Virus genome (UHGV): UHGV-1373641
Length of the DNA: 64,000 bases
Reading direction: 5' to 3' (one strand)
Origin: a virus
Shown: one piece after another, positions 1-64,000 of the stretch
Layout: every line of letters begins with the position of its first letter
How positions within the stretch are numbered: position 1 is the first letter of the stretch
The notes under the pieces: generated by a model
What the model was told of the DNA's origin: nothing
Databases searched by the model: none
The model's input: the letters and a program-made list of their open reading frames with translations, nothing else
Program-made: the position numbers and the translations under genes

Positions 1-56
1 CACGAAATCATAAAATCACGAAATCATAAAATCACGAAATCATAAAATCACGAAAA
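1..56 (+). repeat. Tandem direct repeat, about 3.5 copies of the 16-bp unit CACGAAATCATAAAAT, truncated by the window edge
   Basis: Read directly from the sequence: cacgaaatcataaaat occurs three times, then cacgaaaaaagg. It lies upstream of the first Zn-ribbon gene. Confidence 0.8.
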
Positions 57-170
57 AAGGAAAACATACATGATTCCAGATAATTTTATTTACGTTATAG
101 CAATTCTTAGCGTGATTTTCTTCTTTATGATTATTGGGACGAAACGATAAAAAAGAGGAGGTATCTTAAA

Positions 171-503
171 ATGAAATACAGCGATATTGTGGATAGGCCA
201 GCATATAAGGCTCCCGATAAATGCCCTATCTGTGGGGACTGGCCTTTGAATGGTTATACACCAGATATAAAAACAACGGAAGATGGAGAAACGGTATTCG
301 TTTGGAGATGCCGGAGATGCTCCTATAATTACGTGGTTCCGGGAAAAAAGGTTTCCCAAAAGACCGAACATCTAAAATATATTTTTATTAAAATTTTTTG
401 GGAGGATTTAGGCAAAACTTTGATATGCTCCGCATTGGTCTTTATAGGTGTATTTGGGTTAGGTTGTTTGGGACTCCTGCTTTTCGAATCACTCTTTAAG
501 TAA
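171..503 (+). CDS. Small Zn-ribbon protein with a C-terminal transmembrane helix (paralog of 526..846)
   Basis: The SD is aaaagaggaggt followed by ATG. The protein has CPICG...CRRC (a four-Cys ribbon) and a hydrophobic C-terminus, ICSALVFIGVFGLGCLGLLLF. Confidence 0.6.
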   Translation: MKYSDIVDRPAYKAPDKCPICGDWPLNGYTPDIKTTEDGETVFVWRCRRCSYNYVVPGKKVSQKTEHLKYIFIKIFWEDLGKTLICSALVFIGVFGLGCLGLLLFESLFK

Positions 504-525
504 TTTAAAAAATGGAGATAATTAA

Positions 526-846
526 ATGAAAAACGATATTCGTATTTCAGTACCAGCGTATGATTTTGGAAAGGACTGTCCTGTTTGTGGTAGTTCGAAC
601 ACTGTTTTTCAAAAGGATGGAAGAGAACTAAGAGGAGATGGGGAAATGGTTTTTATTTGGAGATGCTCAATGTGCGGGTGTGAATATGAAGTGCCCTCAA
701 AAGATATCTCTCAACGAATGTACGTCATGAAAAGGCGTTTTATTGAAAAGTTTCCCGAATCATTTGCATATGGAGTAGTTGCTTCTCTAGCCGGGTTTGG
801 TGCGGTAAGCTTGTTTATAATCTTTATCGTGTATATTTTTAAATAA
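526..846 (+). CDS. Small Zn-ribbon protein with a C-terminal TM helix (paralog of 171..503)
   Basis: CPVCG...CSMCGC, with the same architecture and the shared motif GE(T/M)VF(V/I)WRC. The C-terminal hydrophobic helix is VVASLAGFGAVSLFIIFIVYIF. Confidence 0.6.
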   Translation: MKNDIRISVPAYDFGKDCPVCGSSNTVFQKDGRELRGDGEMVFIWRCSMCGCEYEVPSKDISQRMYVMKRRFIEKFPESFAYGVVASLAGFGAVSLFIIFIVYIFK

Positions 847-855
847 ATATAATTG

Positions 856-886
856 TTGACATACTAACGAAAATTCGGCATAGTGT
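856..886 (+). promoter_or_regulatory. Sigma70-like promoter, TTGACA-N17/19-(C)ATAGTGT, sharing the TAACGAAAATT spacer element with the promoter at 3935
   Basis: ttgacatactaacgaaaattcggcatagtgtg. A near-identical element recurs at 3935, 6813 and 63124. Confidence 0.5.
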
Positions 887-888
887 GT

Positions 889-933
889 TCACGAAGAGTT
901 TATCTACGAAGAGTTTATCTACGAAGAATTTAT
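889..933 (+). repeat. Three tandem 15-bp repeats (ACGAAGAGTTTATCT) in the 5' leader of the 947 gene
   Basis: cacgaagagtttatct acgaagagtttatct acgaagaatttatc, immediately followed by SD aaggagg. It shares the CACGAA start with the repeat at 1-56. Confidence 0.75.
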
Positions 934-946
934 CAAGGAGGATGAA

Positions 947-2500
947 ATGTCAAATATTTCTCAGAAGAACGTAGAGCGAAGGAAAGAACTTTTTACTCTT
1001 ATTTTAAGTAGAAAGACGGATAAAGAGCTAGCTCATCTTTGTAGAAGATCACCCGGGCCTTGCACGGTATATGCAGTCTGCCCAGATTCAGAAGAAGGCC
1101 CATGCCCGTTCAAGGCTATGTGTGGTGACGTAGATGAAAGCCATTGGAGCGAGGTGAGAGCTATGGTAGAAAAAAAAGGAGGAAATAAATTGGAAAGCGT
1201 AGAACATGAAAACCAGCGGGAAGTTTTGGCACCTTCTCCTCTCATTGACTCCAGTTTTCTTGATGAAGGCATAGATTCTTATAAATCTTTGTTTGAAGAA
1301 AATTTGGTTGAAAGTCTTGCTAGACAATGTAACGACCTTAATGGCTATAATACGTGTCCTCTAGCAAATGATGATGCTCTATGCCCCTTTGGGTCTAGCA
1401 AGCCGTGCCCAGAAATCACTGCTGACGATTGGAGGAAACTTGAATTGTATGTAGAGGAAAAAGAAATTCAGGATATTAATAATCAAAGCGAGGCCCCAGA
1501 CCCTCTTATTCATTCTTGCGTTATTGATGAATACCTACAATCGTATAAACTTTTATTGGAAAATACAACTCCTTTTGGTTTTGCTAGGCAATGCAGTGAT
1601 GTAAGAAGAACTGCTAGATGCCCTCTTGAAAATGAAAAAGCCCCGTGCCCTTTCGGAAGTAATAAGGGGTGTTCAGAAATCATTGAAGAAGATTGGGAGA
1701 AGCTAAAATCCTATGTACTTGAAAAGACGAAATCTAGTGACGTAAACCAAGAAAATATGAATACTGTAGAACATGAACCTCCAAAGATGGTCAACCCCGA
1801 ACTTTCTGACGTTAATTCATACATCGTCTATGAAAACCTAAAATCATTTAACTCTGTACTTATTAATAATGTTTCATATGATAATCTAGCTAAACGCTGT
1901 AATAACTCTTCAAATAAGATCTTAGGATCATGCCCTATTAGTCATACCAATCATTTTTGTCCTTTTATGTCTCCTTGTGAGAAGATATCTTCCGATCATT
2001 GGAGGGAAGTCGGGGAGCTTGTGGCAAATGAATGGGAAAATCTTGCAATGTATGTAAAGGAAAAGGAGGAAGCTAATATGCAGAGAGAAGCTAACATCCA
2101 GAGAGAAGCTCATACACAGGGTCACAATACTCAGGAGGATATTGCGCAGGAAACTAAGGAATCCCCTGTTCGATGCTACTATGCTTTCATGGTGAAAGAA
2201 GAAAAGATTGTTTTTTACAAAGGCGTTTTTACGCGACGCAAGACTGTACCTGTGGCATTCACCGCTGAAAGCCAACGAGATCTTTTTGTTCGTAATTACG
2301 AATGCTCCTACGCAGTGAGCCGTAGACAGCTTTTGCATGAACTTGCGGACGCCTATCAGGATAGAAGTATTACGGAACTGTCTAGGGTAATCTCGGAAAT
2401 TCGGAGACGCGCAATCTCCGCGACAGAGAATAGTAACGGAGCCATTACTTACAGTGACTATCTTTACTTCGATATGGCGGAAATTGTTTTTGATATCTAA
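947..2500 (+). CDS. 517-aa protein with four tandem copies of a four-Cys module (C..CP(L)..CPF(GS)..C.EI..DW..L..YV.EK), plus a distinct C-terminal domain
   Basis: Strong SD. Repeats seen at aa ~31-75, 128-172, 216-260 and 318-372. Each is preceded by a helix of the form ...SYK.L.EN....ARQC. No family name recognised. Confidence 0.55.
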   Translation: MSNISQKNVERRKELFTLILSRKTDKELAHLCRRSPGPCTVYAVCPDSEEGPCPFKAMCGDVDESHWSEVRAMVEKKGGNKLESVEHENQREVLAPSPLIDSSFLDEGIDSYKSLFEENLVESLARQCNDLNGYNTCPLANDDALCPFGSSKPCPEITADDWRKLELYVEEKEIQDINNQSEAPDPLIHSCVIDEYLQSYKLLLENTTPFGFARQCSDVRRTARCPLENEKAPCPFGSNKGCSEIIEEDWEKLKSYVLEKTKSSDVNQENMNTVEHEPPKMVNPELSDVNSYIVYENLKSFNSVLINNVSYDNLAKRCNNSSNKILGSCPISHTNHFCPFMSPCEKISSDHWREVGELVANEWENLAMYVKEKEEANMQREANIQREAHTQGHNTQEDIAQETKESPVRCYYAFMVKEEKIVFYKGVFTRRKTVPVAFTAESQRDLFVRNYECSYAVSRRQLLHELADAYQDRSITELSRVISEIRRRAISATENSNGAITYSDYLYFDMAEIVFDI

Positions 2501-2513
2501 ACTATAAACTCAC

Positions 2514-2556
2514 TATATGCAGCGTGTCTTTATCGATCTCGGACACGCTGCATATA
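2514..2556 (+). promoter_or_regulatory. Perfect 15-bp-stem hairpin (13-nt loop) between the stop of the 947 gene and the RBS of the next gene
   Basis: tatatgcagcgtgtc tttatcgatctcg gacacgctgcatata. No U-tract follows, so a classic intrinsic terminator is not supported. It could be an RNase III or attenuator site. Confidence 0.5.
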
Positions 2557-2571
2557 AAAAGGAGTGAAAAT

Positions 2572-2934
2572 ATGAATCTTTCCGAATGTTTGAAAATGTT
2601 CCCACATGATCGGTATTTTGATGACCTTGAAGTTAATCCTATGCAGCTTGCGGAGCACTATTACTTTAGAAAAAACACTAGACCGGGAAGCATTGATTAT
2701 AGGGATTCCGCGCTTGCTTTGATGTTAGCGGAAGGCACAGATTTTTCTTCGACCGATAACACTACTCATTTGATCCACAGATTTATTGATGTCAAGTGTA
2801 TTCAGTGTAAGGGTAAGATGCACTATAAGACAGCACATGGCTCTGAGCATACGAATGTCATTTTCAAGTGTGATTCCTGTGGAACGGAACTTACTTTGTG
2901 CCTTGCAAATTTCTCCGTAAAATTTAAAAAATAG
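2572..2934 (+). CDS. Hypothetical protein with a C-terminal Zn ribbon (CIQC...CDSCG)
   Basis: SD aaaaggag precedes the ATG at 2572. C-x2-C...C-x2-C at the C-terminus. Confidence 0.55.
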   Translation: MNLSECLKMFPHDRYFDDLEVNPMQLAEHYYFRKNTRPGSIDYRDSALALMLAEGTDFSSTDNTTHLIHRFIDVKCIQCKGKMHYKTAHGSEHTNVIFKCDSCGTELTLCLANFSVKFKK

Positions 2935-3061
2935 AAAAAATGGTTGACTCCTATGAAAAGTTTCGCTACATTCAGTTTTGTTGAAAGGATGATTGTCGCC
3001 GCCATAGTGGTCTTTGTGTTTTCTATTCTTCCCGTATAAAATAAACTAAAAGAGGATAAAA

Positions 3062-3412
3062 ATGAAGATTCGTAATTTCACCGGGCACCAGATTAATGTT
3101 TACAATCCTTCTGGGACTACAGAATTGTTTCGTTTTGAACCGGAAGGCATGGCTCGGGTTAACTATGTCCGAGAATATGATACTGTTTTGTCTGCTCATG
3201 ACCCTAAAGGGTTTGTTCCTGTAAATGAAATTGTGGAAAGGGAAATTAAAGGCTTGCCAGCTCCTGCCAAGGATGTTATGTACATCGTAACGAACATGGT
3301 TTTTGACTCGTCTGACAGGATTGATTTGCTTTGCCCAGACGAACTTGTACGGGACGAAAATCACCGTGTTAAAGGATGCTCCAGTTTGCGTCGACGTACC
3401 ATTTTTAACTAA
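3062..3412 (+). CDS. Hypothetical protein
   Basis: SD aaaagaggat. The ORF is in an operon with its neighbours. Confidence 0.5.
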   Translation: MKIRNFTGHQINVYNPSGTTELFRFEPEGMARVNYVREYDTVLSAHDPKGFVPVNEIVEREIKGLPAPAKDVMYIVTNMVFDSSDRIDLLCPDELVRDENHRVKGCSSLRRRTIFN

Positions 3413-3426
3413 AGAGGTTAATTGTC

Positions 3427-3927
3427 ATGCAGACATTTCTTCCCGTTCCAGACTTCCTTGAAACGGCTAAGATTCTCGACAATAAGAGGTTAAATAAGCA
3501 AATCGTGGAAGCCTATCAGATTTTTTCTGGTCGTGTACCTACAAAGAACCATCCGGCTTGCCTTATGTGGGAGGGATATGAATATGATTTGAGTAGATAT
3601 ATTGCGACTTTATGCTCCGAATACTATATGCGGTTTGGAAAGTCACATGTAATTCGTGAGAGGTTGAGTGGTGTCAGATTATACAGTTTTGAATCCACCG
3701 AAAAACCTTTCTGGCTTGGGGATGGTCTTTTCCACTTCTCGCAAAGGGTCAATCTCTTGCGTAAGGACTTTGACTACTATCATACGAAAAAGTTTTTTGG
3801 TGGCATTAGCAAGGACTCGTTAGATCGCTATCCGAAGGGCTATTATTGGCCTGTAGCGAAGCCCAATGGAACCGCGCATAAAGATAGGATGAATTGGATT
3901 GAATGGATTTCTGAAAAGAGTTTTTAA
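3427..3927 (+). CDS. Hypothetical protein with possible weak resemblance to the MRLWSLHP..YLD / NHP 'pyrimidine dimer DNA glycosylase-like' phage family
   Basis: The N-terminus MQTFLPVPDFLE...NHP loosely parallels the family start MRLWSLHPQYLD...NHP. This is from memory and needs a profile search. Confidence 0.25.
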   Translation: MQTFLPVPDFLETAKILDNKRLNKQIVEAYQIFSGRVPTKNHPACLMWEGYEYDLSRYIATLCSEYYMRFGKSHVIRERLSGVRLYSFESTEKPFWLGDGLFHFSQRVNLLRKDFDYYHTKKFFGGISKDSLDRYPKGYYWPVAKPNGTAHKDRMNWIEWISEKSF

Positions 3928-3934
3928 AAAAGTG

Positions 3935-3963
3935 TTGACAAGGTAACGAAAATTTCATAGTAT
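3935..3963 (+). promoter_or_regulatory. Sigma70-like promoter TTGACA-N17-TAGTAT
   Basis: ttgacaaggtaacgaaaatttcatagtat. It shares TAACGAAAATT..CATAGT with the promoter at 856. Confidence 0.55.
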
Positions 3964-4045
3964 GCCTTTCAAGAGAAAGGGAGCACGGAAATATTCTATC
4001 AAACCATTTTAATCTAAACATTTTAATCAACAAGGAGAGATCAAC

Positions 4046-4216
4046 ATGGCTATTATGATTCCTACCAGCTTTTTCTATGGCAAGAAGAATCCCGAAAAGG
4101 CGTTGCGTTGTGCAGAATGTGGAAAGCCCCGCGTAAGAGGGACTCAGCTTTGCGACAAGTGCAAGGCGGAATTTCGTAAGCCCGTAAAGGCCCCGAATTA
4201 CGCGAAGCCCGAATAA
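4046..4216 (+). CDS. 56-aa Zn-ribbon mini-protein (not in the ORF track)
   Basis: SD caaggagag plus ATG. MAIMIPTSFFYGKKNPEKALRCAECGKPRVRGTQLCDKCKAEF... Confidence 0.45.
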   Translation: MAIMIPTSFFYGKKNPEKALRCAECGKPRVRGTQLCDKCKAEFRKPVKAPNYAKPE

Positions 4217-4283
4217 TTGGATTTTGTAAAGTAGTGGGGGCTTAATGCCCCCACATGCTAACAAAAAAATAAAAGAGGATAAA

Positions 4284-4922
4284 ATGGAAGAAGAAAACGT
4301 AAAACGTGAAGCTTCTTATGGGACCATCCGTTTATCGAGGGCGCAAATCGGTGGAGGCGGTCAGTTCTTCTTTGGCTCTAAAGTAAGAGTAACTAATTCG
4401 ATTCTTATTGAAATCAATAATGCCGAAATTGTTACAGACCACGGGGAACAACGAGTCAGGGATGCTGGAGGTGCCCCGCTTATCAGGGTCGAGCTTACTC
4501 CACTCCAATTCTCTGAGCTTCTTATGTCCGCCGATAGATATGAAGGTGTCCCATGCACCATCACTCGGCATCCTATCCACGGCTCCGTAAAATATGTCCG
4601 GGAAGGAATTAAGACGGATGCCGACCTTGCGGAGGAAGCCTTTAAAAATTCCGTTAGGAAGCTCAAGAATACTTTGACTAAGGACGCTGTGAATATAGTC
4701 AATGATTCTAAGTTGTGTAAACGTGATAAAGAACGTGTTTTGAGTGCTCTTGGTACTGTTGAGCGCAACCTTACAGCTAACAGTGAATATAACCTTAAAT
4801 GCCTTCGCGAAGCCACGGAACGTACTTTGATGGAAGCTAAAGCTGAAATGGAAGGGTATATTCAAAATCGGTGCAAGCAGCTTGGCCTTGAAAATCCGTA
4901 TGAAAAGGAAGCGATTGAATGA
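4284..4922 (+). CDS. Hypothetical protein
   Basis: SD aaaagaggataaa precedes the ATG at 4284. The ORFs on the opposite strand are treated as shadows. Confidence 0.5.
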   Translation: MEEENVKREASYGTIRLSRAQIGGGGQFFFGSKVRVTNSILIEINNAEIVTDHGEQRVRDAGGAPLIRVELTPLQFSELLMSADRYEGVPCTITRHPIHGSVKYVREGIKTDADLAEEAFKNSVRKLKNTLTKDAVNIVNDSKLCKRDKERVLSALGTVERNLTANSEYNLKCLREATERTLMEAKAEMEGYIQNRCKQLGLENPYEKEAIE

Positions 4923-5152
4923 CGGAAAATAATAATGATGATAAAGATGAGCTTGAAGCTCTCGCAAAGCTATTAGCTATCTCTTGTCAGAAACATCGTA
5001 TTCGTGAAATTAAAAAATCCTGTCCTTTTCGTGGATATAGCTGTCCTCTAAATAGTTTTACTTTTGAATATGGATGTGAGGACATTAAAGTCAATGACTG
5101 GCTACGGTTTTTTGAAAAATTAAAAGACCTTGCAAAGGAGGCGATTGAATGA
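4919..5152 (+). CDS. Single-module member of the four-Cys 'CPF...C.(E/D)I..DW' family
   Basis: SCQKH...SCPFRGYSCPLNSFTFEYGCEDIKVNDWLRFFEKL matches the repeat unit of the 947..2500 protein. SD aaggaag. ATGA overlap with the upstream gene. Confidence 0.55.
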   Translation: MTENNNDDKDELEALAKLLAISCQKHRIREIKKSCPFRGYSCPLNSFTFEYGCEDIKVNDWLRFFEKLKDLAKEAIE

Positions 5153-5352
5153 AAGCTAATAAAAAAGACGTAGGGGAGATAATTACTATTAGCGATATTG
5201 CTTACATGCACACTCAGGCTTGTAAAGATCTTGGTAGGGACTGTTTGTGGAGCCACTGTCCATTATTTCATAGAGGATCGTGCGATGAAATTGAACAATC
5301 AGATTGGATTGAAGCTTTGGAAAAATTGGTTAAAGGGGAGCTTGTAATATGA
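5149..5352 (+). CDS. Single-module member of the same four-Cys 'C.EI..DW' family
   Basis: ACKDLGRDCLWSHCPLFHRGSCDEIEQSDWIEALEKLV. SD aaaggagg. Overlapping start and stop. Confidence 0.55.
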   Translation: MKANKKDVGEIITISDIAYMHTQACKDLGRDCLWSHCPLFHRGSCDEIEQSDWIEALEKLVKGELVI

Positions 5353-5537
5353 GCATCAATAAGAAAACCGTGGACCTCGCAATTTTCGAGTGTGAAAGAT
5401 TCCTTGAGCGAGCTAAGCTTGTGGCTTCTCTTGGTTATATTCATGCTGACGTAAGATACACCGCAGCATTGAAGCGGTCTTGCGCGGAAGTAAGAAACGC
5501 GGTGGTAGCTGTAAGAAAGGATGCTCGAATATGCTAG
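5349..5537 (+). CDS. Hypothetical 62-aa protein
   Basis: SD aaagggga. Translationally coupled within the operon. Confidence 0.4.
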   Translation: MSINKKTVDLAIFECERFLERAKLVASLGYIHADVRYTAALKRSCAEVRNAVVAVRKDARIC

Positions 5538-5842
5538 GCAACGGCAGAAACTTTGGGATGAACAACATAAAGGCGGCTCAGATGAATAACGAAAAAACGG
5601 AAAAGACAGAAAACGCATCTTCAATTCTACAAAAGACGGAAGATGATATCCTCATGTTTTTGGTTTATGCTATAATCAATCTTGTTTACGTTGTTGGTTT
5701 GTTTGGGTTTCTTCTGCCGTTTTTGATTAGCTCCGAATCTACGGCTTTAGTCCTGACCGGAGCGGCATTGATTTTTAGTTTCCCCGTAACTGTGTTTTTG
5801 AGCTATAAAACCTTTAAAAGTATTTTTAAGGAAGACGTATAA
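5531..5842 (+). CDS. Small two-TM membrane protein immediately upstream of the SPFH gene, in the position of an NfeD-like partner
   Basis: The ATG at 5531 has SD aaagg. Hydrophobic segments are FLVYAIINLVYVVGLFGFLLPFLI and LVLTGAALIFSFPVTVFL. Its stop overlaps the SPFH start (ATAATGA). Confidence 0.45.
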   Translation: MLGNGRNFGMNNIKAAQMNNEKTEKTENASSILQKTEDDILMFLVYAIINLVYVVGLFGFLLPFLISSESTALVLTGAALIFSFPVTVFLSYKTFKSIFKEDV

Positions 5843-6726
5843 TGAAAAAGATTATCGCATGTGTTACTCTTGTTTTTGTCCTTATTTTCGGCATTTATGC
5901 TCTTACTTGCATTGAGAAGGTCGAGGCTGGTTACGTTGGCGTGAAGGTGAACTTGCTTGGCTCGTCGAAAGGCGTGGACACTGAAAAGCTTGGTGTAGGC
6001 CGCTATTGGGTAGGCATCAATGAACAGCTTTTCACGTTCTCTACGGCGCAGCAGACAAAGGAATGGCGGGGAACCGGAAATAGCGGCGCATTCCAATTCC
6101 AATCCAAGGAAGGGCTTTCTCTCAGTGCTGACGTTTCTCTGTCTTACTCCGTTGATCCCGATAAAGTGTCTTTGCTTTTCCAAACGTATAGAAAGGGTAT
6201 TGACGAAATCACGAACGTATATGTTTACAACATGATTCGAGACGAGATTGTCCGCGCCGCTTCTACGAGGACTTCTGAGCAGCTTTACGGGGAAAAGAAG
6301 ACCGAGTTTATTATGCAGGTGACGGAGGCCGTCCGTGAACGTCTCGCGCCTCTTGGGATTAAGATTGATTACATTGCCATTGTCGGCAATATCTGGCTTC
6401 CCCAGAATGTAAAGGAAGCGATTGACGCTAAGGTGGGCGCTATTCAGATTGCTACGCAGCGCCGCACAGAAATTGAAACCGCGCAAGCTGAGGCGGATAA
6501 GAAGAAAGCCGAGGCGGAAGGACGCGCCGAATCCATGCGGAAGATTGCGGATGCCGAGGCATATTCCATTACGAAGAAAGCGGAAGCTCAGTATACAGCA
6601 AATAAGAAGCTCGCTGAATCCCTCACTCCTGAGCTTATCCGATACATCATGGCTACCGGATGGAATGGAGTTCTGCCCAAGGTTACAGGAGAGAATATCC
6701 CAATGCTGAGTATCCCCCTCGAATAA
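5842..6726 (+). CDS. SPFH/band-7 (prohibitin/HflC/YqiK-like) membrane protein
   Basis: N-terminal TM, then GYVGVKVN and ...ADVSLSYSVDPDKV...NVYVYNMIRDEIVRAASTRTSEQLYG. The Ala/Glu/Lys-rich C-terminal coiled coil is typical of SPFH. Confidence 0.75.
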   Translation: MKKIIACVTLVFVLIFGIYALTCIEKVEAGYVGVKVNLLGSSKGVDTEKLGVGRYWVGINEQLFTFSTAQQTKEWRGTGNSGAFQFQSKEGLSLSADVSLSYSVDPDKVSLLFQTYRKGIDEITNVYVYNMIRDEIVRAASTRTSEQLYGEKKTEFIMQVTEAVRERLAPLGIKIDYIAIVGNIWLPQNVKEAIDAKVGAIQIATQRRTEIETAQAEADKKKAEAEGRAESMRKIADAEAYSITKKAEAQYTANKKLAESLTPELIRYIMATGWNGVLPKVTGENIPMLSIPLE

Positions 6727-6734
6727 ATGCTAAT

Positions 6735-6790
6735 AAAGACTTGTGACAACCTAAATGCGGTTTTAGTTGTCACAAGTCTTTATTTTTATC
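6735..6790 (+). terminator. Rho-independent terminator (16-bp perfect stem, 15-nt loop, U-tract)
   Basis: aaagacttgtgacaac ctaaatgcggtttta gttgtcacaagtcttt atttttatc. Confidence 0.8.
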
Positions 6791-6812
6791 TTGTAGTTTA
6801 AACAAAAAAGTA

Positions 6813-6841
6813 TTGACACCCCCAAGATAATTTCGTAGTAT
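6813..6841 (+). promoter_or_regulatory. Sigma70-like promoter TTGACA-N17-TAGTAT
   Basis: ttgacacccccaagataatttcgtagtat. Confidence 0.55.
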
Positions 6842-6862
6842 CTATTTAAAGAGAGGGAGGAA

Positions 6863-7075
6863 ATGAACATGAAAACCGAATCAAAGCAATTTACAAGAGA
6901 AGAAGAGATTGAAGCTAACCTATTCGCATATGAGCTTTTGATGCCAGAGGAATTGTTTAGAGAGAAAGCAGCGGAACATAATTACAGTATTACTAGGCTC
7001 TCAATGCTTTTCGGAGTTTCGAAACCTCATGTTCTTACGAGGCTTATAACTTTGGGATTGCCAGACAGAAGTTGA
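6863..7075 (+). CDS. Truncated ImmA/IrrE (COG2856)-like fragment. It keeps the C-terminal E..EAN.FA.ELLMP helix but has no HEXXH
   Basis: EEEIEANLFAYELLMPEELF...LSMLFGVSKPHVLTRLITLGL matches the C-terminal half of ImmA/IrrE metallopeptidases. There is no upstream coding space for the catalytic motif. Confidence 0.5.
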   Translation: MNMKTESKQFTREEEIEANLFAYELLMPEELFREKAAEHNYSITRLSMLFGVSKPHVLTRLITLGLPDRS

Positions 7076-7093
7076 AAAAGGAGAATGGTGTGT

Positions 7094-7342
7094 ATGGAAA
7101 TGATTAGAAACGTAAAAAATTATATAGCTTTATCGATGGACTTTTCGGGCATATTTTTAAGAACGCTGGTCATTTTAGTTATTTTGTATGTAGGGATGGT
7201 TTTTGTAAACGGAGATTTTTTCAATCCTTTTATGTCTGTGCCAAATCCAGACGGTGTAGATGTCGCTAAAGGAACTAGAGCCATAATACTTGTATTATCT
7301 TTTGTCCTGTCAATTATGCTCCCATCTTTAATTGAAGATTAA
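7094..7342 (+). CDS. Small membrane protein (two TM segments)
   Basis: The ATG at 7094 sits 10 nt after SD aaaggag. Hydrophobic IFLRTLVILVILYVGMVFV and AIILVLSFVLSIMLPSLI. Confidence 0.45.
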   Translation: MEMIRNVKNYIALSMDFSGIFLRTLVILVILYVGMVFVNGDFFNPFMSVPNPDGVDVAKGTRAIILVLSFVLSIMLPSLIED

Positions 7343-7358
7343 AAAAAAGGATAAAGTA

Positions 7359-7781
7359 ATGAAAACATGGATTTATCTGGATGACGAAAGAACGCCTTCA
7401 TATAATTTCTTCCAAGATGTGGATGAAGGTGACGATGAAGATTTTGAAGTCTACACCGTTCGGAGCGGAAAGCAATTTATGAAGATTATTGAAGAAGTGA
7501 ACCCCCACGGCATTAGTCTTGATAATGACCTTGGAGGCTCGGGGCATCTTAGCGAAGGCTATCAAGTCCTGAATGAAATAGAAAAACTGATTTCTGAGGG
7601 TAAGCTCCCCGCCCTTCAAATCGTGAGAGTGCATTCCGCTAACATCGTAGCCAAGCTCAGGATGGTTACTACCGCGAAGGAGATGTTCCAGAGATTCGGA
7701 AGAAAGGATGGTATTGCATTCGCTACGTATCATGAGCCTAGCGGGAATAAAAACGACGCGGTTTTCTATAAAAATAAGTAA
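7359..7781 (+). CDS. Stand-alone receiver (REC/CheY-like) fold protein
   Basis: beta1 WIYLDDER (acidic pair), central ISLDNDLGG (phospho-Asp-like position), later ALQIVRVHSAN. The ATG at 7359 follows SD aaaagg. The longer ORF would need a TTG start. Confidence 0.4.
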   Translation: MKTWIYLDDERTPSYNFFQDVDEGDDEDFEVYTVRSGKQFMKIIEEVNPHGISLDNDLGGSGHLSEGYQVLNEIEKLISEGKLPALQIVRVHSANIVAKLRMVTTAKEMFQRFGRKDGIAFATYHEPSGNKNDAVFYKNK

Positions 7782-7798
7782 AAATGAGGATTGACATC

Positions 7799-8176
7799 AT
7801 GGCAAAAAGCAAGTACGGTCTTACAAACAAGGAAAAAGAGTGGCTTAAAAACAGAGTTTATTTTATCGATCAATGCAAAAATTGTGAATATCAATCCTCC
7901 CTTATGTGCAGAGATTGTCCGGAAAGAGGGTATCTTGATTCCTTGTATCCTAACTATTATGACGCTCTTATGTTCGAGTCTCGTGTGAAACTTAAACTGA
8001 TTAGCATGGATTACAACGATGTTCCTTGCGCTCACAGCATGAAGGCATTGTGCCCGCGCAAAGGTGGAAGTTTCCCCGGTTGCGGCAATTGGTGCCTTTT
8101 GCGTGAAGCTGAACTTATGGTCGAAGCGGAAATGGAACATGAAGAAAGGATGGCGAGATATGAACGAAAGTCTTAG
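7799..8176 (+). CDS. Cys-rich hypothetical protein
   Basis: CKNCEY...CRDCPERG...CAH...CPRKGGSFPGCGNWC. Confidence 0.45.
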   Translation: MAKSKYGLTNKEKEWLKNRVYFIDQCKNCEYQSSLMCRDCPERGYLDSLYPNYYDALMFESRVKLKLISMDYNDVPCAHSMKALCPRKGGSFPGCGNWCLLREAELMVEAEMEHEERMARYERKS

Positions 8177-8537
8177 ATTCCTTACAGAATTGGAAAAGCT
8201 AAGGAAAGCCGCCACGAATGGAGGCGATTGGCATCTTGACGAGTCTCATTGTCATGGAGCCATTAACTGTGGGGACAAACATATCGCAATGGTAAATATG
8301 TATGTTTGCAATGATTATCCTACGCAAAATGTTCTTAGAGAGCAACAGCTTGCCAACGCTAAGTATATCGTTGCGGCGTGTTTGTCGGTCAAACTTCTTT
8401 CCGAAGCACTTATATGCCTAGCGTCCATATCTGTAGAGAAAGATGGCATTAAGGACGAAAATTATAATGCTGACCAACTGGCTAAGGAAATTGATGCCGC
8501 ATTTATTATGGCAGAACAAATTAATAAAGGAGAATGA
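8139..8537 (+). CDS. Hypothetical protein
   Basis: The ORF overlaps the upstream stop. Start is 8139 or 8160. Confidence 0.4.
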   Translation: MKKGWRDMNESLRFLTELEKLRKAATNGGDWHLDESHCHGAINCGDKHIAMVNMYVCNDYPTQNVLREQQLANAKYIVAACLSVKLLSEALICLASISVEKDGIKDENYNADQLAKEIDAAFIMAEQINKGE

Positions 8538-8542
8538 ATAAC

Positions 8543-8935
8543 ATGCCTAAGTTTAAAGAATATCAAAAGGTTTTGGTTAGAGATACTGAGGATGGAATTT
8601 GGGCAGTAGACTTGTTTTCCCATTATATTGATGACGAATTTGTGACTCTCGGCAATCGTTTGTGGGCGTATTGTATTCCCTATCATGGCAATGAAGATCT
8701 TGTAGGAACAGCTAAAAGCGCATGGAAACCTAAGAAGGGGGAACTTGTGGCTGTGAGTCATGAGGGTAGCTCATGGTTCGCTAGGGTCTTTATAAGTGAA
8801 GAAAAAAGCGAAGAAGGTATTATCTACAGAGTAAAAAACTGTGAAGGCCGTATTTTTGAAGAGTTATTTGAAACATGGGAATACCGTGCACCTCTTGAGC
8901 ATCATTTTGATATTGGTAAGAAGGAAGAAATCTAA
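8543..8935 (+). CDS. Paralog 1 of a triplicated small-protein family (shared motif F(K/D)KVLVRD.ED..W...FSHY...YCIP..GNE.LVGT..KKGELVAV...WF.R.F)
   Basis: SD aaaggag. About 35-45% identity to 8935..9318 and 9645..10034 by eye. Confidence 0.55.
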   Translation: MPKFKEYQKVLVRDTEDGIWAVDLFSHYIDDEFVTLGNRLWAYCIPYHGNEDLVGTAKSAWKPKKGELVAVSHEGSSWFARVFISEEKSEEGIIYRVKNCEGRIFEELFETWEYRAPLEHHFDIGKKEEI

Positions 8936-9318
8936 TGCCTGAGTTTAAAATGTTTGATAAAGTTTTAGTTAGGGATTCCGAGGATGATAATTGGGTCGCA
9001 ACTTTTTTCTCTCATTATGATATAGAAGGGCGTGCTATAGCTATCAATGACGCTTCTTGGAAATATTGCATCCCTGCCCTCGGCAATGAGCATCTTGTGG
9101 GGACGAAGAATAATGAATGGGTTCCTAAAAAAGGCGACCTTGTTGCGGTCAGAGATAGATTTCATGGTGGTGGGTGGTTCCTTCGTATTTTTTATGGAAC
9201 GATTACTCGTAACGGCAATAAGGTTTATATTGCAGGAGGTATGGACACATTTGACCATAATCGAGGAGAATGGGACTGTTGCGAGCCCGCAAAAAATCAC
9301 TTTGAATTTAATTCTTAG
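8935..9318 (+). CDS. Paralog 2 of the triplicated family
   Basis: MPEFKMFDKVLVRDSEDDNWVATFFSHY...KYCIPALGNEHLVGT...KKGDLVAV. Confidence 0.55.
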   Translation: MPEFKMFDKVLVRDSEDDNWVATFFSHYDIEGRAIAINDASWKYCIPALGNEHLVGTKNNEWVPKKGDLVAVRDRFHGGGWFLRIFYGTITRNGNKVYIAGGMDTFDHNRGEWDCCEPAKNHFEFNS

Positions 9319-9329
9319 GAGAATAGGTA

Positions 9330-9620
9330 ATGCGCGAAATTAATCTTGTACGCTACGAATGGAACTCTGAAATTGAAGAAGGGCATCTTACTTTTACAGT
9401 AGATGGAGAAACGAAGGTTCTATCGGGAGGATTTTATAGGGAATGTAGCATTGAGTGGCGGGAGGACCAAAACCAAAAGGGAGAAAAATTTGAAGAATGG
9501 AGACTTGACCCTTACGCACGCGATCATCTTATAGAGGGATGTAATTTCAATCTTTCTTACGAAGAGGTTAATTTTCTTGAAGAAAGATTTAATCGTAAAA
9601 TGAACGAACTTTCACTTTAA
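9330..9620 (+). CDS. Hypothetical protein
   Basis: SD aggagaatagg. Confidence 0.45.
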   Translation: MREINLVRYEWNSEIEEGHLTFTVDGETKVLSGGFYRECSIEWREDQNQKGEKFEEWRLDPYARDHLIEGCNFNLSYEEVNFLEERFNRKMNELSL

Positions 9621-9644
9621 TCATTTAAAAAAGGAGATTACATA

Positions 9645-10034
9645 ATGTACGATTTTAAGCCTTTTGATAAAGTCTTGATGCGAGATTCTGAACATGAAAT
9701 TTGGGAGCCAGCGCTTTTTTCGGGAAAGGTAGGGGACGCTTTTAAAGATACCAGCTTGATTGTGTATAGGTATTGCATTCCTTACGAAGGTAACGAACAT
9801 CTTGCAGGGACCTACAATGCGCCGAAGCCTATTTGGGAGCCTAAACCAAATGAACTTGTGGCGGTTAGTGATAATGCTGTGGACTGGATTATGCGGATTT
9901 TTAAAGAAACGATTCATGAAAATGGAACTAATCGTTTTATTACGAAAATTGGGAAGGCAAATAGCTCCACAATTATTTCATGGAGGTATTGTGAACCCGT
10001 AAAAAAGCATTTTGATTTTATCCTGCCCGAATAG
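9645..10034 (+). CDS. Paralog 3 of the triplicated family
   Basis: MYDFKPFDKVLMRDSEHEIWEPALFS...RYCIPYEGNEHLAGT...NELVAV. SD aaaaaggag. Confidence 0.55.
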   Translation: MYDFKPFDKVLMRDSEHEIWEPALFSGKVGDAFKDTSLIVYRYCIPYEGNEHLAGTYNAPKPIWEPKPNELVAVSDNAVDWIMRIFKETIHENGTNRFITKIGKANSSTIISWRYCEPVKKHFDFILPE

Positions 10035-10044
10035 GAAAAATATT

Positions 10045-10374
10045 ATGAGAATCGATCAGGCAACCTGCGATTTGCATTATTGTAGATTTTTTCTTGATTA
10101 TAATTGTTCCGCACCTAAAAATGCTAGAAAGTCATGCGGATATTATTTATATGAGAAACGATCTAGGGACGTGATGAGATTATTAGTCTATAAGTATCTT
10201 ACTGGACTTCCAATTGTTGATATTCCTTGTAGACATACTGTACGCCCCTTGAAAGAATGCTCAAAAGATATGTATGAGCGCGATTGTTCGCAATGCTTCA
10301 TTGATGCTATGATTGACTTTCTTGATAGTCCTGAAAGGGAATTATATCCATTTTTAAGTAAGGAGAATGAATAA
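10045..10374 (+). CDS. Cys-rich hypothetical protein
   Basis: Several Cys pairs: CDLHYC, NC, C.HT and CSQC. Confidence 0.4.
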   Translation: MRIDQATCDLHYCRFFLDYNCSAPKNARKSCGYYLYEKRSRDVMRLLVYKYLTGLPIVDIPCRHTVRPLKECSKDMYERDCSQCFIDAMIDFLDSPERELYPFLSKENE

Positions 10375-10562
10375 TGGGTTTAAGGAATACATTTATATGC
10401 TTTTTACTATCGTTATTAGGTCTTTACTTTCTTTCTTGTTTTATCTGTATGGAATGGATTAATCCATTCGCAGATTATATAAGCAAAGACCAACTTAGTG
10501 GAGCTGTCTATAGACTGGCGTGGCTTCTTTCCGCTGGAGCCTTATCAATAAAATACGATTAA
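10374..10562 (+). CDS. Small membrane protein
   Basis: SD aaggag. TM segment FICFLLSLLGLYFLSCFIC. Confidence 0.4.
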   Translation: MGLRNTFICFLLSLLGLYFLSCFICMEWINPFADYISKDQLSGAVYRLAWLLSAGALSIKYD

Positions 10563-10578
10563 TTATGGAGGTCCATAT

Positions 10579-10950
10579 ATGCCCCCTAGACCAAAAAAAC
10601 CATGTAAGCACTGTAAAAAGCCAACGGATCACCCTTCGGGGTACTGCGAAGATTGTGCCAAGCACAGAATATCGTCGGACAAACGATATGACATGAAGCG
10701 TGGAACTCCGGCGGAAAGAGGGTACGATTCAAGGTGGAAGAAAGTTCGTGAGCGATATCTCAGGAAGCACCCCTTTTGCGAGGAATGCGAGAAAACGACC
10801 CCATTTCCTAATGTGGCTAACGAAGTCCACCACATAGTCCCTATTAACGAGGGTGGAAAAATACTTGACGAAAATAACCTTATGGCGTTATGTAAATCCT
10901 GTCATTCAAAAATAACCTCCGATTATCGGAAAGGGAAGGGAGTAGCATGA
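10579..10950 (+). CDS. HNH endonuclease (phage packaging-associated type)
   Basis: CKHCKK...GYCEDC... then EVHHIVPINEGG...LMALCKSCHSKIT (His-Asn-His core plus a Zn-binding Cys quartet). Confidence 0.8.
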   Translation: MPPRPKKPCKHCKKPTDHPSGYCEDCAKHRISSDKRYDMKRGTPAERGYDSRWKKVRERYLRKHPFCEECEKTTPFPNVANEVHHIVPINEGGKILDENNLMALCKSCHSKITSDYRKGKGVA

Positions 10951-11189
10951 AACTTTTTAATTTTAAATATGGCCCAGAACTTGAAAGAACCATATCTATT
11001 GATTTGGATCGTATCATTTTTATAAGTGATGCCCTTGGTGACGATTGTGTATTGGTTATATCAGTGGAAACAAAAGTCAAGAATCTAACAGATCGTTTTG
11101 AATTTCCATCGAAGGAGTATCGTGATAGTGTCCATTTTAATATTCTCCGTGCCTCTTATTCTTCTGTTATTCTACCTACTGGGGAATGA
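10947..11189 (+). CDS. Hypothetical protein
   Basis: SD ggaagggag. Overlapping stop and start. Confidence 0.4.
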   Translation: MKLFNFKYGPELERTISIDLDRIIFISDALGDDCVLVISVETKVKNLTDRFEFPSKEYRDSVHFNILRASYSSVILPTGE

Positions 11190-11307
11190 AGGCGGCAATA
11201 CAGGAGTCCACATAGTCTCGCATCCAAAAGGGTGGATCTGCCCTGAAAGGCCAGATCCACCAAAAGGTCAGCGTTCCTTATACCATAAATAAAAAAGGAA
11301 ATTAAAA

Positions 11308-11604
11308 ATGTATTATAATCTTGATGGAAATAAATATAGGGATGAAAAGCCTTTACGCCACGCACCTCCACCACCGCTTCCTCCCATGTCAAAAAAGAAT
11401 TATATAATTTTTGAAAATACCTTATCATCCGATATTGAATTTTTTGAAATAGACAGTATTGTCGGAGTTAAGAAGAAAAATAATATTATAACTATATTTT
11501 TAAGGGGAGGATTAACACACGATATCATTTTCGATACGATCAAAGGAGATGATGATATAAATGAAGCGCTCAATATTCTTCGAGAAGAAATTACAGGTTC
11601 TTAA
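11308..11604 (+). CDS. Hypothetical protein (proline-rich PPPPLPP segment)
   Basis: SD aaaaagga. Confidence 0.4.
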   Translation: MYYNLDGNKYRDEKPLRHAPPPPLPPMSKKNYIIFENTLSSDIEFFEIDSIVGVKKKNNIITIFLRGGLTHDIIFDTIKGDDDINEALNILREEITGS

Positions 11605-11803
11605 ATACTATGACCTGACAATAAGTTCCATAATCTTTGCGATTGGATTATTTTTATTTTCAGATGTACTAAGATCAAAAGATTTTAGTACAACCTTTTT
11701 CTTCTTTTTACTGCCTATCATTAGCGTTTGTTTTATAATTGATAGGTGCATCCATACATTATTTCTAAAGTCGATTAATAAGGGAAAAGGATTTCCTTTT
11801 TAG
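11561..11803 (+). CDS. Small membrane protein
   Basis: Hydrophobic IIFAIGLFLFS and FFFFLLPIISVCFII. Confidence 0.35.
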   Translation: MKRSIFFEKKLQVLKYYDLTISSIIFAIGLFLFSDVLRSKDFSTTFFFFLLPIISVCFIIDRCIHTLFLKSINKGKGFPF

Positions 11804-11815
11804 GGTTCCCTAGAA

Positions 11816-11883
11816 TACAATAATACCCGATTAATCGCGGAATCAATGGAAAGAGATTCGTAGATTAATCGGGTATTATTGTA
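11816..11883. repeat. 21-bp perfect inverted repeat (26-nt spacer) between the convergent rightward arm and TerL
   Basis: tacaataatacccgattaatc ... gattaatcgggtattattgta. Confidence 0.8.
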
Positions 11884-11897
11884 TGTGCTAACGCACG

Positions 11898-14033
11898 TTA
11901 AAGGAACATAATAAACGGATCTGACGCCTCTTCTTCTTTATCTTCCATAGCCCTAGCGATAGCCATAATCATAGCAACCATCGGGTCGATTTTATTTTCA
12001 TTCGCCGTTTTGGTCATATAGACAAGTTTATTTGTCGTAGATTTCAGGACAACATTACCAGCGGCGAAGTTGAGGATGGGGTCATTCTGGTGGAAAAGTT
12101 CCCCATTAAGGTACGCAGCTTCAAACTCTTTCATCGGCTCAGAGAAAGTGGCAGAGGATTGGGTAAACTCAATACATTCAAAAGCTGCCCATTCCCGGAT
12201 ATTCTGCATAAGATATTCGGCTTCCCTAGGGTCATATGCTACTTCCTGAATAGCATATTTATCAGCCCAATTTTGCAGGTCTTCTTCCAGAGCGTGATAG
12301 TCCGTTCGAGCTCCTTGCGTTACGGTCAGCCAGCCTTCATCTCGCCAGCCCCGATAATGGTCATTCTCCGGCCTATCTACAGTATCAGAAGGAAGATAGT
12401 ATTTTCCGAAAACATAGAATTTACCATCGCGCTTAAAGACGGCAACCATTGCAGTTAAGTCGACTTTAGAGGCTAAGTCAATGCCAATCCAGCATTTCTC
12501 GCCTTCAAAATCTTCCATCTTTAGATTTCTGTCAGTACAATTAAGCCATTTAGGAAAGTCAATCCATCCCACTGATTCGTTGTTCCAAACATTCAACATC
12601 TTGGTAAGAATAGAGGAGCGCTTGTACTGTGATGATTTGGCTATTTCGTATTGCTCGCGCAAGAACTCTTCGGATACGGAAACTCCGAAGTTCGGACTGG
12701 CTTTAATCCAGCACGAAAAATCTTCCCATTTATCCGTGTCATCAATGGTAAACTCCATGTAAAATAATCGGTCGTTCTTTGCTTTCCCCAACACGACCTT
12801 TCTGCCTTGCTCTACATAACGATAGCAAGGCCCTTTGATGTTCGTCCCTGCGGTAGTAGTAACAAGCAAGAGAGGATGCTGTCTAGCGCCCATACCGAGC
12901 TTCAACGAGTCATACAGCGCGTCCGAAGGATGTTCATGATACTCGTCAACGATAGCGCACTGAGGGTTACTACCATCCTTTGGGCTTCCGATAATAGGTT
13001 TGAACGTAGAAAGTGTCGATTGTGCATGAATAGACTCTTTAGTATAAGTCAGGCCGAATGCCTCTTCAAATGCTTTATTGGCAACAATCATGTCCCGAGC
13101 AATGTTGAACAGCACAAATGCCTGAACTTCCGTGGTTGCGCCACAGTATACTTCCGAACCTTTTTCTTTTTCACCAACCAACATATAGTGTCCAATAGCC
13201 GCCGCAAGGCTGCTATTGTGAGTCGGAATATACGTTTCCCCGCAAAGATACATTCCATCCTCATTATCAACCTGTATACACTTCACTGGAACGCTTTCCA
13301 CAGGCTTACAATCTGTAATGAATCTTACCACAGGCACCGTCTCGCCATCATGCCGTTTTACATTCGGGGCCACCCACACTTTAGGCTTTCTGCCATTGTG
13401 AGACAGAATTTGATGCAGACTTTCGGAGGTTACGATATTCTTACCGTCGATTTTCCAAAGATGCTCCGCGTCGGCAGTAATAACGGAACCATCACTGAAA
13501 GAAATTTCATAGCACGGCCTTCCGTACATCACTTCCGTTACGGCTACTACTCTCCGTATATCCGAATTTGGCCCATAAACGGCATCTCCGGGCTTTAAAT
13601 CATTCATCGTGACCCAACCCTCGGGAGTAGGGATTGGAGTGCTTACAGCTAAAGCCTTGCCAGCTTTTCGGGGGACGATAAGGGCGGCCTCCCTGTACCT
13701 GCGGAGATTGTTTTTCTTATCCAGCCACCCAAAGATGTTTCCAACGAAGAATTTCTGCCAAGGCTCAAGCTTTAATCTTTTTCCAGTAAGAACGCCCTTG
13801 ACATGCACCATATTTTCAATAAAACAAATTACTCGGATAGACGATTCTTCCGAAAAATAAAAATCGAGGTCTTTATTGGCAAGATCATCTTTAAAGTTTT
13901 TGCACAATGCTCTAATGTATTTACAGACCTGAATATTTCCGTTAAGAACATTGTCGGCGTACCAATGGATGTCGGTGATATGCTTTTTGTTTTGATTGAA
14001 TTGTTTAGTCGTTATGGGTTTTACATTAGCCAT
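11898..14033 (-). CDS. terL: Terminase large subunit (Terminase_1-like ATPase plus nuclease) interrupted by a mini-intein
   Basis: Walker A is VPRKAGK|...|SSLAAAIG. The C-terminal nuclease region is typical of large terminases. The MANVK start at 14033 follows SD ggagagga. Extein about 564 aa. Confidence 0.85.
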   Translation of the reverse strand: MANVKPITTKQFNQNKKHITDIHWYADNVLNGNIQVCKYIRALCKNFKDDLANKDLDFYFSEESSIRVICFIENMVHVKGVLTGKRLKLEPWQKFFVGNIFGWLDKKNNLRRYREAALIVPRKAGKALAVSTPIPTPEGWVTMNDLKPGDAVYGPNSDIRRVVAVTEVMYGRPCYEISFSDGSVITADAEHLWKIDGKNIVTSESLHQILSHNGRKPKVWVAPNVKRHDGETVPVVRFITDCKPVESVPVKCIQVDNEDGMYLCGETYIPTHNSSLAAAIGHYMLVGEKEKGSEVYCGATTEVQAFVLFNIARDMIVANKAFEEAFGLTYTKESIHAQSTLSTFKPIIGSPKDGSNPQCAIVDEYHEHPSDALYDSLKLGMGARQHPLLLVTTTAGTNIKGPCYRYVEQGRKVVLGKAKNDRLFYMEFTIDDTDKWEDFSCWIKASPNFGVSVSEEFLREQYEIAKSSQYKRSSILTKMLNVWNNESVGWIDFPKWLNCTDRNLKMEDFEGEKCWIGIDLASKVDLTAMVAVFKRDGKFYVFGKYYLPSDTVDRPENDHYRGWRDEGWLTVTQGARTDYHALEEDLQNWADKYAIQEVAYDPREAEYLMQNIREWAAFECIEFTQSSATFSEPMKEFEAAYLNGELFHQNDPILNFAAGNVVLKSTTNKLVYMTKTANENKIDPMVAMIMAIARAMEDKEEEASDPFIMFL
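13215..13655 (-). mobile_element. 147-aa mini-intein (Hint domain, no endonuclease) in the TerL P-loop
   Basis: It starts with Ala (ALAVSTPIPT...), ends ...YIPTHN, and the +1 residue is Ser. Block B has a Trp (EHLW) and there is an internal Cys (VKCIQV), so Ala1, W, C and T-H-N match the class-3 'WCT' pattern. Confidence 0.7.
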
Positions 14034-14083
14034 TGAAACTCCTCTCCTTATCTGATAAAATGATATTTTCAATATATCTTTGA

Positions 14084-14112
14084 AGTATATCTTCATTCTA
14101 TATTTTTGTCAA
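14084..14112 (-). promoter_or_regulatory. Near-consensus sigma70 promoter TTGACA-N17-TATACT driving terL
   Basis: On the minus strand it reads cttgacaaaaatatagaatgaagatatact. Confidence 0.55.
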
Positions 14113-14145
14113 GAAAAGAAAAAGGCGTCCGGATAGACGCCTTTA
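14113..14145 (-). terminator. Intrinsic terminator on the minus strand, upstream of the terL promoter
   Basis: The minus strand reads aaggcgtctatccggacgcctttttcttttctt. Confidence 0.6.
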
Positions 14146-14181
14146 AGGGAGGGATGGGAAGGAGGTAGGGAGAATTTCTGA

Positions 14182-14391
14182 TTAAGCAGTAAAGCCCCAA
14201 CGACAACCGAAGCTAGGTTCCGTTTTGCATTTAGAGGGCTTCCGATACGGGCAAATACCGTGTTTCGGAGGTTCGTGTACTCCGTCTTTGACAATCGGAA
14301 TCCATGCCTTGCATAATGCACAAGGTATCCATCCGAAAGTCTTAGATTCCGATTGTCCTGTATCTATCCTGCGATCAGATTCGATGTTCAT
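14182..14391 (-). CDS. Small Cys-rich hypothetical protein
   Basis: CALCKAW...CPYRKPSKCK...GC. GC content is elevated relative to the genome. Confidence 0.35.
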   Translation of the reverse strand: MNIESDRRIDTGQSESKTFGWIPCALCKAWIPIVKDGVHEPPKHGICPYRKPSKCKTEPSFGCRWGFTA

Positions 14392-14393
14392 GA

Positions 14394-14918
14394 TTATTTC
14401 GCCTTAGAACCGTATTCTTCGGGATACGGCTTATGGAAATGGTGCTTTTTATGGTATTCCTTGTCAGAGCAGGTCATTTCTTCCAGAGCGTAGCAGATTG
14501 CAGCGGCGGCATGTTTAAGCTCGTGTACGAATTGAGCATGGGTCATCGTGGGAGGCGTGGCGCGCATTCCTTCATAGGCGTGCATCATCTCTCCGACTTC
14601 CATCTCAATGATATTCATGTGCCCGCCCGGTTTATCCATGTAGGGATACCACGTATGGGGCGGATTTTCAATAATGTCTTCAATCTCATGATACACTTCG
14701 GAATATTCCGACATTTCATGAATGGCGCACTTATACATGAGATAATGGCACAATTCTTTATGTGCTTTAAGCAGTTCACGAGTGCTTTCGACATGGGGCA
14801 TTGACCGGACTCCGGCTTCACAATGCTCGCCAATTTCATGTTCAAGTTCTTCCAAGAATGCAAGTTCTTCTTTATATTCTTCTTTTGCAATCTTTTCGGC
14901 GGATTTGCTATCGTGCAT
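14394..14918 (-). CDS. His/Glu-rich hypothetical protein
   Basis: Many His residues (HEMSEYSEVYHEIED, HAYEGM, HHFHKPYPEEYG). No HEXXH motif. Confidence 0.4.
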   Translation of the reverse strand: MHDSKSAEKIAKEEYKEELAFLEELEHEIGEHCEAGVRSMPHVESTRELLKAHKELCHYLMYKCAIHEMSEYSEVYHEIEDIIENPPHTWYPYMDKPGGHMNIIEMEVGEMMHAYEGMRATPPTMTHAQFVHELKHAAAAICYALEEMTCSDKEYHKKHHFHKPYPEEYGSKAK

Positions 14919-14938
14919 GATTCATTTCCTTGTGGTGG

Positions 14939-15328
14939 TTATATAATGGGCGTGGTTTCCGCTGTCAAAGCATCCACACGCTGTTGAAGAAGATCAATTT
15001 GATTCAAATTTTCGTTGTTTCGTTCGGTAGCCAAAGTTTCTCCGGCTAGAATGCCTCCGGCGGCATTACCAAGCACAGCTTCCTCTGCAACCGTATCTAT
15101 GATAGCATCCTCAGCTACGTCTTGGGCGATATTTTCAGCGATGCCTTTCGGGGAAATTTGCTTTTTAACGAAATCAGCGACTTTATCCGCATCAATATGC
15201 TTAGACGCATAGTCTATGGCTTCACCGGATTTATCTTTGATAAATTTACCAGCCTTATTCGAAGCCTTTTTCCCTTCTTCATCAAAGATAAGCCATCCTA
15301 ACAGGATACCTAGTCCTAATCTAAACAT
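14939..15328 (-). CDS. Hypothetical protein with an N-terminal TM or signal anchor
   Basis: MFRLGLGILLGWLIF, then a soluble Ala/Asp-rich region. Confidence 0.4.
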   Translation of the reverse strand: MFRLGLGILLGWLIFDEEGKKASNKAGKFIKDKSGEAIDYASKHIDADKVADFVKKQISPKGIAENIAQDVAEDAIIDTVAEEAVLGNAAGGILAGETLATERNNENLNQIDLLQQRVDALTAETTPII

Positions 15329-15435
15329 GGTATTTCCTTAATAAAAACGCAGCGCGAGAAGATAAAAATCGTCCCACGCTGCGCGGTAGGGGTTACGTAG
15401 TCATAGGCTACGTATGCTCCCAAATCCCGGATACT

Positions 15436-15873
15436 TTATTTCTTAGCGGGGGCTTCCGACTTGTCAAGTTCCGGGGAAGCGAGGGAAGCAGAGGCGGTTG
15501 CGGGAAGCAAAGATGTCCCGCAGTTTACGATGGGTACTCCGTTCGGGCCGGGGCAAGACACATCAATAGCCATGATGTTACCCGCAGGATTGCTCGTTTG
15601 AGTCATACGAATGCGGCAGCCGCATCGAACGAAACGAGAAAGTTGTCCAAGGGTAAGATAGTTCCCAGAGGTGTTGAGTACGTTCGTAAACGTAACGCCT
15701 CCAGCAACAATCTGAACTTTTTCATCAGCACAAGGACTGATGCACAAGTTCCTTCCAACTACGATATCAAATCTTCCTACCGGAATACTGGTAGCGAGAG
15801 TAAGAGTCGCAGTCGTGGCGGTTGTAGTGATACTTGCTACACGGATGCACGGAATGCAGCAGCGATTGCACAT
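15436..15873 (-). CDS. Cys/Thr-rich hypothetical protein in the GC-rich island
   Basis: SD ggaga. MCNRCCIPCIR plus a TTTATTATLTLA run. Local GC is about 55%, against about 40% for the genome. Confidence 0.4.
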   Translation of the reverse strand: MCNRCCIPCIRVASITTTATTATLTLATSIPVGRFDIVVGRNLCISPCADEKVQIVAGGVTFTNVLNTSGNYLTLGQLSRFVRCGCRIRMTQTSNPAGNIMAIDVSCPGPNGVPIVNCGTSLLPATASASLASPELDKSEAPAKK

Positions 15874-15948
15874 AGTAGTTCTCCGTACATTGTGGTTAAT
15901 GAGAGGGGTTATTAAGCCCCTCTCATATCAGGGTGAAATCAGCCCGTG

Positions 15949-16518
15949 TTAGGCGGTGACGCCACCGCAACCACAAGGATTCACGCACGGGGAGCAACCC
16001 ACGGGGAAGAAGGGCGGACGCTTGACAGTCTGGCAGAAACCAGCTTCAATGGAGCGTTCCAGGGCGTTGAAACGACCGTCATTGTACATCTGCGCCTTGA
16101 GCCCCTGAATTTCGTTGTTCTGAGCCATCAGGGTCATGTCGCGGGTACGAATCTGGTCTTCGAGCATCTGAGTACGCAGAGCCGAGAAACCAGCGTCCTG
16201 ATTAGAGATAATCGTGCGGAAGGCAGTTTCAAGCTGCTGCGTCAGCACAGCGTTCTGCGCAGTCATGTTGCACTTGAGTTCCAGAACATCGCGGTCGGTC
16301 TGGCAGTTATCCGTCATGGTCTTGTGACCAAGCACGGAGCGCAGCGCGACCAGATCAGCAAGCTCGGTACCAGCAACAGCGGCGGCACCACCGCAATTAC
16401 CACGACCGAACAGGCCGTTACCACCGCAGCCGAAGCCACCGCCGAAGATCCCGAAGAACAGGAGCAGCACGATAAAGATCCAGCCGAAGTTCATGGAAGA
16501 TTCGCGTTCAGATTCCAT
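15949..16518 (-). CDS. Membrane-anchored coiled-coil protein with a Gly-rich segment and a Cys-rich C-terminus, in the GC-rich island
   Basis: SD ggagaatgactt. N-terminal TM WIFIVLLLFFGIFGGGFG, a central heptad-like region, and C-terminal CSPCVNPCGCGG. An ORF on the opposite strand is also open. Confidence 0.4.
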   Translation of the reverse strand: MESERESSMNFGWIFIVLLLFFGIFGGGFGCGGNGLFGRGNCGGAAAVAGTELADLVALRSVLGHKTMTDNCQTDRDVLELKCNMTAQNAVLTQQLETAFRTIISNQDAGFSALRTQMLEDQIRTRDMTLMAQNNEIQGLKAQMYNDGRFNALERSIEAGFCQTVKRPPFFPVGCSPCVNPCGCGGVTA

Positions 16519-16597
16519 AAGTCATTCTCCATAAAAAAGTTTTTGGGTATATGTGAAGAGAAGAAACTGCGAATTTCTTCTCGAATCACCGAAGGTA

Positions 16598-16966
16598 TTA
16601 TTTTATTCCAAGTTTTTGAAGGCGTTTAGCCAATTCGTCGTTTCCGGGATTAGGAACGTTTGAAGCAGGGGCTGGACCTCTTTGACGAAGCGCGGCCTCA
16701 AGCTGGTTCCCCATCTCGGTAATTTTGTCGATGCTTCCGGGAGCTATGGTATTCAGCCCCATTTTAATAGCAGGATTGTCCAAATGTTTCTTCATCCCCG
16801 CAAGGATTTGAGCATCAATACCAAACTTCTGGGCGACTTGAAGCGCACCCTCAAGAGTTGGTTGGTAATTACGAGATTCGGAGATAGCCTTTTGCGCGGC
16901 GTCAATTACCTTTGAGTTTCCTCCGGACAAGGTATTTACAATGCTCATTATCTTTTGTACGTTCAT
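16598..16966 (-). CDS. Hypothetical protein
   Basis: ORF in the late operon. Confidence 0.45.
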   Translation of the reverse strand: MNVQKIMSIVNTLSGGNSKVIDAAQKAISESRNYQPTLEGALQVAQKFGIDAQILAGMKKHLDNPAIKMGLNTIAPGSIDKITEMGNQLEAALRQRGPAPASNVPNPGNDELAKRLQKLGIK

Positions 16967-17478
16967 CGTTTATTACCTCTATTGTTGCCTTGTTCCATTT
17001 TAACTGGAGGATTCTTTGCATCTTCCTTAATCACGTCATCTACGAATTTCTGAGTGTCCTGAGTTTCCTCATTGACGGACTTAGTTGAAGCGATATTCGA
17101 TGAAATGACTTGAATCTTATCGGTAAGACCAGCAATCATCTCAGCCAGTTTAGCATTCTGCGCACGGGATTCCTGCAATTCCTTCAAAGCGTTATTAAGA
17201 ACTTCTTCTTGCGTAGGTTCAGGCTTTATAATCCCGTTTTCTACGAGCATCTTATAATAAGACTCTGCCTTATCAATCGCTTGTATAAGCTGCGCTTTAA
17301 GTTTTTCGTGAATCTCCGTGGCTACCCCGATAGGTTGGTTCCCGGCGTTGACATCCCATGTGTAAATAACACCATCAGAACTTACCATCGCGTAGCTATA
17401 TGTGTTCATAGGCATAGAAGAACGCTGCGTAGGAGAAGAATATGTGGATTGATTAAATCCTGTAGTTGCGTTAGACAT
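16963..17478 (-). CDS. Hypothetical coiled-coil protein
   Basis: ORF in the late operon. Confidence 0.45.
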   Translation of the reverse strand: MSNATTGFNQSTYSSPTQRSSMPMNTYSYAMVSSDGVIYTWDVNAGNQPIGVATEIHEKLKAQLIQAIDKAESYYKMLVENGIIKPEPTQEEVLNNALKELQESRAQNAKLAEMIAGLTDKIQVISSNIASTKSVNEETQDTQKFVDDVIKEDAKNPPVKMEQGNNRGNKR

Positions 17479-17577
17479 AATAAAGCCCCCAAGTGATGAT
17501 TAACATCATGGGGGCAATATAGCGCAGAGTTTTAAATATTGAAATGCGTCCACGACCGTCGACGGAGTTATTTAAGA

Positions 17578-18858
17578 TTATCCGAATATACGGTATGTTC
17601 CGATTTTTATATTACCATAGATCTGTATTTTAATTTCAGTAACTTTATTTTCAGTGAGTGAGGGGGGCGTATTGTTTTCCCATTGAATAGGTTCGGAAAT
17701 CGTTAATGCAGCAGAGGTATTCGCGGCTTTAAGTATAGCGTGAAACTCATAGAATTTATCAGATTGTAGTCCTGCTGGAAGTGTTACGGTAAAAGCGCGG
17801 TCCACTGTAACGATATGGGTTACGGAAGGAATTAATTCGACAGAAACGTTTCCTGCGCCAGAAGACAAACTTTGGATATTTCTTTCCAACGCGAAATCTA
17901 TATTTTTGGTTCCATTAACAATAGCTTCCGCTTTATATACTCCGGAAATATAGAATGTCCTAGGAGTTTTCCATTGGGTAGCCGTTGCAGCATTGCCGGA
18001 CACATTTGTTTGAGCTGGATGAACATGGTCGCCTCTAGCGAATGCGTTTTCCGAACCTATATTGGCTACGCCAAGAGCTTTTGGAGTAGTTGTCGTAATT
18101 TTTGCATGACCATATTGAGTAGTGGATGATACACCAAATCCAGTTCCAACATACGCATGATTTATGGGCTTAAAAGCATTAGGTATTCCAGAAAGAAGGC
18201 TCCAATCGGATTTTGACTGATACGCATAAAACGCTGCCATTGTACCAAGTGCGCCGTCATCGACCACAGCGTACATAAGAGGCTTCGGCTCTTTGACAAT
18301 TACAGAGTCACCATTTTGTACATCTTTGATTGTCAAGGAAAGCATTGCAGCTTCATTGGTAACTATGGTGAATCTTTCTTTGACCGATTCCGGAATTTGA
18401 GAAGGATCAAGCTCAGGGCTACTTCCAGAACCGAAAGACCATTCAGGGTCGCCGGAAACATAGAATGTAATCGCAGCGCTATTTGCAGAGCCTACGGAAC
18501 CGGAAACAGGTACAGAGGTTGGGTGCCCCATGAAGGCTACGCTAGTCCCTGTCTCAGTAAAATCGATGCGATAAGGAATGTTGACCGCAGACTTGCTATC
18601 AGCAATCAAAAGATTCTGGTGAATCGTGTTTAAATCATCAAAATACAAGGTTATGGATGAGCTTCCGCTCTCTCGGATTCCGGGAGCGTATACAGTGGCT
18701 TCATCTTTAATCGTCGTCATATCAATCGATTGGATGGTGGGTGTTGGGGCCGCCCAATCCGAAATGCCATTAATTATCTGCCATGATGTCGTTGCAAGGT
18801 CTACTCCTGTTCCCCGGAAAAAACGAAGACCTTTGCTTGTGCGAGGTTCGTATGCCAT
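17578..18858 (-). CDS. Fiber-like protein whose N-terminal ~145 aa is paralogous to the major tail protein at 37392..38195
   Basis: PRTSKGLRFFRGTG / ARTSKGLKFFRGTG, HQNLL in both, and FMGHPTSVPVSGSVGSANSAAITFYVSGDPEWSFG / FMGQLTGMPLSGGVGAANTTTYTFDVSGKIEWVFG. The C-terminus has the fiber-like LGVANIGSENAFARGDHVHP. SD aaggagg. Confidence 0.6.
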   Translation of the reverse strand: MAYEPRTSKGLRFFRGTGVDLATTSWQIINGISDWAAPTPTIQSIDMTTIKDEATVYAPGIRESGSSSITLYFDDLNTIHQNLLIADSKSAVNIPYRIDFTETGTSVAFMGHPTSVPVSGSVGSANSAAITFYVSGDPEWSFGSGSSPELDPSQIPESVKERFTIVTNEAAMLSLTIKDVQNGDSVIVKEPKPLMYAVVDDGALGTMAAFYAYQSKSDWSLLSGIPNAFKPINHAYVGTGFGVSSTTQYGHAKITTTTPKALGVANIGSENAFARGDHVHPAQTNVSGNAATATQWKTPRTFYISGVYKAEAIVNGTKNIDFALERNIQSLSSGAGNVSVELIPSVTHIVTVDRAFTVTLPAGLQSDKFYEFHAILKAANTSAALTISEPIQWENNTPPSLTENKVTEIKIQIYGNIKIGTYRIFG

Positions 18859-19100
18859 TATTTAGCCTCCTTCTTGCTTAATTTCCTTACTAGCCAAGCT
18901 GGAGGCGTTTGAGTTTTGACTTGATAAAACTCAGGTTTTACCTTTCTCAGAAAAGTCGCTCCGCATACGGCACAAGTATAGGTCGATCTCTCTTCCATTC
19001 CTAATCGATGTAAATGAGTATCTTCAAAAGCTACTACGGTTGTTTGATAAAAAGCCCTTTCTTTGCAAACGGGACAAATATTAGCGTCGGATGTAGCCAT
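18858..19100 (-). CDS. Zn-ribbon protein
   Basis: CPVCK...CAVCG. Confidence 0.4.
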   Translation of the reverse strand: MATSDANICPVCKERAFYQTTVVAFEDTHLHRLGMEERSTYTCAVCGATFLRKVKPEFYQVKTQTPPAWLVRKLSKKEAK

Positions 19101-19118
19101 TGTTTACCATTGCCACTT

Positions 19119-19478
19119 TTATTCTGAAATTTCATGATTTGAATCTGATTTAATATTCGCTTTAGAAAGAGACTGAATATCTCCCTTGCCGATAGCCCTA
19201 ACCAGATCTCTATGTCTACGATTAATTGATTCGATAGCTCTGTTTTTCTCAGAGATTTGAGCTTCCATATCATTGATTCTTGATGAAAAATAATAGGAAG
19301 CTCCCCCGGTAAGAAGGAACATGACGATAAGAAGCAACGTCAGCATCCTCCAAAAGAGCGTAGATACATGATCTGAAACTTCCCTCGGGATATCTTTAGC
19401 AAATGCAAGAATAGCACTAGAAATTCCGTCCGTTTTCTCCCCACCGCCTACCGTAACTGTTTGATGCGTGTCGCTCAT
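19119..19478 (-). CDS. Single-TM membrane protein (holin-like candidate)
   Basis: TM LTLLLIVMFLLTGGASYYF with charged, coiled flanks. Confidence 0.35.
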   Translation of the reverse strand: MSDTHQTVTVGGGEKTDGISSAILAFAKDIPREVSDHVSTLFWRMLTLLLIVMFLLTGGASYYFSSRINDMEAQISEKNRAIESINRRHRDLVRAIGKGDIQSLSKANIKSDSNHEISE

Positions 19479-19696
19479 ATTCGTATATTGTCCTTTTTAA
19501 TTGTTATCAAGAAATTCTTTGATTCCGTTATAAATAAGTTCATATTCATCGGTATCCGGGATAATAAATTCCGCAGTCTGATCTCCGATACCAAGAGTTA
19601 TGGTAAAAGATTGGTCTTCGTTCTTCTTAATTCCACGGATAGAAAAAATATTATTTTGAAAAGAGAGGTCTTCCATTAAAACTTTACCTTATATAT

Positions 19697-19933
19697 TTAA
19701 TTTTTACGCAATTCGGGAGGAAGCTGTCTTCCTTTCCTTTCATTTTCATAGCTACTTTTACAATGGTCTTTTTGCCAGAAGAATAAAGAGTTTACTGTCC
19801 TTTGAGGCCATATATAGACACCATCTTTTGCCCATCTATAACACCTAGATGATAATGTTTCGTCGGGCCAGCCGCCGAGGAGCGTATTGATTAATTGATC
19901 TATAGAAATAAGAACTTTTCTTAAATACTGCAC
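19697..19933 (-). CDS. Hypothetical protein
   Basis: ORF. Confidence 0.35.
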   Translation of the reverse strand: MQYLRKVLISIDQLINTLLGGWPDETLSSRCYRWAKDGVYIWPQRTVNSLFFWQKDHCKSSYENERKGRQLPPELRKN

Positions 19934-19945
19934 GTTAAAATCCTT

Positions 19946-20482
19946 TTAAGCAGTAATAATATCTACGGTTATCGCCTTTACTTCGTCAATAGTAGTACAA
20001 ATTTTAAGTTTGTCTTCTAGAGCTTGTCGTTGCCCAATAATACGTGCCGATAAAATCGAAAACTTATCTGCTTTAAGAATAACCTTATTTACAAGATCCG
20101 GCAATGCGATTCCTCGTGTTTTAGCAAGAATAGAAAGAAAAGGCGTAGGAGATTCTGGGTTTTTAAGATATGCGCGTGCCTCTAGTTCTTGTTTTCCAAA
20201 AGAATCGATCTCTTTTTCAGGGTACGTAGATACAATTTTTGAAATAGCTGAATCCGCAGCCGTATTAATCTCTTCAAGTTTTAATGCTTTTACATCTTCA
20301 AAAGTTGGTTCTGGGGGAATATGAGGATACTCTTCTGTTACACATTCGGGATGATTCGTAATATAAGTATTAATTTCATCCCACAATTTAGCGTGTTCTT
20401 TAATATATGGATGAACTTGATAAGGCATCCCATATTTTTGGATAACAAACGAATCATCTGAGGTACGCAGGATAACTTTCAT
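19946..20482 (-). CDS. Tail fiber assembly/chaperone-like protein
   Basis: Immediately downstream of the tail fiber. The C-terminal EEINTAADSAISKI...EARAYL resembles tail-fiber-assembly (DUF4376-like) proteins. Confidence 0.4.
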   Translation of the reverse strand: MKVILRTSDDSFVIQKYGMPYQVHPYIKEHAKLWDEINTYITNHPECVTEEYPHIPPEPTFEDVKALKLEEINTAADSAISKIVSTYPEKEIDSFGKQELEARAYLKNPESPTPFLSILAKTRGIALPDLVNKVILKADKFSILSARIIGQRQALEDKLKICTTIDEVKAITVDIITA

Positions 20483-20491
20483 TTTTTTACC

Positions 20492-22090
20492 TTACTGACT
20501 AATTTTAAAAGCACAAATAGATACACCCGAAGTTTTGCCTCCGATACCGGATGCGTTTCCAATCCATGATCCGCCAGCGGCGACACCACAATAGCAGAAA
20601 TTATTTCGATCCGGAAAATTTGCGTACTTTAACCACAACCAAGTCCCTCCCGCAGGTAGATTTGCTTGACCATGCGATTGCCAAGTTGCATAAATAGTTG
20701 GAGTGGCCTGTCCAGCATTATTTGCCCAATTACAAGAATTAGCATAATTTACAGAGAAGTTTGAAGGATTCCAAACTTTAATATTTACACCGTCATTACT
20801 TCCCCACAACCATTGTGGCTGACCACCCTGACCATCCCAAGCAAAATTCATATCCGCGCCACCAGTATTACGTAGATACTGTGAAGTTCTAGCAACATCG
20901 GCGGTTACAGCGAGACAATCAACGGTAGCTCTTTCTCCATATTGTTTCTTAAATGAAAAAGTACCATCACTTTGTAAGTGAAGAGTTCCAGCAGCTTTAC
21001 CACTCCAATGAAAACCAATCGAAGGCGCATATCCTATGTCTGATTGTGTATTACCAACACCGTCATTTTCTCTAATTTCTATCGCCGCAGTACTATATCT
21101 CGCATTAACTGAGCTATTATAAGTCCCCCGCAATCCGCCAATCCTTCCGGTCATAGTCCCGCCAGTCAAAGGCAATTTCGTATCCGCGTAAGATTTGAGA
21201 TTCATCAATGCTTTTGCTGATGCGGCGACAACAGATGAGTTTGTGGTGTAATTATCTGTTAAACCTTCGGGGACACGATACCACGGGGTCCAAGTACTTC
21301 CGGTATTTTGAGTTAGTCTCCAAAATCGACCTGTATTATTGTAATTAATATAGTCTTGATGAGAATACGTGGCATAAGCACGGACATCCAATGACCCGCC
21401 TACATTATTCTTTGGGAAATTTACTAATGCATCGCCATTATTAAACCAATATCTACCATTTCCCGTAAATAAATTCGCATCTGTACCGATACCTCGGCCC
21501 ATTGCAAGTCCACCTATTTGACCCCTCCCTTTTGCGGTAGTGACATTAGCGTCTACTACTACACTCGGAGTTTGAACATCATTCGCGCTACCATCTGTAC
21601 GACCTGTACCGCCCCGTGCGAAAGGAAGAACTCCAGCCGTAAGATTACCTACGTCATTCGTACCGAGATTGGCGCGAGCCTGTGCAGCGGTAGAAGCTCC
21701 TGTCCCCCCTTTCGCAATAGGATTGACCGTAGTAAGTTCGTCAGCCTGTGTAGCATTGGGAGCCCGTCCGGAAATATTTCCGGGAATGACACCCTTAGAA
21801 TCACGGACTACTATGGAATTGGCAATAATCCCTGCATTAGCATGAAACCCGTCGAGCCTATCAACATTGAAAGCGTACTTGCCAGTACCGTTATCCAGAG
21901 CATTCCAAACCGTTCCGCTTTTCATTTGGAAATTCATTGCAGATTGATTGAAGATGATAGTACCTTCCGGAGCATTGTCAGCAAGATCCCCTCGCATCCT
22001 CGCAATAAGTTTTGCAAGTTCTCGAATGGAATCAATATCCGATGCTATTTTATTGGATATTGCTGGTGCTGAAAAATTAGGATTTGCCAT
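20492..22090 (-). CDS. Tail fiber protein
   Basis: Contains the canonical fiber repeat NPIAKGGTGASTAAQARANLG, then GGTGRTDGSAN. The C-terminal domain is Gly/Asn/Thr-rich. Confidence 0.75.
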   Translation of the reverse strand: MANPNFSAPAISNKIASDIDSIRELAKLIARMRGDLADNAPEGTIIFNQSAMNFQMKSGTVWNALDNGTGKYAFNVDRLDGFHANAGIIANSIVVRDSKGVIPGNISGRAPNATQADELTTVNPIAKGGTGASTAAQARANLGTNDVGNLTAGVLPFARGGTGRTDGSANDVQTPSVVVDANVTTAKGRGQIGGLAMGRGIGTDANLFTGNGRYWFNNGDALVNFPKNNVGGSLDVRAYATYSHQDYINYNNTGRFWRLTQNTGSTWTPWYRVPEGLTDNYTTNSSVVAASAKALMNLKSYADTKLPLTGGTMTGRIGGLRGTYNSSVNARYSTAAIEIRENDGVGNTQSDIGYAPSIGFHWSGKAAGTLHLQSDGTFSFKKQYGERATVDCLAVTADVARTSQYLRNTGGADMNFAWDGQGGQPQWLWGSNDGVNIKVWNPSNFSVNYANSCNWANNAGQATPTIYATWQSHGQANLPAGGTWLWLKYANFPDRNNFCYCGVAAGGSWIGNASGIGGKTSGVSICAFKISQ

Positions 22091-22152
22091 GTAAGGATTA
22101 CCTTCTAAAGATTAGGCTTCTTAGATTAGACTTCTATAGATTCAATTTTTAT

Positions 22153-22419
22153 TTAGGCCGAGGGTTTGTCCGATGAAACTACTTCTGCGATTTTATCGTC
22201 TTCTTCTTTATCCGGGGCAATAATCACGGAAAAAAGGCTTTTCAATTTTTCGGAAGCTTCCTCAAGGTCTTTTTGCTTCTTTTCAAGAGACTTGTCTACA
22301 AAATACAGCGTGCTTCTAAGCTGCGTAAGCATAGCATAATCGTCATTTACCTTATGCTGATTCTCATCAATAAATTTAACAATTTCATTAATTTTTTCGA
22401 GATTCATATTTCTCTCCAT
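22153..22419 (-). CDS. Small coiled-coil protein
   Basis: ORF. Confidence 0.4.
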   Translation of the reverse strand: MERNMNLEKINEIVKFIDENQHKVNDDYAMLTQLRSTLYFVDKSLEKKQKDLEEASEKLKSLFSVIIAPDKEEDDKIAEVVSSDKPSA

Positions 22420-22478
22420 TAAGATTTTATTTTATTCGTCTATCAGATATCGAAAAAAATGTCAATAGTATTTTTCTA

Positions 22479-22808
22479 TCATGCAAACAAAGCAATAGCC
22501 AATCTATCTATTTTTACGTTACTATAGTAAATTTGAACTTGATCTCCAGCGGTAACATGGATATTTGCATATACGGCATTTCCTGAGCCTCCCCCAGAAT
22601 ATCCGCTTGAACCTTCTCCCGTTCTTTTATTAATTAGCCACATCGAACCAACAACGTCTGTTGACGTTCCGTATCCCAGTAAAATACCAGTATAGTTTAC
22701 GGTAAAGATGCCAGCGGTTGCAGGGATTGGAGTTATTAATTTAAGTTCATCAGAAAGTTTTGTTCCATGTGCAGCGTTAAGTTCCGCCCAAATTTGAGTA
22801 TTATTCAT
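22479..22808 (-). CDS. Small tail-associated hypothetical protein
   Basis: ORF in the fiber cluster. Confidence 0.4.
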   Translation of the reverse strand: MNNTQIWAELNAAHGTKLSDELKLITPIPATAGIFTVNYTGILLGYGTSTDVVGSMWLINKRTGEGSSGYSGGGSGNAVYANIHVTAGDQVQIYYSNVKIDRLAIALFA

Positions 22809-22809
22809 T

Positions 22810-23148
22810 TTAAAACCACACTCTAATTGGAGTCTTGGGCTCAGGAATAAGGAATTTCGAGTTAACGAATTTGTCTGGAATTACTGAACTCGAAATTCGG
22901 ATATTGACCAATTCAAAATCATAATAAGTAGCCGGAGTAACGATAGTAGCGTTTTCTGGGTCATCGTTTGAATATACTGGAGGAGTTTTTTCAGCTTTTC
23001 CAATATAATCAACATAAACACCTTCCGGAGGATCATTAAGGGAGATTCCCAATGATTCTTCAAGGGCGGCTACATTAGGAGCGGCGAAATAGAAATCTGT
23101 ATACGCATTGATAAGCTCCGAAGGCATTGGTGCTATAGCAGTATTCAT
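22810..23148 (-). CDS. Small tail-associated hypothetical protein
   Basis: ORF in the fiber cluster. Confidence 0.4.
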   Translation of the reverse strand: MNTAIAPMPSELINAYTDFYFAAPNVAALEESLGISLNDPPEGVYVDYIGKAEKTPPVYSNDDPENATIVTPATYYDFELVNIRISSSVIPDKFVNSKFLIPEPKTPIRVWF

Positions 23149-23163
23149 AATGAGATTTTTCCT

Positions 23164-25146
23164 TTATCTAATTAAATCTGAAAGTTGACTATCTGTTAAA
23201 TGCGCAGGGAAAACGACGCACTGTTTCGTGGTACCCATAGAAAATTCGATTGTTCTAGTATTTTTTACGGAGTTATATGCCCGTTTTCCATCACCCTCAT
23301 TAAAGAAGAACGCTTGACGTACAGGATTAAATAAAAATGGAGAGTCCTTTGTCGGATATACGTTAGTATAGATATCAGTAGCACGAGTAGTTGCGCTATT
23401 GTTAATGAGTGGGATATAGGATGAATATCCAGCCCCTATTTCATGCTGAATATTCCCAACTAAAATGGAGGAAAAAGAGTCTCCATCTATTCGAGTATTT
23501 CCAGTTGAATCCGCAAAATATATAGCGGAATAAAAACCATACGATGATTCTACCACAGAGTATTCTTCTAATATTCTTGCTCCAATAGAAATTTGTGTCC
23601 ATCCATTCCGCATTTTTTCTATAGTAGTCCTCCATCTTACATTTGAGGATGCTGGTTTAATAACTTCTATGAGGGAACTTGTTTCTAGATTATATGAAGC
23701 GGCGTGATACCCTGTCGTTCCCGTAATGTCGGAGCCCATTTTTATTTGAATATAATTATGATTTATGGGCTTTACTACTAACGAAAATGTTATATCCTCG
23801 TTTAGATGGTTTGGGATATCGGAAGCGGCATACAATCTGTGCATCAGATAATGGTACGAATTCAAACTTGCATCAAGTTTTAAGATGTATGCTGGACCTA
23901 TAAATTTATCTTGAGTTTCTTCTTTTGTTATTTTAACGGCGGTGAGTGTTTTCGCATAATTCGTTCTTTGTTTTTCAGTGAGCGTAGAAATGAATTTACC
24001 TGTTTTATTATCATATAAAGGCCGTTCAACGTCATTTCCGACAGTTCTCATATATCCTTTCGCATCAAAATACGTAGCTTGTGATGCTCTAGTAAACGTA
24101 ATCCCGTTATTTATAGAAAACTTGTCTTCGGCTCTTGTAACTTGGGCGGTTCCTTCCGTAGGAATCGGGGATGTTGGTTTAGTATCAAAATCTTCGGCTT
24201 CTTCCATTTGGGGACAAGCGTACCAGAAAGCGGATGTTTTATCTCCATCTAATGTAACATTAAAAGTTCCATTCGCTGTTTTTTCCGCAAAGGATAATTT
24301 AATACCTGTTCTCGCCGTAGCTCCAGTAACACCTTTGATCTTAAACCAGATTCGATACCATTTATCCCCCAGATTTTCTAATCTAAAATTATCATCGGTC
24401 GCATTAGCTGATTTTAGTTCTATCATACCAGTTTTTGCGTTCACAACAACCCTGCGACCACTACCCTCAATTGCAATATAGTTAGGTGTATCAATGCTAA
24501 TGTACGGAAAAGGGCTATTTGGATCGGGTCTAAATAAAATAGAAACAAAATAATTCTTATCATCGCTAGGAATTTCACCAAGAGCAAATATTCCTTGGAC
24601 ACTATTTTGAACGGAACCACATCGAAATTTAGTTACACCTGATTCGACTTTAAACTTATATGACGCACTTGTTTCCGGAGCATGAATGACATTTGAATCC
24701 ATACCCGAGACACTAATTTGGGAAATGAGGTTCGTCCGCTGTGGCTCACGAAGCCACCCAAGGCATTCACCCGTAATGGGATTATGCTCAATGCGAGGAA
24801 CGTTTGCTTCATGCGTCCGTAGAACTCCATCAGGCCCCCAACACGTAGCTGATGAATTACGAGTAAACGTGATTTGCGGAGGAATCTTTCCCCAAGAATA
24901 TTCATATTCATCAGCGAAAAGATTGAGGGAAGGATTCCGGGGAAGGACGTTAAATAAAGACAGGCTGTCTTGAATTGATCGCCCTTCCCCGGTTGACGAA
25001 CTCCCGATAAGCACCCATTCAGTACCATTCCAATATTCAAAATTGCGTTTTGAGTAATTCCATCTTACGCAATCCGTACTCAGATTTGATCTGAATGATG
25101 ATTTCATGCCGACAATAACGTCAACTTTAGAAGGTGCTTCTGCCAT
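23164..25146 (-). CDS. Large tail or receptor-binding protein
   Basis: Its position is just downstream of the J-like protein. Beta-rich composition. Confidence 0.45.
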   Translation of the reverse strand: MAEAPSKVDVIVGMKSSFRSNLSTDCVRWNYSKRNFEYWNGTEWVLIGSSSTGEGRSIQDSLSLFNVLPRNPSLNLFADEYEYSWGKIPPQITFTRNSSATCWGPDGVLRTHEANVPRIEHNPITGECLGWLREPQRTNLISQISVSGMDSNVIHAPETSASYKFKVESGVTKFRCGSVQNSVQGIFALGEIPSDDKNYFVSILFRPDPNSPFPYISIDTPNYIAIEGSGRRVVVNAKTGMIELKSANATDDNFRLENLGDKWYRIWFKIKGVTGATARTGIKLSFAEKTANGTFNVTLDGDKTSAFWYACPQMEEAEDFDTKPTSPIPTEGTAQVTRAEDKFSINNGITFTRASQATYFDAKGYMRTVGNDVERPLYDNKTGKFISTLTEKQRTNYAKTLTAVKITKEETQDKFIGPAYILKLDASLNSYHYLMHRLYAASDIPNHLNEDITFSLVVKPINHNYIQIKMGSDITGTTGYHAASYNLETSSLIEVIKPASSNVRWRTTIEKMRNGWTQISIGARILEEYSVVESSYGFYSAIYFADSTGNTRIDGDSFSSILVGNIQHEIGAGYSSYIPLINNSATTRATDIYTNVYPTKDSPFLFNPVRQAFFFNEGDGKRAYNSVKNTRTIEFSMGTTKQCVVFPAHLTDSQLSDLIR

Positions 25147-25167
25147 TTCGGGGGATCTCCATTTTTT

Positions 25168-28100
25168 TTATATTCCTACTGCTTTCCATACTACATTTCC
25201 GGTAGTACGGACACCTTTATTATTGAAAAGAGACACTCTGAAAAACTTGGGAGAAGGTATGTCTTGGAATGAAACCAAAGCTACCAATCCCGCATCTTCA
25301 CTTTCAGGTGCAGCCGTAACTTCCCATATGTCAAGGAATGGCATTGAGAAATTCACCAAGTTTCCAGTATCATCTTTATTTTCGGGCCATTCGGGGCCGT
25401 TCGTATTTGCCTCAGCTAGTGCGACGCCAGAGTCATTTCGAATCTTAACATCGAATTTAAGGTTTAATTCGGATACTCGGATAAGTCCTTTGGAACCCGG
25501 AAGCATACTAAGCGTAAATCGGATATACCGGAATCTTTGCAAAAAGACCTGCGTAGCATTTTCGGTAGCCAATTCCCACGGATCACTCTTATCTATTTTA
25601 TATTCAATCTTTATCGAATATAAGGGTGTTCCGGAAAGAACTTGAATAGTGGGGGTAACAACAAGCCTGATGGACTGCATGATTTGTCCATAATCAAATT
25701 CTTCTTGATACCATCCCTCTGAACCTGCTGGTTCCATCCAAGTGGGTCCGGCAATGTCCACCTTGTTTTTCCATGTGGATGCCGCAGTAGTTCCACCAAA
25801 TCGTGCGATATTTTGTGCCCACGTTTCATTCTCGTTTACGATAGGGCCAATCATCCCACCAACGCCGTCAAGAATAAAATTATGACGTGTTCCAGAGAAA
25901 ACAGAATCCCAATCGTAGAAAAGAACATAATCAGGAGGTTGAGAAATAACACAGGTGATAGGTGATGCTGCGCCTTTATTTCCGGCTACGTCTACCGGAA
26001 CAACCCAATATGTATAATTCCCGGATACAGCTTCAAAGATATTGACGATTAAAGCGTTGACATTGAAAATAAGTTCCGCGTATTCCAATTCGTCTCCACG
26101 AAGTACTTCATAATGATGAATTGGGAAGAATACCGTGGAAGGTTCAGTCCAAACAAGAAGCGCGTTATTGTCGATGACGGTAGGAGTTATATAAACTCTG
26201 CCGGGAGCTTCGACTCGGAAACTCGTTTGACCCCATGCTCCAGCATTTCCTCCAGTATCCCAACTACGAACCCTGAAAATGTGGTTTCCGGTTTTTTCAG
26301 GAGGTACGACTATCTGTGTCGCATTAATCCTTCCGAAAGATTCTCCTGTTGTACTATTTTCTATCTCGTATTCAGTTATTGGTAAATTGATTGTTGAAGG
26401 CGCTACCCAAGAAATAAGGATTTTATCTTCTTGAATTGTCGCTTTTACAGTTGGTGCTGCGGCGGCTTTAATCTCGATAGAAACTTCACCCCAATCTCCA
26501 TAGTTACCGACGATATCTCGTGCTCGGATTTTCCATTCATGAAACCCGACAGCTCCCGCAGGAACTCGGAAATAGTTGACTTTCGCTCTACCTACCGGAG
26601 TGAAATCCCCTTCAACGATTTCGAATTCATCTATGGGGAATGCGGACGGAGTAATAGGCCATTCTAACAGAATATCAGCGCCATCAATTCTTGCTGTCGG
26701 CTGGACCCTCCCGAGAAGATCCACTTCAATAAATGTAGGAACAGCATTAGATTCATTTCCAAAAATATCTATCGCTTTCACTGTAAATTTATACCTACCT
26801 ACAGGTCTTGGCGACACATATATTGAAGTCACATTAGAAAATTCCGTTCTTGACATATATTCATCATGAACTTCATAATTCTTGATAGGCCAAGAAGTTG
26901 TACAATCTGTCCAACTCAATTTAAGGCCATCAATAGTGACTTCCGTTTTAATGACAGGGTTTTTAGGTTTTTGAATAGTAACAGAAACGGGGGCAGGATT
27001 CAAGGAAAAATTTCCAAGCGTATCTACTGCGCTAACTGTCATATTCAATGTGCCGAATTTATTTGGGACGGGAAGTATGATACTCGTGTCAATCGTTTTC
27101 CCTGTAATGTCCCCTTGAACAGCATAGTAATCTATATCAAGAGTGGCTACGGGATTCCAACTGATTTTTACCCCGGACGGAGGAAGAAGCTCAGCGGTAA
27201 CGCCGTCCACATCAGGAGGCGGCGCGGTTTTTCCAATAACGAAATATCCGGTTTGAGTTATCCAATCACTGCTAATTCCCCGTACAGGATCGGTAACTTG
27301 GATAGACAAGTCATATAGCTCACCAGACTCCATATTCGAAATGACGACATATCCTTCGGATACGGAAGTTCGAACGGTATTGCCCCAAGCTGCTTCTTGC
27401 GTTTTCTTTGCACGGGCGTAAACCACACAATCTAACGAGGTTCCATCTCCAACCTTAAACCAGATACCAACCTGAGGAATGATATTCTGCCCAATCTTAA
27501 CGAGCATGGACTCATCGGAAATTATCTGTGTAATAGTAGGATTAGGAATAGTATAAGTAGGTAGCTTGTCAATAATAATAGGAGGATTCCAAGGAGGAAT
27601 TTCTCCTTTATCCGCGTCGAGGACTTCGGGAGAATACGGAATCGCCTTAATTTCAGCCGAGGAATTTTCGGCGGGCGCAATCTGAGTTACAAGGTATTTA
27701 TCATTCGCTTCACCCATTAATGATACGCTAGCTAAATCTCCAATATAGGGAGTAGTAGCATATGTTATTGCAAAAGTAAAATAAATATGGGAATGTTCCT
27801 CTCCAAATTGTGGTTGAATTTGATAAGTAACAGTTTTTCCATATGGATTTCTGATTGCAATACCGTAAATAACATCACGTTCGCTAAAGACAATGGAATC
27901 ATCAAGAACGACACCTACGGCGGGAGTATCAATGGGCCTTTCGGAATTTTCGTAAATAATATATTCCGTCCCTTCCGTATCCTGATAAATCAACCCTACA
28001 ACACGAGCCGCCCCGAAAGTGTTCATGAGAACGTCATGGAAAATTTCAATAACGTCTCCGCGATGACACATTCTGTGCTCCCAGTCAGCATTAATTGTAA

Positions 28101-30411
28101 CGCTTAGGGGACGAAGAAGTTGTGATGCTAAATGATATCTTCCTTGCTTCCAGTTATTTGTCCACGTAGTAATGCCGGGAAAATCGATTTCTTGAATATC
28201 CGTAGCATTGTTTTTATCAAATCCGTCCGCATAGCAAAAATCCTCCGATTGCAAGAAATTATTTTCACTATTAACAAATTTGATTCTAAGAGCATGAGGG
28301 ACGTTAGGAAAAAGTTTCTCCATGCTGAATCCCCAACTATTACGCTGGTTGAATTGCTGCACAGGAGTTTTATTCTTATCGTCAATCACCACACCATATT
28401 TTCCATCTATTTCTGTGGTTACGGAAGCACGCGCTGCCGCAGCGATCTGAGTAAGACGTGACCACAGATTCTCTTCTGTATCACAAACAAAATCGAAAGT
28501 CCACCCCATTCGGGTACAATACTTATGAAACTCACGTAGCGTTGGTTCGTCAAGCTTGTCTTCCGTATAAGGAGAATTTAAAGCATGACGGGATGTCAAT
28601 ACATACCTATAAGCAGATGCAGGATTTCTCGTCTCCCTCCATTCCCACGTATTATTGCTAGTATTAAAGTCTGGAATCAGTGCCGTGCAAATAGCATTAA
28701 AGTTATCGACGTATCCAGAAAGCTGTTCCGATGCCTGAATACGCAATTCAGAAACACATACGGGAACAGGAGTTGAAAAAGATTGACGATTTACAATAGC
28801 CCTTTTCGTCGCCCACGTAGCTTCATCATAGATATACTTATTTGAATTATCATCAGTAAGTCTTCGAATACGAACATCATAATCTCCGTGAGGAACATTC
28901 ACAGTATAGGTACGGGTCAAGGGCTTTAATTGCTGTCCAGTGATGGCAAATTTGTTAATGCCATTCACATATTGGTCAGGAATGACAATTTCATAAGTCG
29001 AATAATCATAAACTTCGACGCAAGTATAACTCCAATAAGGACTACCTAATCCATATCCGCATTTTTTCGTATAATGTTTTACTTCATTAATATACGGAGC
29101 GGCACCGGACACAGAACTTACCCGCAAGTCTTCGCAAGTATATGAATATGTATATGTTACCCGCTGTCTTCCATCATCATCAAATTCATAATGAGGAGTT
29201 GATACAAGAATAACTTTTGCTAATGGAACGGTATTAACTGGAGCTGTTTCTCCATCAGCCATATTGATATTACCAGAAAAATCACTATAGACAATAGAGT
29301 TTCTTCCGGCGTTTAAATAAAAGCCAGTTTTTCTTTTAAGCTCGATAGATGTCCCACGAATAGGGAATGACCCTCCGACAAGTCCTTTCCATACCGTATC
29401 ATTCTTTAATTTATATTCAGCTTCAAACTCAACGGTACGATCATAGTTATCTCCATTTTTCTCATTGATGGAAGTCAGCCCTTTGGAGAATGTGATGTCT
29501 AAGCTGATTGTATCGCATTCTCCCATTGTCCGAGTAATATATCCAGCTTCTTTCGAGATTAAAGTCCCCACGGTTTCTTCATTAAAGGATTTGCCAAAAT
29601 AGACAAGCCCTTCACCAGTGGTAGAAGGATGGAATCTGTGGTCAATATTTTTAAAGTTTTCTAAAGGCGTATCCCCAATTTTAAAATCTCTTACGGACAT
29701 ATCTGGGTGCCCCCAGATAACGCACATATTGAAATAGGTTTTATCCGATTCAATATTCGTCCAAGATTTCGCTGCCAAAGGAGGAGTGACCTTATTCCTT
29801 CCGAAGATAAGAGGAACAAAACCATATGGGTTCGCTCCGTTTCTTGCCCCGGAAATAGAATAGGTAGGAGATTCTTTTTCGGAAGATTTAGGTCCGCTAA
29901 GTTTAGGCGTTGCAGGAGGGCAAAGCATATTGACAGCGAGTGAGCCAACCGTTAAGATACCAAAACTTACTGCGGCACCAGTCCAAGTCAAGGCTCCCGC
30001 CGCTGTCATCAACCCCCATGAAGCCGGAGCAAGTACGGGCACTGCGATAGCAGCGACAGCTACAACAATGTTAAGGATTGTAGCAAAAGGATTTTTACCG
30101 CCACCTTTACCGGGCTTAATGAAAAATTCGACACGCTGACCATCCGCAGGATAAGTAACAGCCCATTTTTCTTTAGGGATATTGATAAAATCCACACGGC
30201 AAACACAATGCTTCTTTAGATATTCGGCATATGCGGGAGTAATAGCTTGGTTAGCCCGAAGAATTTTTACGGAGTCTGTGATGATGTTTTCAAGGGATTG
30301 TCCTTCTTGGACTGTGAGCGAGACACGAGACGAACTTGCCCAATGCCGACCAAGAACTGTGATTTCCCCTCTTTTACGAGAGGCTCGCTTTTTCATTGCT
30401 TTACCGCGCAT
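25168..30411 (-). CDS. Lambda gpI-like N-terminal region fused to a gpJ-like central tail fiber / host-specificity protein with multiple FN3-like repeats
   Basis: It follows the M-L-K-like genes. A hydrophobic stretch lies at aa ~100-160. There are many ~90-aa repeats with W..P...I.YEI-type FN3 signatures. 1747 aa. Confidence 0.6.
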   Translation of the reverse strand: MRGKAMKKRASRKRGEITVLGRHWASSSRVSLTVQEGQSLENIITDSVKILRANQAITPAYAEYLKKHCVCRVDFINIPKEKWAVTYPADGQRVEFFIKPGKGGGKNPFATILNIVVAVAAIAVPVLAPASWGLMTAAGALTWTGAAVSFGILTVGSLAVNMLCPPATPKLSGPKSSEKESPTYSISGARNGANPYGFVPLIFGRNKVTPPLAAKSWTNIESDKTYFNMCVIWGHPDMSVRDFKIGDTPLENFKNIDHRFHPSTTGEGLVYFGKSFNEETVGTLISKEAGYITRTMGECDTISLDITFSKGLTSINEKNGDNYDRTVEFEAEYKLKNDTVWKGLVGGSFPIRGTSIELKRKTGFYLNAGRNSIVYSDFSGNINMADGETAPVNTVPLAKVILVSTPHYEFDDDGRQRVTYTYSYTCEDLRVSSVSGAAPYINEVKHYTKKCGYGLGSPYWSYTCVEVYDYSTYEIVIPDQYVNGINKFAITGQQLKPLTRTYTVNVPHGDYDVRIRRLTDDNSNKYIYDEATWATKRAIVNRQSFSTPVPVCVSELRIQASEQLSGYVDNFNAICTALIPDFNTSNNTWEWRETRNPASAYRYVLTSRHALNSPYTEDKLDEPTLREFHKYCTRMGWTFDFVCDTEENLWSRLTQIAAAARASVTTEIDGKYGVVIDDKNKTPVQQFNQRNSWGFSMEKLFPNVPHALRIKFVNSENNFLQSEDFCYADGFDKNNATDIQEIDFPGITTWTNNWKQGRYHLASQLLRPLSVTINADWEHRMCHRGDVIEIFHDVLMNTFGAARVVGLIYQDTEGTEYIIYENSERPIDTPAVGVVLDDSIVFSERDVIYGIAIRNPYGKTVTYQIQPQFGEEHSHIYFTFAITYATTPYIGDLASVSLMGEANDKYLVTQIAPAENSSAEIKAIPYSPEVLDADKGEIPPWNPPIIIDKLPTYTIPNPTITQIISDESMLVKIGQNIIPQVGIWFKVGDGTSLDCVVYARAKKTQEAAWGNTVRTSVSEGYVVISNMESGELYDLSIQVTDPVRGISSDWITQTGYFVIGKTAPPPDVDGVTAELLPPSGVKISWNPVATLDIDYYAVQGDITGKTIDTSIILPVPNKFGTLNMTVSAVDTLGNFSLNPAPVSVTIQKPKNPVIKTEVTIDGLKLSWTDCTTSWPIKNYEVHDEYMSRTEFSNVTSIYVSPRPVGRYKFTVKAIDIFGNESNAVPTFIEVDLLGRVQPTARIDGADILLEWPITPSAFPIDEFEIVEGDFTPVGRAKVNYFRVPAGAVGFHEWKIRARDIVGNYGDWGEVSIEIKAAAAPTVKATIQEDKILISWVAPSTINLPITEYEIENSTTGESFGRINATQIVVPPEKTGNHIFRVRSWDTGGNAGAWGQTSFRVEAPGRVYITPTVIDNNALLVWTEPSTVFFPIHHYEVLRGDELEYAELIFNVNALIVNIFEAVSGNYTYWVVPVDVAGNKGAASPITCVISQPPDYVLFYDWDSVFSGTRHNFILDGVGGMIGPIVNENETWAQNIARFGGTTAASTWKNKVDIAGPTWMEPAGSEGWYQEEFDYGQIMQSIRLVVTPTIQVLSGTPLYSIKIEYKIDKSDPWELATENATQVFLQRFRYIRFTLSMLPGSKGLIRVSELNLKFDVKIRNDSGVALAEANTNGPEWPENKDDTGNLVNFSMPFLDIWEVTAAPESEDAGLVALVSFQDIPSPKFFRVSLFNNKGVRTTGNVVWKAVGI

Positions 30412-30820
30412 CTACGTGCCTCAAAATTCTCGTAATTCTGTTTTTCCATTCGGACGTATCGTACCTACGAATCGTACTATGCGCCCCTTCAAGTATGTCC
30501 AAAAGCCATCCATCCTCAACCCAAAGTCCGATATGTGTTTCAAGACCTCCAGTCCTAAAAATAATAATATCAAGAGGTTTGCGAGGCTCATTCGTAACGT
30601 CTATATAGCAACCAAGATCAATGTTCTTTTTTACCGTGGAGTTTACGTCTTTTCTACGATACGCATGAGAATAGGAATCCCCGAGCCACGGAAGATCAAT
30701 GCCAAGCTCCTCTTTATACACGAGAAGCACAAGGCCGTAGCAATCACAGCCTTCGGAAGTTATTCCGTGATCCACAAAAGGGATTCCTATGTATTTTGAA
30801 AACTTGTCTCTCATTTTCAT
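30401..30820 (-). CDS. gpK-like NlpC/P60 tail assembly protein
   Basis: GCDCYGLVLLVY (catalytic Cys), DIIIFRTGG..THIGLW (His). Confidence 0.7.
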   Translation of the reverse strand: MKMRDKFSKYIGIPFVDHGITSEGCDCYGLVLLVYKEELGIDLPWLGDSYSHAYRRKDVNSTVKKNIDLGCYIDVTNEPRKPLDIIIFRTGGLETHIGLWVEDGWLLDILEGAHSTIRRYDTSEWKNRITRILRHVDAR

Positions 30821-30823
30821 GTT

Positions 30824-31345
30824 TTATCCGTTATAAAAAAGACTGTAAAAATATGCTTGAACAAATCTAAGCCACGGCACGGGTTCTTGAGAAGCCGTAT
30901 TCAAGGAAATGCTGGCATCTACAGTTTGGGCGTTGATTGTTACGGAAGATAAATCAAATTCCGGATACACAGTATCAACAATATCCGGAAAAGCGGTGGT
31001 AACTATTTCAAAAGTTACTTTAGGAGTGCGTCGATCTGTTTTAACAAGATACGGTGCTATATACCGAGAAACATTGTCGATTGAAATTTTGCATTCAGGA
31101 GGTGTCTCTTGTCTGGAGTCCGGGGCAATAGCTCTCATGGGAATATAAAGAAATTCTTTGCCACGGGATATCGTTCCGTAGATAGGAAGATTAGTTTCCG
31201 TATCATTCCTGAGAAAAACCGTAGGGTCGGACGATAGATAAATAGGTTCCGTCCAGCTTGGATGCGTAATTGTCAAAAGAACTATGTCGGCGTTATCCGT
31301 TTCCTGCGCCATCATCGACGCCACCGTACTAGGCGAGAGGGGCAT
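30824..31345 (-). CDS. gpL-like minor tail protein
   Basis: Its position and size, between the M-like and K-like genes. Confidence 0.45.
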   Translation of the reverse strand: MPLSPSTVASMMAQETDNADIVLLTITHPSWTEPIYLSSDPTVFLRNDTETNLPIYGTISRGKEFLYIPMRAIAPDSRQETPPECKISIDNVSRYIAPYLVKTDRRTPKVTFEIVTTAFPDIVDTVYPEFDLSSVTINAQTVDASISLNTASQEPVPWLRFVQAYFYSLFYNG

Positions 31346-31715
31346 CGTAAAAAACCTCAAAGGTAAAATCTACTTTCCATAGGCCGGGAGCGATGAAATT
31401 TATTTCATACAATTCCGTGTCCGACTTCGGCATTATACGTACTTTTACATTTTTGTCAAGTCTAGGATGAGGAAATTCAAAGGCTTTTGCCCCACCGCCA
31501 AGAATTGTTCGGATAAAGGTTTCTAATTTTTTAGTAGCTGCCGTAGTCATTTTAAAAGATACATTCATTTTTCCGGGAGTCGCGCTTCCCCTCCGTCTAA
31601 CTTTACTCGGACCTGTATCCATAGTAGACACAAGAAGGTTGGACGGCATTGATTCGGAGTACCCTCCGTCTGCGAAGGGTACTTGAGGAAGATCTGCGGG
31701 CCAAATAATACTCAT
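31329..31715 (-). CDS. gpM-like minor tail protein
   Basis: The start MSIIWPADLP overlaps the TMP stop. Its position and size match lambda M. Confidence 0.45.
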   Translation of the reverse strand: MSIIWPADLPQVPFADGGYSESMPSNLLVSTMDTGPSKVRRRGSATPGKMNVSFKMTTAATKKLETFIRTILGGGAKAFEFPHPRLDKNVKVRIMPKSDTELYEINFIAPGLWKVDFTFEVFYDAPLA

Positions 31716-31719
31716 ATAA

Positions 31720-34700
31720 TCACCGCTTAATCGTCGGGGGAGTAGCCCCGGTTTGAGTTCTGATAGCATAATTGGCTTTGGTGCCGGGAGTAAGCATCTG
31801 CTGTGCAGCGACATCACCAATTATAACATCTATGCTTTTTGACCCATTTGCATTCTGAGTTTGTTTGGTTTGCGCCTTTTGACCAGTAGAGTTATAAACA
31901 TTTACAAACACCTCGGAAGATGAAGAAGATGTGGGTCGGCTCGACTCATTTTCTCGTTTGGAAATGACGCCGAGTTTACCTGAGCTTGTTCTCGTCAAAG
32001 GCATAATAGCTTCGGGTCCAGCTTCTCCCATCAATCCAGCACCATTGGCATACTGGCTGATTTCTTTTCCGTAAGAGAAAAGAGTCGGTGAAGTTACTAT
32101 CGAATTGCTATGACCAGAAATTCCAGTCATCACGCCACCATTGGCTTTTCTATTAATACCGCCGAACCAAGACGAGAATGAAACCGCATTATCGGCACCG
32201 CCTCCACCGCCAATACCTCCGGTGAAGAGGCCAAGCGCAGATTGGAGAATGCCGGACATAAGCTGTTGCGCAAGCAATTTTGACAGGCTTCTGATCATGT
32301 CATTGACCAAGCTATCAAATGCCTCTCCGAAGGACTTAAAGTCTCGCATACCTCCTACCACAAAATCAGATAAGGCGGCAGCCATGCTATCCGTAGTAGA
32401 GGTTACTACTTCTCCCAATCCAAGAGCATAGTTCTTGTGCTGATCATAGTAGTCTTTGATACCAAGTTTCAGATTATCTAAAACACCACCAGACGTACGG
32501 ATTCTCTGTTCCGCCATCCATTCATCAATACGGGCAACGGTATCGGCATATTCTTGTTCAGCGGCGATTCTTTCTTCTGTGGAAGAGAACGCGGAATTGG
32601 ATATAGACCTATAGAGCTTCTCAGCGGTGTCTTTCCATTGCTTAGATTGCTTTTCATAGGATTTAAGTGCGGCCTCACCCTTATCGCCAGAAACGATTTC
32701 GGAATAAGCCCTTTCAAAGTCCATCAACTTTTCACGAAGATCATCGACAGCTTTTTTTTCTTTTTCCGCTTGCTTGGCGAACAATCCTTCTTTGAGCTTG
32801 TTGCTCAGGAACTCTTGCGCCTCAGCAACGGAATGTAATCCATCAGGAAGCTCATCTTTGTAGATTTCCGCGACTTTTTTAATATCAAGTTTATGTGTAG
32901 CCAGTGAAGCGTTTAATTTTTCAATTTCGGCTTCAACAATTTTTGCGAAGTTCGTTTCGGTTCCAAACAACTTCTGTACGCGAACATCAAATCCTTCAAT
33001 ATCAAATTCAGGGATTTTCTTTGGCTTTTTATTTGCGTCTCTTTTTGCTTTGCGATTAGCCTCTTCTGCGGCAACAAGAGCTTCGGATTTTTCAGCGATT
33101 TCTTTATAGACTTTAGCTACATCTGCGGCTATTTTATTTCCTTGTGCATTAAGGAGATTCGTAAAATCACCGGATTCTATAGCTTCTAATATCTGTTTCT
33201 CCTGCCCTTTTTGAAGTTCTTTCATTGATGAAAGAGTAGTCAAAGCAGCACGAGAGGTCTTACTCCCTACTGTTGCTAATTTACCTTCAATAGCAGCGAG
33301 TTTTTGTTCCGCAGATTGGAGTGCCGCAACAGACAACGCAGAATTTAGTTTTGTTCTAAACTCGTCAATATCTTGAGATGAAAGATGGAAAGTCTCCCCA
33401 AGTTTTTCAATAATTGAATCGAGAGTAGAAGCGTCCGCTCCAGAAGATACTGCCGCCTCAGCTACAAGCCGGAAAGCGTTATCAAGTTGACCAGATTGAC
33501 TAGACATAGAATCAAAAGCTGATTCAAGCTCTCTCATCTTTTCTTCGGTCAAAGTATTGGCGTTCTGCTGTTCAGTATATGCTGCAAGGAGATTCCGAGT
33601 CTTGTTTTCCAACTGCTCTTGAGCTTCGGACATTTGGAGAAGTCCGCGAATCTGAGCCTCGAAGTCTTCCTGCCCGGCAAGCTGCTTGCCAAATTCTGTG
33701 GTCTTTGTTCCTTTACGAATAGCTTCATAGGCTTCCGCGAATTTAGCTATGCTATTCCCGCTTTTGTTCGCTTCTCCGGTGAGTGCTTCCAACGCCGCTT
33801 TAGCTGCATCTGCGGTATCTTTTGCATTGAGAATGGCACCACCGAAATTATCCCATTGCTTAATGACCTCTTCGGATGCACCAGCTTCTTTCATGCCATC
33901 TTTGATAGTACGGAACATGATCTTGAAACGATCAAGAGTGTTCTTAATCATTTCATCTCTGGCTTTCGGGTCGGTTTCTTCGTTTAATGCTTTATCAATA
34001 GCATCACGAGTCTCTTTAGCAAGCTTAACGGCTTGACTTCTTAATGTAAAGAGAGCTTCTGAATCAGTATCGGAAAGAGGCCCGAGTATGGAATCAAAAA
34101 AACTAATCACCTTAGTAGAAGAGAATACGTTAGGAAGCTCTTGAAGGGCTTGGATAAAGTCCATCTGGCGCTTTACGTATTCACCGCTAAGATATTGTTC
34201 TTGGAGTCGTTTATTGGAATTTGAAAGATTGTTCTGGCTTGCCGCAGCCTTTTCAGACTTACTGGCAATCTCGTCGAAGCTCTTGGCATATCCGGAAATA
34301 AACTTTTCGGAGTCAGACATCTGGTTGCTAAGAGCGTATGCCGCAGTACCTACAGCGACTAGCGCAGTGACGGTAAGCGCGATAGGATTGGCGTTAAAAG
34401 CAAGTGCGAATTTAGCGATTACAGCTTGTGCGGCTTTCATTATGCCGGAAGTTTCCGCTGCGGCTACTCCAGTTAAAGTGAAAGCAGTCCTGAGATTCTT
34501 GAGCGCATCTACCGCAACACCGAAAGCCGTAGTAACTTTAAGCGTTGTATATACAATCCCAATCCACTTCACGAAATTCATTATTGAATCAATGTTCTGT
34601 CCAATGAATTTCGTAATTTCCGTAAGTACGCGAATAAAAGCTGCCGCACCCTCAGAATCCATCATTGCGGATTTAAGGTCAAACCATGCGGTAGCCAATC

Positions 34701-35820
34701 TATTAAGCTCGGCTTGCAGACCGTGAGAAGCTTCTTCCGCTCCCTTAGCATACGTCTTTCCGACTTCTTCCGCAAAGGTACGAAGATGTTCAAGTCCCAC
34801 TTCGCCTTTTTGGAGCATATCGTCAAGTTGTTTTGTGGTCACTCCAATAGCTTTCGCAAAAAGATTCACTGCACCGGGCATTCTTTCAGAAAGCTGCAAT
34901 CTAAGTTCTTCCGCGCTGACCTTGCCCTTAGAAATCATCTGAGAGATAGCGAGGAACACAGAGTCCATCTGTTCGCCAGTGAGTTTAAGTGCAACACCCA
35001 TCTGGGAGAAGCTTTTAAAAATCATCTGAGCGTCGTTTTCTAAGACAGTGCCTTTCGCGGAAGCGAACAGAGCTTTTGCAGCTTGCGCAGTGTCGATAAA
35101 AGACAATCCGAGTTCATCACTTACTTTACGCACAAATCCGAGGGATTGCTCGGCTACTGCGGATTCTCCGTAAATCGACTTGAAAGAAAGCTGTAAGCTA
35201 TCAAGAGCGGTGGTAGCGTTAAATACGGACTTGGTAAGCTCGACCATTCCGTACATACCGAAAGAAACGCCTACAGCGCCCGCTGCGGCTTGAACACCAG
35301 AAGTAAGGGAATACGGCGTAAGAAGCCCGGAAACGCCTCTACCACCCTGTTTTGTGCGTTCCTGAGTGTCAGCAAATCGACGAAGAACCTCGTCCGACGC
35401 ATTGATGCTTTTCGCAAACTCAATAGCTTCGGCGGATGTAAGCCCATACTCACGCTGCATCCGTTTTAACTGAGTTACCGCCCTTTCAACACCGCGCATC
35501 TCAAGGAATTTTTGCATCATAGAAGACGCTTTCGTCGCATCTACGCCGAAAGCACCTTGCAGAGCGTTCCCAATTTTATCAGTCTCACTTTTAATTCCTG
35601 CGGCGGCGGTTTTGGCGGACGCTTGAATACTTCCGATTGACCTGATAATATTTATAGAAGCATTAGTAATATCAGCAACGGGCAGGGCTTTCTCCATGCT
35701 CCGAGAAATTTGCTGGCTTGTTTGAGTGATTACTTCTTTAAGATTGGTGAGAGTGCTTGCTGTTTTACTATCGTCAAGCTCCACCGGAATAACTAGCCGT
35801 GTGAGTCTTTTAGTCGCCAT
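31720..35820 (-). CDS. Tail tape measure protein
   Basis: 1366 aa, Ala/Gln/Lys-rich and helical, with TM-like segments and a C-terminal Gly-rich region. Confidence 0.85.
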   Translation of the reverse strand: MATKRLTRLVIPVELDDSKTASTLTNLKEVITQTSQQISRSMEKALPVADITNASINIIRSIGSIQASAKTAAAGIKSETDKIGNALQGAFGVDATKASSMMQKFLEMRGVERAVTQLKRMQREYGLTSAEAIEFAKSINASDEVLRRFADTQERTKQGGRGVSGLLTPYSLTSGVQAAAGAVGVSFGMYGMVELTKSVFNATTALDSLQLSFKSIYGESAVAEQSLGFVRKVSDELGLSFIDTAQAAKALFASAKGTVLENDAQMIFKSFSQMGVALKLTGEQMDSVFLAISQMISKGKVSAEELRLQLSERMPGAVNLFAKAIGVTTKQLDDMLQKGEVGLEHLRTFAEEVGKTYAKGAEEASHGLQAELNRLATAWFDLKSAMMDSEGAAAFIRVLTEITKFIGQNIDSIMNFVKWIGIVYTTLKVTTAFGVAVDALKNLRTAFTLTGVAAAETSGIMKAAQAVIAKFALAFNANPIALTVTALVAVGTAAYALSNQMSDSEKFISGYAKSFDEIASKSEKAAASQNNLSNSNKRLQEQYLSGEYVKRQMDFIQALQELPNVFSSTKVISFFDSILGPLSDTDSEALFTLRSQAVKLAKETRDAIDKALNEETDPKARDEMIKNTLDRFKIMFRTIKDGMKEAGASEEVIKQWDNFGGAILNAKDTADAAKAALEALTGEANKSGNSIAKFAEAYEAIRKGTKTTEFGKQLAGQEDFEAQIRGLLQMSEAQEQLENKTRNLLAAYTEQQNANTLTEEKMRELESAFDSMSSQSGQLDNAFRLVAEAAVSSGADASTLDSIIEKLGETFHLSSQDIDEFRTKLNSALSVAALQSAEQKLAAIEGKLATVGSKTSRAALTTLSSMKELQKGQEKQILEAIESGDFTNLLNAQGNKIAADVAKVYKEIAEKSEALVAAEEANRKAKRDANKKPKKIPEFDIEGFDVRVQKLFGTETNFAKIVEAEIEKLNASLATHKLDIKKVAEIYKDELPDGLHSVAEAQEFLSNKLKEGLFAKQAEKEKKAVDDLREKLMDFERAYSEIVSGDKGEAALKSYEKQSKQWKDTAEKLYRSISNSAFSSTEERIAAEQEYADTVARIDEWMAEQRIRTSGGVLDNLKLGIKDYYDQHKNYALGLGEVVTSTTDSMAAALSDFVVGGMRDFKSFGEAFDSLVNDMIRSLSKLLAQQLMSGILQSALGLFTGGIGGGGGADNAVSFSSWFGGINRKANGGVMTGISGHSNSIVTSPTLFSYGKEISQYANGAGLMGEAGPEAIMPLTRTSSGKLGVISKRENESSRPTSSSSSEVFVNVYNSTGQKAQTKQTQNANGSKSIDVIIGDVAAQQMLTPGTKANYAIRTQTGATPPTIKR

Positions 35821-36395
35821 TAAGATCCCTCTTCCGTGGACAAATATTTTTCAAGCACTTTTTCGGCTGAGTCCGCAGTTTTACGCACATATCCCGCAGG
35901 TTGAAAAGGGTTTGGCGTGGATTTACCGGGAATGCCATGCTCTTCTTTTTTTGAAAAAACGTAGACTTTTCCGTCTACTTTACTTCTTTCCGTAAATCTG
36001 ATAATTTCTTTCGTAGCTGGATCTCTGAATACTATACCGGGAGGTACGCCAAGTTTGTCTTCATATCGCATCCATTTTTTAGGACTTCTTTTTCCCTTGA
36101 CAACATGGGGCTCCGTACCGTATTCAAGAAAATGTGCATACCAAGCTCCAGCGTCAACAAGTTTAGCTTTTTTAGGTATTCTTTTTGATGGACGGACAAA
36201 TGGCGTTTCTCTAAAATTTTCATTGGGCGTTACGTACCAAGGGTTCTTGGAAAGGGGGATACTTTTAGCATTTTTTATCATCTCAAGACGGAGCGCATTA
36301 GAAAAGCCCGTAAGGACTTTCGCACCCTCCGTCTCTATTTGAAATGAAATTTCAGAGAGAAGTTTGAGCGGGAGTTGTTGTACATTAAAAGCCAT
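35820..36395 (-). CDS. HK97 gp10-like tail component protein
   Basis: The AWYAHFLEYGTEPH motif is the HK97-gp10 family hallmark (EYGT). The start MAFNVQQ is taken after SD ggaggtg. Confidence 0.45.
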   Translation of the reverse strand: MAFNVQQLPLKLLSEISFQIETEGAKVLTGFSNALRLEMIKNAKSIPLSKNPWYVTPNENFRETPFVRPSKRIPKKAKLVDAGAWYAHFLEYGTEPHVVKGKRSPKKWMRYEDKLGVPPGIVFRDPATKEIIRFTERSKVDGKVYVFSKKEEHGIPGKSTPNPFQPAGYVRKTADSAEKVLEKYLSTEEGS

Positions 36396-36438
36396 GTACA
36401 CCTCCAATCCATTACGGGCTTTTTAAGGGAGATTAAAA

Positions 36439-36699
36439 ATGAAAAAATTTTACGTTTTGCTTAGAGTCTTTGTTTCTGTTGAAATCATCGGTGCCTTGAT
36501 TTTTGCCTTTGGTATTCTTGCGGACGTAAATGGAAAACCTTATGGTACAAAGTTGGGCATAATCGGTTTGTATATGGCATTGAGTTGCCATGTGCTACTC
36601 AAGAGTGCAATTATTCCGGGCATCAATCAGATTGTTTCGATGCGTAAAGAATGGGAGGTGCGCAAACGGCTGGATAAAGAAAACGCTGCGAAGAAGTAG
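36439..36699 (+). CDS. Reverse-strand moron, a small two-TM membrane protein, inside the tail operon
   Basis: SD aagggaga precedes the ATG at 36439. TM segments VLLRVFVSVEIIGALIFAFGIL and LGIIGLYMALSCHVLL. It converges on the GT gene and shares its T-run. Confidence 0.55.
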   Translation: MKKFYVLLRVFVSVEIIGALIFAFGILADVNGKPYGTKLGIIGLYMALSCHVLLKSAIIPGINQIVSMRKEWEVRKRLDKENAAKK

Positions 36700-36708
36700 G
36701 CGACTTTT

Positions 36709-37319
36709 TTATTCAATAACTTTTCCGCCATAAAGAGCGAACATCGCCTTTTCTTGTTCTTCGGGGGTCATCTCTCTTTTTCTAGGAGATTGGCCCCCTT
36801 CTTCATTCTCTTGTTCTTCGTTTTTAATCTTATGGTAGGCAACCCATCCCATGAACTCTTCTACGTCCATGTTTTCTAAAAGCTGGTTTACCGTCATATG
36901 AAGATCACGCGCAAGAGAATACGCAAACATCCAAAGCCAGCCAGTAGTTAGTTTTTTTCTGCCTCTTCCTGAGCCTTTTCATTGATAGTATTCATCTTTG
37001 ATGCGGCTTCAACCAAGGCAGTAACAACCTGAACATCCTGACTCAAAAGCCAATTGATGTCATTTTCAGTAAGCATCTGGTTGCCGTTCTCATCGACAAG
37101 GCAAGCAATAACCATGCGGTACATCGCAAAGTTATACTCTTCGACCTTTTTATCCTCGTCTTGAACTTTCTCGGCGCGGCTATAAATTTTCATTGCTTCC
37201 CCGGCGCTCAGTCTACGCATGTAAACTTCCGCGTCCCATACGGGGATATAAAACTTGTCTTTCACAACAGTAAGACTATTACGCAGCTCCGCAAATTTTT
37301 CAATAGTAAGAATAGCCAT
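36709..37319 (-). CDS. Tail assembly chaperone G-T fusion, via a programmed -1 frameshift at A_AAA_AAC (about 36951-36958)
   Basis: The -1 frame continues from the heptamer ...gcagaaaaaaac|taa into the 36709..36930 ORF: RKKLTTGWLWMFAY... Confidence 0.65.
36948..37319 (-). CDS. Tail assembly chaperone (gpG-like)
   Basis: Between the major tail protein and the TMP. It ends at the slippery site A_AAA_AAC. Confidence 0.7.
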   Translation of the reverse strand: MAILTIEKFAELRNSLTVVKDKFYIPVWDAEVYMRRLSAGEAMKIYSRAEKVQDEDKKVEEYNFAMYRMVIACLVDENGNQMLTENDINWLLSQDVQVVTALVEAASKMNTINEKAQEEAEKN

Positions 37320-37391
37320 ATGATTCCTCTCCTGAATTTTTTTTTCGAGAGGGAGACGATTCTCCCTCTCTTTCTATTTGGTTGTTATAGA

Positions 37392-38195
37392 TTAAACGAA
37401 AGTGATAGCAATATCGGTCTTCGTACTGCCGGAAATGAGATTCGCATCAGCATTAGCAAAAGCGCTATCCATAAAAGTCAAGGCGATATTAGAAACATCT
37501 GCCTTATTAGTAGCGGCTCCAGTGAAAGACAATTCAGCAACCGTATCACTAACTTTCTTAAGAGCACCAACAAGTCCCGCCGGGGCATTAGCCAATTTAT
37601 AATGCGTATTTGCGGTAAAGTTTGCGGCGTTTTCAACGCTCGTAGTAAATTTAGCAGTAGATTCCTTACCCGGAATAAGCGTTACAGTAACTTTACCAGT
37701 CACAGCGCCAGACGATTCAGTGCCAGCGAGTGTGCTATCCCAACTCAAGGTTGCGCGTTTACCACCAAAAACCCATTCAATCTTGCCGGAAACATCGAAA
37801 GTGTACGTAGTCGTATTCGCAGCACCGACACCACCAGAAAGCGGCATCCCGGTAAGCTGGCCCATGAAGTACATAACCGTACCCGTGGGGAATTCTACCT
37901 TACACGGACGGTAATCACGAGAGTACAAATCTTGCGTCAGCAAATTCTGATGCGTTTCACAAAGGTCATCAACATAACCGTTAAAAGTAATAGTGCCGTT
38001 ATCAGGAATATCCGAGATTTTTTCTACGGCTTCCGATTGAGTAGTCGTAACGGTAATTGTAGGTTTGGAAATGTTAGGTCCATTCCAAGCCGAAATTCCC
38101 GGAACGTGTTCCCATACTGCCGTAGCGAAAGAAGACCCCGTACCACGGAAGAATTTCAGTCCTTTACTCGTTCTGGCTTGATAAGATACAGCCAT
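37392..38195 (-). CDS. Major tail protein
   Basis: Its position is just upstream of the G/GT pair. SD gaaggag. The N-domain is paralogous to 17578..18858. Confidence 0.7.
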   Translation of the reverse strand: MAVSYQARTSKGLKFFRGTGSSFATAVWEHVPGISAWNGPNISKPTITVTTTQSEAVEKISDIPDNGTITFNGYVDDLCETHQNLLTQDLYSRDYRPCKVEFPTGTVMYFMGQLTGMPLSGGVGAANTTTYTFDVSGKIEWVFGGKRATLSWDSTLAGTESSGAVTGKVTVTLIPGKESTAKFTTSVENAANFTANTHYKLANAPAGLVGALKKVSDTVAELSFTGAATNKADVSNIALTFMDSAFANADANLISGSTKTDIAITFV

Positions 38196-38197
38196 TG

Positions 38198-38608
38198 TTA
38201 AGCTCCTTCTTCAAGGATAAAATCTACAGATTGGATATGCCAAATATTTTGCCCAATCTGCGTTGTTCCATAATGATCTCCATCTACGCAAGATGGAAAC
38301 TCCGTTTCCGATAAACTTCTGATAATTTCGGAACCCTCTGTGGCGTCTGCATAGTTGGTGCTCATTACATCAACTTGTACACGGACTGACCGCAATAAGT
38401 CTCCCCTATCAGAAAGTGTTTTGTCCAAGGGATCTCCGGAAATTCGATGAATTAGAACGAAGCGTTTAGTATTAGCTACAGTGTTCGCTTCGACGATTCC
38501 TTGGAAAATATTTTCACCAAAAAATTTTTTTACTTCTTGAGACTTTATGAAAAGTTGAAAAAGTTTTGTTTCCGCTCTTTGGACAAGCTTTAATGGCGTA
38601 TTAAGCAT
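38198..38608 (-). CDS. Head-tail joining or tail completion protein
   Basis: Its position. The start MLNTPLK follows SD aggaga. Confidence 0.4.
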   Translation of the reverse strand: MLNTPLKLVQRAETKLFQLFIKSQEVKKFFGENIFQGIVEANTVANTKRFVLIHRISGDPLDKTLSDRGDLLRSVRVQVDVMSTNYADATEGSEIIRSLSETEFPSCVDGDHYGTTQIGQNIWHIQSVDFILEEGA

Positions 38609-38960
38609 CGGAAAGTCTCCTACACATAACTTCAAGATAAGTATTCTCTTTATTTATAGGAGGTGACTTTACTTCCAAAACAATATCGCCTTCATGATCC
38701 GAATGTAATATGAATCTACTTCTATCTGAAACGTCCGAACGAAATCTCATGGAAAGTCGTATCGTCCCTTCTCCTTGAGACTGAGAAGCAATCCAATATT
38801 CTCTCCCAGACATATATTCAATGCCAACATAGATGTCAGCTACAGGATGATATAAACTTGTCGGTGAACCAGTAACGTCTCTTGATCGAACTTCTTTAAG
38901 CAATGTCGCTCTTTTATTTAATACGGCAGGATTTGAAGTATAATCAAGCATATCAAACAA
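38601..38960 (-). CDS. Head-tail adaptor-like protein
   Basis: Its position and size. Confidence 0.4.
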   Translation of the reverse strand: MFDMLDYTSNPAVLNKRATLLKEVRSRDVTGSPTSLYHPVADIYVGIEYMSGREYWIASQSQGEGTIRLSMRFRSDVSDRSRFILHSDHEGDIVLEVKSPPINKENTYLEVMCRRLSDA

Positions 38961-39915
38961 ATCCTATAATTTTAAATGTGTCCAATATATTATCTATAAA
39001 ATTGCTTGGGAATAATGCGTCGTTAGATTTGCCAGCACGAAGGGCTATTTCAGACCTTTGCTGAAAGAGCGTTCCTGTACGAACCATAATCCATTGTTTC
39101 AAAGGATGAGGACAATTGCTTACAAAAACTTTTTGAGTTGGGATCGCATCAGGCGCAATATATAATTTCGGAATTTCCGTGATAGGAGGAAGCTTTACAG
39201 ATTGGGCATCTACATAATTATGAAATTCATCGTGAATGAAACCACCAGCATAATTTATGATGAGGGATGCACCTTTTACAATTGATGCTTCCGTAGTCTG
39301 AATTTCTACAACATCATCCTTGACAAAAATGGCAAGCACGGGTACGTTGTTTCCAACGGAATCATAGATTTGAAAATTTTCTGGTTTTGCATCGCCCATA
39401 ATGGGTCGATTGAATACGAGAGTAACACTAGATTCAGTGAATCCGGTTTTAGCTGGCTCAATGAAAGGAGATTCGTTAGTTACAATTTTTTCCAATTTTT
39501 CTTCTACCGTATATCCAGCGCGAAGAACAATCTTTGGATTAAGGGGAAATCCGCTCAAAGGGGAGAGAGATCCAATAAGCGGATTTCCTTGCGGCGACAA
39601 CGCAGGGTATTCAACAGTATACAGGTCAGGAGAGACAGGCTGGCCCGAAGAGTCAAACACTTCTACGGATGTAACGGGAACCACGGGGAGAGGAACCGCA
39701 GACCCATTCATCTCTTTTTCGGAGGGAGTCCACGACCATTCTGAATCTACAAAAACTCGCCCGGTCTTCTGTTCCGCGTGAGTTGTAGCGGAAGCTATAA
39801 GATTTTCAATATAAAAATCTTCTTCCGCAGTTGTGGTATTCAGCCTCAAATGCTGCTTGACCTCTTCTACAGAAACAGGGTAGCATTTAGGGGCAATGGT
39901 CATGTCAAGACTCAT
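38953..39915 (-). CDS. gp6-like head-tail connector (Phage_connect_1-like N-domain) with a long C-terminal extension
   Basis: The N-terminus VSVEEVKQHLRLNTTTAEEDFYIENLIASATTHAEQKTGR matches the connector family consensus (L.eaK.hLRid...i..li.aA...e..tgr). Confidence 0.55.
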   Translation of the reverse strand: MSLDMTIAPKCYPVSVEEVKQHLRLNTTTAEEDFYIENLIASATTHAEQKTGRVFVDSEWSWTPSEKEMNGSAVPLPVVPVTSVEVFDSSGQPVSPDLYTVEYPALSPQGNPLIGSLSPLSGFPLNPKIVLRAGYTVEEKLEKIVTNESPFIEPAKTGFTESSVTLVFNRPIMGDAKPENFQIYDSVGNNVPVLAIFVKDDVVEIQTTEASIVKGASLIINYAGGFIHDEFHNYVDAQSVKLPPITEIPKLYIAPDAIPTQKVFVSNCPHPLKQWIMVRTGTLFQQRSEIALRAGKSNDALFPSNFIDNILDTFKIIGFV

Positions 39916-39920
39916 ATCGT

Positions 39921-40232
39921 CTATTTCCCTTCGTTAATTTTATGCTTTACTTTATCGGCAAGTTCGGTAAGAACAATCTCGGCGGAACCGAAACCGGAAC
40001 GACCACCGACAAAAGCAACGATAGTAAGATTTTCCCTTTTAAGGCGTTCATCAAGCCCGGCCTTTTTCAGGTCTTCTACGATACCCATAACATCTTCTGA
40101 AACGGAGGGGGCGGGAACCGCCCCACTCACAATTTCTTTTGATGATTTAGGCTTCGCAGAGGACTTCGGAGTTTCATCAGCGATGACTTCTGTAGAAGCC
40201 ATAACGCTGGTAGTCGCTTCATTGATAGCCAT
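39921..40232 (-). CDS. Hypothetical head protein
   Basis: Its position. Confidence 0.4.
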   Translation of the reverse strand: MAINEATTSVMASTEVIADETPKSSAKPKSSKEIVSGAVPAPSVSEDVMGIVEDLKKAGLDERLKRENLTIVAFVGGRSGFGSAEIVLTELADKVKHKINEGK

Positions 40233-40238
40233 AGAGAA

Positions 40239-40589
40239 TTACTCCACCGGAACGAGGTCGGCACGCATCAGGACCGCATGAACGGTAGGAGTGCCTTCGG
40301 ACTTAGTGACGGTTACTTTCACGAACTGGCGGCTACCGATGTAACCGACTTTAGCACTCTTGGCGGACGCAGTGACTTTCACTTCCGCAATGGGTTTAGT
40401 GAGGTCCAGAGGTTCAAGTTCCTCGGTAGCGGTAGAATCCGTGTCGCCATGCGTAATAGCAAGCGAAGCTTCATTGGTGCCGTCACCTTCGAGCACGAAA
40501 GTAACGGAATTGAACCCCTGAATGTCAATGGGAGTTCCCGAAGTAACCGGGACCACCTTCATATGAGATGCAAGATCTTTCATAGCCAT
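40239..40589 (-). CDS. Possible head decoration protein
   Basis: Directly downstream of the capsid gene. SD aaaaggag. Confidence 0.4.
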   Translation of the reverse strand: MAMKDLASHMKVVPVTSGTPIDIQGFNSVTFVLEGDGTNEASLAITHGDTDSTATEELEPLDLTKPIAEVKVTASAKSAKVGYIGSRQFVKVTVTKSEGTPTVHAVLMRADLVPVE

Positions 40590-40609
40590 AATGATTTCTC
40601 CTTTTTTGC

Positions 40610-41911
40610 TTAGGCCGCGAACTTGAGCAGCTTAATAGCTTCAAAGTTCTGAATGCCGCCGCCAGTACGCAGGTCAATGTTGAAGATAACGAGAGGGGCC
40701 TTGGTCACGGTGTCTCGCTGGATACGCATACCGCGACGTTCGACAACAAGATATCCCTTACGGAAGTTGCCGAAGGCTATAGAGAAAGCATTGGCTTCAA
40801 TGTCGGGCATATTTTCGTCAATTTCGATGTTGTAGCCGAGCAGGGTGTTCGGCTTGCCCATCTGCAAGGATGGCTGCCACAGATAGTTACCATCGTTATC
40901 CTTGAGCTTACGCACGGAGGACTCGGTAAAGGAGTTCATCAACCAGTTAGCGCCCTGACGATAACCACGTTTCAGGAAGGTGGTCATATCGATAAGGCAA
41001 TCGGCGGGGCCTTTATCCTTAGAGGCAGAATCGTAAGGAAGGAACGCACCAGACTTGCCAGTCTTAGCAAAACCGAGCTTGCCCCAATCAACACCAGCCT
41101 TGCCAGTCTGTTCGGCAACGGGATAGGCAAGAATGCCGAAAGGCTTCTTCACGCCATTGCCCCACACATGGGCATGAGCAATCGTTTCACCGAAGGCGAT
41201 ACGGGTACTGTCCATGAGTTCGGCTTCGATGTCGACATAAGAGTCTTCGATGAGTTCGGAAGACAAGGTGGGCTTCGCCATGAGCGTGTGAACATCCCAC
41301 TTGAGCTGACCGTAATCCGGAGTCTTGGTTTCGCGGCGCGTTTCGACTTCACCAGTCCACACAGCGGATGATTCGGAAAGACGGACAGGACGTTCATAGC
41401 TTGACGTACCCGTGGTCTTCTTTTCAGCAAGACGGTAAATCGCAGAGTCATCACGAGCGAGTTTCAGGATATCACGTTCGACTTCCACAGGGACGAAAAT
41501 GCCACCATAGGTATCAATACCAGACAGGAGGGTCTTCATTTCCGTTTCTGACTTGGGAAGGCCATAAGCTTTCGCGGCGCGCATTTCAGCTTCAATAAGA
41601 GCTGACTTTGATTCCTCGGGAAGATCCTGATAATTGGTCTTGTGGACGGTACGGAAGAAAGCGGACTTAACCATATCTTCACGAGTCTTCGGATCACCAG
41701 AAGGGGCGCTTGAAATCTTGAGACGCTTAATCTCTTCGTCCGCCTCAGCCTTATACTTCTTAAAGTCTTCGTCCTGTTTAGCAAGCATTTCTTTGAGATC
41801 GGAAATAGCGGCAGAGCTATCCTTTTTCAGGAGTTCGTCACGCTTGTCGAGAGCAGCCTTCTGCTCCTCCCAAAGTGCATTGATCTTGTCGATAATAGTA
41901 TTTTCAGCCAT
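40610..41911 (-). CDS. Major capsid protein (HK97 fold) with an N-terminal scaffold-like delta region
   Basis: An N-terminal coiled coil of about 110 aa, then a Phage_capsid-like body. The MAENTII start follows SD aagaggaag. Confidence 0.8.
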   Translation of the reverse strand: MAENTIIDKINALWEEQKAALDKRDELLKKDSSAAISDLKEMLAKQDEDFKKYKAEADEEIKRLKISSAPSGDPKTREDMVKSAFFRTVHKTNYQDLPEESKSALIEAEMRAAKAYGLPKSETEMKTLLSGIDTYGGIFVPVEVERDILKLARDDSAIYRLAEKKTTGTSSYERPVRLSESSAVWTGEVETRRETKTPDYGQLKWDVHTLMAKPTLSSELIEDSYVDIEAELMDSTRIAFGETIAHAHVWGNGVKKPFGILAYPVAEQTGKAGVDWGKLGFAKTGKSGAFLPYDSASKDKGPADCLIDMTTFLKRGYRQGANWLMNSFTESSVRKLKDNDGNYLWQPSLQMGKPNTLLGYNIEIDENMPDIEANAFSIAFGNFRKGYLVVERRGMRIQRDTVTKAPLVIFNIDLRTGGGIQNFEAIKLLKFAA

Positions 41912-42061
41912 AAAAACACTTCCTCTTTTCGAGATTTTTAAAATAGATAAAGTAAAAAGTACCTCCCATTCATCCCGAACTGAGGCATTGCCAATATTGA
42001 CTTTGATAGTGTAAATCATATTTTTACATTTTTGTCAACCCCTTTTTTAAAAAGAACAAAA

Positions 42062-42100
42062 AAATTACGCCGTCTCAATTAAGAAAACGACGTAATAATC
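42062..42100 (-). terminator. Candidate intrinsic terminator between the protease and capsid genes
   Basis: On the minus strand, attacgtcgttttcttaattgagacggcgtaattttttt (the stem has one mismatch). Confidence 0.4.
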
Positions 42101-42121
42101 AGTCATATTTTTTATTAAAAA

Positions 42122-43060
42122 TTATTTTCTAAACAATGCTTCCAAGGCTTCCAGAGCTTCCCTTTCTGCATTTTCTTTACGTTTGGCAGCAATAGCCTCA
42201 TCAAGCCATGCGGAAAGTTCTTCGTCCATTTTAGCTTCTTCTGTGTTTTCAGAAACAGTTTCGCCTTTCGTTTTATCTTCGGCGTTATTTTCGGGAGTAT
42301 TGTTTTCGGGCTCATTCGACTCTTCGGAAATATTTACGGATTCCTCTTGGATGCCCTTGGGTTCTTCATGAGTCTCCTTAGATTCTTCCGGCTGTTTAAT
42401 TCCTTTGATTTCCGCATCAATATCAGCGGAGATAATGGATTTAAGCTGGACAACGATATCTTTGGCTTCCTTATTAGAAAAACCTTTTTCACGGAGGAAT
42501 TGTTCGGCATCTCGCAGAGTGCCGATATTTTTCACCGCGTCAATAGTAGCTTCCGTATTCATGGGAAACGTCACCACAGACCCTTCAATGAGATGTACTT
42601 TATTTAATTCTCGGACAGTATATGCGGAAAATTTCCGACCGTATTTCTTTCCTTCCACATATTTATAATCTCTGGCTTGATAGCCAATGCTCATGCCCAT
42701 AGAACCGGGATCTGATTCTTTCAAGACTGTCCACATATCTTTGCCAGACGTGGTGCTGAAAAGTTTCCCTTCTACATAAAGACCCTTTTCATCCTCACGC
42801 ATAAGCGTCCATTTTCCAATAGGCTCAAGATCATCAGCGGTAAGTTTCATGCCGCCATGCTGCTTTAGCATTGGAGGATAATGCCCCTTATTTTTCCATT
42901 CTCGGAGAGTGTCTTTAAATGCGCCGGGCATGATAACGTCCATACCTTGGTCGACATTATTACAAACGGCGAGATATCCGGAAAATGTATATTGATCTCC
43001 GTCATCACTTTTACATTCAAGATCACTAAAAGGGCAAAAATGTTTCGTTTCAACTGTCAT
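42122..43060 (-). CDS. Prohead protease (HK97 gp4 / S78-like) with an acidic C-terminal extension
   Basis: FSGYLAVCNNVDQGMDVIMPGAFKDTL matches the S78 N-terminal motif. Confidence 0.7.
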   Translation of the reverse strand: MTVETKHFCPFSDLECKSDDGDQYTFSGYLAVCNNVDQGMDVIMPGAFKDTLREWKNKGHYPPMLKQHGGMKLTADDLEPIGKWTLMREDEKGLYVEGKLFSTTSGKDMWTVLKESDPGSMGMSIGYQARDYKYVEGKKYGRKFSAYTVRELNKVHLIEGSVVTFPMNTEATIDAVKNIGTLRDAEQFLREKGFSNKEAKDIVVQLKSIISADIDAEIKGIKQPEESKETHEEPKGIQEESVNISEESNEPENNTPENNAEDKTKGETVSENTEEAKMDEELSAWLDEAIAAKRKENAEREALEALEALFRK

Positions 43061-43236
43061 TATTTTTTCTCCGAATTTCCTTTAAATTCGCTCTCCAGTT
43101 CCGCCAACTCTTTTTTAATGAGTTCATATTCAGTACAGGTTGGGTCGACGCCTTGCCGCAAAAGCTCCTCTACCCAATCCAAATCACGTTTCTTGAAATA
43201 AATAAGCTTAGAAAGGGTGGCTTTATCTTTACTCAT
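43060..43236 (-). CDS. Small protein, translationally coupled to the portal gene
   Basis: ATGAGTAA overlaps the portal stop. Confidence 0.35.
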   Translation of the reverse strand: MSKDKATLSKLIYFKKRDLDWVEELLRQGVDPTCTEYELIKKELAELESEFKGNSEKK

Positions 43237-44557
43237 TGTCTTCGTCATTCCGTTGATCGCCATTGTTCGTCTCTCCGTTTTTAGGTTTTTTCGGAATTGT
43301 ACTACCTGATTGAGGAATCTGTGCATCCATTACGTCCGCTTCCTTAACAATGGATTCTACAGTCCTCATAGCTCCCTGCATAAATAGCTCATCACCGCCC
43401 TTGACGGGATTCATTTCAGACAGGGCTCGAACTTCGTTAGGAGTCATATACCCGGAATTGATGGCAGTACGATAAACTTCGGCACGGCTTTTCGCGTCGC
43501 CACGAAGCAATCCATCATCCATGAACTTGAAATACAGACCTTCCTTTCTACGCTGTTCTTCTGTGAGCAAGAATTTATTGGCACTCGTTTCAATACGCCG
43601 ATACCACGGATCAAGCGTATGAATTTTATGCTGCAAGAAAAGCTGTTCGGAAGATGCGTACGTTGTGGTCTTCATATAATCAAAGACCATGATTGGCATC
43701 ACTCCCCAATTTCGACAAAGATCCGCAACTTGGAATTGACGATTCTCAACAAACTGAGCGTCCTGATTAGTCATGGACATCTGCTGATATCGAAAATCGT
43801 TGCTCAAGATAATTGTCTTATTGGCATTTCTTGAACCGCTATATTCTCTCTCCCACGTCTCACGAATACGCTTTCTCTGTTCCTCTGTCAAGTCATTTAC
43901 TGCGGTAAGAATTCCGGAAGGTTTAACTCCATTCTTTAAAGATGTTCCAAGATATTTATCCGAAGACAAAGAAAGACCAATAGCATTTTTTGCCAGTTTG
44001 ACAGGAGACAGTCCACGAATAACATCGTACCCTCTCCACTTCAAATGCCACATATCCTTTTCAGGAATTTCAATATATCGCCCGTTTTCGGTCGTTACAA
44101 AATATTTTGACCGAAGCCCAAGAGAATCAGATTCATCCATCTGAACATTAACCATGCCGGGAGGGAAAGGATACATCTCCTTAATCTCTCCACGTACTCT
44201 TACAAGCCAAACGAAAGCTTCTCCAGTCAGCGCGAGATGCAAGCCGAGAGTCTCCCGAAATTCAAATTGACTTTGATATGGATTTGGGCCTTCCTCAAAA
44301 AGCCAATACAATGGGTGGTTTTCCGCTGGCTTTCTAGTATTTCCCTTTTTTTGATACAAACGAAAAGGAACCTGAGCGATACCATTGGAAATAACGGAAA
44401 CACAAGCCAAGACGACAGAGCAATCAAGCGCTGTCCGCGTAGTTACTGGAGTACCGGAATCGGAAACAGAGATCGAATTTAAGAACGAATCGTCCATATT
44501 CGATTTAGACTCTGAATCCTTTTTTCGGAAGTTATTGAAAATATTTAAAAAACCCAT
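43229..44557 (-). CDS. Portal protein (HK97-family portal)
   Basis: Its size and position. Hydrophobic core LDCSVVLACVSVISNGIAQVPFRLY. Confidence 0.7.
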   Translation of the reverse strand: MGFLNIFNNFRKKDSESKSNMDDSFLNSISVSDSGTPVTTRTALDCSVVLACVSVISNGIAQVPFRLYQKKGNTRKPAENHPLYWLFEEGPNPYQSQFEFRETLGLHLALTGEAFVWLVRVRGEIKEMYPFPPGMVNVQMDESDSLGLRSKYFVTTENGRYIEIPEKDMWHLKWRGYDVIRGLSPVKLAKNAIGLSLSSDKYLGTSLKNGVKPSGILTAVNDLTEEQRKRIRETWEREYSGSRNANKTIILSNDFRYQQMSMTNQDAQFVENRQFQVADLCRNWGVMPIMVFDYMKTTTYASSEQLFLQHKIHTLDPWYRRIETSANKFLLTEEQRRKEGLYFKFMDDGLLRGDAKSRAEVYRTAINSGYMTPNEVRALSEMNPVKGGDELFMQGAMRTVESIVKEADVMDAQIPQSGSTIPKKPKNGETNNGDQRNDEDNE

Positions 44558-44775
44558 AATACCCGCCCTGCGGTAAAAATTTACTACTACGTCCTATACG
44601 ACATATATTTTCCTTTGTCAAGTAAAAAATTGACAAAATTGTAAAATATAGAAAATTAAGGGGCGTAAATACGCCCCGTTATTAGTTTTTATTTATATCA
44701 AAAATAATCAAGCATAGATTATGAAGTTGAAGTGTAACTGCTCTTTATAGAACACTAAAGACCTAAAATTGACCC

Positions 44776-45351
44776 TTACCACTCATGAATGGATTGTTGT
44801 CTATGGTGGCTTCCTTTATGATTTAAAAGGATTTCGTCAATCACAGCGTTGTATCCGTATTCATCCCCAATAATATAGAATTGAGAAGATAAATTAGTGT
44901 GCTTTTCAAAAATTTCTTTAAGAATTACGTCTTTCTCTTTTGCTTCCGTTTCCGTTTGGATTCTACCTACCATAGAATATTTTTTAACCCTTTTAATAAA
45001 AACATCCATTGTCTTTACGGAGCGGTGCAGATTGAGGATCAACTCGGATAAAGACGCGGAATAATATGACCTAGGAGCGATATATGCCAGTCCAATCAAA
45101 ATAGGCGAGTCCGTAATAATATAATCGACTTTTCCAAGAAGCCTATCTACTCGATGCCATTGCTGCGCAGTAACGAGCAATTGATCATTCAGTAGGTCGA
45201 CGCTATTGTCCCATACACAATCTTTAGCAAACTCAGTTACAAGCTCGCAAGAAATCCCACACAGCTTTAGCTCCGAGAATATATGGGCGGCTCCGGTACT
45301 TTTCCCACATCCGGGGCCTCCATAAAGATTGATAACTTTAGTATCCTTCAT
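44776..45351 (-). CDS. P-loop NTPase / nucleotide kinase-like protein
   Basis: LYGGPGCGKST (Walker A) and a downstream ...ITDSP... (Walker B-like). Confidence 0.6.
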   Translation of the reverse strand: MKDTKVINLYGGPGCGKSTGAAHIFSELKLCGISCELVTEFAKDCVWDNSVDLLNDQLLVTAQQWHRVDRLLGKVDYIITDSPILIGLAYIAPRSYYSASLSELILNLHRSVKTMDVFIKRVKKYSMVGRIQTETEAKEKDVILKEIFEKHTNLSSQFYIIGDEYGYNAVIDEILLNHKGSHHRQQSIHEW

Positions 45352-45817
45352 ATACTACGGCTCCTTTCTTAATCAAATCTTCCCAAAGCTCTTCTCGCTG
45401 CTCCAAAGGGATGAGGGCTATGCTAAGATGCAAAGGGGCTTTGAAAATTATATCTATTTCCCTTTTTTCTTTTAACTTGCACCATCCATCCCCATACGCC
45501 ACTTTCTTATTTGAAAACCAATGCTTACGAGCATAATAGATTTCAGAATCGTCCTTATCGTATTTATCAATTTCTTCTTCTGGTATTTGCTCCTTAAAAA
45601 GAAGATCATATTGAGAATAGCGTCCCTTAACCCGAAAAAGGTTAAGACCATTTGCAAAAGAGAGAGTTCCATCCTCGATAGGAAAGGCGTCATCCCCAAT
45701 ATCCACAATTCTGCATCTATGAGTTCCAAGAACAATTCTATGAATGGGGCGTTCTCTGGTAGGGATGAACAGTGTAAATTTAGGTATTTCTATAATAGTT
45801 TGCGTCAGCTCTTCCAT
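45338..45817 (-). CDS. Hypothetical protein
   Basis: ORF. Confidence 0.4.
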   Translation of the reverse strand: MEELTQTIIEIPKFTLFIPTRERPIHRIVLGTHRCRIVDIGDDAFPIEDGTLSFANGLNLFRVKGRYSQYDLLFKEQIPEEEIDKYDKDDSEIYYARKHWFSNKKVAYGDGWCKLKEKREIDIIFKAPLHLSIALIPLEQREELWEDLIKKGAVVYEGY

Positions 45818-45819
45818 AT

Positions 45820-46065
45820 TTATACCTCCTTAGTATTTTCTTTTCCACTATTAAGCCATTCCTCGTAAAGAATATCGCATATACCTACAAAGTCTGGACG
45901 GGCTTTTTCTCTAAGCTCCTTTCTAAAATCAGGGTCGCACATTTCTGCGGGGGTTACGGGCCGCCCAAAAAGTTCCTCAACATAAGAATGATATTCACTC
46001 CACGCGCCCATCAAGAATCCGGTAAATGCGGAAACTATTGCGCCTTCTCGATTCGTAAACTCCAT
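45820..46065 (-). CDS. Hypothetical protein
   Basis: ORF. Confidence 0.4.
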   Translation of the reverse strand: MEFTNREGAIVSAFTGFLMGAWSEYHSYVEELFGRPVTPAEMCDPDFRKELREKARPDFVGICDILYEEWLNSGKENTKEV

Positions 46066-46127
46066 AGATCCTCCTTTTTTAATATGGAGTACGTAAGATT
46101 AAATGTACTTACGTACTCCATATTTAG

Positions 46128-46571
46128 CTACAACTTTACGATTCTTTGGTTATTCGATGCCAACTTTATTCCGAATAAAGGTTCTATATAAGATGGTTTT
46201 GTTTTATCATACATTCCGAGCTTGGCATATTTTAACAGGTGGTGAAGCGGCTTAGGAATTTTTTCATATCTTGTCCATAACCAAATCTCCTGAAAATACG
46301 CATTCAATCGAATGATAAAGTTTTGAAGAGAAATCAAATTCTGATCAAGAGGTTCTCCTCCCAAAATCCAAACTTTTTTTACTAATAGTTCACTGTCTTT
46401 AAAAAGTCCAGAATTTTCTTGAGTTTTAAGCCATTCCTGATACGGAATCCCCTGATTGAATTCCCAAAGTTCTTTGTTATGACATCCCTCACAATGAGGT
46501 GCCTTACATCCGGAAAGATATATTTCCAGTGCCCGATGAGCCAGATTAAATTCTGTGCCCGCTACTCGCAT
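46128..46571 (-). CDS. nrdG: Anaerobic ribonucleotide reductase activating protein
   Basis: SGCKAPHCEGCHNKELW parallels the E. coli NrdG SGCVHECPGCYNKSTW radical-SAM cluster motif. Adjacent to nrdD. Confidence 0.65.
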   Translation of the reverse strand: MRVAGTEFNLAHRALEIYLSGCKAPHCEGCHNKELWEFNQGIPYQEWLKTQENSGLFKDSELLVKKVWILGGEPLDQNLISLQNFIIRLNAYFQEIWLWTRYEKIPKPLHHLLKYAKLGMYDKTKPSYIEPLFGIKLASNNQRIVKL

Positions 46572-49507
46572 CTCATTTCTTCCTTACCATAGAACTGGCG
46601 ATTGGGACGGTCTTTTTCACGGCGAACCTTATTCCAATTTTTTACATTAGTAAAGAATCCGACAACACGGGTAATCTCCTCAGACCATTCTTTGCCACAG
46701 GTAGGGCATCTGTCGGAACCCACCCAAGTATGGTTATCATCGCAGATCCGAAGAAGATAGTTTACTGCCCAATAAACAACGCCAGACTTTGCGGCATAGA
46801 TGATAAGGTCTTCGATGTTCTTCGTGTCCTCAATTCTCTCACCAACATTGACATGGCAAATCGCTCCACCCGAAAACAATCCATCGAATTTTCCTTGGAG
46901 TCTAATACGGTCGAGCATATTGGCTTTAGCGATAAGCGGAATAAACTGATTCGAATAGAAGGATACTCCACAATCGTAACCAAGGACTTTATCTTTCTTC
47001 GCGAGTTTCACAGAGGATGACTCGGCAGGAACCTGTTCACAATTATGAGGAGCTTGATACAATTCTTGAGCTTCATCAATCCAAAGGTTAATCTGTTCAA
47101 GAGTCCGCATCACAAGATCTTGCCCATCCTCATCCAAAATGTCCTTTCCGAGGATGCTCACTGCTTCATAGAGTCCGGTGACTCCAAAAGTCGAATATTG
47201 TTTAGTAATATCCATGTATCCATGCGTGTACAAAGGCGCTGCGCCAAGGTCAATTCGACGCTGTACAATCTTGCGTTTAGCGTTATTGATTTTCGCTGCG
47301 GTAAAAAACGCATCCCTAAGCTTATCAATAAACACGCCCTCATCTCCCCCCGACTGCATTGCAAGGCGAGGGAAGTTTGCCGTCACAACACCAAGAGATC
47401 CAATTTTTGTGCTTCCGGAGCCGAAAGAATTAAAATACTCATTTTTCCTGTCCGAGCGCAAACGACAGTTATGGGTGATTACGCCATTGGGCAAAGTGAA
47501 GTAAGGTTCTTCCGGATTCTGCATTTCAAAACAATATACGTATTCTTCGTCGTAAGGAACTTCTTCGACACTTTCTACCTTAAAATACACAGAGTTGTTT
47601 CTTACCTTGTATACGCCCGGATGCTCACGACGATTCTTCAAATCATACCAACGGATACAATATAGGGGGTAATTCCGAGAATAGTTCTTTCCGCGAATCT
47701 CCACCAACTCATCAGTGCGATCCGACAGGTCGATGTTGCTAACCATACCCAGAGAAGTAAGGATGGCTTCTCCAGTTTCGATAAGCTCTTTAGACGTAGA
47801 ATAAATACGATTGCTATTTCCTCCGTCAGTTGCATACCATCCGGCGATGATGCCCTTGCGGAACTCTGTGGATTGAAGAAGAATGTTCATATCAAACGAC
47901 TTCTCTTCCGCATAAGAACCTTTAACATACTTCCCAATAATATCATATATCGCCTTAGAATAAATTTTGGCAAACACAACTTTGTTCCGGGACGGATTAA
48001 TATGGAAGTCCTCTTCAATACCCCAATCTTTTGCGGCTTGAATAAGCGTGTCGATACAACCGCGCTTCGCTTCACTCAAAGAAAAAGTCACATCGTAACT
48101 TTCGACGCCCTCTCTTGCATATCGGCTTCCATCGCCAGCATAGGCCCCAATGAGATACCCCTGAGCATAGGTAAGGTGCTCATCTTTTTCATTATAAGAG
48201 TTAAGCTCCCTCATACTGAATCCGATATAATCATCAGTAGTCAAATCAACAGTAGTTTTATCCCCAGAGAGAGTATAGTTGATATGATTATCCGTTACAA
48301 CAAATTCCTTCTTATTAGAAAGAACGACCTTATACATCTTATGGCCCAAAACAGGAAGCATCACGGGCTTTGCCTTGACCCAAGACCCATTGTGGAATAC
48401 AGCGAAGTTCTTCCTATAAAGATCATAGTTGGATGATTTTACGATATCACGAATATCCGCAAGAACCACGCCATTACTGGATTTCGTAAGGACTTTCTGC
48501 CCTCCAGAAAAACAGCATGAACTCAAAGTTGACATTTTGCCATTATACATATTGATAAATCCGAACTCTTTGTTCTTCTCAGCAATGAACTTTACAAAGT
48601 CCTTATCTACGATATTTCGGTCGTCATCAATAGAAAAACAAGCTGTCGTTACGGGAAACGTAAGAGGCGTTCTCCGCATCTCTTCATTCATGGCGTCGAG
48701 GAAAAGCCCCTGCAACTCATGAACAGTTTCAGGATTAGCGGCTTTTCCGTCCATCATGTAATCAGGACAGAGGGATTCAAGGAAATTACGGTCGAATACA
48801 GAAAGATTGGAAAATGGGCTTTGATTTCCCCGGAATTCCCAATTCACCGTATAAATAAAATTGATAAGTTTTTCCTTTACATATGTTTTATAATCATCAA
48901 CTTTAATCCGACCATCGTATCCGATCTTTTTCATTTTTTCTACGAAAAGAGATGCCACAATAAGAAAATCTGCAAATCCGGTAGCTCCCAAGGTTGAGTT
49001 TGCAGCAACAACCATAAACTGTTCTACTTGACGCACAAACGTCTCCAAAGATTTAGGAGCGCTCACACGAACTCGCTTAGATACGCCTTCCAAACCATTA
49101 AGAGCGATATCATAAGTAGAATAATTAAAACAATAGGGAAGGGCTACATCAGTGGAGTCGTTAACATAAAGATCACCACGAAGCACTTTTTCCACGACAG
49201 TATTAGCTTCAAGGAGCCCATAATCCTTTTTAATCTGTTTCCAGAGGAGGAAATAACTATTGTACTTTTTAATGGGCTTCGGCATTTCATGATTATACTC
49301 AATAGATGTCCGCGCACATACATTGGCATTAGAGTCTACGGAAACATCTGCCGTTGTAGTATCCGTATTAAAAAAATCTTTAGAAAACTTATTGATATCC
49401 ATCTGATCGCCAATTCCATCCAAGGTCAAAAAGTCCCTGCCATATTTAGCGATAAGATACATCATAAGGTCATAGAACTCTTGATCCCAAGTAATCTTAA
49501 TATGCAT
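46562..49507 (-). CDS. nrdD: Anaerobic ribonucleoside-triphosphate reductase (class III) interrupted by an intein
   Basis: C-terminal Zn ribbon CDDNH...CPTCG plus glycyl-radical-like RVVGFF. Extein about 632 aa. Confidence 0.75.
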   Translation of the reverse strand: MHIKITWDQEFYDLMMYLIAKYGRDFLTLDGIGDQMDINKFSKDFFNTDTTTADVSVDSNANVCARTSIEYNHEMPKPIKKYNSYFLLWKQIKKDYGLLEANTVVEKVLRGDLYVNDSTDVALPYCFNYSTYDIALNGLEGVSKRVRVSAPKSLETFVRQVEQFMVVAANSTLGATGFADFLIVASLFVEKMKKIGYDGRIKVDDYKTYVKEKLINFIYTVNWEFRGNQSPFSNLSVFDRNFLESLCPDYMMDGKAANPETVHELQGLFLDAMNEEMRRTPLTFPVTTACFSIDDDRNIVDKDFVKFIAEKNKEFGFINMYNGKMSTLSSCCFSGGQKVLTKSSNGVVLADIRDIVKSSNYDLYRKNFAVFHNGSWVKAKPVMLPVLGHKMYKVVLSNKKEFVVTDNHINYTLSGDKTTVDLTTDDYIGFSMRELNSYNEKDEHLTYAQGYLIGAYAGDGSRYAREGVESYDVTFSLSEAKRGCIDTLIQAAKDWGIEEDFHINPSRNKVVFAKIYSKAIYDIIGKYVKGSYAEEKSFDMNILLQSTEFRKGIIAGWYATDGGNSNRIYSTSKELIETGEAILTSLGMVSNIDLSDRTDELVEIRGKNYSRNYPLYCIRWYDLKNRREHPGVYKVRNNSVYFKVESVEEVPYDEEYVYCFEMQNPEEPYFTLPNGVITHNCRLRSDRKNEYFNSFGSGSTKIGSLGVVTANFPRLAMQSGGDEGVFIDKLRDAFFTAAKINNAKRKIVQRRIDLGAAPLYTHGYMDITKQYSTFGVTGLYEAVSILGKDILDEDGQDLVMRTLEQINLWIDEAQELYQAPHNCEQVPAESSSVKLAKKDKVLGYDCGVSFYSNQFIPLIAKANMLDRIRLQGKFDGLFSGGAICHVNVGERIEDTKNIEDLIIYAAKSGVVYWAVNYLLRICDDNHTWVGSDRCPTCGKEWSEEITRVVGFFTNVKNWNKVRREKDRPNRQFYGKEEMRCE
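47468..48514 (-). mobile_element. 349-aa intein with a LAGLIDADG homing endonuclease, in NrdD
   Basis: CFSGGQKVL... (Cys1), LAGLIDADG motifs YLIGAYAGDGS and IIAGWYATDGG, C-terminal ...GVITHN then the +1 Cys (CRLRS). Confidence 0.8.
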
Positions 49508-49591
49508 GTGCTTTCCTCTTTTTTTTATTTATGTTTTTATACATTTTTCAATGGCTAAATATTGACATCTAGCCATTGAAATTTTTTCTAT

Positions 49592-50047
49592 TTACACACC
49601 AGTGCTGCCAAACCCGCCAGTGCCTCGAACGGTTGTGGAAAGCTCCTCAGTCTCCACCCAATCGACAGGAAGATACGGAACAATGACAATCTGGCAAATC
49701 CGATCGCCCGTTACATAAATTTTATTCGCAAGGCTAGGATCTTGGAAGTAATTCTTGGGAATACGGAAGACAGCCTTGATCTCTCCGCGATAATCGGAGT
49801 CAATGACGCCTACGCAATTAGAGAGCGTCATTTCCTTCTTGAATACAGAAGACCGAGGAAACACGAGGCCCACGTACCCCGCAGGGATTTCCATACCGAT
49901 TCCGGTTCCATAGGTAACAAGCCCTTTATCCCAATCGATATCGCAGGTGACTGCATGGAGGTCATATCCAGCGGACCAATCGGTTCCACGGAGGGGCATA
50001 CTGGCATTTTCATGAAAACGCTTGAAGTTGATAATGTGATTGCTCAT
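49592..50047 (-). CDS. dut: dUTPase
   Basis: SAGYDL, RSS and GVIDSDYRGE motifs. Confidence 0.85.
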   Translation of the reverse strand: MSNHIINFKRFHENASMPLRGTDWSAGYDLHAVTCDIDWDKGLVTYGTGIGMEIPAGYVGLVFPRSSVFKKEMTLSNCVGVIDSDYRGEIKAVFRIPKNYFQDPSLANKIYVTGDRICQIVIVPYLPVDWVETEELSTTVRGTGGFGSTGV

Positions 50048-50061
50048 GTAGATTCTCCTTA

Positions 50062-50715
50062 TTAGTTAAAGATTGTATATCCGATAAACATCTTCTCAGG
50101 ATAGGGCATTTTCCCATTTTCAAGAAAAATGATTCCCTTTATAATCTCGGGGAGATGTTTAAGAACATTAATTTTTTCATCCGGGGATACTCCTACGATA
50201 TTAGATAAATTACGAACATATTTTTTTGTATCGTTTTCGTGAGGAGGTCCCATTCTATACACCATGCTCCGCAATGTGTCAAGGCCGTTCTTGTGTTGAT
50301 AATTCTTTAGATTTTTTGCACAAGCCCGGATACCATACTCAGGGGATTCAAAAATGATGAACTTGCCATCACTTCCAATTTGACCGTCCCATTTCGTATT
50401 CTTCGAGCTTTTGAGATTACAAGGATTGTTATTCCGCAATCCTCTAGTATCTCCATACGTCTCTTTTTTATCTTGAGACGTATTTTCCTTTTTTTGATAA
50501 GGGGCTTCTAACTTCTGCTTCATAATAGCATTTTCAGAGGCCATACTTCCTAACGCTGTACTTAAAAATTCTATCTTATGATGAAGTTCCTCTATCTGAA
50601 TATTCTTACTTTTTCTAAAATTTGTAAGTGTTACATAATTATGTACTGAATTAGCAATAAATACGCTAATTAAAAGAGCTATAAGAATCCTATCCAAATA
50701 ATTGAATTTAAACAT
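50062..50715 (-). CDS. N-terminally membrane-anchored protein with a conserved RGLRNNNPCNLK motif
   Basis: TM ILIALLISVFIANSV, then a coiled segment and a globular domain. Confidence 0.35.
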   Translation of the reverse strand: MFKFNYLDRILIALLISVFIANSVHNYVTLTNFRKSKNIQIEELHHKIEFLSTALGSMASENAIMKQKLEAPYQKKENTSQDKKETYGDTRGLRNNNPCNLKSSKNTKWDGQIGSDGKFIIFESPEYGIRACAKNLKNYQHKNGLDTLRSMVYRMGPPHENDTKKYVRNLSNIVGVSPDEKINVLKHLPEIIKGIIFLENGKMPYPEKMFIGYTIFN

Positions 50716-50880
50716 CCACCCTACCTTAATATTTTTTATCTACTATTTTCAATTCTTACGTTTTCCCAATATTCTCTTTCGGCTTTTTCACATTTTTGAA
50801 AACCCCAAATGAAAACAGAAACAAAAACCGCCAATAAAATCATACCTTTGATTTTCATAATAACTATTTTCTTTCTGTGT

Positions 50881-51486
50881 TTATTCATTATTACTCTCTC
50901 CCTTTACGGCAGGGATAAACCTATCATCAAGATACATGAGAATCTGGTCGCAGAAAAACCTCCATTCTTTCAGCTTATGGTTCTTGCGCTGATGGTACAT
51001 ATTCCGAAGAACCTTATAATTAGTACATACGATTCTCCGCTGCAAAAATCCTTCGGGGAGATTTTCTTTTACACCTTCAAAGTCCTTTTCGTCAATCATT
51101 TTATTCAGAATATCGATAATTTCCTGACGAACTTTGTCGGAGAAATCGTCCTTCGTGAGATGCCGCTTCATAATCGTGTGCATCGTAGACTCGGACTGTT
51201 TGGATGTTCCCACACGATAGGTATCGAATTGCGACCAGAAATAGCGGGGTGCAGTAATATCGATCCAAACTACGATACTTTCTAAAAATTTATTATGCCC
51301 TCCATCAAGTCCAGCAAGTTTATGCGCACGAGCAGAAAGTTTATTTAAAGTATTTTCGGCTTTCACCCTCCCATCGCATTCGATGTCGCCTATAGTTTTA
51401 TCAGACGTAAGGCCATAAGACAAACCCATCCCAAGAAACGCAGCGACGTGTCCAGCTTCCCCAATAAACTCAACTTTCATGTTCAT
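50881..51486 (-). CDS. ThyX-like flavin-dependent thymidylate synthase (tentative)
   Basis: Its size (about 200 aa) and the motif block RYFWSQFDTYRVGTSKQSESTMH resembling the ThyX R..F.eQ..RhR..S..SqS region. The MNMKVEF start follows SD. Confidence 0.35.
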   Translation of the reverse strand: MNMKVEFIGEAGHVAAFLGMGLSYGLTSDKTIGDIECDGRVKAENTLNKLSARAHKLAGLDGGHNKFLESIVVWIDITAPRYFWSQFDTYRVGTSKQSESTMHTIMKRHLTKDDFSDKVRQEIIDILNKMIDEKDFEGVKENLPEGFLQRRIVCTNYKVLRNMYHQRKNHKLKEWRFFCDQILMYLDDRFIPAVKGESNNE

Positions 51487-51499
51487 TTGTTTTTCCTTC

Positions 51500-52621
51500 T
51501 TATGCTTTAAAGTTATATACTGGCTTAATAGTGAACAAGGCTTCCACCGATTGAAGATTGTTACGAATCTCTGATCCATCCTTGTATGCCATAGGGCTTT
51601 CGTCAAGAGTAGAAGTATTTACGCAAGAAGAATAAATACCTTCCATTTCATTTTTAAAATCATTCATATCAAGACTGCGCTTGGCTTCACCTCTGCTTAG
51701 TCTACGTCCAGCTCCATGAGGTGCGGAATAGTTCCAATCTTCAAGCCCTTTACCAAAACCAAAAATAATACCGTCTCTCATATTCAAAGGGATCATAAGA
51801 GCCTGTTCTTTTTTAGCGGAAACGGCTCCCTTGCGCAGCATGAACACATCATTGTCAATACGTTCTATATAGTTATGAACGGTTTCATAAACATCATCTT
51901 TCTTAATCCCAATGTGTAGCATGATATCGTTAATGATCGCCTCACGATTCAAAGAGGCATAATATTTCATGATTTCCATATCATACATATATTCATCGAA
52001 CATCTCCCCTGAAAGATACGCTAGATGTTTGGGGGTGCCCGGACATTCTTTAATAGCGACATTTTGATAATAAGTAGCTACTTCTTTTCCAATATTCCTA
52101 GAACCAGAATGTACGGTAAGGAAATAAGAAAAAGTACCATCGAAATTATCGGATTCCCCTATTTCAATAAAATGATTCCCTCCCCCCAAAGTCCCAATAC
52201 TGTGCTCCGCACGAGCGATATTAACTTCATTACGACACGCAAGCATATTCAAATTGATGGCGCTAACCAATTCATGCTTGTCGTTACGAATATTAAATCC
52301 TGCGGGAATATGCTTTCGAATAATTCGATCAATTTCTTCAAAAAAGCTATTGTTAAGTTTATCGTCCAAAGTAAATTCACAGGAAAGTAATCCACAACCT
52401 ATATCGACTCCGACAAGATTAGGAACGATTTTCTTGTTTTCGATAGTCATCGTCGTTCCAATAACGCATCCAGCGCCAGCATGTACATCTGGCATAATGC
52501 GAATCCTACTACCTTCGGTGAACTCTTGATTACACAATTCGATAATTTGAGCCATAGCTGTCGGCTCAACATAATCCGTGAAAACCTTAGCTGTACTTAC
52601 TGAGCCTTTTACTTCAAACAT
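51500..52621 (-). CDS. rtcB: RtcB-family RNA ligase
   Basis: DVHAGAG, VGVDIGCGL, GGGNHFIEIG and APHGAGR motifs. Confidence 0.8.
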   Translation of the reverse strand: MFEVKGSVSTAKVFTDYVEPTAMAQIIELCNQEFTEGSRIRIMPDVHAGAGCVIGTTMTIENKKIVPNLVGVDIGCGLLSCEFTLDDKLNNSFFEEIDRIIRKHIPAGFNIRNDKHELVSAINLNMLACRNEVNIARAEHSIGTLGGGNHFIEIGESDNFDGTFSYFLTVHSGSRNIGKEVATYYQNVAIKECPGTPKHLAYLSGEMFDEYMYDMEIMKYYASLNREAIINDIMLHIGIKKDDVYETVHNYIERIDNDVFMLRKGAVSAKKEQALMIPLNMRDGIIFGFGKGLEDWNYSAPHGAGRRLSRGEAKRSLDMNDFKNEMEGIYSSCVNTSTLDESPMAYKDGSEIRNNLQSVEALFTIKPVYNFKA

Positions 52622-52643
52622 TTGAACTCCTTATTTCCAATAA

Positions 52644-53180
52644 TTAATCTTCACTACAAAAAATAGCAATGAAATCTTCTTTTTGTCCGAGTCTTGCATC
52701 ATCCCAATCTTTCATTAATGTATAAGCAACTTTATGCGCTGAGGAACATGCATCTCCCTTTATTGCCTCTCTTATCGCCGCCATTACTTCTACGAGTCCA
52801 TATGTATATTTAGTATCATAGTTATACCATCTTACAATTTCTTCCGCTTTTAATAACTTAGCATATACTATGATAAGCTCCTCATCAGTAACCTCTCCAA
52901 TTGCATATGCCTCAACTATATCAAGAGCATTCAAAGACAATTCATTGAAAAGCAAAGACGGGACCTGCCTGATACATCGTACAGCAAAAAGACGAACTTC
53001 CGGAGCTTTAATAGTTCTCAATGCCCAAATTGCTGTATCGAGTCCATTTGAATCAAGAATAGTTTTAAAAGATAAGGGCTCATCATCAGCTTTCATTTTT
53101 CCAAGGTACTTAAGAAGTCTCTGCCAGTCTTGGGTAGAAGGGCCGTACTCACGAATTTCATTCAATGTAGTGTAAAACAT
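52644..53180 (-). CDS. Hypothetical protein
   Basis: SD aaaaaggag. Confidence 0.45.
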   Translation of the reverse strand: MFYTTLNEIREYGPSTQDWQRLLKYLGKMKADDEPLSFKTILDSNGLDTAIWALRTIKAPEVRLFAVRCIRQVPSLLFNELSLNALDIVEAYAIGEVTDEELIIVYAKLLKAEEIVRWYNYDTKYTYGLVEVMAAIREAIKGDACSSAHKVAYTLMKDWDDARLGQKEDFIAIFCSED

Positions 53181-53207
53181 TCTTACGCTCCTTTTTTTAC
53201 TAGAAAT

Positions 53208-53255
53208 ATTTGCTTCCGATGAATGGAGTATTCATCAATCGGAAGCAAATGTCAA
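53208..53255 (-). promoter_or_regulatory. 13-bp perfect-stem hairpin overlapping a candidate promoter for the 52644 gene
   Basis: atttgcttccgat ... atcggaagcaaat. On the minus strand, TTGACA-N17-AATACT embeds the stem. Confidence 0.4.
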
Positions 53256-53268
53256 CACGTTTTTTAGG

Positions 53269-56199
53269 TTATTTTCTATAAAATTCTCCCCTCCATCCTT
53301 CGGCCTTTACTGGCAGACCTTCCGCCCATTGAGGAAGCTTGCACATGATATTTTCAAATTCCTCGACAGACCCAAACCCTTTAGGAACCTCAGCAATGAT
53401 TTCATCGTGAACATGAAACACTACCGGATAGTTGGCTTCTTCGAGATTGAACATCGCATTCACCATCAGATCTCTACAGAAAGCTTGTGTAACATTTTCT
53501 GAAAGTATGAGATGGTTAAGCGGCCTTCTCACAAATTGTTTTTCTGGCGTCAAGGTCATCGCCGTAACAAGCTTCTTGAACGCTGGCTTTTCTGGAGTAG
53601 ACCATGCCATCTCCACATCTTCAAGTTTAGGCTCGAAGTAGAAGAGGAACCTGCCACTAGGGAGCTTCATAAGGAGGAATCTCTTATAGTATTGGAATGA
53701 TACTCCACGATAAGAATAAATTCCGCCCTTATTCGTCATAGCCATGACAGCAGCTTCAACGAGTTTGTGCCAAAGCTTAACCGTCATTGGGTGCCCGTCT
53801 CTCCATGCAGCAATAATCTTCTTTCCTTCCTCTTCATCAATGCCCATTCTATCAGCTCCAAAGCGAAGGAACGCGCCATAACCACCTCCGTATCCACAGT
53901 TATGCACAATGCGTGGACCGCAGGATGTATGTATCATAAACCTGCTTTTATCTCCACAATTCAAAAGATCATAAACTTTTTCTATTTTAGTATAACCATC
54001 TCTATTAGATAAAATGCTCCCAGTAAGAATAATTTCATCGCTATCATCTTTTTTGATAAACTTTAAAATCGCCATATTTATTTTATTATAGTCCTTAATA
54101 ACGGCTTCACTCACTTTAATATTCAGATAATTTTGAGCTGTTGAATACTTAGAAAAAATCGTAGCTAAAAAGACGATAATGGAGCATACATATTTAACTT
54201 TATCTTCAAGACTCGTGTTCCTTAAGCTTTCACCCAAGTATACATAAACACCTTTTCTACTTTTAGAATCAACAAAGGATACATTAAAGTCATCTTCGTC
54301 AAAATCGGAAAGAATTACTTCAATTCCCATTTCAGCTATAGTTACTTTTACTGGGTATTTCTTCAAACTATAAATAATTTTATCTTGAACTTTTGAGATT
54401 TGATAACTAACCCAACTAGAGAATATTTGATATTGCTCGCTAGAATAAACTTTCCCATCTCCTAGCCATTTACACAATTCAATAGCTGCATCGGAGTCTA
54501 TCCAAATATTTTCATCCATCAACCATTTTTGATCAGGCGTAGATTCTACTCCCAAAAAATTAACGATTTCTTTAATACCTTGGCAATATGCTCCATCTGT
54601 CAAACACCAGTTTTCTCCATCCCATACATAATCATCTTTAGTTATGTCGACGATTTTTTTTATTCCATAGCTCGTATAAACCATTGTATCCGCAGAGAAG
54701 CAAGCCAACGTAGCCGTCTTACCTACTTGACGCTGCTTCTTATCCACATCTTCATATTTCACCCCATAGATAGTCGTAGCTGCAACTTTATACGGGTCGA
54801 GGCCATCCCTAAAACCTTGAAGAACATACTCTTCGCCAGCGAGATATGCCAATGCTCGGGCTTCAATCCCACTATAGTCGGCACAGATAAAATCGTATCC
54901 TTTTCTAGCGTGAATCATTGCGCGAAGGCAATCGGAGGCAAGGACTTTAGGGTCTTTCCAATACTGCTGGATAAGATCTAAATCCCCGCTAGCTGCAAGT
55001 TCGATATCCATTTCACTGATATCATAATTATCCAAAGGCTTGGAACCTTCGGGTATATTCATATTATTTGTTGAAGGTCTAGTCAAATTTTGCGGTTGAA
55101 TAAGAGCACCAGCAAATCTTCCCGTAGAGGCTCCATGATATATCATCGTTCCATGCGCCCTGCCATCATAGCACGAAGTACAAAGCATGGTCTGATATTT
55201 TGCCGTAGAAGACATGGCAATAGTCTGACGAATCTCAAGGAATCTACGAACATCGGAGGGGAGATCAGTCCGTTCAAGAAGGTCGGAGATAGCTTGCTTG
55301 CTTGCCGAATCAGTATCAACCCCACGAGATTGAAGCCATTCAATAATAGACTTGGAAGACTTCATGGTAGATACAGCACCATACGTAATCTCGGAAGCTT
55401 CCTCCGTCAAAATATCTTCTACTTTATTAACCATATCCATAATTTTGACCGCGTGAAACCTGTCAATTCCTACTCCACGGTCATTGATCGTCTGGTCGAG
55501 CCGCCACACTTTAAGCTCCCGCTCAGGGATAGGAGGAAGCTCCATAAAAAGAACTTCTTCCGCAACCACGTCCTGTCGACAATATTCAACATATCGTTTA
55601 AACATTGGCTCGTCACAAGGATAGACAATATATTGATGGTAGTTTTTAATGGTAGGAATGCCACCTTTTGAAAGCACGGCATAGACGTACTCTTGAGTAG
55701 CCTTAGCCTTTTCGGGGTCTGGAAATGCGGAAAGTTCGGCTTTACGGAATTTCCTAGGCTTTGACATTTTCATCATCAGCTTATGCCCTTCATTATCCTT
55801 CTGAGGAGCGTCTTTTCGCCAAACCTTTACCGCTTGTTCCAGTTTACGGGGAAGGTTGCACATAAGGGCCTGAGACATCGTGCATCGAATTTTCTCTAAT
55901 GGCAATGGCTTAAACCAGAGAGGCTCCATCTTGAACTTCCAAATGGCTCTTTCGAAAGGGGCGTTATGTGCTGCAATCTCTTCACAATTATTAATAATAT
56001 CCTGCAATTCATCGTCGCTCAATTCAGTATCAAGAAAATGCCTATATGCCGGAGCTACCCATACACGAGCCTCCTGTCCACATATACGGACGGCAAGCAT
56101 CATCACCTCAGTATCAGGGTGCGCAGCATATGCGTAAGCTCCACAGGTTTTAATATCTACAGGGGACCTCGTTTCAAAGTCAATTACGGATTTCATCAT
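53269..56199 (-). CDS. Family A DNA polymerase (3'-5' exonuclease plus polymerase) interrupted by an intein in motif B
   Basis: DFETRS (Exo I), DYSGIEARALAYL (motif A), RQVGKTATLA|intein|CGYGGGYGAF (motif B), HVHDEI (motif C). Strong SD. Confidence 0.8.
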   Translation of the reverse strand: MMKSVIDFETRSPVDIKTCGAYAYAAHPDTEVMMLAVRICGQEARVWVAPAYRHFLDTELSDDELQDIINNCEEIAAHNAPFERAIWKFKMEPLWFKPLPLEKIRCTMSQALMCNLPRKLEQAVKVWRKDAPQKDNEGHKLMMKMSKPRKFRKAELSAFPDPEKAKATQEYVYAVLSKGGIPTIKNYHQYIVYPCDEPMFKRYVEYCRQDVVAEEVLFMELPPIPERELKVWRLDQTINDRGVGIDRFHAVKIMDMVNKVEDILTEEASEITYGAVSTMKSSKSIIEWLQSRGVDTDSASKQAISDLLERTDLPSDVRRFLEIRQTIAMSSTAKYQTMLCTSCYDGRAHGTMIYHGASTGRFAGALIQPQNLTRPSTNNMNIPEGSKPLDNYDISEMDIELAASGDLDLIQQYWKDPKVLASDCLRAMIHARKGYDFICADYSGIEARALAYLAGEEYVLQGFRDGLDPYKVAATTIYGVKYEDVDKKQRQVGKTATLACFSADTMVYTSYGIKKIVDITKDDYVWDGENWCLTDGAYCQGIKEIVNFLGVESTPDQKWLMDENIWIDSDAAIELCKWLGDGKVYSSEQYQIFSSWVSYQISKVQDKIIYSLKKYPVKVTIAEMGIEVILSDFDEDDFNVSFVDSKSRKGVYVYLGESLRNTSLEDKVKYVCSIIVFLATIFSKYSTAQNYLNIKVSEAVIKDYNKINMAILKFIKKDDSDEIILTGSILSNRDGYTKIEKVYDLLNCGDKSRFMIHTSCGPRIVHNCGYGGGYGAFLRFGADRMGIDEEEGKKIIAAWRDGHPMTVKLWHKLVEAAVMAMTNKGGIYSYRGVSFQYYKRFLLMKLPSGRFLFYFEPKLEDVEMAWSTPEKPAFKKLVTAMTLTPEKQFVRRPLNHLILSENVTQAFCRDLMVNAMFNLEEANYPVVFHVHDEIIAEVPKGFGSVEEFENIMCKLPQWAEGLPVKAEGWRGEFYRK
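53899..54702 (-). mobile_element. 268-aa intein in DNA polymerase motif B, with a possible degenerate LAGLIDADG
   Basis: CFSADTMVYT (Cys1, block A), internal LCKWLGDGKV, C-terminal PRIVHN then the +1 Cys. Confidence 0.7.
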
Positions 56200-56259
56200 G
56201 CCTCCTTTATTAAAAAAGATACCAGAATTTTTAACAAACGCTGGTATCTTTTTTTTTAT

Positions 56260-56451
56260 TTATTTCGTTTCCATGTTTATATGATTTAGATAAAGCGGCT
56301 GTATACTTTCGCCTTTTACCCTACGTTTCGCTGGATATGCCAATTGGCAGACTAGATATTTTTCATCCCACATCATACACCTCTTTTCCTTACACGGCGC
56401 ATTCAAGAAAGGACAAATTTTTTCTACTACCCTGAAAGTTCCTTTTGCCAT
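56260..56451 (-). CDS. Small Cys-containing hypothetical protein
   Basis: ORF. Confidence 0.3.
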   Translation of the reverse strand: MAKGTFRVVEKICPFLNAPCKEKRCMMWDEKYLVCQLAYPAKRRVKGESIQPLYLNHINMETK

Positions 56452-56465
56452 TATATCCTCCGTGC

Positions 56466-57515
56466 TTACAGAATTTCAATGCTTCCGGAACAAAAGTCCC
56501 CACGGCCCCAATGAATAAGCGGAGTAGGAGGCAGCGGGTCGCCTACCGCATTAAGCTCAATATATTCCTCCATCAAAGAATCAATAAGAGCAAAAGCTTC
56601 GTCGATATGAATCTTTGCATGTTCAAATTCTTCAAACACGTCGCTCGGCTTTTCTTCCATCTTAGGAATAGGGAGCCCGGAAATATTGAGGCTTTCATTA
56701 TTCAAAGTAAACTCAATATTGATGCCGGAGCCAGCGCAGCAAGTAACCGCTGCCTTTTCCGCACGAAGACCACGCAGAAGGGCCATACGAGCCTCGTGAA
56801 GCTGGTCCGACTTCTCCGTGACCTTCTCCCCGGTTTCCGCCGAACTTACCGTTACAGTGCCGCTCATGGAGCATTCGTAGGAAGTATTCTCGGTGGTGAC
56901 AGGTTTGGTGGGATCATTCTCCATGCGCCACCAGAACCACGTCAGGAACGTCTGGCTATCGACTGTGAAATCAAGGTTTCGAGATTCCACAATTTCTTCG
57001 AGATTCTTAACATTTGGAATCCCGGCGACCAACTTGAACGACGCCCGGAACTTCTCAAAGACACTATTGGAAGTAGCGAAAAGATACCCTTCCCCTGTTT
57101 CGGGATTAAACATGACCGGATAGAAAGAGGGCTTGGCTTTTTCTTCATTGAGCAGTTTGTTCTTCACAGTGACCTGAATGTCCTTACGTTCTTCACGATT
57201 GGGTTTCTTTCCATGAGTTTCGGAGAAACGTTCAATCCGGTCAGAAATTTCACGCTTGAGAAGATTGGGATCTACCCGCTTAGTGTCGGTACGGAAAAAG
57301 AATGCAATAAACCCATTCGCCTTGATGTTGCCTTCGTGGAAATCAGAGGAGCCCCAACGGTCATTAAGGGGGCAGAAGCCTTGCATGGAATCCATTCCCG
57401 CTTCCCACTTTTCCTGAAAACGTGCGGCGTTAAGCCCATTGATGATAGTTTCCAGATTGTCTTCAACTTCGGTGATAAAACGGATAACGGAAACCTTGGA
57501 CTTGAGAATAGACAT
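56466..57515 (-). CDS. RdgC-like recombination-associated protein (tentative)
   Basis: Its size and the composition of the N-terminal region. SD aaggagag. Needs an HMM check. Confidence 0.4.
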   Translation of the reverse strand: MSILKSKVSVIRFITEVEDNLETIINGLNAARFQEKWEAGMDSMQGFCPLNDRWGSSDFHEGNIKANGFIAFFFRTDTKRVDPNLLKREISDRIERFSETHGKKPNREERKDIQVTVKNKLLNEEKAKPSFYPVMFNPETGEGYLFATSNSVFEKFRASFKLVAGIPNVKNLEEIVESRNLDFTVDSQTFLTWFWWRMENDPTKPVTTENTSYECSMSGTVTVSSAETGEKVTEKSDQLHEARMALLRGLRAEKAAVTCCAGSGINIEFTLNNESLNISGLPIPKMEEKPSDVFEEFEHAKIHIDEAFALIDSLMEEYIELNAVGDPLPPTPLIHWGRGDFCSGSIEIL

Positions 57516-57579
57516 ATTTGCTCTCCTTGTTGATGTTTTTTACAACCTATTAAATTACGCTTTTCGTGTCAAGAACTTT

Positions 57580-57768
57580 TTATGCGGAAGGATACCCTTT
57601 TCCATTCCAATAACGTATAGCATTGATTTCATTATCGGATATAGGGCCTCTAGCACGACATTTATTGCATTGCACCTGATAAATATCGACTTTACGATAA
57701 TTCTTTAATCCGGATCGAATTACGAGCTTCCCCTTTCCCCCGCAGTACAAACAGTTTGATATGGTCAT
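57580..57768 (-). CDS. Zn-ribbon mini-protein
   Basis: CLYCGGKG...CNKCRARG. Confidence 0.45.
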   Translation of the reverse strand: MTISNCLYCGGKGKLVIRSGLKNYRKVDIYQVQCNKCRARGPISDNEINAIRYWNGKGYPSA

Positions 57769-57848
57769 AGCGTATCTCTCAGTATAAACGTAGAGTCCCC
57801 GCTCTTTGCTTTTTTTAGCTCGGATGCGGGGACTTTTGTTATAGGGTT

Positions 57849-58151
57849 TTAGTTCTTCTCATTAATCTGGAGTCGGGAGGAAAGCTTCACACGAACACGT
57901 TTTCGTGCGGGCTTACGAACAATTTCTCCGGTAAGGTTTGAACGGAACTCACGGGGGGCCAAGTCTACGACCTTGAAAGTACACAGCCGATGCAGCTTCA
58001 CGCTACGCCCTGCTTTAAGATTGGCATAAATCACCTCGGTATACGCATTGATAACCTTTTCGATATCAGCACGGCGGAATCCGGTAATACGCATGACGGC
58101 ATTCGTCAAATCGCGGCGGCAAACATTGTTGGTCTTTTCATTCTCTGACAT
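57849..58151 (-). CDS. HU/IHF-family DNA-binding protein
   Basis: ...GRSVKLHRLCTFKVVDLAPREFRSNLTGEIVRKPARKRVRVKLS (beta-arm region). Confidence 0.7.
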   Translation of the reverse strand: MSENEKTNNVCRRDLTNAVMRITGFRRADIEKVINAYTEVIYANLKAGRSVKLHRLCTFKVVDLAPREFRSNLTGEIVRKPARKRVRVKLSSRLQINEKN

Positions 58152-58175
58152 TATTTTATTTCCTTATTTTTTTTA

Positions 58176-58835
58176 TTAGAACGGCACATCATCGGAGGAA
58201 GAATCTTCCGAACCACCGTAGGTTACATCGTTATTTTCTTCGGTGCCATAGAGTTCGCCAAGGTCGACGGGAGAGCTTCCGGCAAGACGCTGCCCTTCAC
58301 CAGTCTTTACGACACCCTTGAGGGAAAGGAAGCACCCGGATTCGGTTCCCGGCTTGTCATTATAGTAAACATCCATGATGACATCAGCGATACAGCCCGC
58401 ATAAAGTTCCTTTTCGATTTCTTCTTTCGATTCGAGCTTCCGATAAGTCGTAGGGCCAGTCTTGACACCAAGAGCAATAGGATACTTGTTTTTGACGCTC
58501 ATGAAAACAATATCGTCGCAATCGCCACTCGGCTTGTACTTGCCGTCTCGAAGAGGGAAACCATCCTTACCTTGCTTCGACAGATACGTATCAAAAAATC
58601 CGGGCTCACGGAAATCAACTTTCCACTTCTTCTTATCCGGGCCAGCGCCCTCGGTATAAACTTCCTCAAGCACGGAGCGCACTTTCTTAATCGTGTCTAC
58701 GTCGCTCTTGGGAATGCGCGCTTCAATGCTGTACTGAGGGTCTTTGTTCTTATCATTAGGATTGACTACGGGCTCGGAAAGATGAGGATAAGAAATAGAA
58801 GCCTTGAAAATAACGCGCTTAGTAACTCTTGCCAT
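58176..58835 (-). CDS. DUF2815-family phage ssDNA-binding protein
   Basis: ISYPHLSEP near the N-terminus and an acidic tail ending DDVPF. Confidence 0.65.
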   Translation of the reverse strand: MARVTKRVIFKASISYPHLSEPVVNPNDKNKDPQYSIEARIPKSDVDTIKKVRSVLEEVYTEGAGPDKKKWKVDFREPGFFDTYLSKQGKDGFPLRDGKYKPSGDCDDIVFMSVKNKYPIALGVKTGPTTYRKLESKEEIEKELYAGCIADVIMDVYYNDKPGTESGCFLSLKGVVKTGEGQRLAGSSPVDLGELYGTEENNDVTYGGSEDSSSDDVPF

Positions 58836-58836
58836 T

Positions 58837-60099
58837 TTAGTTTTCCTCTTGTTGCGAATAAAATTCGTCGATAGATGTTAATGGATTTACGGATTTACGT
58901 TTATCGTTTTCTGGTTTTAATTCCATACCGGATTCCGGTCTAAATGAGTAGAGATCAATTTCCTCTCCTGTCAAAATACCTTCTAACTTAGATGGCGATT
59001 TTAACTTTCTCTCCTCAAAAATTTCATCTCCATATTTCAAACTTAGCTCTTGGGCGGTGAGCGCATTGTCCCTCCAAACTCGTCTCGATTTTCTTTTTTT
59101 AACTAGCTTAAACCCCGGAACTAATCTTCCAGCGACAGCGTCTTCATAAGCGGATTTTGCTACCGCTTCGATCCAAGGGGCGTACACAATCGATAGATGC
59201 AATATACGAGACTTTTCTTCACTTGTCAAGTGTCTTGGGTCTGGAAGTTCAATATTTTTTTTCTTTTCTTCTATATAGTTGTTATAATTTACTAAATATC
59301 CAAGGTCTTTTTCGATCTGAGGACAAACTCCAAAAGCCGGGCACCATTTACAGTGATCTCCTGATGAAAATTCGGCATCAGGGTCTTCTGTCTTTTCCAC
59401 CGCAGGACGTAATTCCGTTTCAGCCCAGAGATAGAGGTCATCGATCTTTAAACTATACGAACTTACTCCAAAACAATCGTTTCTCGGCTGGACAATAACC
59501 ATTACTACTTCGTCAAAGTCGTCATTCGATAACGGCTCTCCTACAATACCCAAAGCATAATATTTCATTTGGGAATTATCGATGGCGGTTACTGGCGTGC
59601 TCTTTCCATATTTTAGGTCGAATACATAGAGTCTCCTATTCTTATAATCTTTGTAATTACAGTCGCATGTACCGAACATCCCTTCCTTTATCCAAGTAAG
59701 AGCGAATTTTTCCTCGACGGACAGCTTCTTGCTATCCCCTTTCTCAAACTTTTCAAAATGGACATTTTCGGTGTCGATTTGAACAAGGTCGCCATTCTCG
59801 TCCATCCACAATTTTTGATTATGAACTACGTAAAGAATGTGGCCTACGTAAAGAGAGACGCTTTTTATCATCTCTTCTTCTATCTCAAAGGAATCTCCCT
59901 TTACGTAGATCTTTTTTCCTTTCTTACAGGCGGGATACATCTCATTTTTAAGGCAGAACTCCGCTAGAGCATGTGCAGCAGTGCCCTCTCTTGCTGCAAG
60001 GCTGTCTTCATTTTTGAGCCCAACACTCATCCTGACGGAAGCGGGACACGCCATCCATCTTTCTGAGGAAGAGGCTCCTATCCTGCTATGTTTTCCCAA
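58837..60099 (-). CDS. DUF2800 / Cas4-like PD-(D/E)XK nuclease with a C-terminal Cys cluster
   Basis: SSSERWMACPAS, GTAAHAL, DLKYGK, C-terminal CKWCPAFGVCP. Apparent TTG start. Confidence 0.65.
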   Translation of the reverse strand: MGKHSRIGASSSERWMACPASVRMSVGLKNEDSLAAREGTAAHALAEFCLKNEMYPACKKGKKIYVKGDSFEIEEEMIKSVSLYVGHILYVVHNQKLWMDENGDLVQIDTENVHFEKFEKGDSKKLSVEEKFALTWIKEGMFGTCDCNYKDYKNRRLYVFDLKYGKSTPVTAIDNSQMKYYALGIVGEPLSNDDFDEVVMVIVQPRNDCFGVSSYSLKIDDLYLWAETELRPAVEKTEDPDAEFSSGDHCKWCPAFGVCPQIEKDLGYLVNYNNYIEEKKKNIELPDPRHLTSEEKSRILHLSIVYAPWIEAVAKSAYEDAVAGRLVPGFKLVKKRKSRRVWRDNALTAQELSLKYGDEIFEERKLKSPSKLEGILTGEEIDLYSFRPESGMELKPENDKRKSVNPLTSIDEFYSQQEEN

Positions 60100-60120
60100 T
60101 ACATTTACCTTTCATTTTTT

Positions 60121-60924
60121 TTATTCATTGGTTGAATTATGGTCTTCTCGCAAAAGATCTATGTGATTATGAAGTTTCGTCACAATCGTATTGTAATATT
60201 TCTCCTCAACTTCAATGACTTTGCGAGTTACACCCGTCACATTTTGAAGAATATCGGCAAGCATTCTATGGGACGTATCAAGATCTCTGCCAGTCCGCAT
60301 TACCCGACTGCAATACCGCTTGCACTCATCCAGAAATTCTGCGGGAGTATAAGTTCTTTCGGGCTCTTCCTCAAACTTGAGCGGAGCGGAAGGAACATCC
60401 ACATAGTCCTCTTCTTCGGAGGCACAGCCTTCCCCGCCGTTATATTCTTCCTGCCCGGTCTTCTGCAAAATAGTCGCCGCAGGGTCTTCCATGACTGGAG
60501 GAACATCGTCATTTTCGATAATTTCGGGTTCAGGTTCTTTGGTGGTTTCTTCGACAGTGTTATCGGAATCTTCTACGAGCTTCTTCAATGTGGCAAGACG
60601 TGCACGAGGAGAAAACTCGATGCCACGTTCGGTAAGAATAGACTTCAAATGCTCACGTTCTTCGTCACTATTCGTAGGCTTGTTTTCTACGTCAGATGCC
60701 TCTTCTTCATTTTCAACGGGCTTATCTTCGATGGAAGACGTGTTCTTTTCATCTTTCGTATCAATCTTTTCTACCACTTGTTCGGGTTTATGTGGATCGG
60801 TAGGATTGGGCGATTCTACTGCTTCATTAAATCCGGACTTCATTCCTCCAAGACGCAAGAAAAACTCGGCAACCGCTTCGGGGGAACCTTCCACATTTAC
60901 TCGGATATTATCAGATGCCCACAT
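60121..60924 (-). CDS. Acidic hypothetical protein
   Basis: SD aaaggagag. Asp/Glu-rich central region. Confidence 0.45.
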   Translation of the reverse strand: MWASDNIRVNVEGSPEAVAEFFLRLGGMKSGFNEAVESPNPTDPHKPEQVVEKIDTKDEKNTSSIEDKPVENEEEASDVENKPTNSDEEREHLKSILTERGIEFSPRARLATLKKLVEDSDNTVEETTKEPEPEIIENDDVPPVMEDPAATILQKTGQEEYNGGEGCASEEEDYVDVPSAPLKFEEEPERTYTPAEFLDECKRYCSRVMRTGRDLDTSHRMLADILQNVTGVTRKVIEVEEKYYNTIVTKLHNHIDLLREDHNSTNE

Positions 60925-60943
60925 TAAGTTCTCTCTCCTTTAA

Positions 60944-61441
60944 TTATTTATTAAAAAAATTTTCAAAAATAAGGTCTGCAAGCTCAGATTCCGACATACT
61001 TTTTATAAGAATAGCTAAAGACTTTCTTTCCTCCACAGGAATATTTTCCAAAGAATCTAAAATTTCAGGGATAAGAACTTCTTTCACATAAACGGAAATT
61101 ATGGCTAGTTTACTCGGATCTCTGAAAATAAGTTCCTCCTTATTTCGCATGGCATAGGAACCAATTTCTCTTTCAAGGCCCATAAATTTTGCGCCATGCA
61201 AAACCAATCTTTCATATTCGGAGCTTTCTTGACATTTAATAAGTTTAACGTACTTTTTAATAAGAGGAAGATATGACCTGCCATGACAATCTTCTTCTTT
61301 CACTAATGCAAACCCCAATTCCCTACGAGCTTTCAAAGAAATCTCTTCCATAAAACATGGATTTCCATCAAGAACAGAGGTTAGGATATCACGAAATTCA
61401 CCTATCTCCACACCTACGATACTATCAAAATTAAGCTTCAT
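60944..61441 (-). CDS. Hypothetical protein
   Basis: ORF. Confidence 0.45.
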   Translation of the reverse strand: MKLNFDSIVGVEIGEFRDILTSVLDGNPCFMEEISLKARRELGFALVKEEDCHGRSYLPLIKKYVKLIKCQESSEYERLVLHGAKFMGLEREIGSYAMRNKEELIFRDPSKLAIISVYVKEVLIPEILDSLENIPVEERKSLAILIKSMSESELADLIFENFFNK

Positions 61442-61455
61442 ATTATCCCTATTTA

Positions 61456-63054
61456 TTAATTTAAAATTTTATCTGCAATTTCCTGTTTATGAATAAGCAT
61501 GGAACAAAGTTCTTTATCAAGGGATTTTTCTAAGACTAAATGCTGAACAAGCACATAATCCGCTGTAGCCCCGATTCGTACACAACGATCCTCAGCTTGA
61601 CTCATAAGACCGGGCACAAATGCCAATTCTACAAATATCACTATTGAGCTTTTTGTCAAGGTGTATCCGACACCAGCAGCTTGGATATTTCCGATAAAAA
61701 GATGCACATTATCATTTTCTTGAAATGAATCAACACTTTCCTGCTTTTGTTTGTCCGACATTCCTCCTACAACTTTTACGGGATTGTACTCTTTAAGCTC
61801 GTCAGTTAGTAAATCAACAACAGCCCTATGATGCGCGAAAACGACGACTTTGTCAACCCCCTCAAGCAAATCTTTTAAATATTCTACACAAAATGGGATT
61901 TTGCTCAATGCAACTTCCTTGCGCTTTGCCGCCATCTCGGTAAACGCGACTCCCTCACCAAACTCCATCTGGCGCACGCATTCTTCGTATCCATAAAGAT
62001 CACATAATTTAGCCCATCGTTTGGCTTCTTCTTTGATAGCTGCCTTACAATCTTTCGTTTCCAAAGGTATTTCGATAAGTTGTCTTCTTTTCTTGGGAAG
62101 CTGCGGAAGCACATCTGATTTCAATCTTCGAATCATCATCGACCCACGGAGCTTCTCAGATAAGGATGGAAGATTGCTAGCTCCACTCATATTGAGTACG
62201 GATTTTTTTACCGCATGTCCTTTTTGCTTATCATATATGTATATATCTTCATAATGTGCGGAACAATACTCGAATGCAAACGCGAATTTATTAGGCCATC
62301 TTTTTTCGTCAAGACAGTTCAGGAGCGGGAATAATTCTATGGGCCTATTCACCAAAGGAGTTCCGGTCATCAAGACTTTCCGAAATGCTTTTTTTGCGAG
62401 ATGAAGCGATTGAATAGTCTTTTTCGCTTCGTCATTCTTACAATTGTGAGCTTCGTCAATAGCCACGACATCGTATTTTCTCTTGTCGAGGAAAGGGAAT
62501 ACGTTCGGCCTCCATACACTCGAAAAGCTTACGATATGCGCGAAAGCCTCATCGTCTTTAGGGTCCAAAGTTACTTTACGGGATTTATCGACAAGCCATT
62601 TATCCAATTCCCTTTTCCAATTCAGCCGGAGAGATGATGGACATATAATTAAAGCTCTCTTTATTTCCGGAAGGCTGTTCAGATATCCGGCAATCTGAAT
62701 GGTTTTCCCCGTTCCCGGTTCATCAGCAAGTAAGACTCCGGGGTTCCTCATCATATATTCTATACCTGCCAACTGATAATCTAAATACTGCAAGCCTTCA
62801 TTAGATGGTACGGAAAATCCTTTCGACGGAGCTGTGGCCCAAGAAAAATCCCATTTTTCTGAAAAACTCTCAAGAATGCTTCTAGTCCTGTAATCGTGAG
62901 AACTTTCTATAAATTCCTTCGCAATCCTGAATAGCTTTGTCTCGAACCAATCTTCTTCCTTATTATATGTTACGTGTTTCATTTTACTAAGGGCACCCCG
63001 TTCTTCCTGTGTATGTGCCCGTATTTGAAAAAGTTTTCCGTTATACCTCAACCT
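61456..63054 (-). CDS. SNF2-family (SF2) helicase
   Basis: LADEPGTGKTIQ (motif I), VAIDEAHNCKN (DEAH), a C-terminal helicase-C region. The start MRLRYNG follows SD ggaggg. Confidence 0.75.
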   Translation of the reverse strand, partial: RLRYNGKLFQIRAHTQEERGALSKMKHVTYNKEEDWFETKLFRIAKEFIESSHDYRTRSILESFSEKWDFSWATAPSKGFSVPSNEGLQYLDYQLAGIEYMMRNPGVLLADEPGTGKTIQIAGYLNSLPEIKRALIICPSSLRLNWKRELDKWLVDKSRKVTLDPKDDEAFAHIVSFSSVWRPNVFPFLDKRKYDVVAIDEAHNCKNDEAKKTIQSLHLAKKAFRKVLMTGTPLVNRPIELFPLLNCLDEKRWPNKFAFAFEYCSAHYEDIYIYDKQKGHAVKKSVLNMSGASNLPSLSEKLRGSMMIRRLKSDVLPQLPKKRRQLIEIPLETKDCKAAIKEEAKRWAKLCDLYGYEECVRQMEFGEGVAFTEMAAKRKEVALSKIPFCVEYLKDLLEGVDKVVVFAHHRAVVDLLTDELKEYNPVKVVGGMSDKQKQESVDSFQENDNVHLFIGNIQAAGVGYTLTKSSIVIFVELAFVPGLMSQAEDRCVRIGATADYVLVQHLVLEKSLDKELCSMLIHKQEIADKILN

Positions 63055-63123
63055 CATAATTCCCTCCAAATCTGTGATTTTTTCAAAGTAACCTATCCAA
63101 CCAAAAAATTCAAGACTTTTCCC

Positions 63124-63152
63124 TTGACAAAAACTTCTTCGTGAAATAGTAT
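63124..63152 (+). promoter_or_regulatory. Sigma70-like promoter TTGACA-N17-TAGTAT (fourth copy of the motif)
   Basis: ttgacaaaaacttcttcgtgaaatagtat. Confidence 0.55.
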
Positions 63153-63177
63153 GGGAAAAAATTGAGGAGGATGAATT

Positions 63178-63498
63178 ATGGATTATCATTGGGTAGACAT
63201 ATCGACATGCGGGCAAGAAAGGTATCTCCTTCGTACGAAAAGCGTGATAAGTCCAGATGCGACTGTTTTTAAAGATGAAAAAGGAAATTGGGGATTTACA
63301 GCATTTGGTAGGACGTTTCTGTCGAGTTCGAGACATGTAACTAAATATAGAGCGATGCAAAATTGCGAAAAACTTATCCGCTCGGAGTTAAAGTCTCTTT
63401 TAGATGAACTTACTCCAACGGAAAATGTCTCTATCGATGATGAAGAGAATCCATATCTCTCTACTATCGAAAAACTGAAATCTATATTTCATATGTAA
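63178..63498 (+). CDS. Hypothetical protein
   Basis: SD gaggagg. Confidence 0.5.
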   Translation: MDYHWVDISTCGQERYLLRTKSVISPDATVFKDEKGNWGFTAFGRTFLSSSRHVTKYRAMQNCEKLIRSELKSLLDELTPTENVSIDDEENPYLSTIEKLKSIFHM

Positions 63499-63509
63499 GG
63501 AGAACACAG

Positions 63510-63666
63510 ATGGAAACTATTATGACACTTTTGTATGGTGGCCTGATTTCTTTTGCTGCGGTCATCATTTGTGTTTTTATCATCCCTGTACCTAATAAAG
63601 AAAAACTCGAAAAAGAATGGGAAGAGGAGGCTCTTAAAAATGGATTCAAAAATTGGAACGTGTAAG
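63510..63666 (+). CDS. 51-aa hydrophobic peptide (not in the ORF track)
   Basis: SD aaggagaa plus ATG. LLYGGLISFAAVIICVFIIPV. Confidence 0.3.
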
Positions 63667-63870
63667 TGCGCCTATGTGGATATTCCTGAAAATGAAAATA
63701 GGCTTGTTGTACGATGCGTAAGATTTGTTTACAAAAATCCTGAAAATGAAGATGAAGTAATCGCGCCTATCACTTCTGGCGAGGTATGCTCCGTTTGTAG
63801 GGAATATGAGCCTTTCATTGAAGATACTGAAAATACCGATGATTCCGAAATTGAATTTGAAACACTTTAA
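63640..63870 (+). CDS. Zn-ribbon hypothetical protein
   Basis: SD gggaagaggagg plus ATG. CKC...CSVC. Confidence 0.45.
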   Translation: MDSKIGTCKCAYVDIPENENRLVVRCVRFVYKNPENEDEVIAPITSGEVCSVCREYEPFIEDTENTDDSEIEFETL

Positions 63871-63890
63871 TAGGACGCTTCATGATTATA

Positions 63891-64000
63891 AAAGACCTGC
63901 GGCATTGCCCTGAAAAATACGATGTCATTTACGCGGACCCGCCTTGGAGCTATTCCAATAAAGGTCTTAATGGCTCGGCAGAAAAACATTATTCTACTAT
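63891..64000 (+). CDS. N6-adenine DNA methyltransferase (MT-A70 / phage Dam-like), 5' part only
   Basis: VIYADPPWSYSNKG contains the DPPW motif. Truncated by the window end. Confidence 0.65.

Follow-up and report, generated by a model that had tools for sequence, protein, structure and literature searches.

The window, which is the whole stretch of 64,000 nucleotides from the phage genome UHGV-1373641 that was analyzed, carries one long minus-strand late operon, delineated with PHROG, Pfam and NCBIfam scans. In the order of transcription, replication and nucleotide-metabolism genes are followed by those for the portal, protease, major capsid protein and connectors, and then by the genes for the 267-aa major tail (tube) protein (MTP), the tail chaperone and a 1366-aa tape measure protein. 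Next come the components of a lambda/GTA-type tip, namely a Dit-like 163-aa protein (31329..31820), a DUF1833 hub, an NlpC/P60 protein and a J-like fibre of 1747 aa. Behind the J-like fibre lie a 660-aa tail protein with a GTA spike-fibre domain, two small genes, a variable 532-aa gene with a 178-aa chaperone-like partner, a 119-aa membrane protein, an 80-aa zinc-ribbon ORF and the gene studied here, which encodes a second tube-type domain joined to a fibre module. Six genes of unknown function separate it from the large terminase. The features of the locus are summarized in Table 1.

Table 1. Features of the tube-fibre fusion gene, its paralogue and the adjoining elements, with selection estimates (Nei-Gojobori dN/dS) by segment.
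Feature	Position	Strand	Residues	dN/dS	Remarks
Fusion gene	17578..18858	minus	1-426	0.084	426 aa; tail-tube protein paralogue fused to fibre module
N-domain	18430..18858	minus	1-143		lambda-gpV-like tail-tube fold
Tube domain, selection segment			1-145	0.034
Predicted long loop (E-loop, β2-β3)	18646..18744	minus	~39-71		approximate boundaries, placed by low-pLDDT segments 36-44 and 49-64 and by analogy with gpV
Gly/Ser-rich linker	18394..18429	minus	144-155		module junction; DNA homology to relative L004 ends here and P0085 stops here
Segment 146-220			146-220	0.079
Small α/β domain	18214..18393	minus	156-215		IP..ER...LT...QNGD.V.V...MY.V.D..LG..AF
Hypervariable segment	18094..18198	minus	221-255	0.236	dS 0.76; two discrete alleles; 49% of sites vary
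Fibre-repeat unit (one)	17869..18093	minus	256-330	0.076	TTPKA.G.A..GSE..FARGDHVHP.QT.VSGNA.TA...T.RT...G......NG...I
C-terminal domain	17581..17868	minus	331-426	0.062	probably a beta-rich distal end domain
MTP gene	37392..38195	minus			267 aa; real major tail (tube) protein, partner of the paralogue
MTP N-domain				0.047
MTP C-domain				0.126
Zinc-ribbon ORF	18858..19100	minus			80 aa, CxxC...CxxC; stop overlaps start of fusion gene (TAATG)
Shine-Dalgarno GGAGG	18866..18870	minus			7 nt upstream of the fusion gene ATG; read from the sequence
Hairpin, then UUUAUU	17480..17520	minus			stable; directly 3' of the fusion gene

Of 15 related loci that were checked, 14 carry the zinc-ribbon ORF that overlaps the start of the fusion gene (its frame is disrupted near the start in L005), and in the relative L004 it is 97% identical, compared with 63-82% for the neighboring genes there. 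On the other side of the gene, the hairpin has a fold energy of -20.8 kcal/mol (z = -4.7 against shuffled sequences) and could serve as a terminator or attenuator; a scan for consensus terminators did not call it.

The first 143 residues of the fusion protein align with residues 3-144 of the MTP at 45% identity and 60% positives with one gap (BLASTP, E = 3e-35). A sequence-only reading of this DNA had proposed that the first ~145 aa are paralogous to the major tail protein, and the formal alignment bears this out at a level far above chance; the motifs on which the proposal rested, RTSKGL(R/K)FFRGTG, HQNLL and FMG...SG.VG.AN...F.VSG..EW.FG, are all present. Both proteins match phrog_158 'major tail protein' (2.4e-12 for the fusion protein, 1.6e-17 for the MTP), while Pfam PF16460 (Phage_TTP_11) scores 30.1 bits against the whole fusion protein and 34.3 bits against its isolated N-domain, above the curated cut-off of 28.4 bits. 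Membership in the lambda-like tail-tube family (PF16460/PF16461, phrog_158) is thus established above the curated threshold. The level of identity between the two copies indicates an old duplication that has been maintained.

The position of the gene is not that of a tube gene, which in this family lies between the terminator/connector and the chaperone/tape-measure genes; the MTP gene holds that slot. Whereas the sequence-only reading had placed the gene about 20 kb from the tube gene and beside the fibres, the measured spacing is 18.5 kb and the gene lies downstream of the fibre genes, so the description holds in substance, as does the overall anatomy it gave, a tube N-domain with a fibre-like C-terminus encoded apart from the tube gene. 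The C-terminal extensions also differ, amounting to 121 aa in the MTP and 283 aa in the fusion protein. Since the tube slot and every canonical tip position are held by other genes, the fusion protein is a supernumerary tube-fold protein, and assignments as Dit, hub or terminator were rejected because separate candidates fill those positions.

Structural modeling of the N-domain with AF2 gave a core with pLDDT values of 70-83, made up of strands and one helix (aa 78-89), with a disordered loop at aa 36-64. The model is moderately well supported as a β-sandwich flanked by a helix and bearing a long β2-β3 loop. Foldseek searches of the PDB returned lambda gpV as the best match, followed by the tube proteins of YDC107, SPR, NF5, 80alpha, Sf11 and T1, with probabilities of ~1.0 and E-values down to 6e-5; a TTP bound by the defence protein DSR2 (8ygc) was also among the structural neighbors. 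By sequence, the whole fusion protein found no match in the PDB. Lambda gpV, which belongs to the same Pfam clan, likewise joins an N-terminal tube domain to a C-terminal decoration; it differs in being the sole tube subunit of its phage and in that its decoration is an Ig domain of ~90 aa rather than a fibre.

The C-terminal part of the protein is related to phage fibres. An exhaustive HMMER search retrieved 1,470 metagenomic homologues at E<=1e-3, of which 32 reached E<=1e-30; the best E-value, 1.5e-97, is driven by multi-unit matches, and among the best 150 of the 1,470 all but one match solely residues ~148-331. In these homologues the fibre unit is often repeated, up to 11 times in a 1391-aa protein, and they resemble long fibres with N-terminal domains of their own, some of them bearing Pfam head-fibre (PF11133), Mtd_N, tail-repeat or collar domains. 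A tube domain occurs in none of the 227 fibre-repeat homologues that were retrieved, except for the orthologues of the fusion protein and a tube-only relative, P0085. Because the N-terminus of the homologous fibres is a different domain, the tube domain here takes the position conventionally held by the virion anchor. The string LGVANIGSENAFARGDHVHP, singled out by the sequence-only reading as fibre-like, corresponds to aa 262-281 and falls inside this homologous region. The Gly/Ser-rich beta segment of the same reading survives in part: it is mainly the GSGSS linker at aa 143-147 together with the Ser/Thr/Gly-rich sequence of the fibre repeat.

Within the module, the small α/β domain can be aligned to internal stretches of long fibre proteins from metagenomes, and it is the one part of the C-terminal region that was modeled confidently (pLDDT 82-96, AF2). 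The repeat unit that follows the hypervariable segment qualifies the protein for the 'ARGDHVHP / GNAGTATKL' fibre-repeat family, with one unit at aa ~256-330; the long members of that family differ in having their own N-terminal anchor and many units. A profile of the fibre region matches the C-terminal region of the phage L protein Dec (6e3c, E = 8.7e-9) and the tail fibre gp47 of the podophage PhiM1 (8vbx, E = 1.3e-4). Dec shares with the fusion protein a homologous C-terminal repeat unit, but it binds capsids through an OB-fold where the fusion protein has a tube domain. The matched region of Dec is known as a trimeric, three-stranded β-helix, and by this analogy the repeat unit of the fusion protein probably trimerizes, although a single unit, as found here, may not. 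The C-terminal domain (aa 331-426) is nearly an orphan: few partial homologues reach it (P0081, P0119 and P0160), it matches phrog_19200 weakly, and it was modeled at low confidence. Mean pLDDT was 56 for the full-length model, which is poor outside the N-domain, and 62 for the C-terminal model; the latter resembled fibre, Dec-like and minor-tail proteins in BFVD and gave no significant fold match in the PDB (Foldseek).

An intragenomic similarity search found no relative of the fibre module elsewhere in the phage's own genome. This rules out an origin of the module by duplication of any other fibre gene in the phage and indicates that it was imported.

The two modules are separable, as seen in P0085, a 148-aa protein that is 82% identical to the tube domain of the fusion protein. 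It is encoded on a single 1.6-kb contig (locus L004, sample SRR24018519), downstream of the same 59-, 119- and 80-aa genes, and its gene ends in TAATAA with no fibre sequence after it in any frame. DNA homology between the window and L004 stops at ~18421, which corresponds to ~aa 146 and hence to the domain junction. When metagenomes were scanned with P0085, only further genomes of the fused type were recovered and no longer tube-only contig. As the tube module occurs both with and without the fibre, the comparison argues that what is conserved is the putative ring, with the fibre as an optional addition to it.

Full-length orthologues that are 92-98% identical were found on nine IMG/VR contigs and on several ENA and Logan contigs, reaching 86-90 kb, at least one of which is labeled as a human gut metagenome; the 267-aa tube gene is present on every orthologue contig that is sufficiently long. 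Among cultured phages, neither a megablast search with the locus nor a tblastn search with the whole protein gave a match in 50,697 phage records, and the MTP found none in the same records by tblastn even at E = 0.01, so that neither protein has an annotated relative there. The fibre region alone gave two weak matches in the phage records, to a tail fibre of Eggerthella phage LE2-3 and to a faecal phage, and for the capsid and terminase, identity to the versions found in isolates does not exceed 35-40%. A scan of GTDB genomes with an N-domain profile detected no prophage relatives. Word-index searches with the N-domain alone and with a three-sequence N-domain profile returned only P0085; they missed even orthologues that are 95% identical, and therefore say little about the spread of the tube family.

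Selection on the gene was estimated across these orthologues, among which synonymous divergence reaches ~0.8-1.0. All 13 orthologues are intact and full-length, and the constraint on the tube domain is as strong as that on the N-domain of the real MTP (Table 1). Intact reading frames and low dN/dS together indicate that the gene is functional. The hypervariable segment, with its two discrete alleles and raised dS, bears the signature of cassette exchange and not of decay. These data bear directly on the idea that the gene is a functionless chimera, left behind when the tube gene recombined with a fibre gene of foreign origin. A junction at a clean module boundary and an imported fibre module without relatives in the genome are what such an event would leave; full-length conservation in 13 of 13 orthologues at this synonymous divergence, dN/dS values of 0.03-0.08 and a duplication old enough for 45% identity and still maintained make it scarcely credible, and the dN/dS analysis effectively refutes it.

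The same constraint weighs on a second possibility, namely that the protein stays outside the virion and mimics the tube protein, either diverting a DSR2-like defence that senses tube proteins or controlling tube polymerization. The DSR2-bound TTP among its structural neighbors fits such a decoy or regulator, as do a location outside the tail block, coupled to a zinc-ribbon gene and amid genes of unknown function, and the stand-alone tube domain of a relative. It would give no role, however, to a fibre module of 280 aa on which purifying selection acts (dN/dS 0.06-0.08), and the gene is transcribed in the direction of the late structural genes behind a strong Shine-Dalgarno sequence; we regard it as very improbable.

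Where in a tail the tube domain might sit is suggested by the pattern of its divergence. Identity to the MTP is 72% over the N-terminal 18 residues and 50% over residues 72-143, and falls to 21% over residues 39-71, the predicted long loop, whereas the remainder of the domain is 52% identical (Fisher p = 0.002). Loops commonly diverge faster than cores. The loop of the fusion protein is nonetheless 79% identical to that of P0085, its closest distinct relative, which implies that it is constrained inside the paralogue lineage while differing from that of the tube protein. In tube proteins the long loop makes the largest ring-to-ring contact, and its deletion abolishes tube growth (PMC8718954). 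In both lambda (PMC10721106) and T1 (PMC11945409), each of the terminator, tube and Dit rings extends its long loops toward the tip, to its distal neighbor. A diverged distal-facing loop combined with a conserved N-terminal arm and β-sandwich therefore points to a dedicated ring seated on a non-tube partner near the tip: the paralogue would retain the surface onto which an ordinary tube ring stacks from above, and the face toward its lower neighbor would be altered.

The loop also speaks to a position at the opposite end of the tail. A head-proximal ring, under the terminator or at the neck, might carry collar or whisker fibres like the neck passage structures of lactococcal phages, and the fibre module does resemble head, neck and decoration fibres as well (Dec, PF11133 and a weak match to 'tail collar fibers gp4', 9d93), in a gene located at the extreme end of the late operon and close to the packaging genes. 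Such a ring would, however, contact an ordinary MTP ring through precisely the distal loop that has diverged, whereas the proximal elements are conserved, and the 9d93 match is not significant (E = 0.78). A neck ring is accordingly an unlikely arrangement, and decidedly so.

In the case of phage T5, a duplicate of the tube protein occupies the tip-proximal position: p140, derived from the TTP pb6, makes up a single ring that lies between tube and Dit ring and anchors the side fibres (PMC10038345). The fusion protein is comparable in being an extra tube-fold protein and a duplicate of the phage's own tube protein, and P0085 resembles p140 further in lacking a decoration, a feature that the fusion protein, with its 283-aa C-terminal extension, does not share. 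The differences are considerable. T5 p140 is 9% identical to pb6, compared with 45% for the pair described here; it has no fibre of its own and needs a separate p132 collar, while here the fibre is fused directly; and it is encoded in the baseplate block, while the fusion gene lies far from the tube gene, after the fibre genes. Ur-lambda faces the same problem of mounting trimeric fibres on a six-fold tail, and the N-terminal domains of its Stf fibre, as summarized in PMC13455828, form a 12-mer ring around the Dit ring. That anchor is Ig-like and lies outside the tube wall, whereas the anchor of the fusion protein would be a tube-wall domain. Literature searches turned up no account of a tube domain fused to a fibre; the matches they gave to phiCbK and JBD30 proved irrelevant.

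A different precedent is provided by SPP1 gp17.1* and the MTP-TpeX of the lactococcal 936 group, tube subunits that acquire adhesin extensions by programmed frameshifting (PMC6669499). They resemble the fusion protein in that a tube domain is followed by an outward host-binding extension on a subset of subunits, a role and distribution that are conjectural in our case, and they differ in being products of the tube gene, so that their tube domain is the same as that of the ordinary subunit, and in carrying Ig or CBM extensions. The fusion protein does not belong to this frameshift-extended type, being encoded by a separate gene 18.5 kb away with a tube domain that is only 45% identical. Co-polymerization with the MTP along the whole tube, with a fibre or adhesin on a fraction of the subunits or rings, would nevertheless follow the same domain logic in both proteins (a shared tube domain with alternative C-terminal decorations) and accords with the well-conserved N-terminal arm and β-sandwich; TpeX and gp17.1* demonstrate that tubes can hold a minority of host-binding adhesin subunits (PMC6669499). 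We consider this arrangement, the main rival of a dedicated ring, doubtful, since the tube domains are identical in the known cases and here diverge even more in the contact loop (21%) than overall, since a trimer-forming unit that was randomly incorporated would rarely meet three neighbors, and since a stand-alone version of 148 aa has no decoration to add, which would make the role pointless in that phage.

The leading explanations remain the two offered by the sequence-only reading, a tube-embedded fibre adaptor and an alternative subunit that decorates the tail. The diverged distal loop, the existence of a stand-alone 148-aa version and a fibre that probably comprises three chains lean toward a dedicated ring and away from a sprinkled-in subunit. 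On balance, we favor a virion tail protein that builds a tube-type ring of its own, from which short adhesion fibres, probably trimers, are displayed; ring formation, incorporation into the virion, trimerization, position in the tail and adhesion are all elements that we infer. According to this proposal, the N-terminal 143 residues, which duplicate the phage's tube subunit in diverged form, would assemble into a hexameric ring of the tube type that stacks with rings of the ordinary MTP, while the remaining ~280 residues (linker, α/β domain, repeat unit and end domain) would project outward as short fibres, for which two trimers per ring would be the simplest arrangement. The fibres could then act as an accessory device for host adhesion. 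With less assurance than the proposal as a whole, a single tip-proximal ring appears the most likely position, with the Dit-like ring on one side and the first ring of ordinary tube protein on the other, as for T5 p140. Some observations count against the dedicated tip-proximal ring: a ring of six chains is not trivially matched to trimeric fibres, and a distance of 18.5 kb separates the gene from those of the tube and tip, which puts it outside the baseplate block in which T5 p140 is found. The fully specified version, in which the fibre protein is a subunit of a tube-wall ring by the tip with six domains and two trimeric fibres, the modules are separable and the zinc-ribbon partner serves the ring, is put forward tentatively.

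The modes of side-fibre attachment differ among the few siphophages that have been solved, and include Dit loops, the Ig ring of Ur-lambda, the p140/p132 collar of T5 and the central fibre of the F-pyocin. The sequence of this locus suggests that a fibre may be built directly into the tail-tube ring of an uncultured human-gut phage. If this is true, a fibre anchored by a tube-wall domain would constitute a simpler and previously undescribed way of mounting side fibres. The clean boundary between the modules suggests a natural site at which engineered adhesins could be plugged onto tail tubes. If the protein co-polymerizes with the MTP instead, gene duplication would provide a route to the mixed tubes that are made elsewhere by frameshifting. 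Should the dedicated ring exist as proposed, the duplication of a tube gene would have been reused for host recognition in an abundant lineage of uncultured human-gut phages.

The 426-aa gene that fuses a tail-tube N-domain to a fibre-like C-terminal part is directly preceded by a small zinc-ribbon ORF, whose stop codon overlaps the ATG of the fusion gene (TAATG). A check of 15 related loci recovered this ORF in 14, and in the related locus L005 its frame is disrupted near the start. In the divergent relative L004 it is 97% identical, compared with only 63-82% for the adjoining genes. The coupling holds whether the downstream gene is of the fused or the tube-only type, so the ORF may encode a partner or chaperone dedicated to its product. 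In the related locus L001 the ORF was missed by one gene caller.

Among the 13 full-length orthologues of the fusion protein, residues 221-255 occur as two discrete alleles (...SGIPNAFKPINHAYVGTGFGVSSTTQYGH... and ...SSVPAAFKPSAHADESATYGLATTTLYGH...), and dS is likewise raised in this stretch, at 0.76; the alleles look like the outcome of cassette exchange with other fibre genes. Replacement is observed at the 532-aa gene together with its partner of 178 aa: close relatives carry proteins of 509 or 553 aa and of 189 or 140 aa in their respective places, the flanking genes being conserved despite the replacement. One replacement version of the pair contains the Pfam domain Phage_tail_APC, and the pair probably constitutes a swappable cassette of receptor-binding protein and chaperone. 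The 660-aa tail protein matches the NCBIfam 'GTA head spike fiber' domain (5.6e-26); since this domain is accompanied by DUF1833 and NlpC/P60 genes, the tip looks like a GTA/lambda hybrid.

Coordinates of the features discussed
Feature	Position	Strand	Remarks
Large terminase	11898..14096	(-)	very end of late operon
Strong hairpin, then UUUAUU	17480..17520	(-)	-20.8 kcal/mol, z = -4.7
Hypervariable stretch of the fusion protein, aa 221-255	18094..18198	(-)	
Zinc-ribbon ORF	18858..19100	(-)	80 aa, CxxC...CxxC
532-aa gene and 178-aa partner	19946..22090	(-)	
Replacement versions in close relatives	L001 7046-9169; L002 7034-9130		
660-aa tail protein	23164..25146	(-)	adjoins J-like fibre
Nucleotide-metabolism/RNA genes	46128..53180	(-)	include NrdD
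DNA polymerase	53269..56199	(-)	976 aa

Between the stop codon of the fusion gene and the ATG of the next gene lies a strong hairpin, not called by a consensus terminator scan, whose G-run may double as the ribosome-binding site of that next gene. Roughly 30 kb separate the portal gene from the large terminase gene downstream of it, which follows six genes of unknown function; the terminase was called at 711 aa in L001 versus 732 aa for the longest ORF in the window, and its start codon is therefore uncertain.

In the DNA polymerase, two blocks match polymerase families, and the intervening stretch (aa 735-810), which matches the endonuclease family phrog_93, may be an insert of the homing-endonuclease or intein-like type. 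The 64,000-nt window yielded no tRNA genes. The nucleotide-metabolism region encodes a 981-aa anaerobic ribonucleotide reductase NrdD with an activase-like small subunit, together with a dUTPase, a thymidylate-kinase-like gene and an RtcB RNA ligase, a set consistent with a large virulent phage whose gut host is anaerobic.
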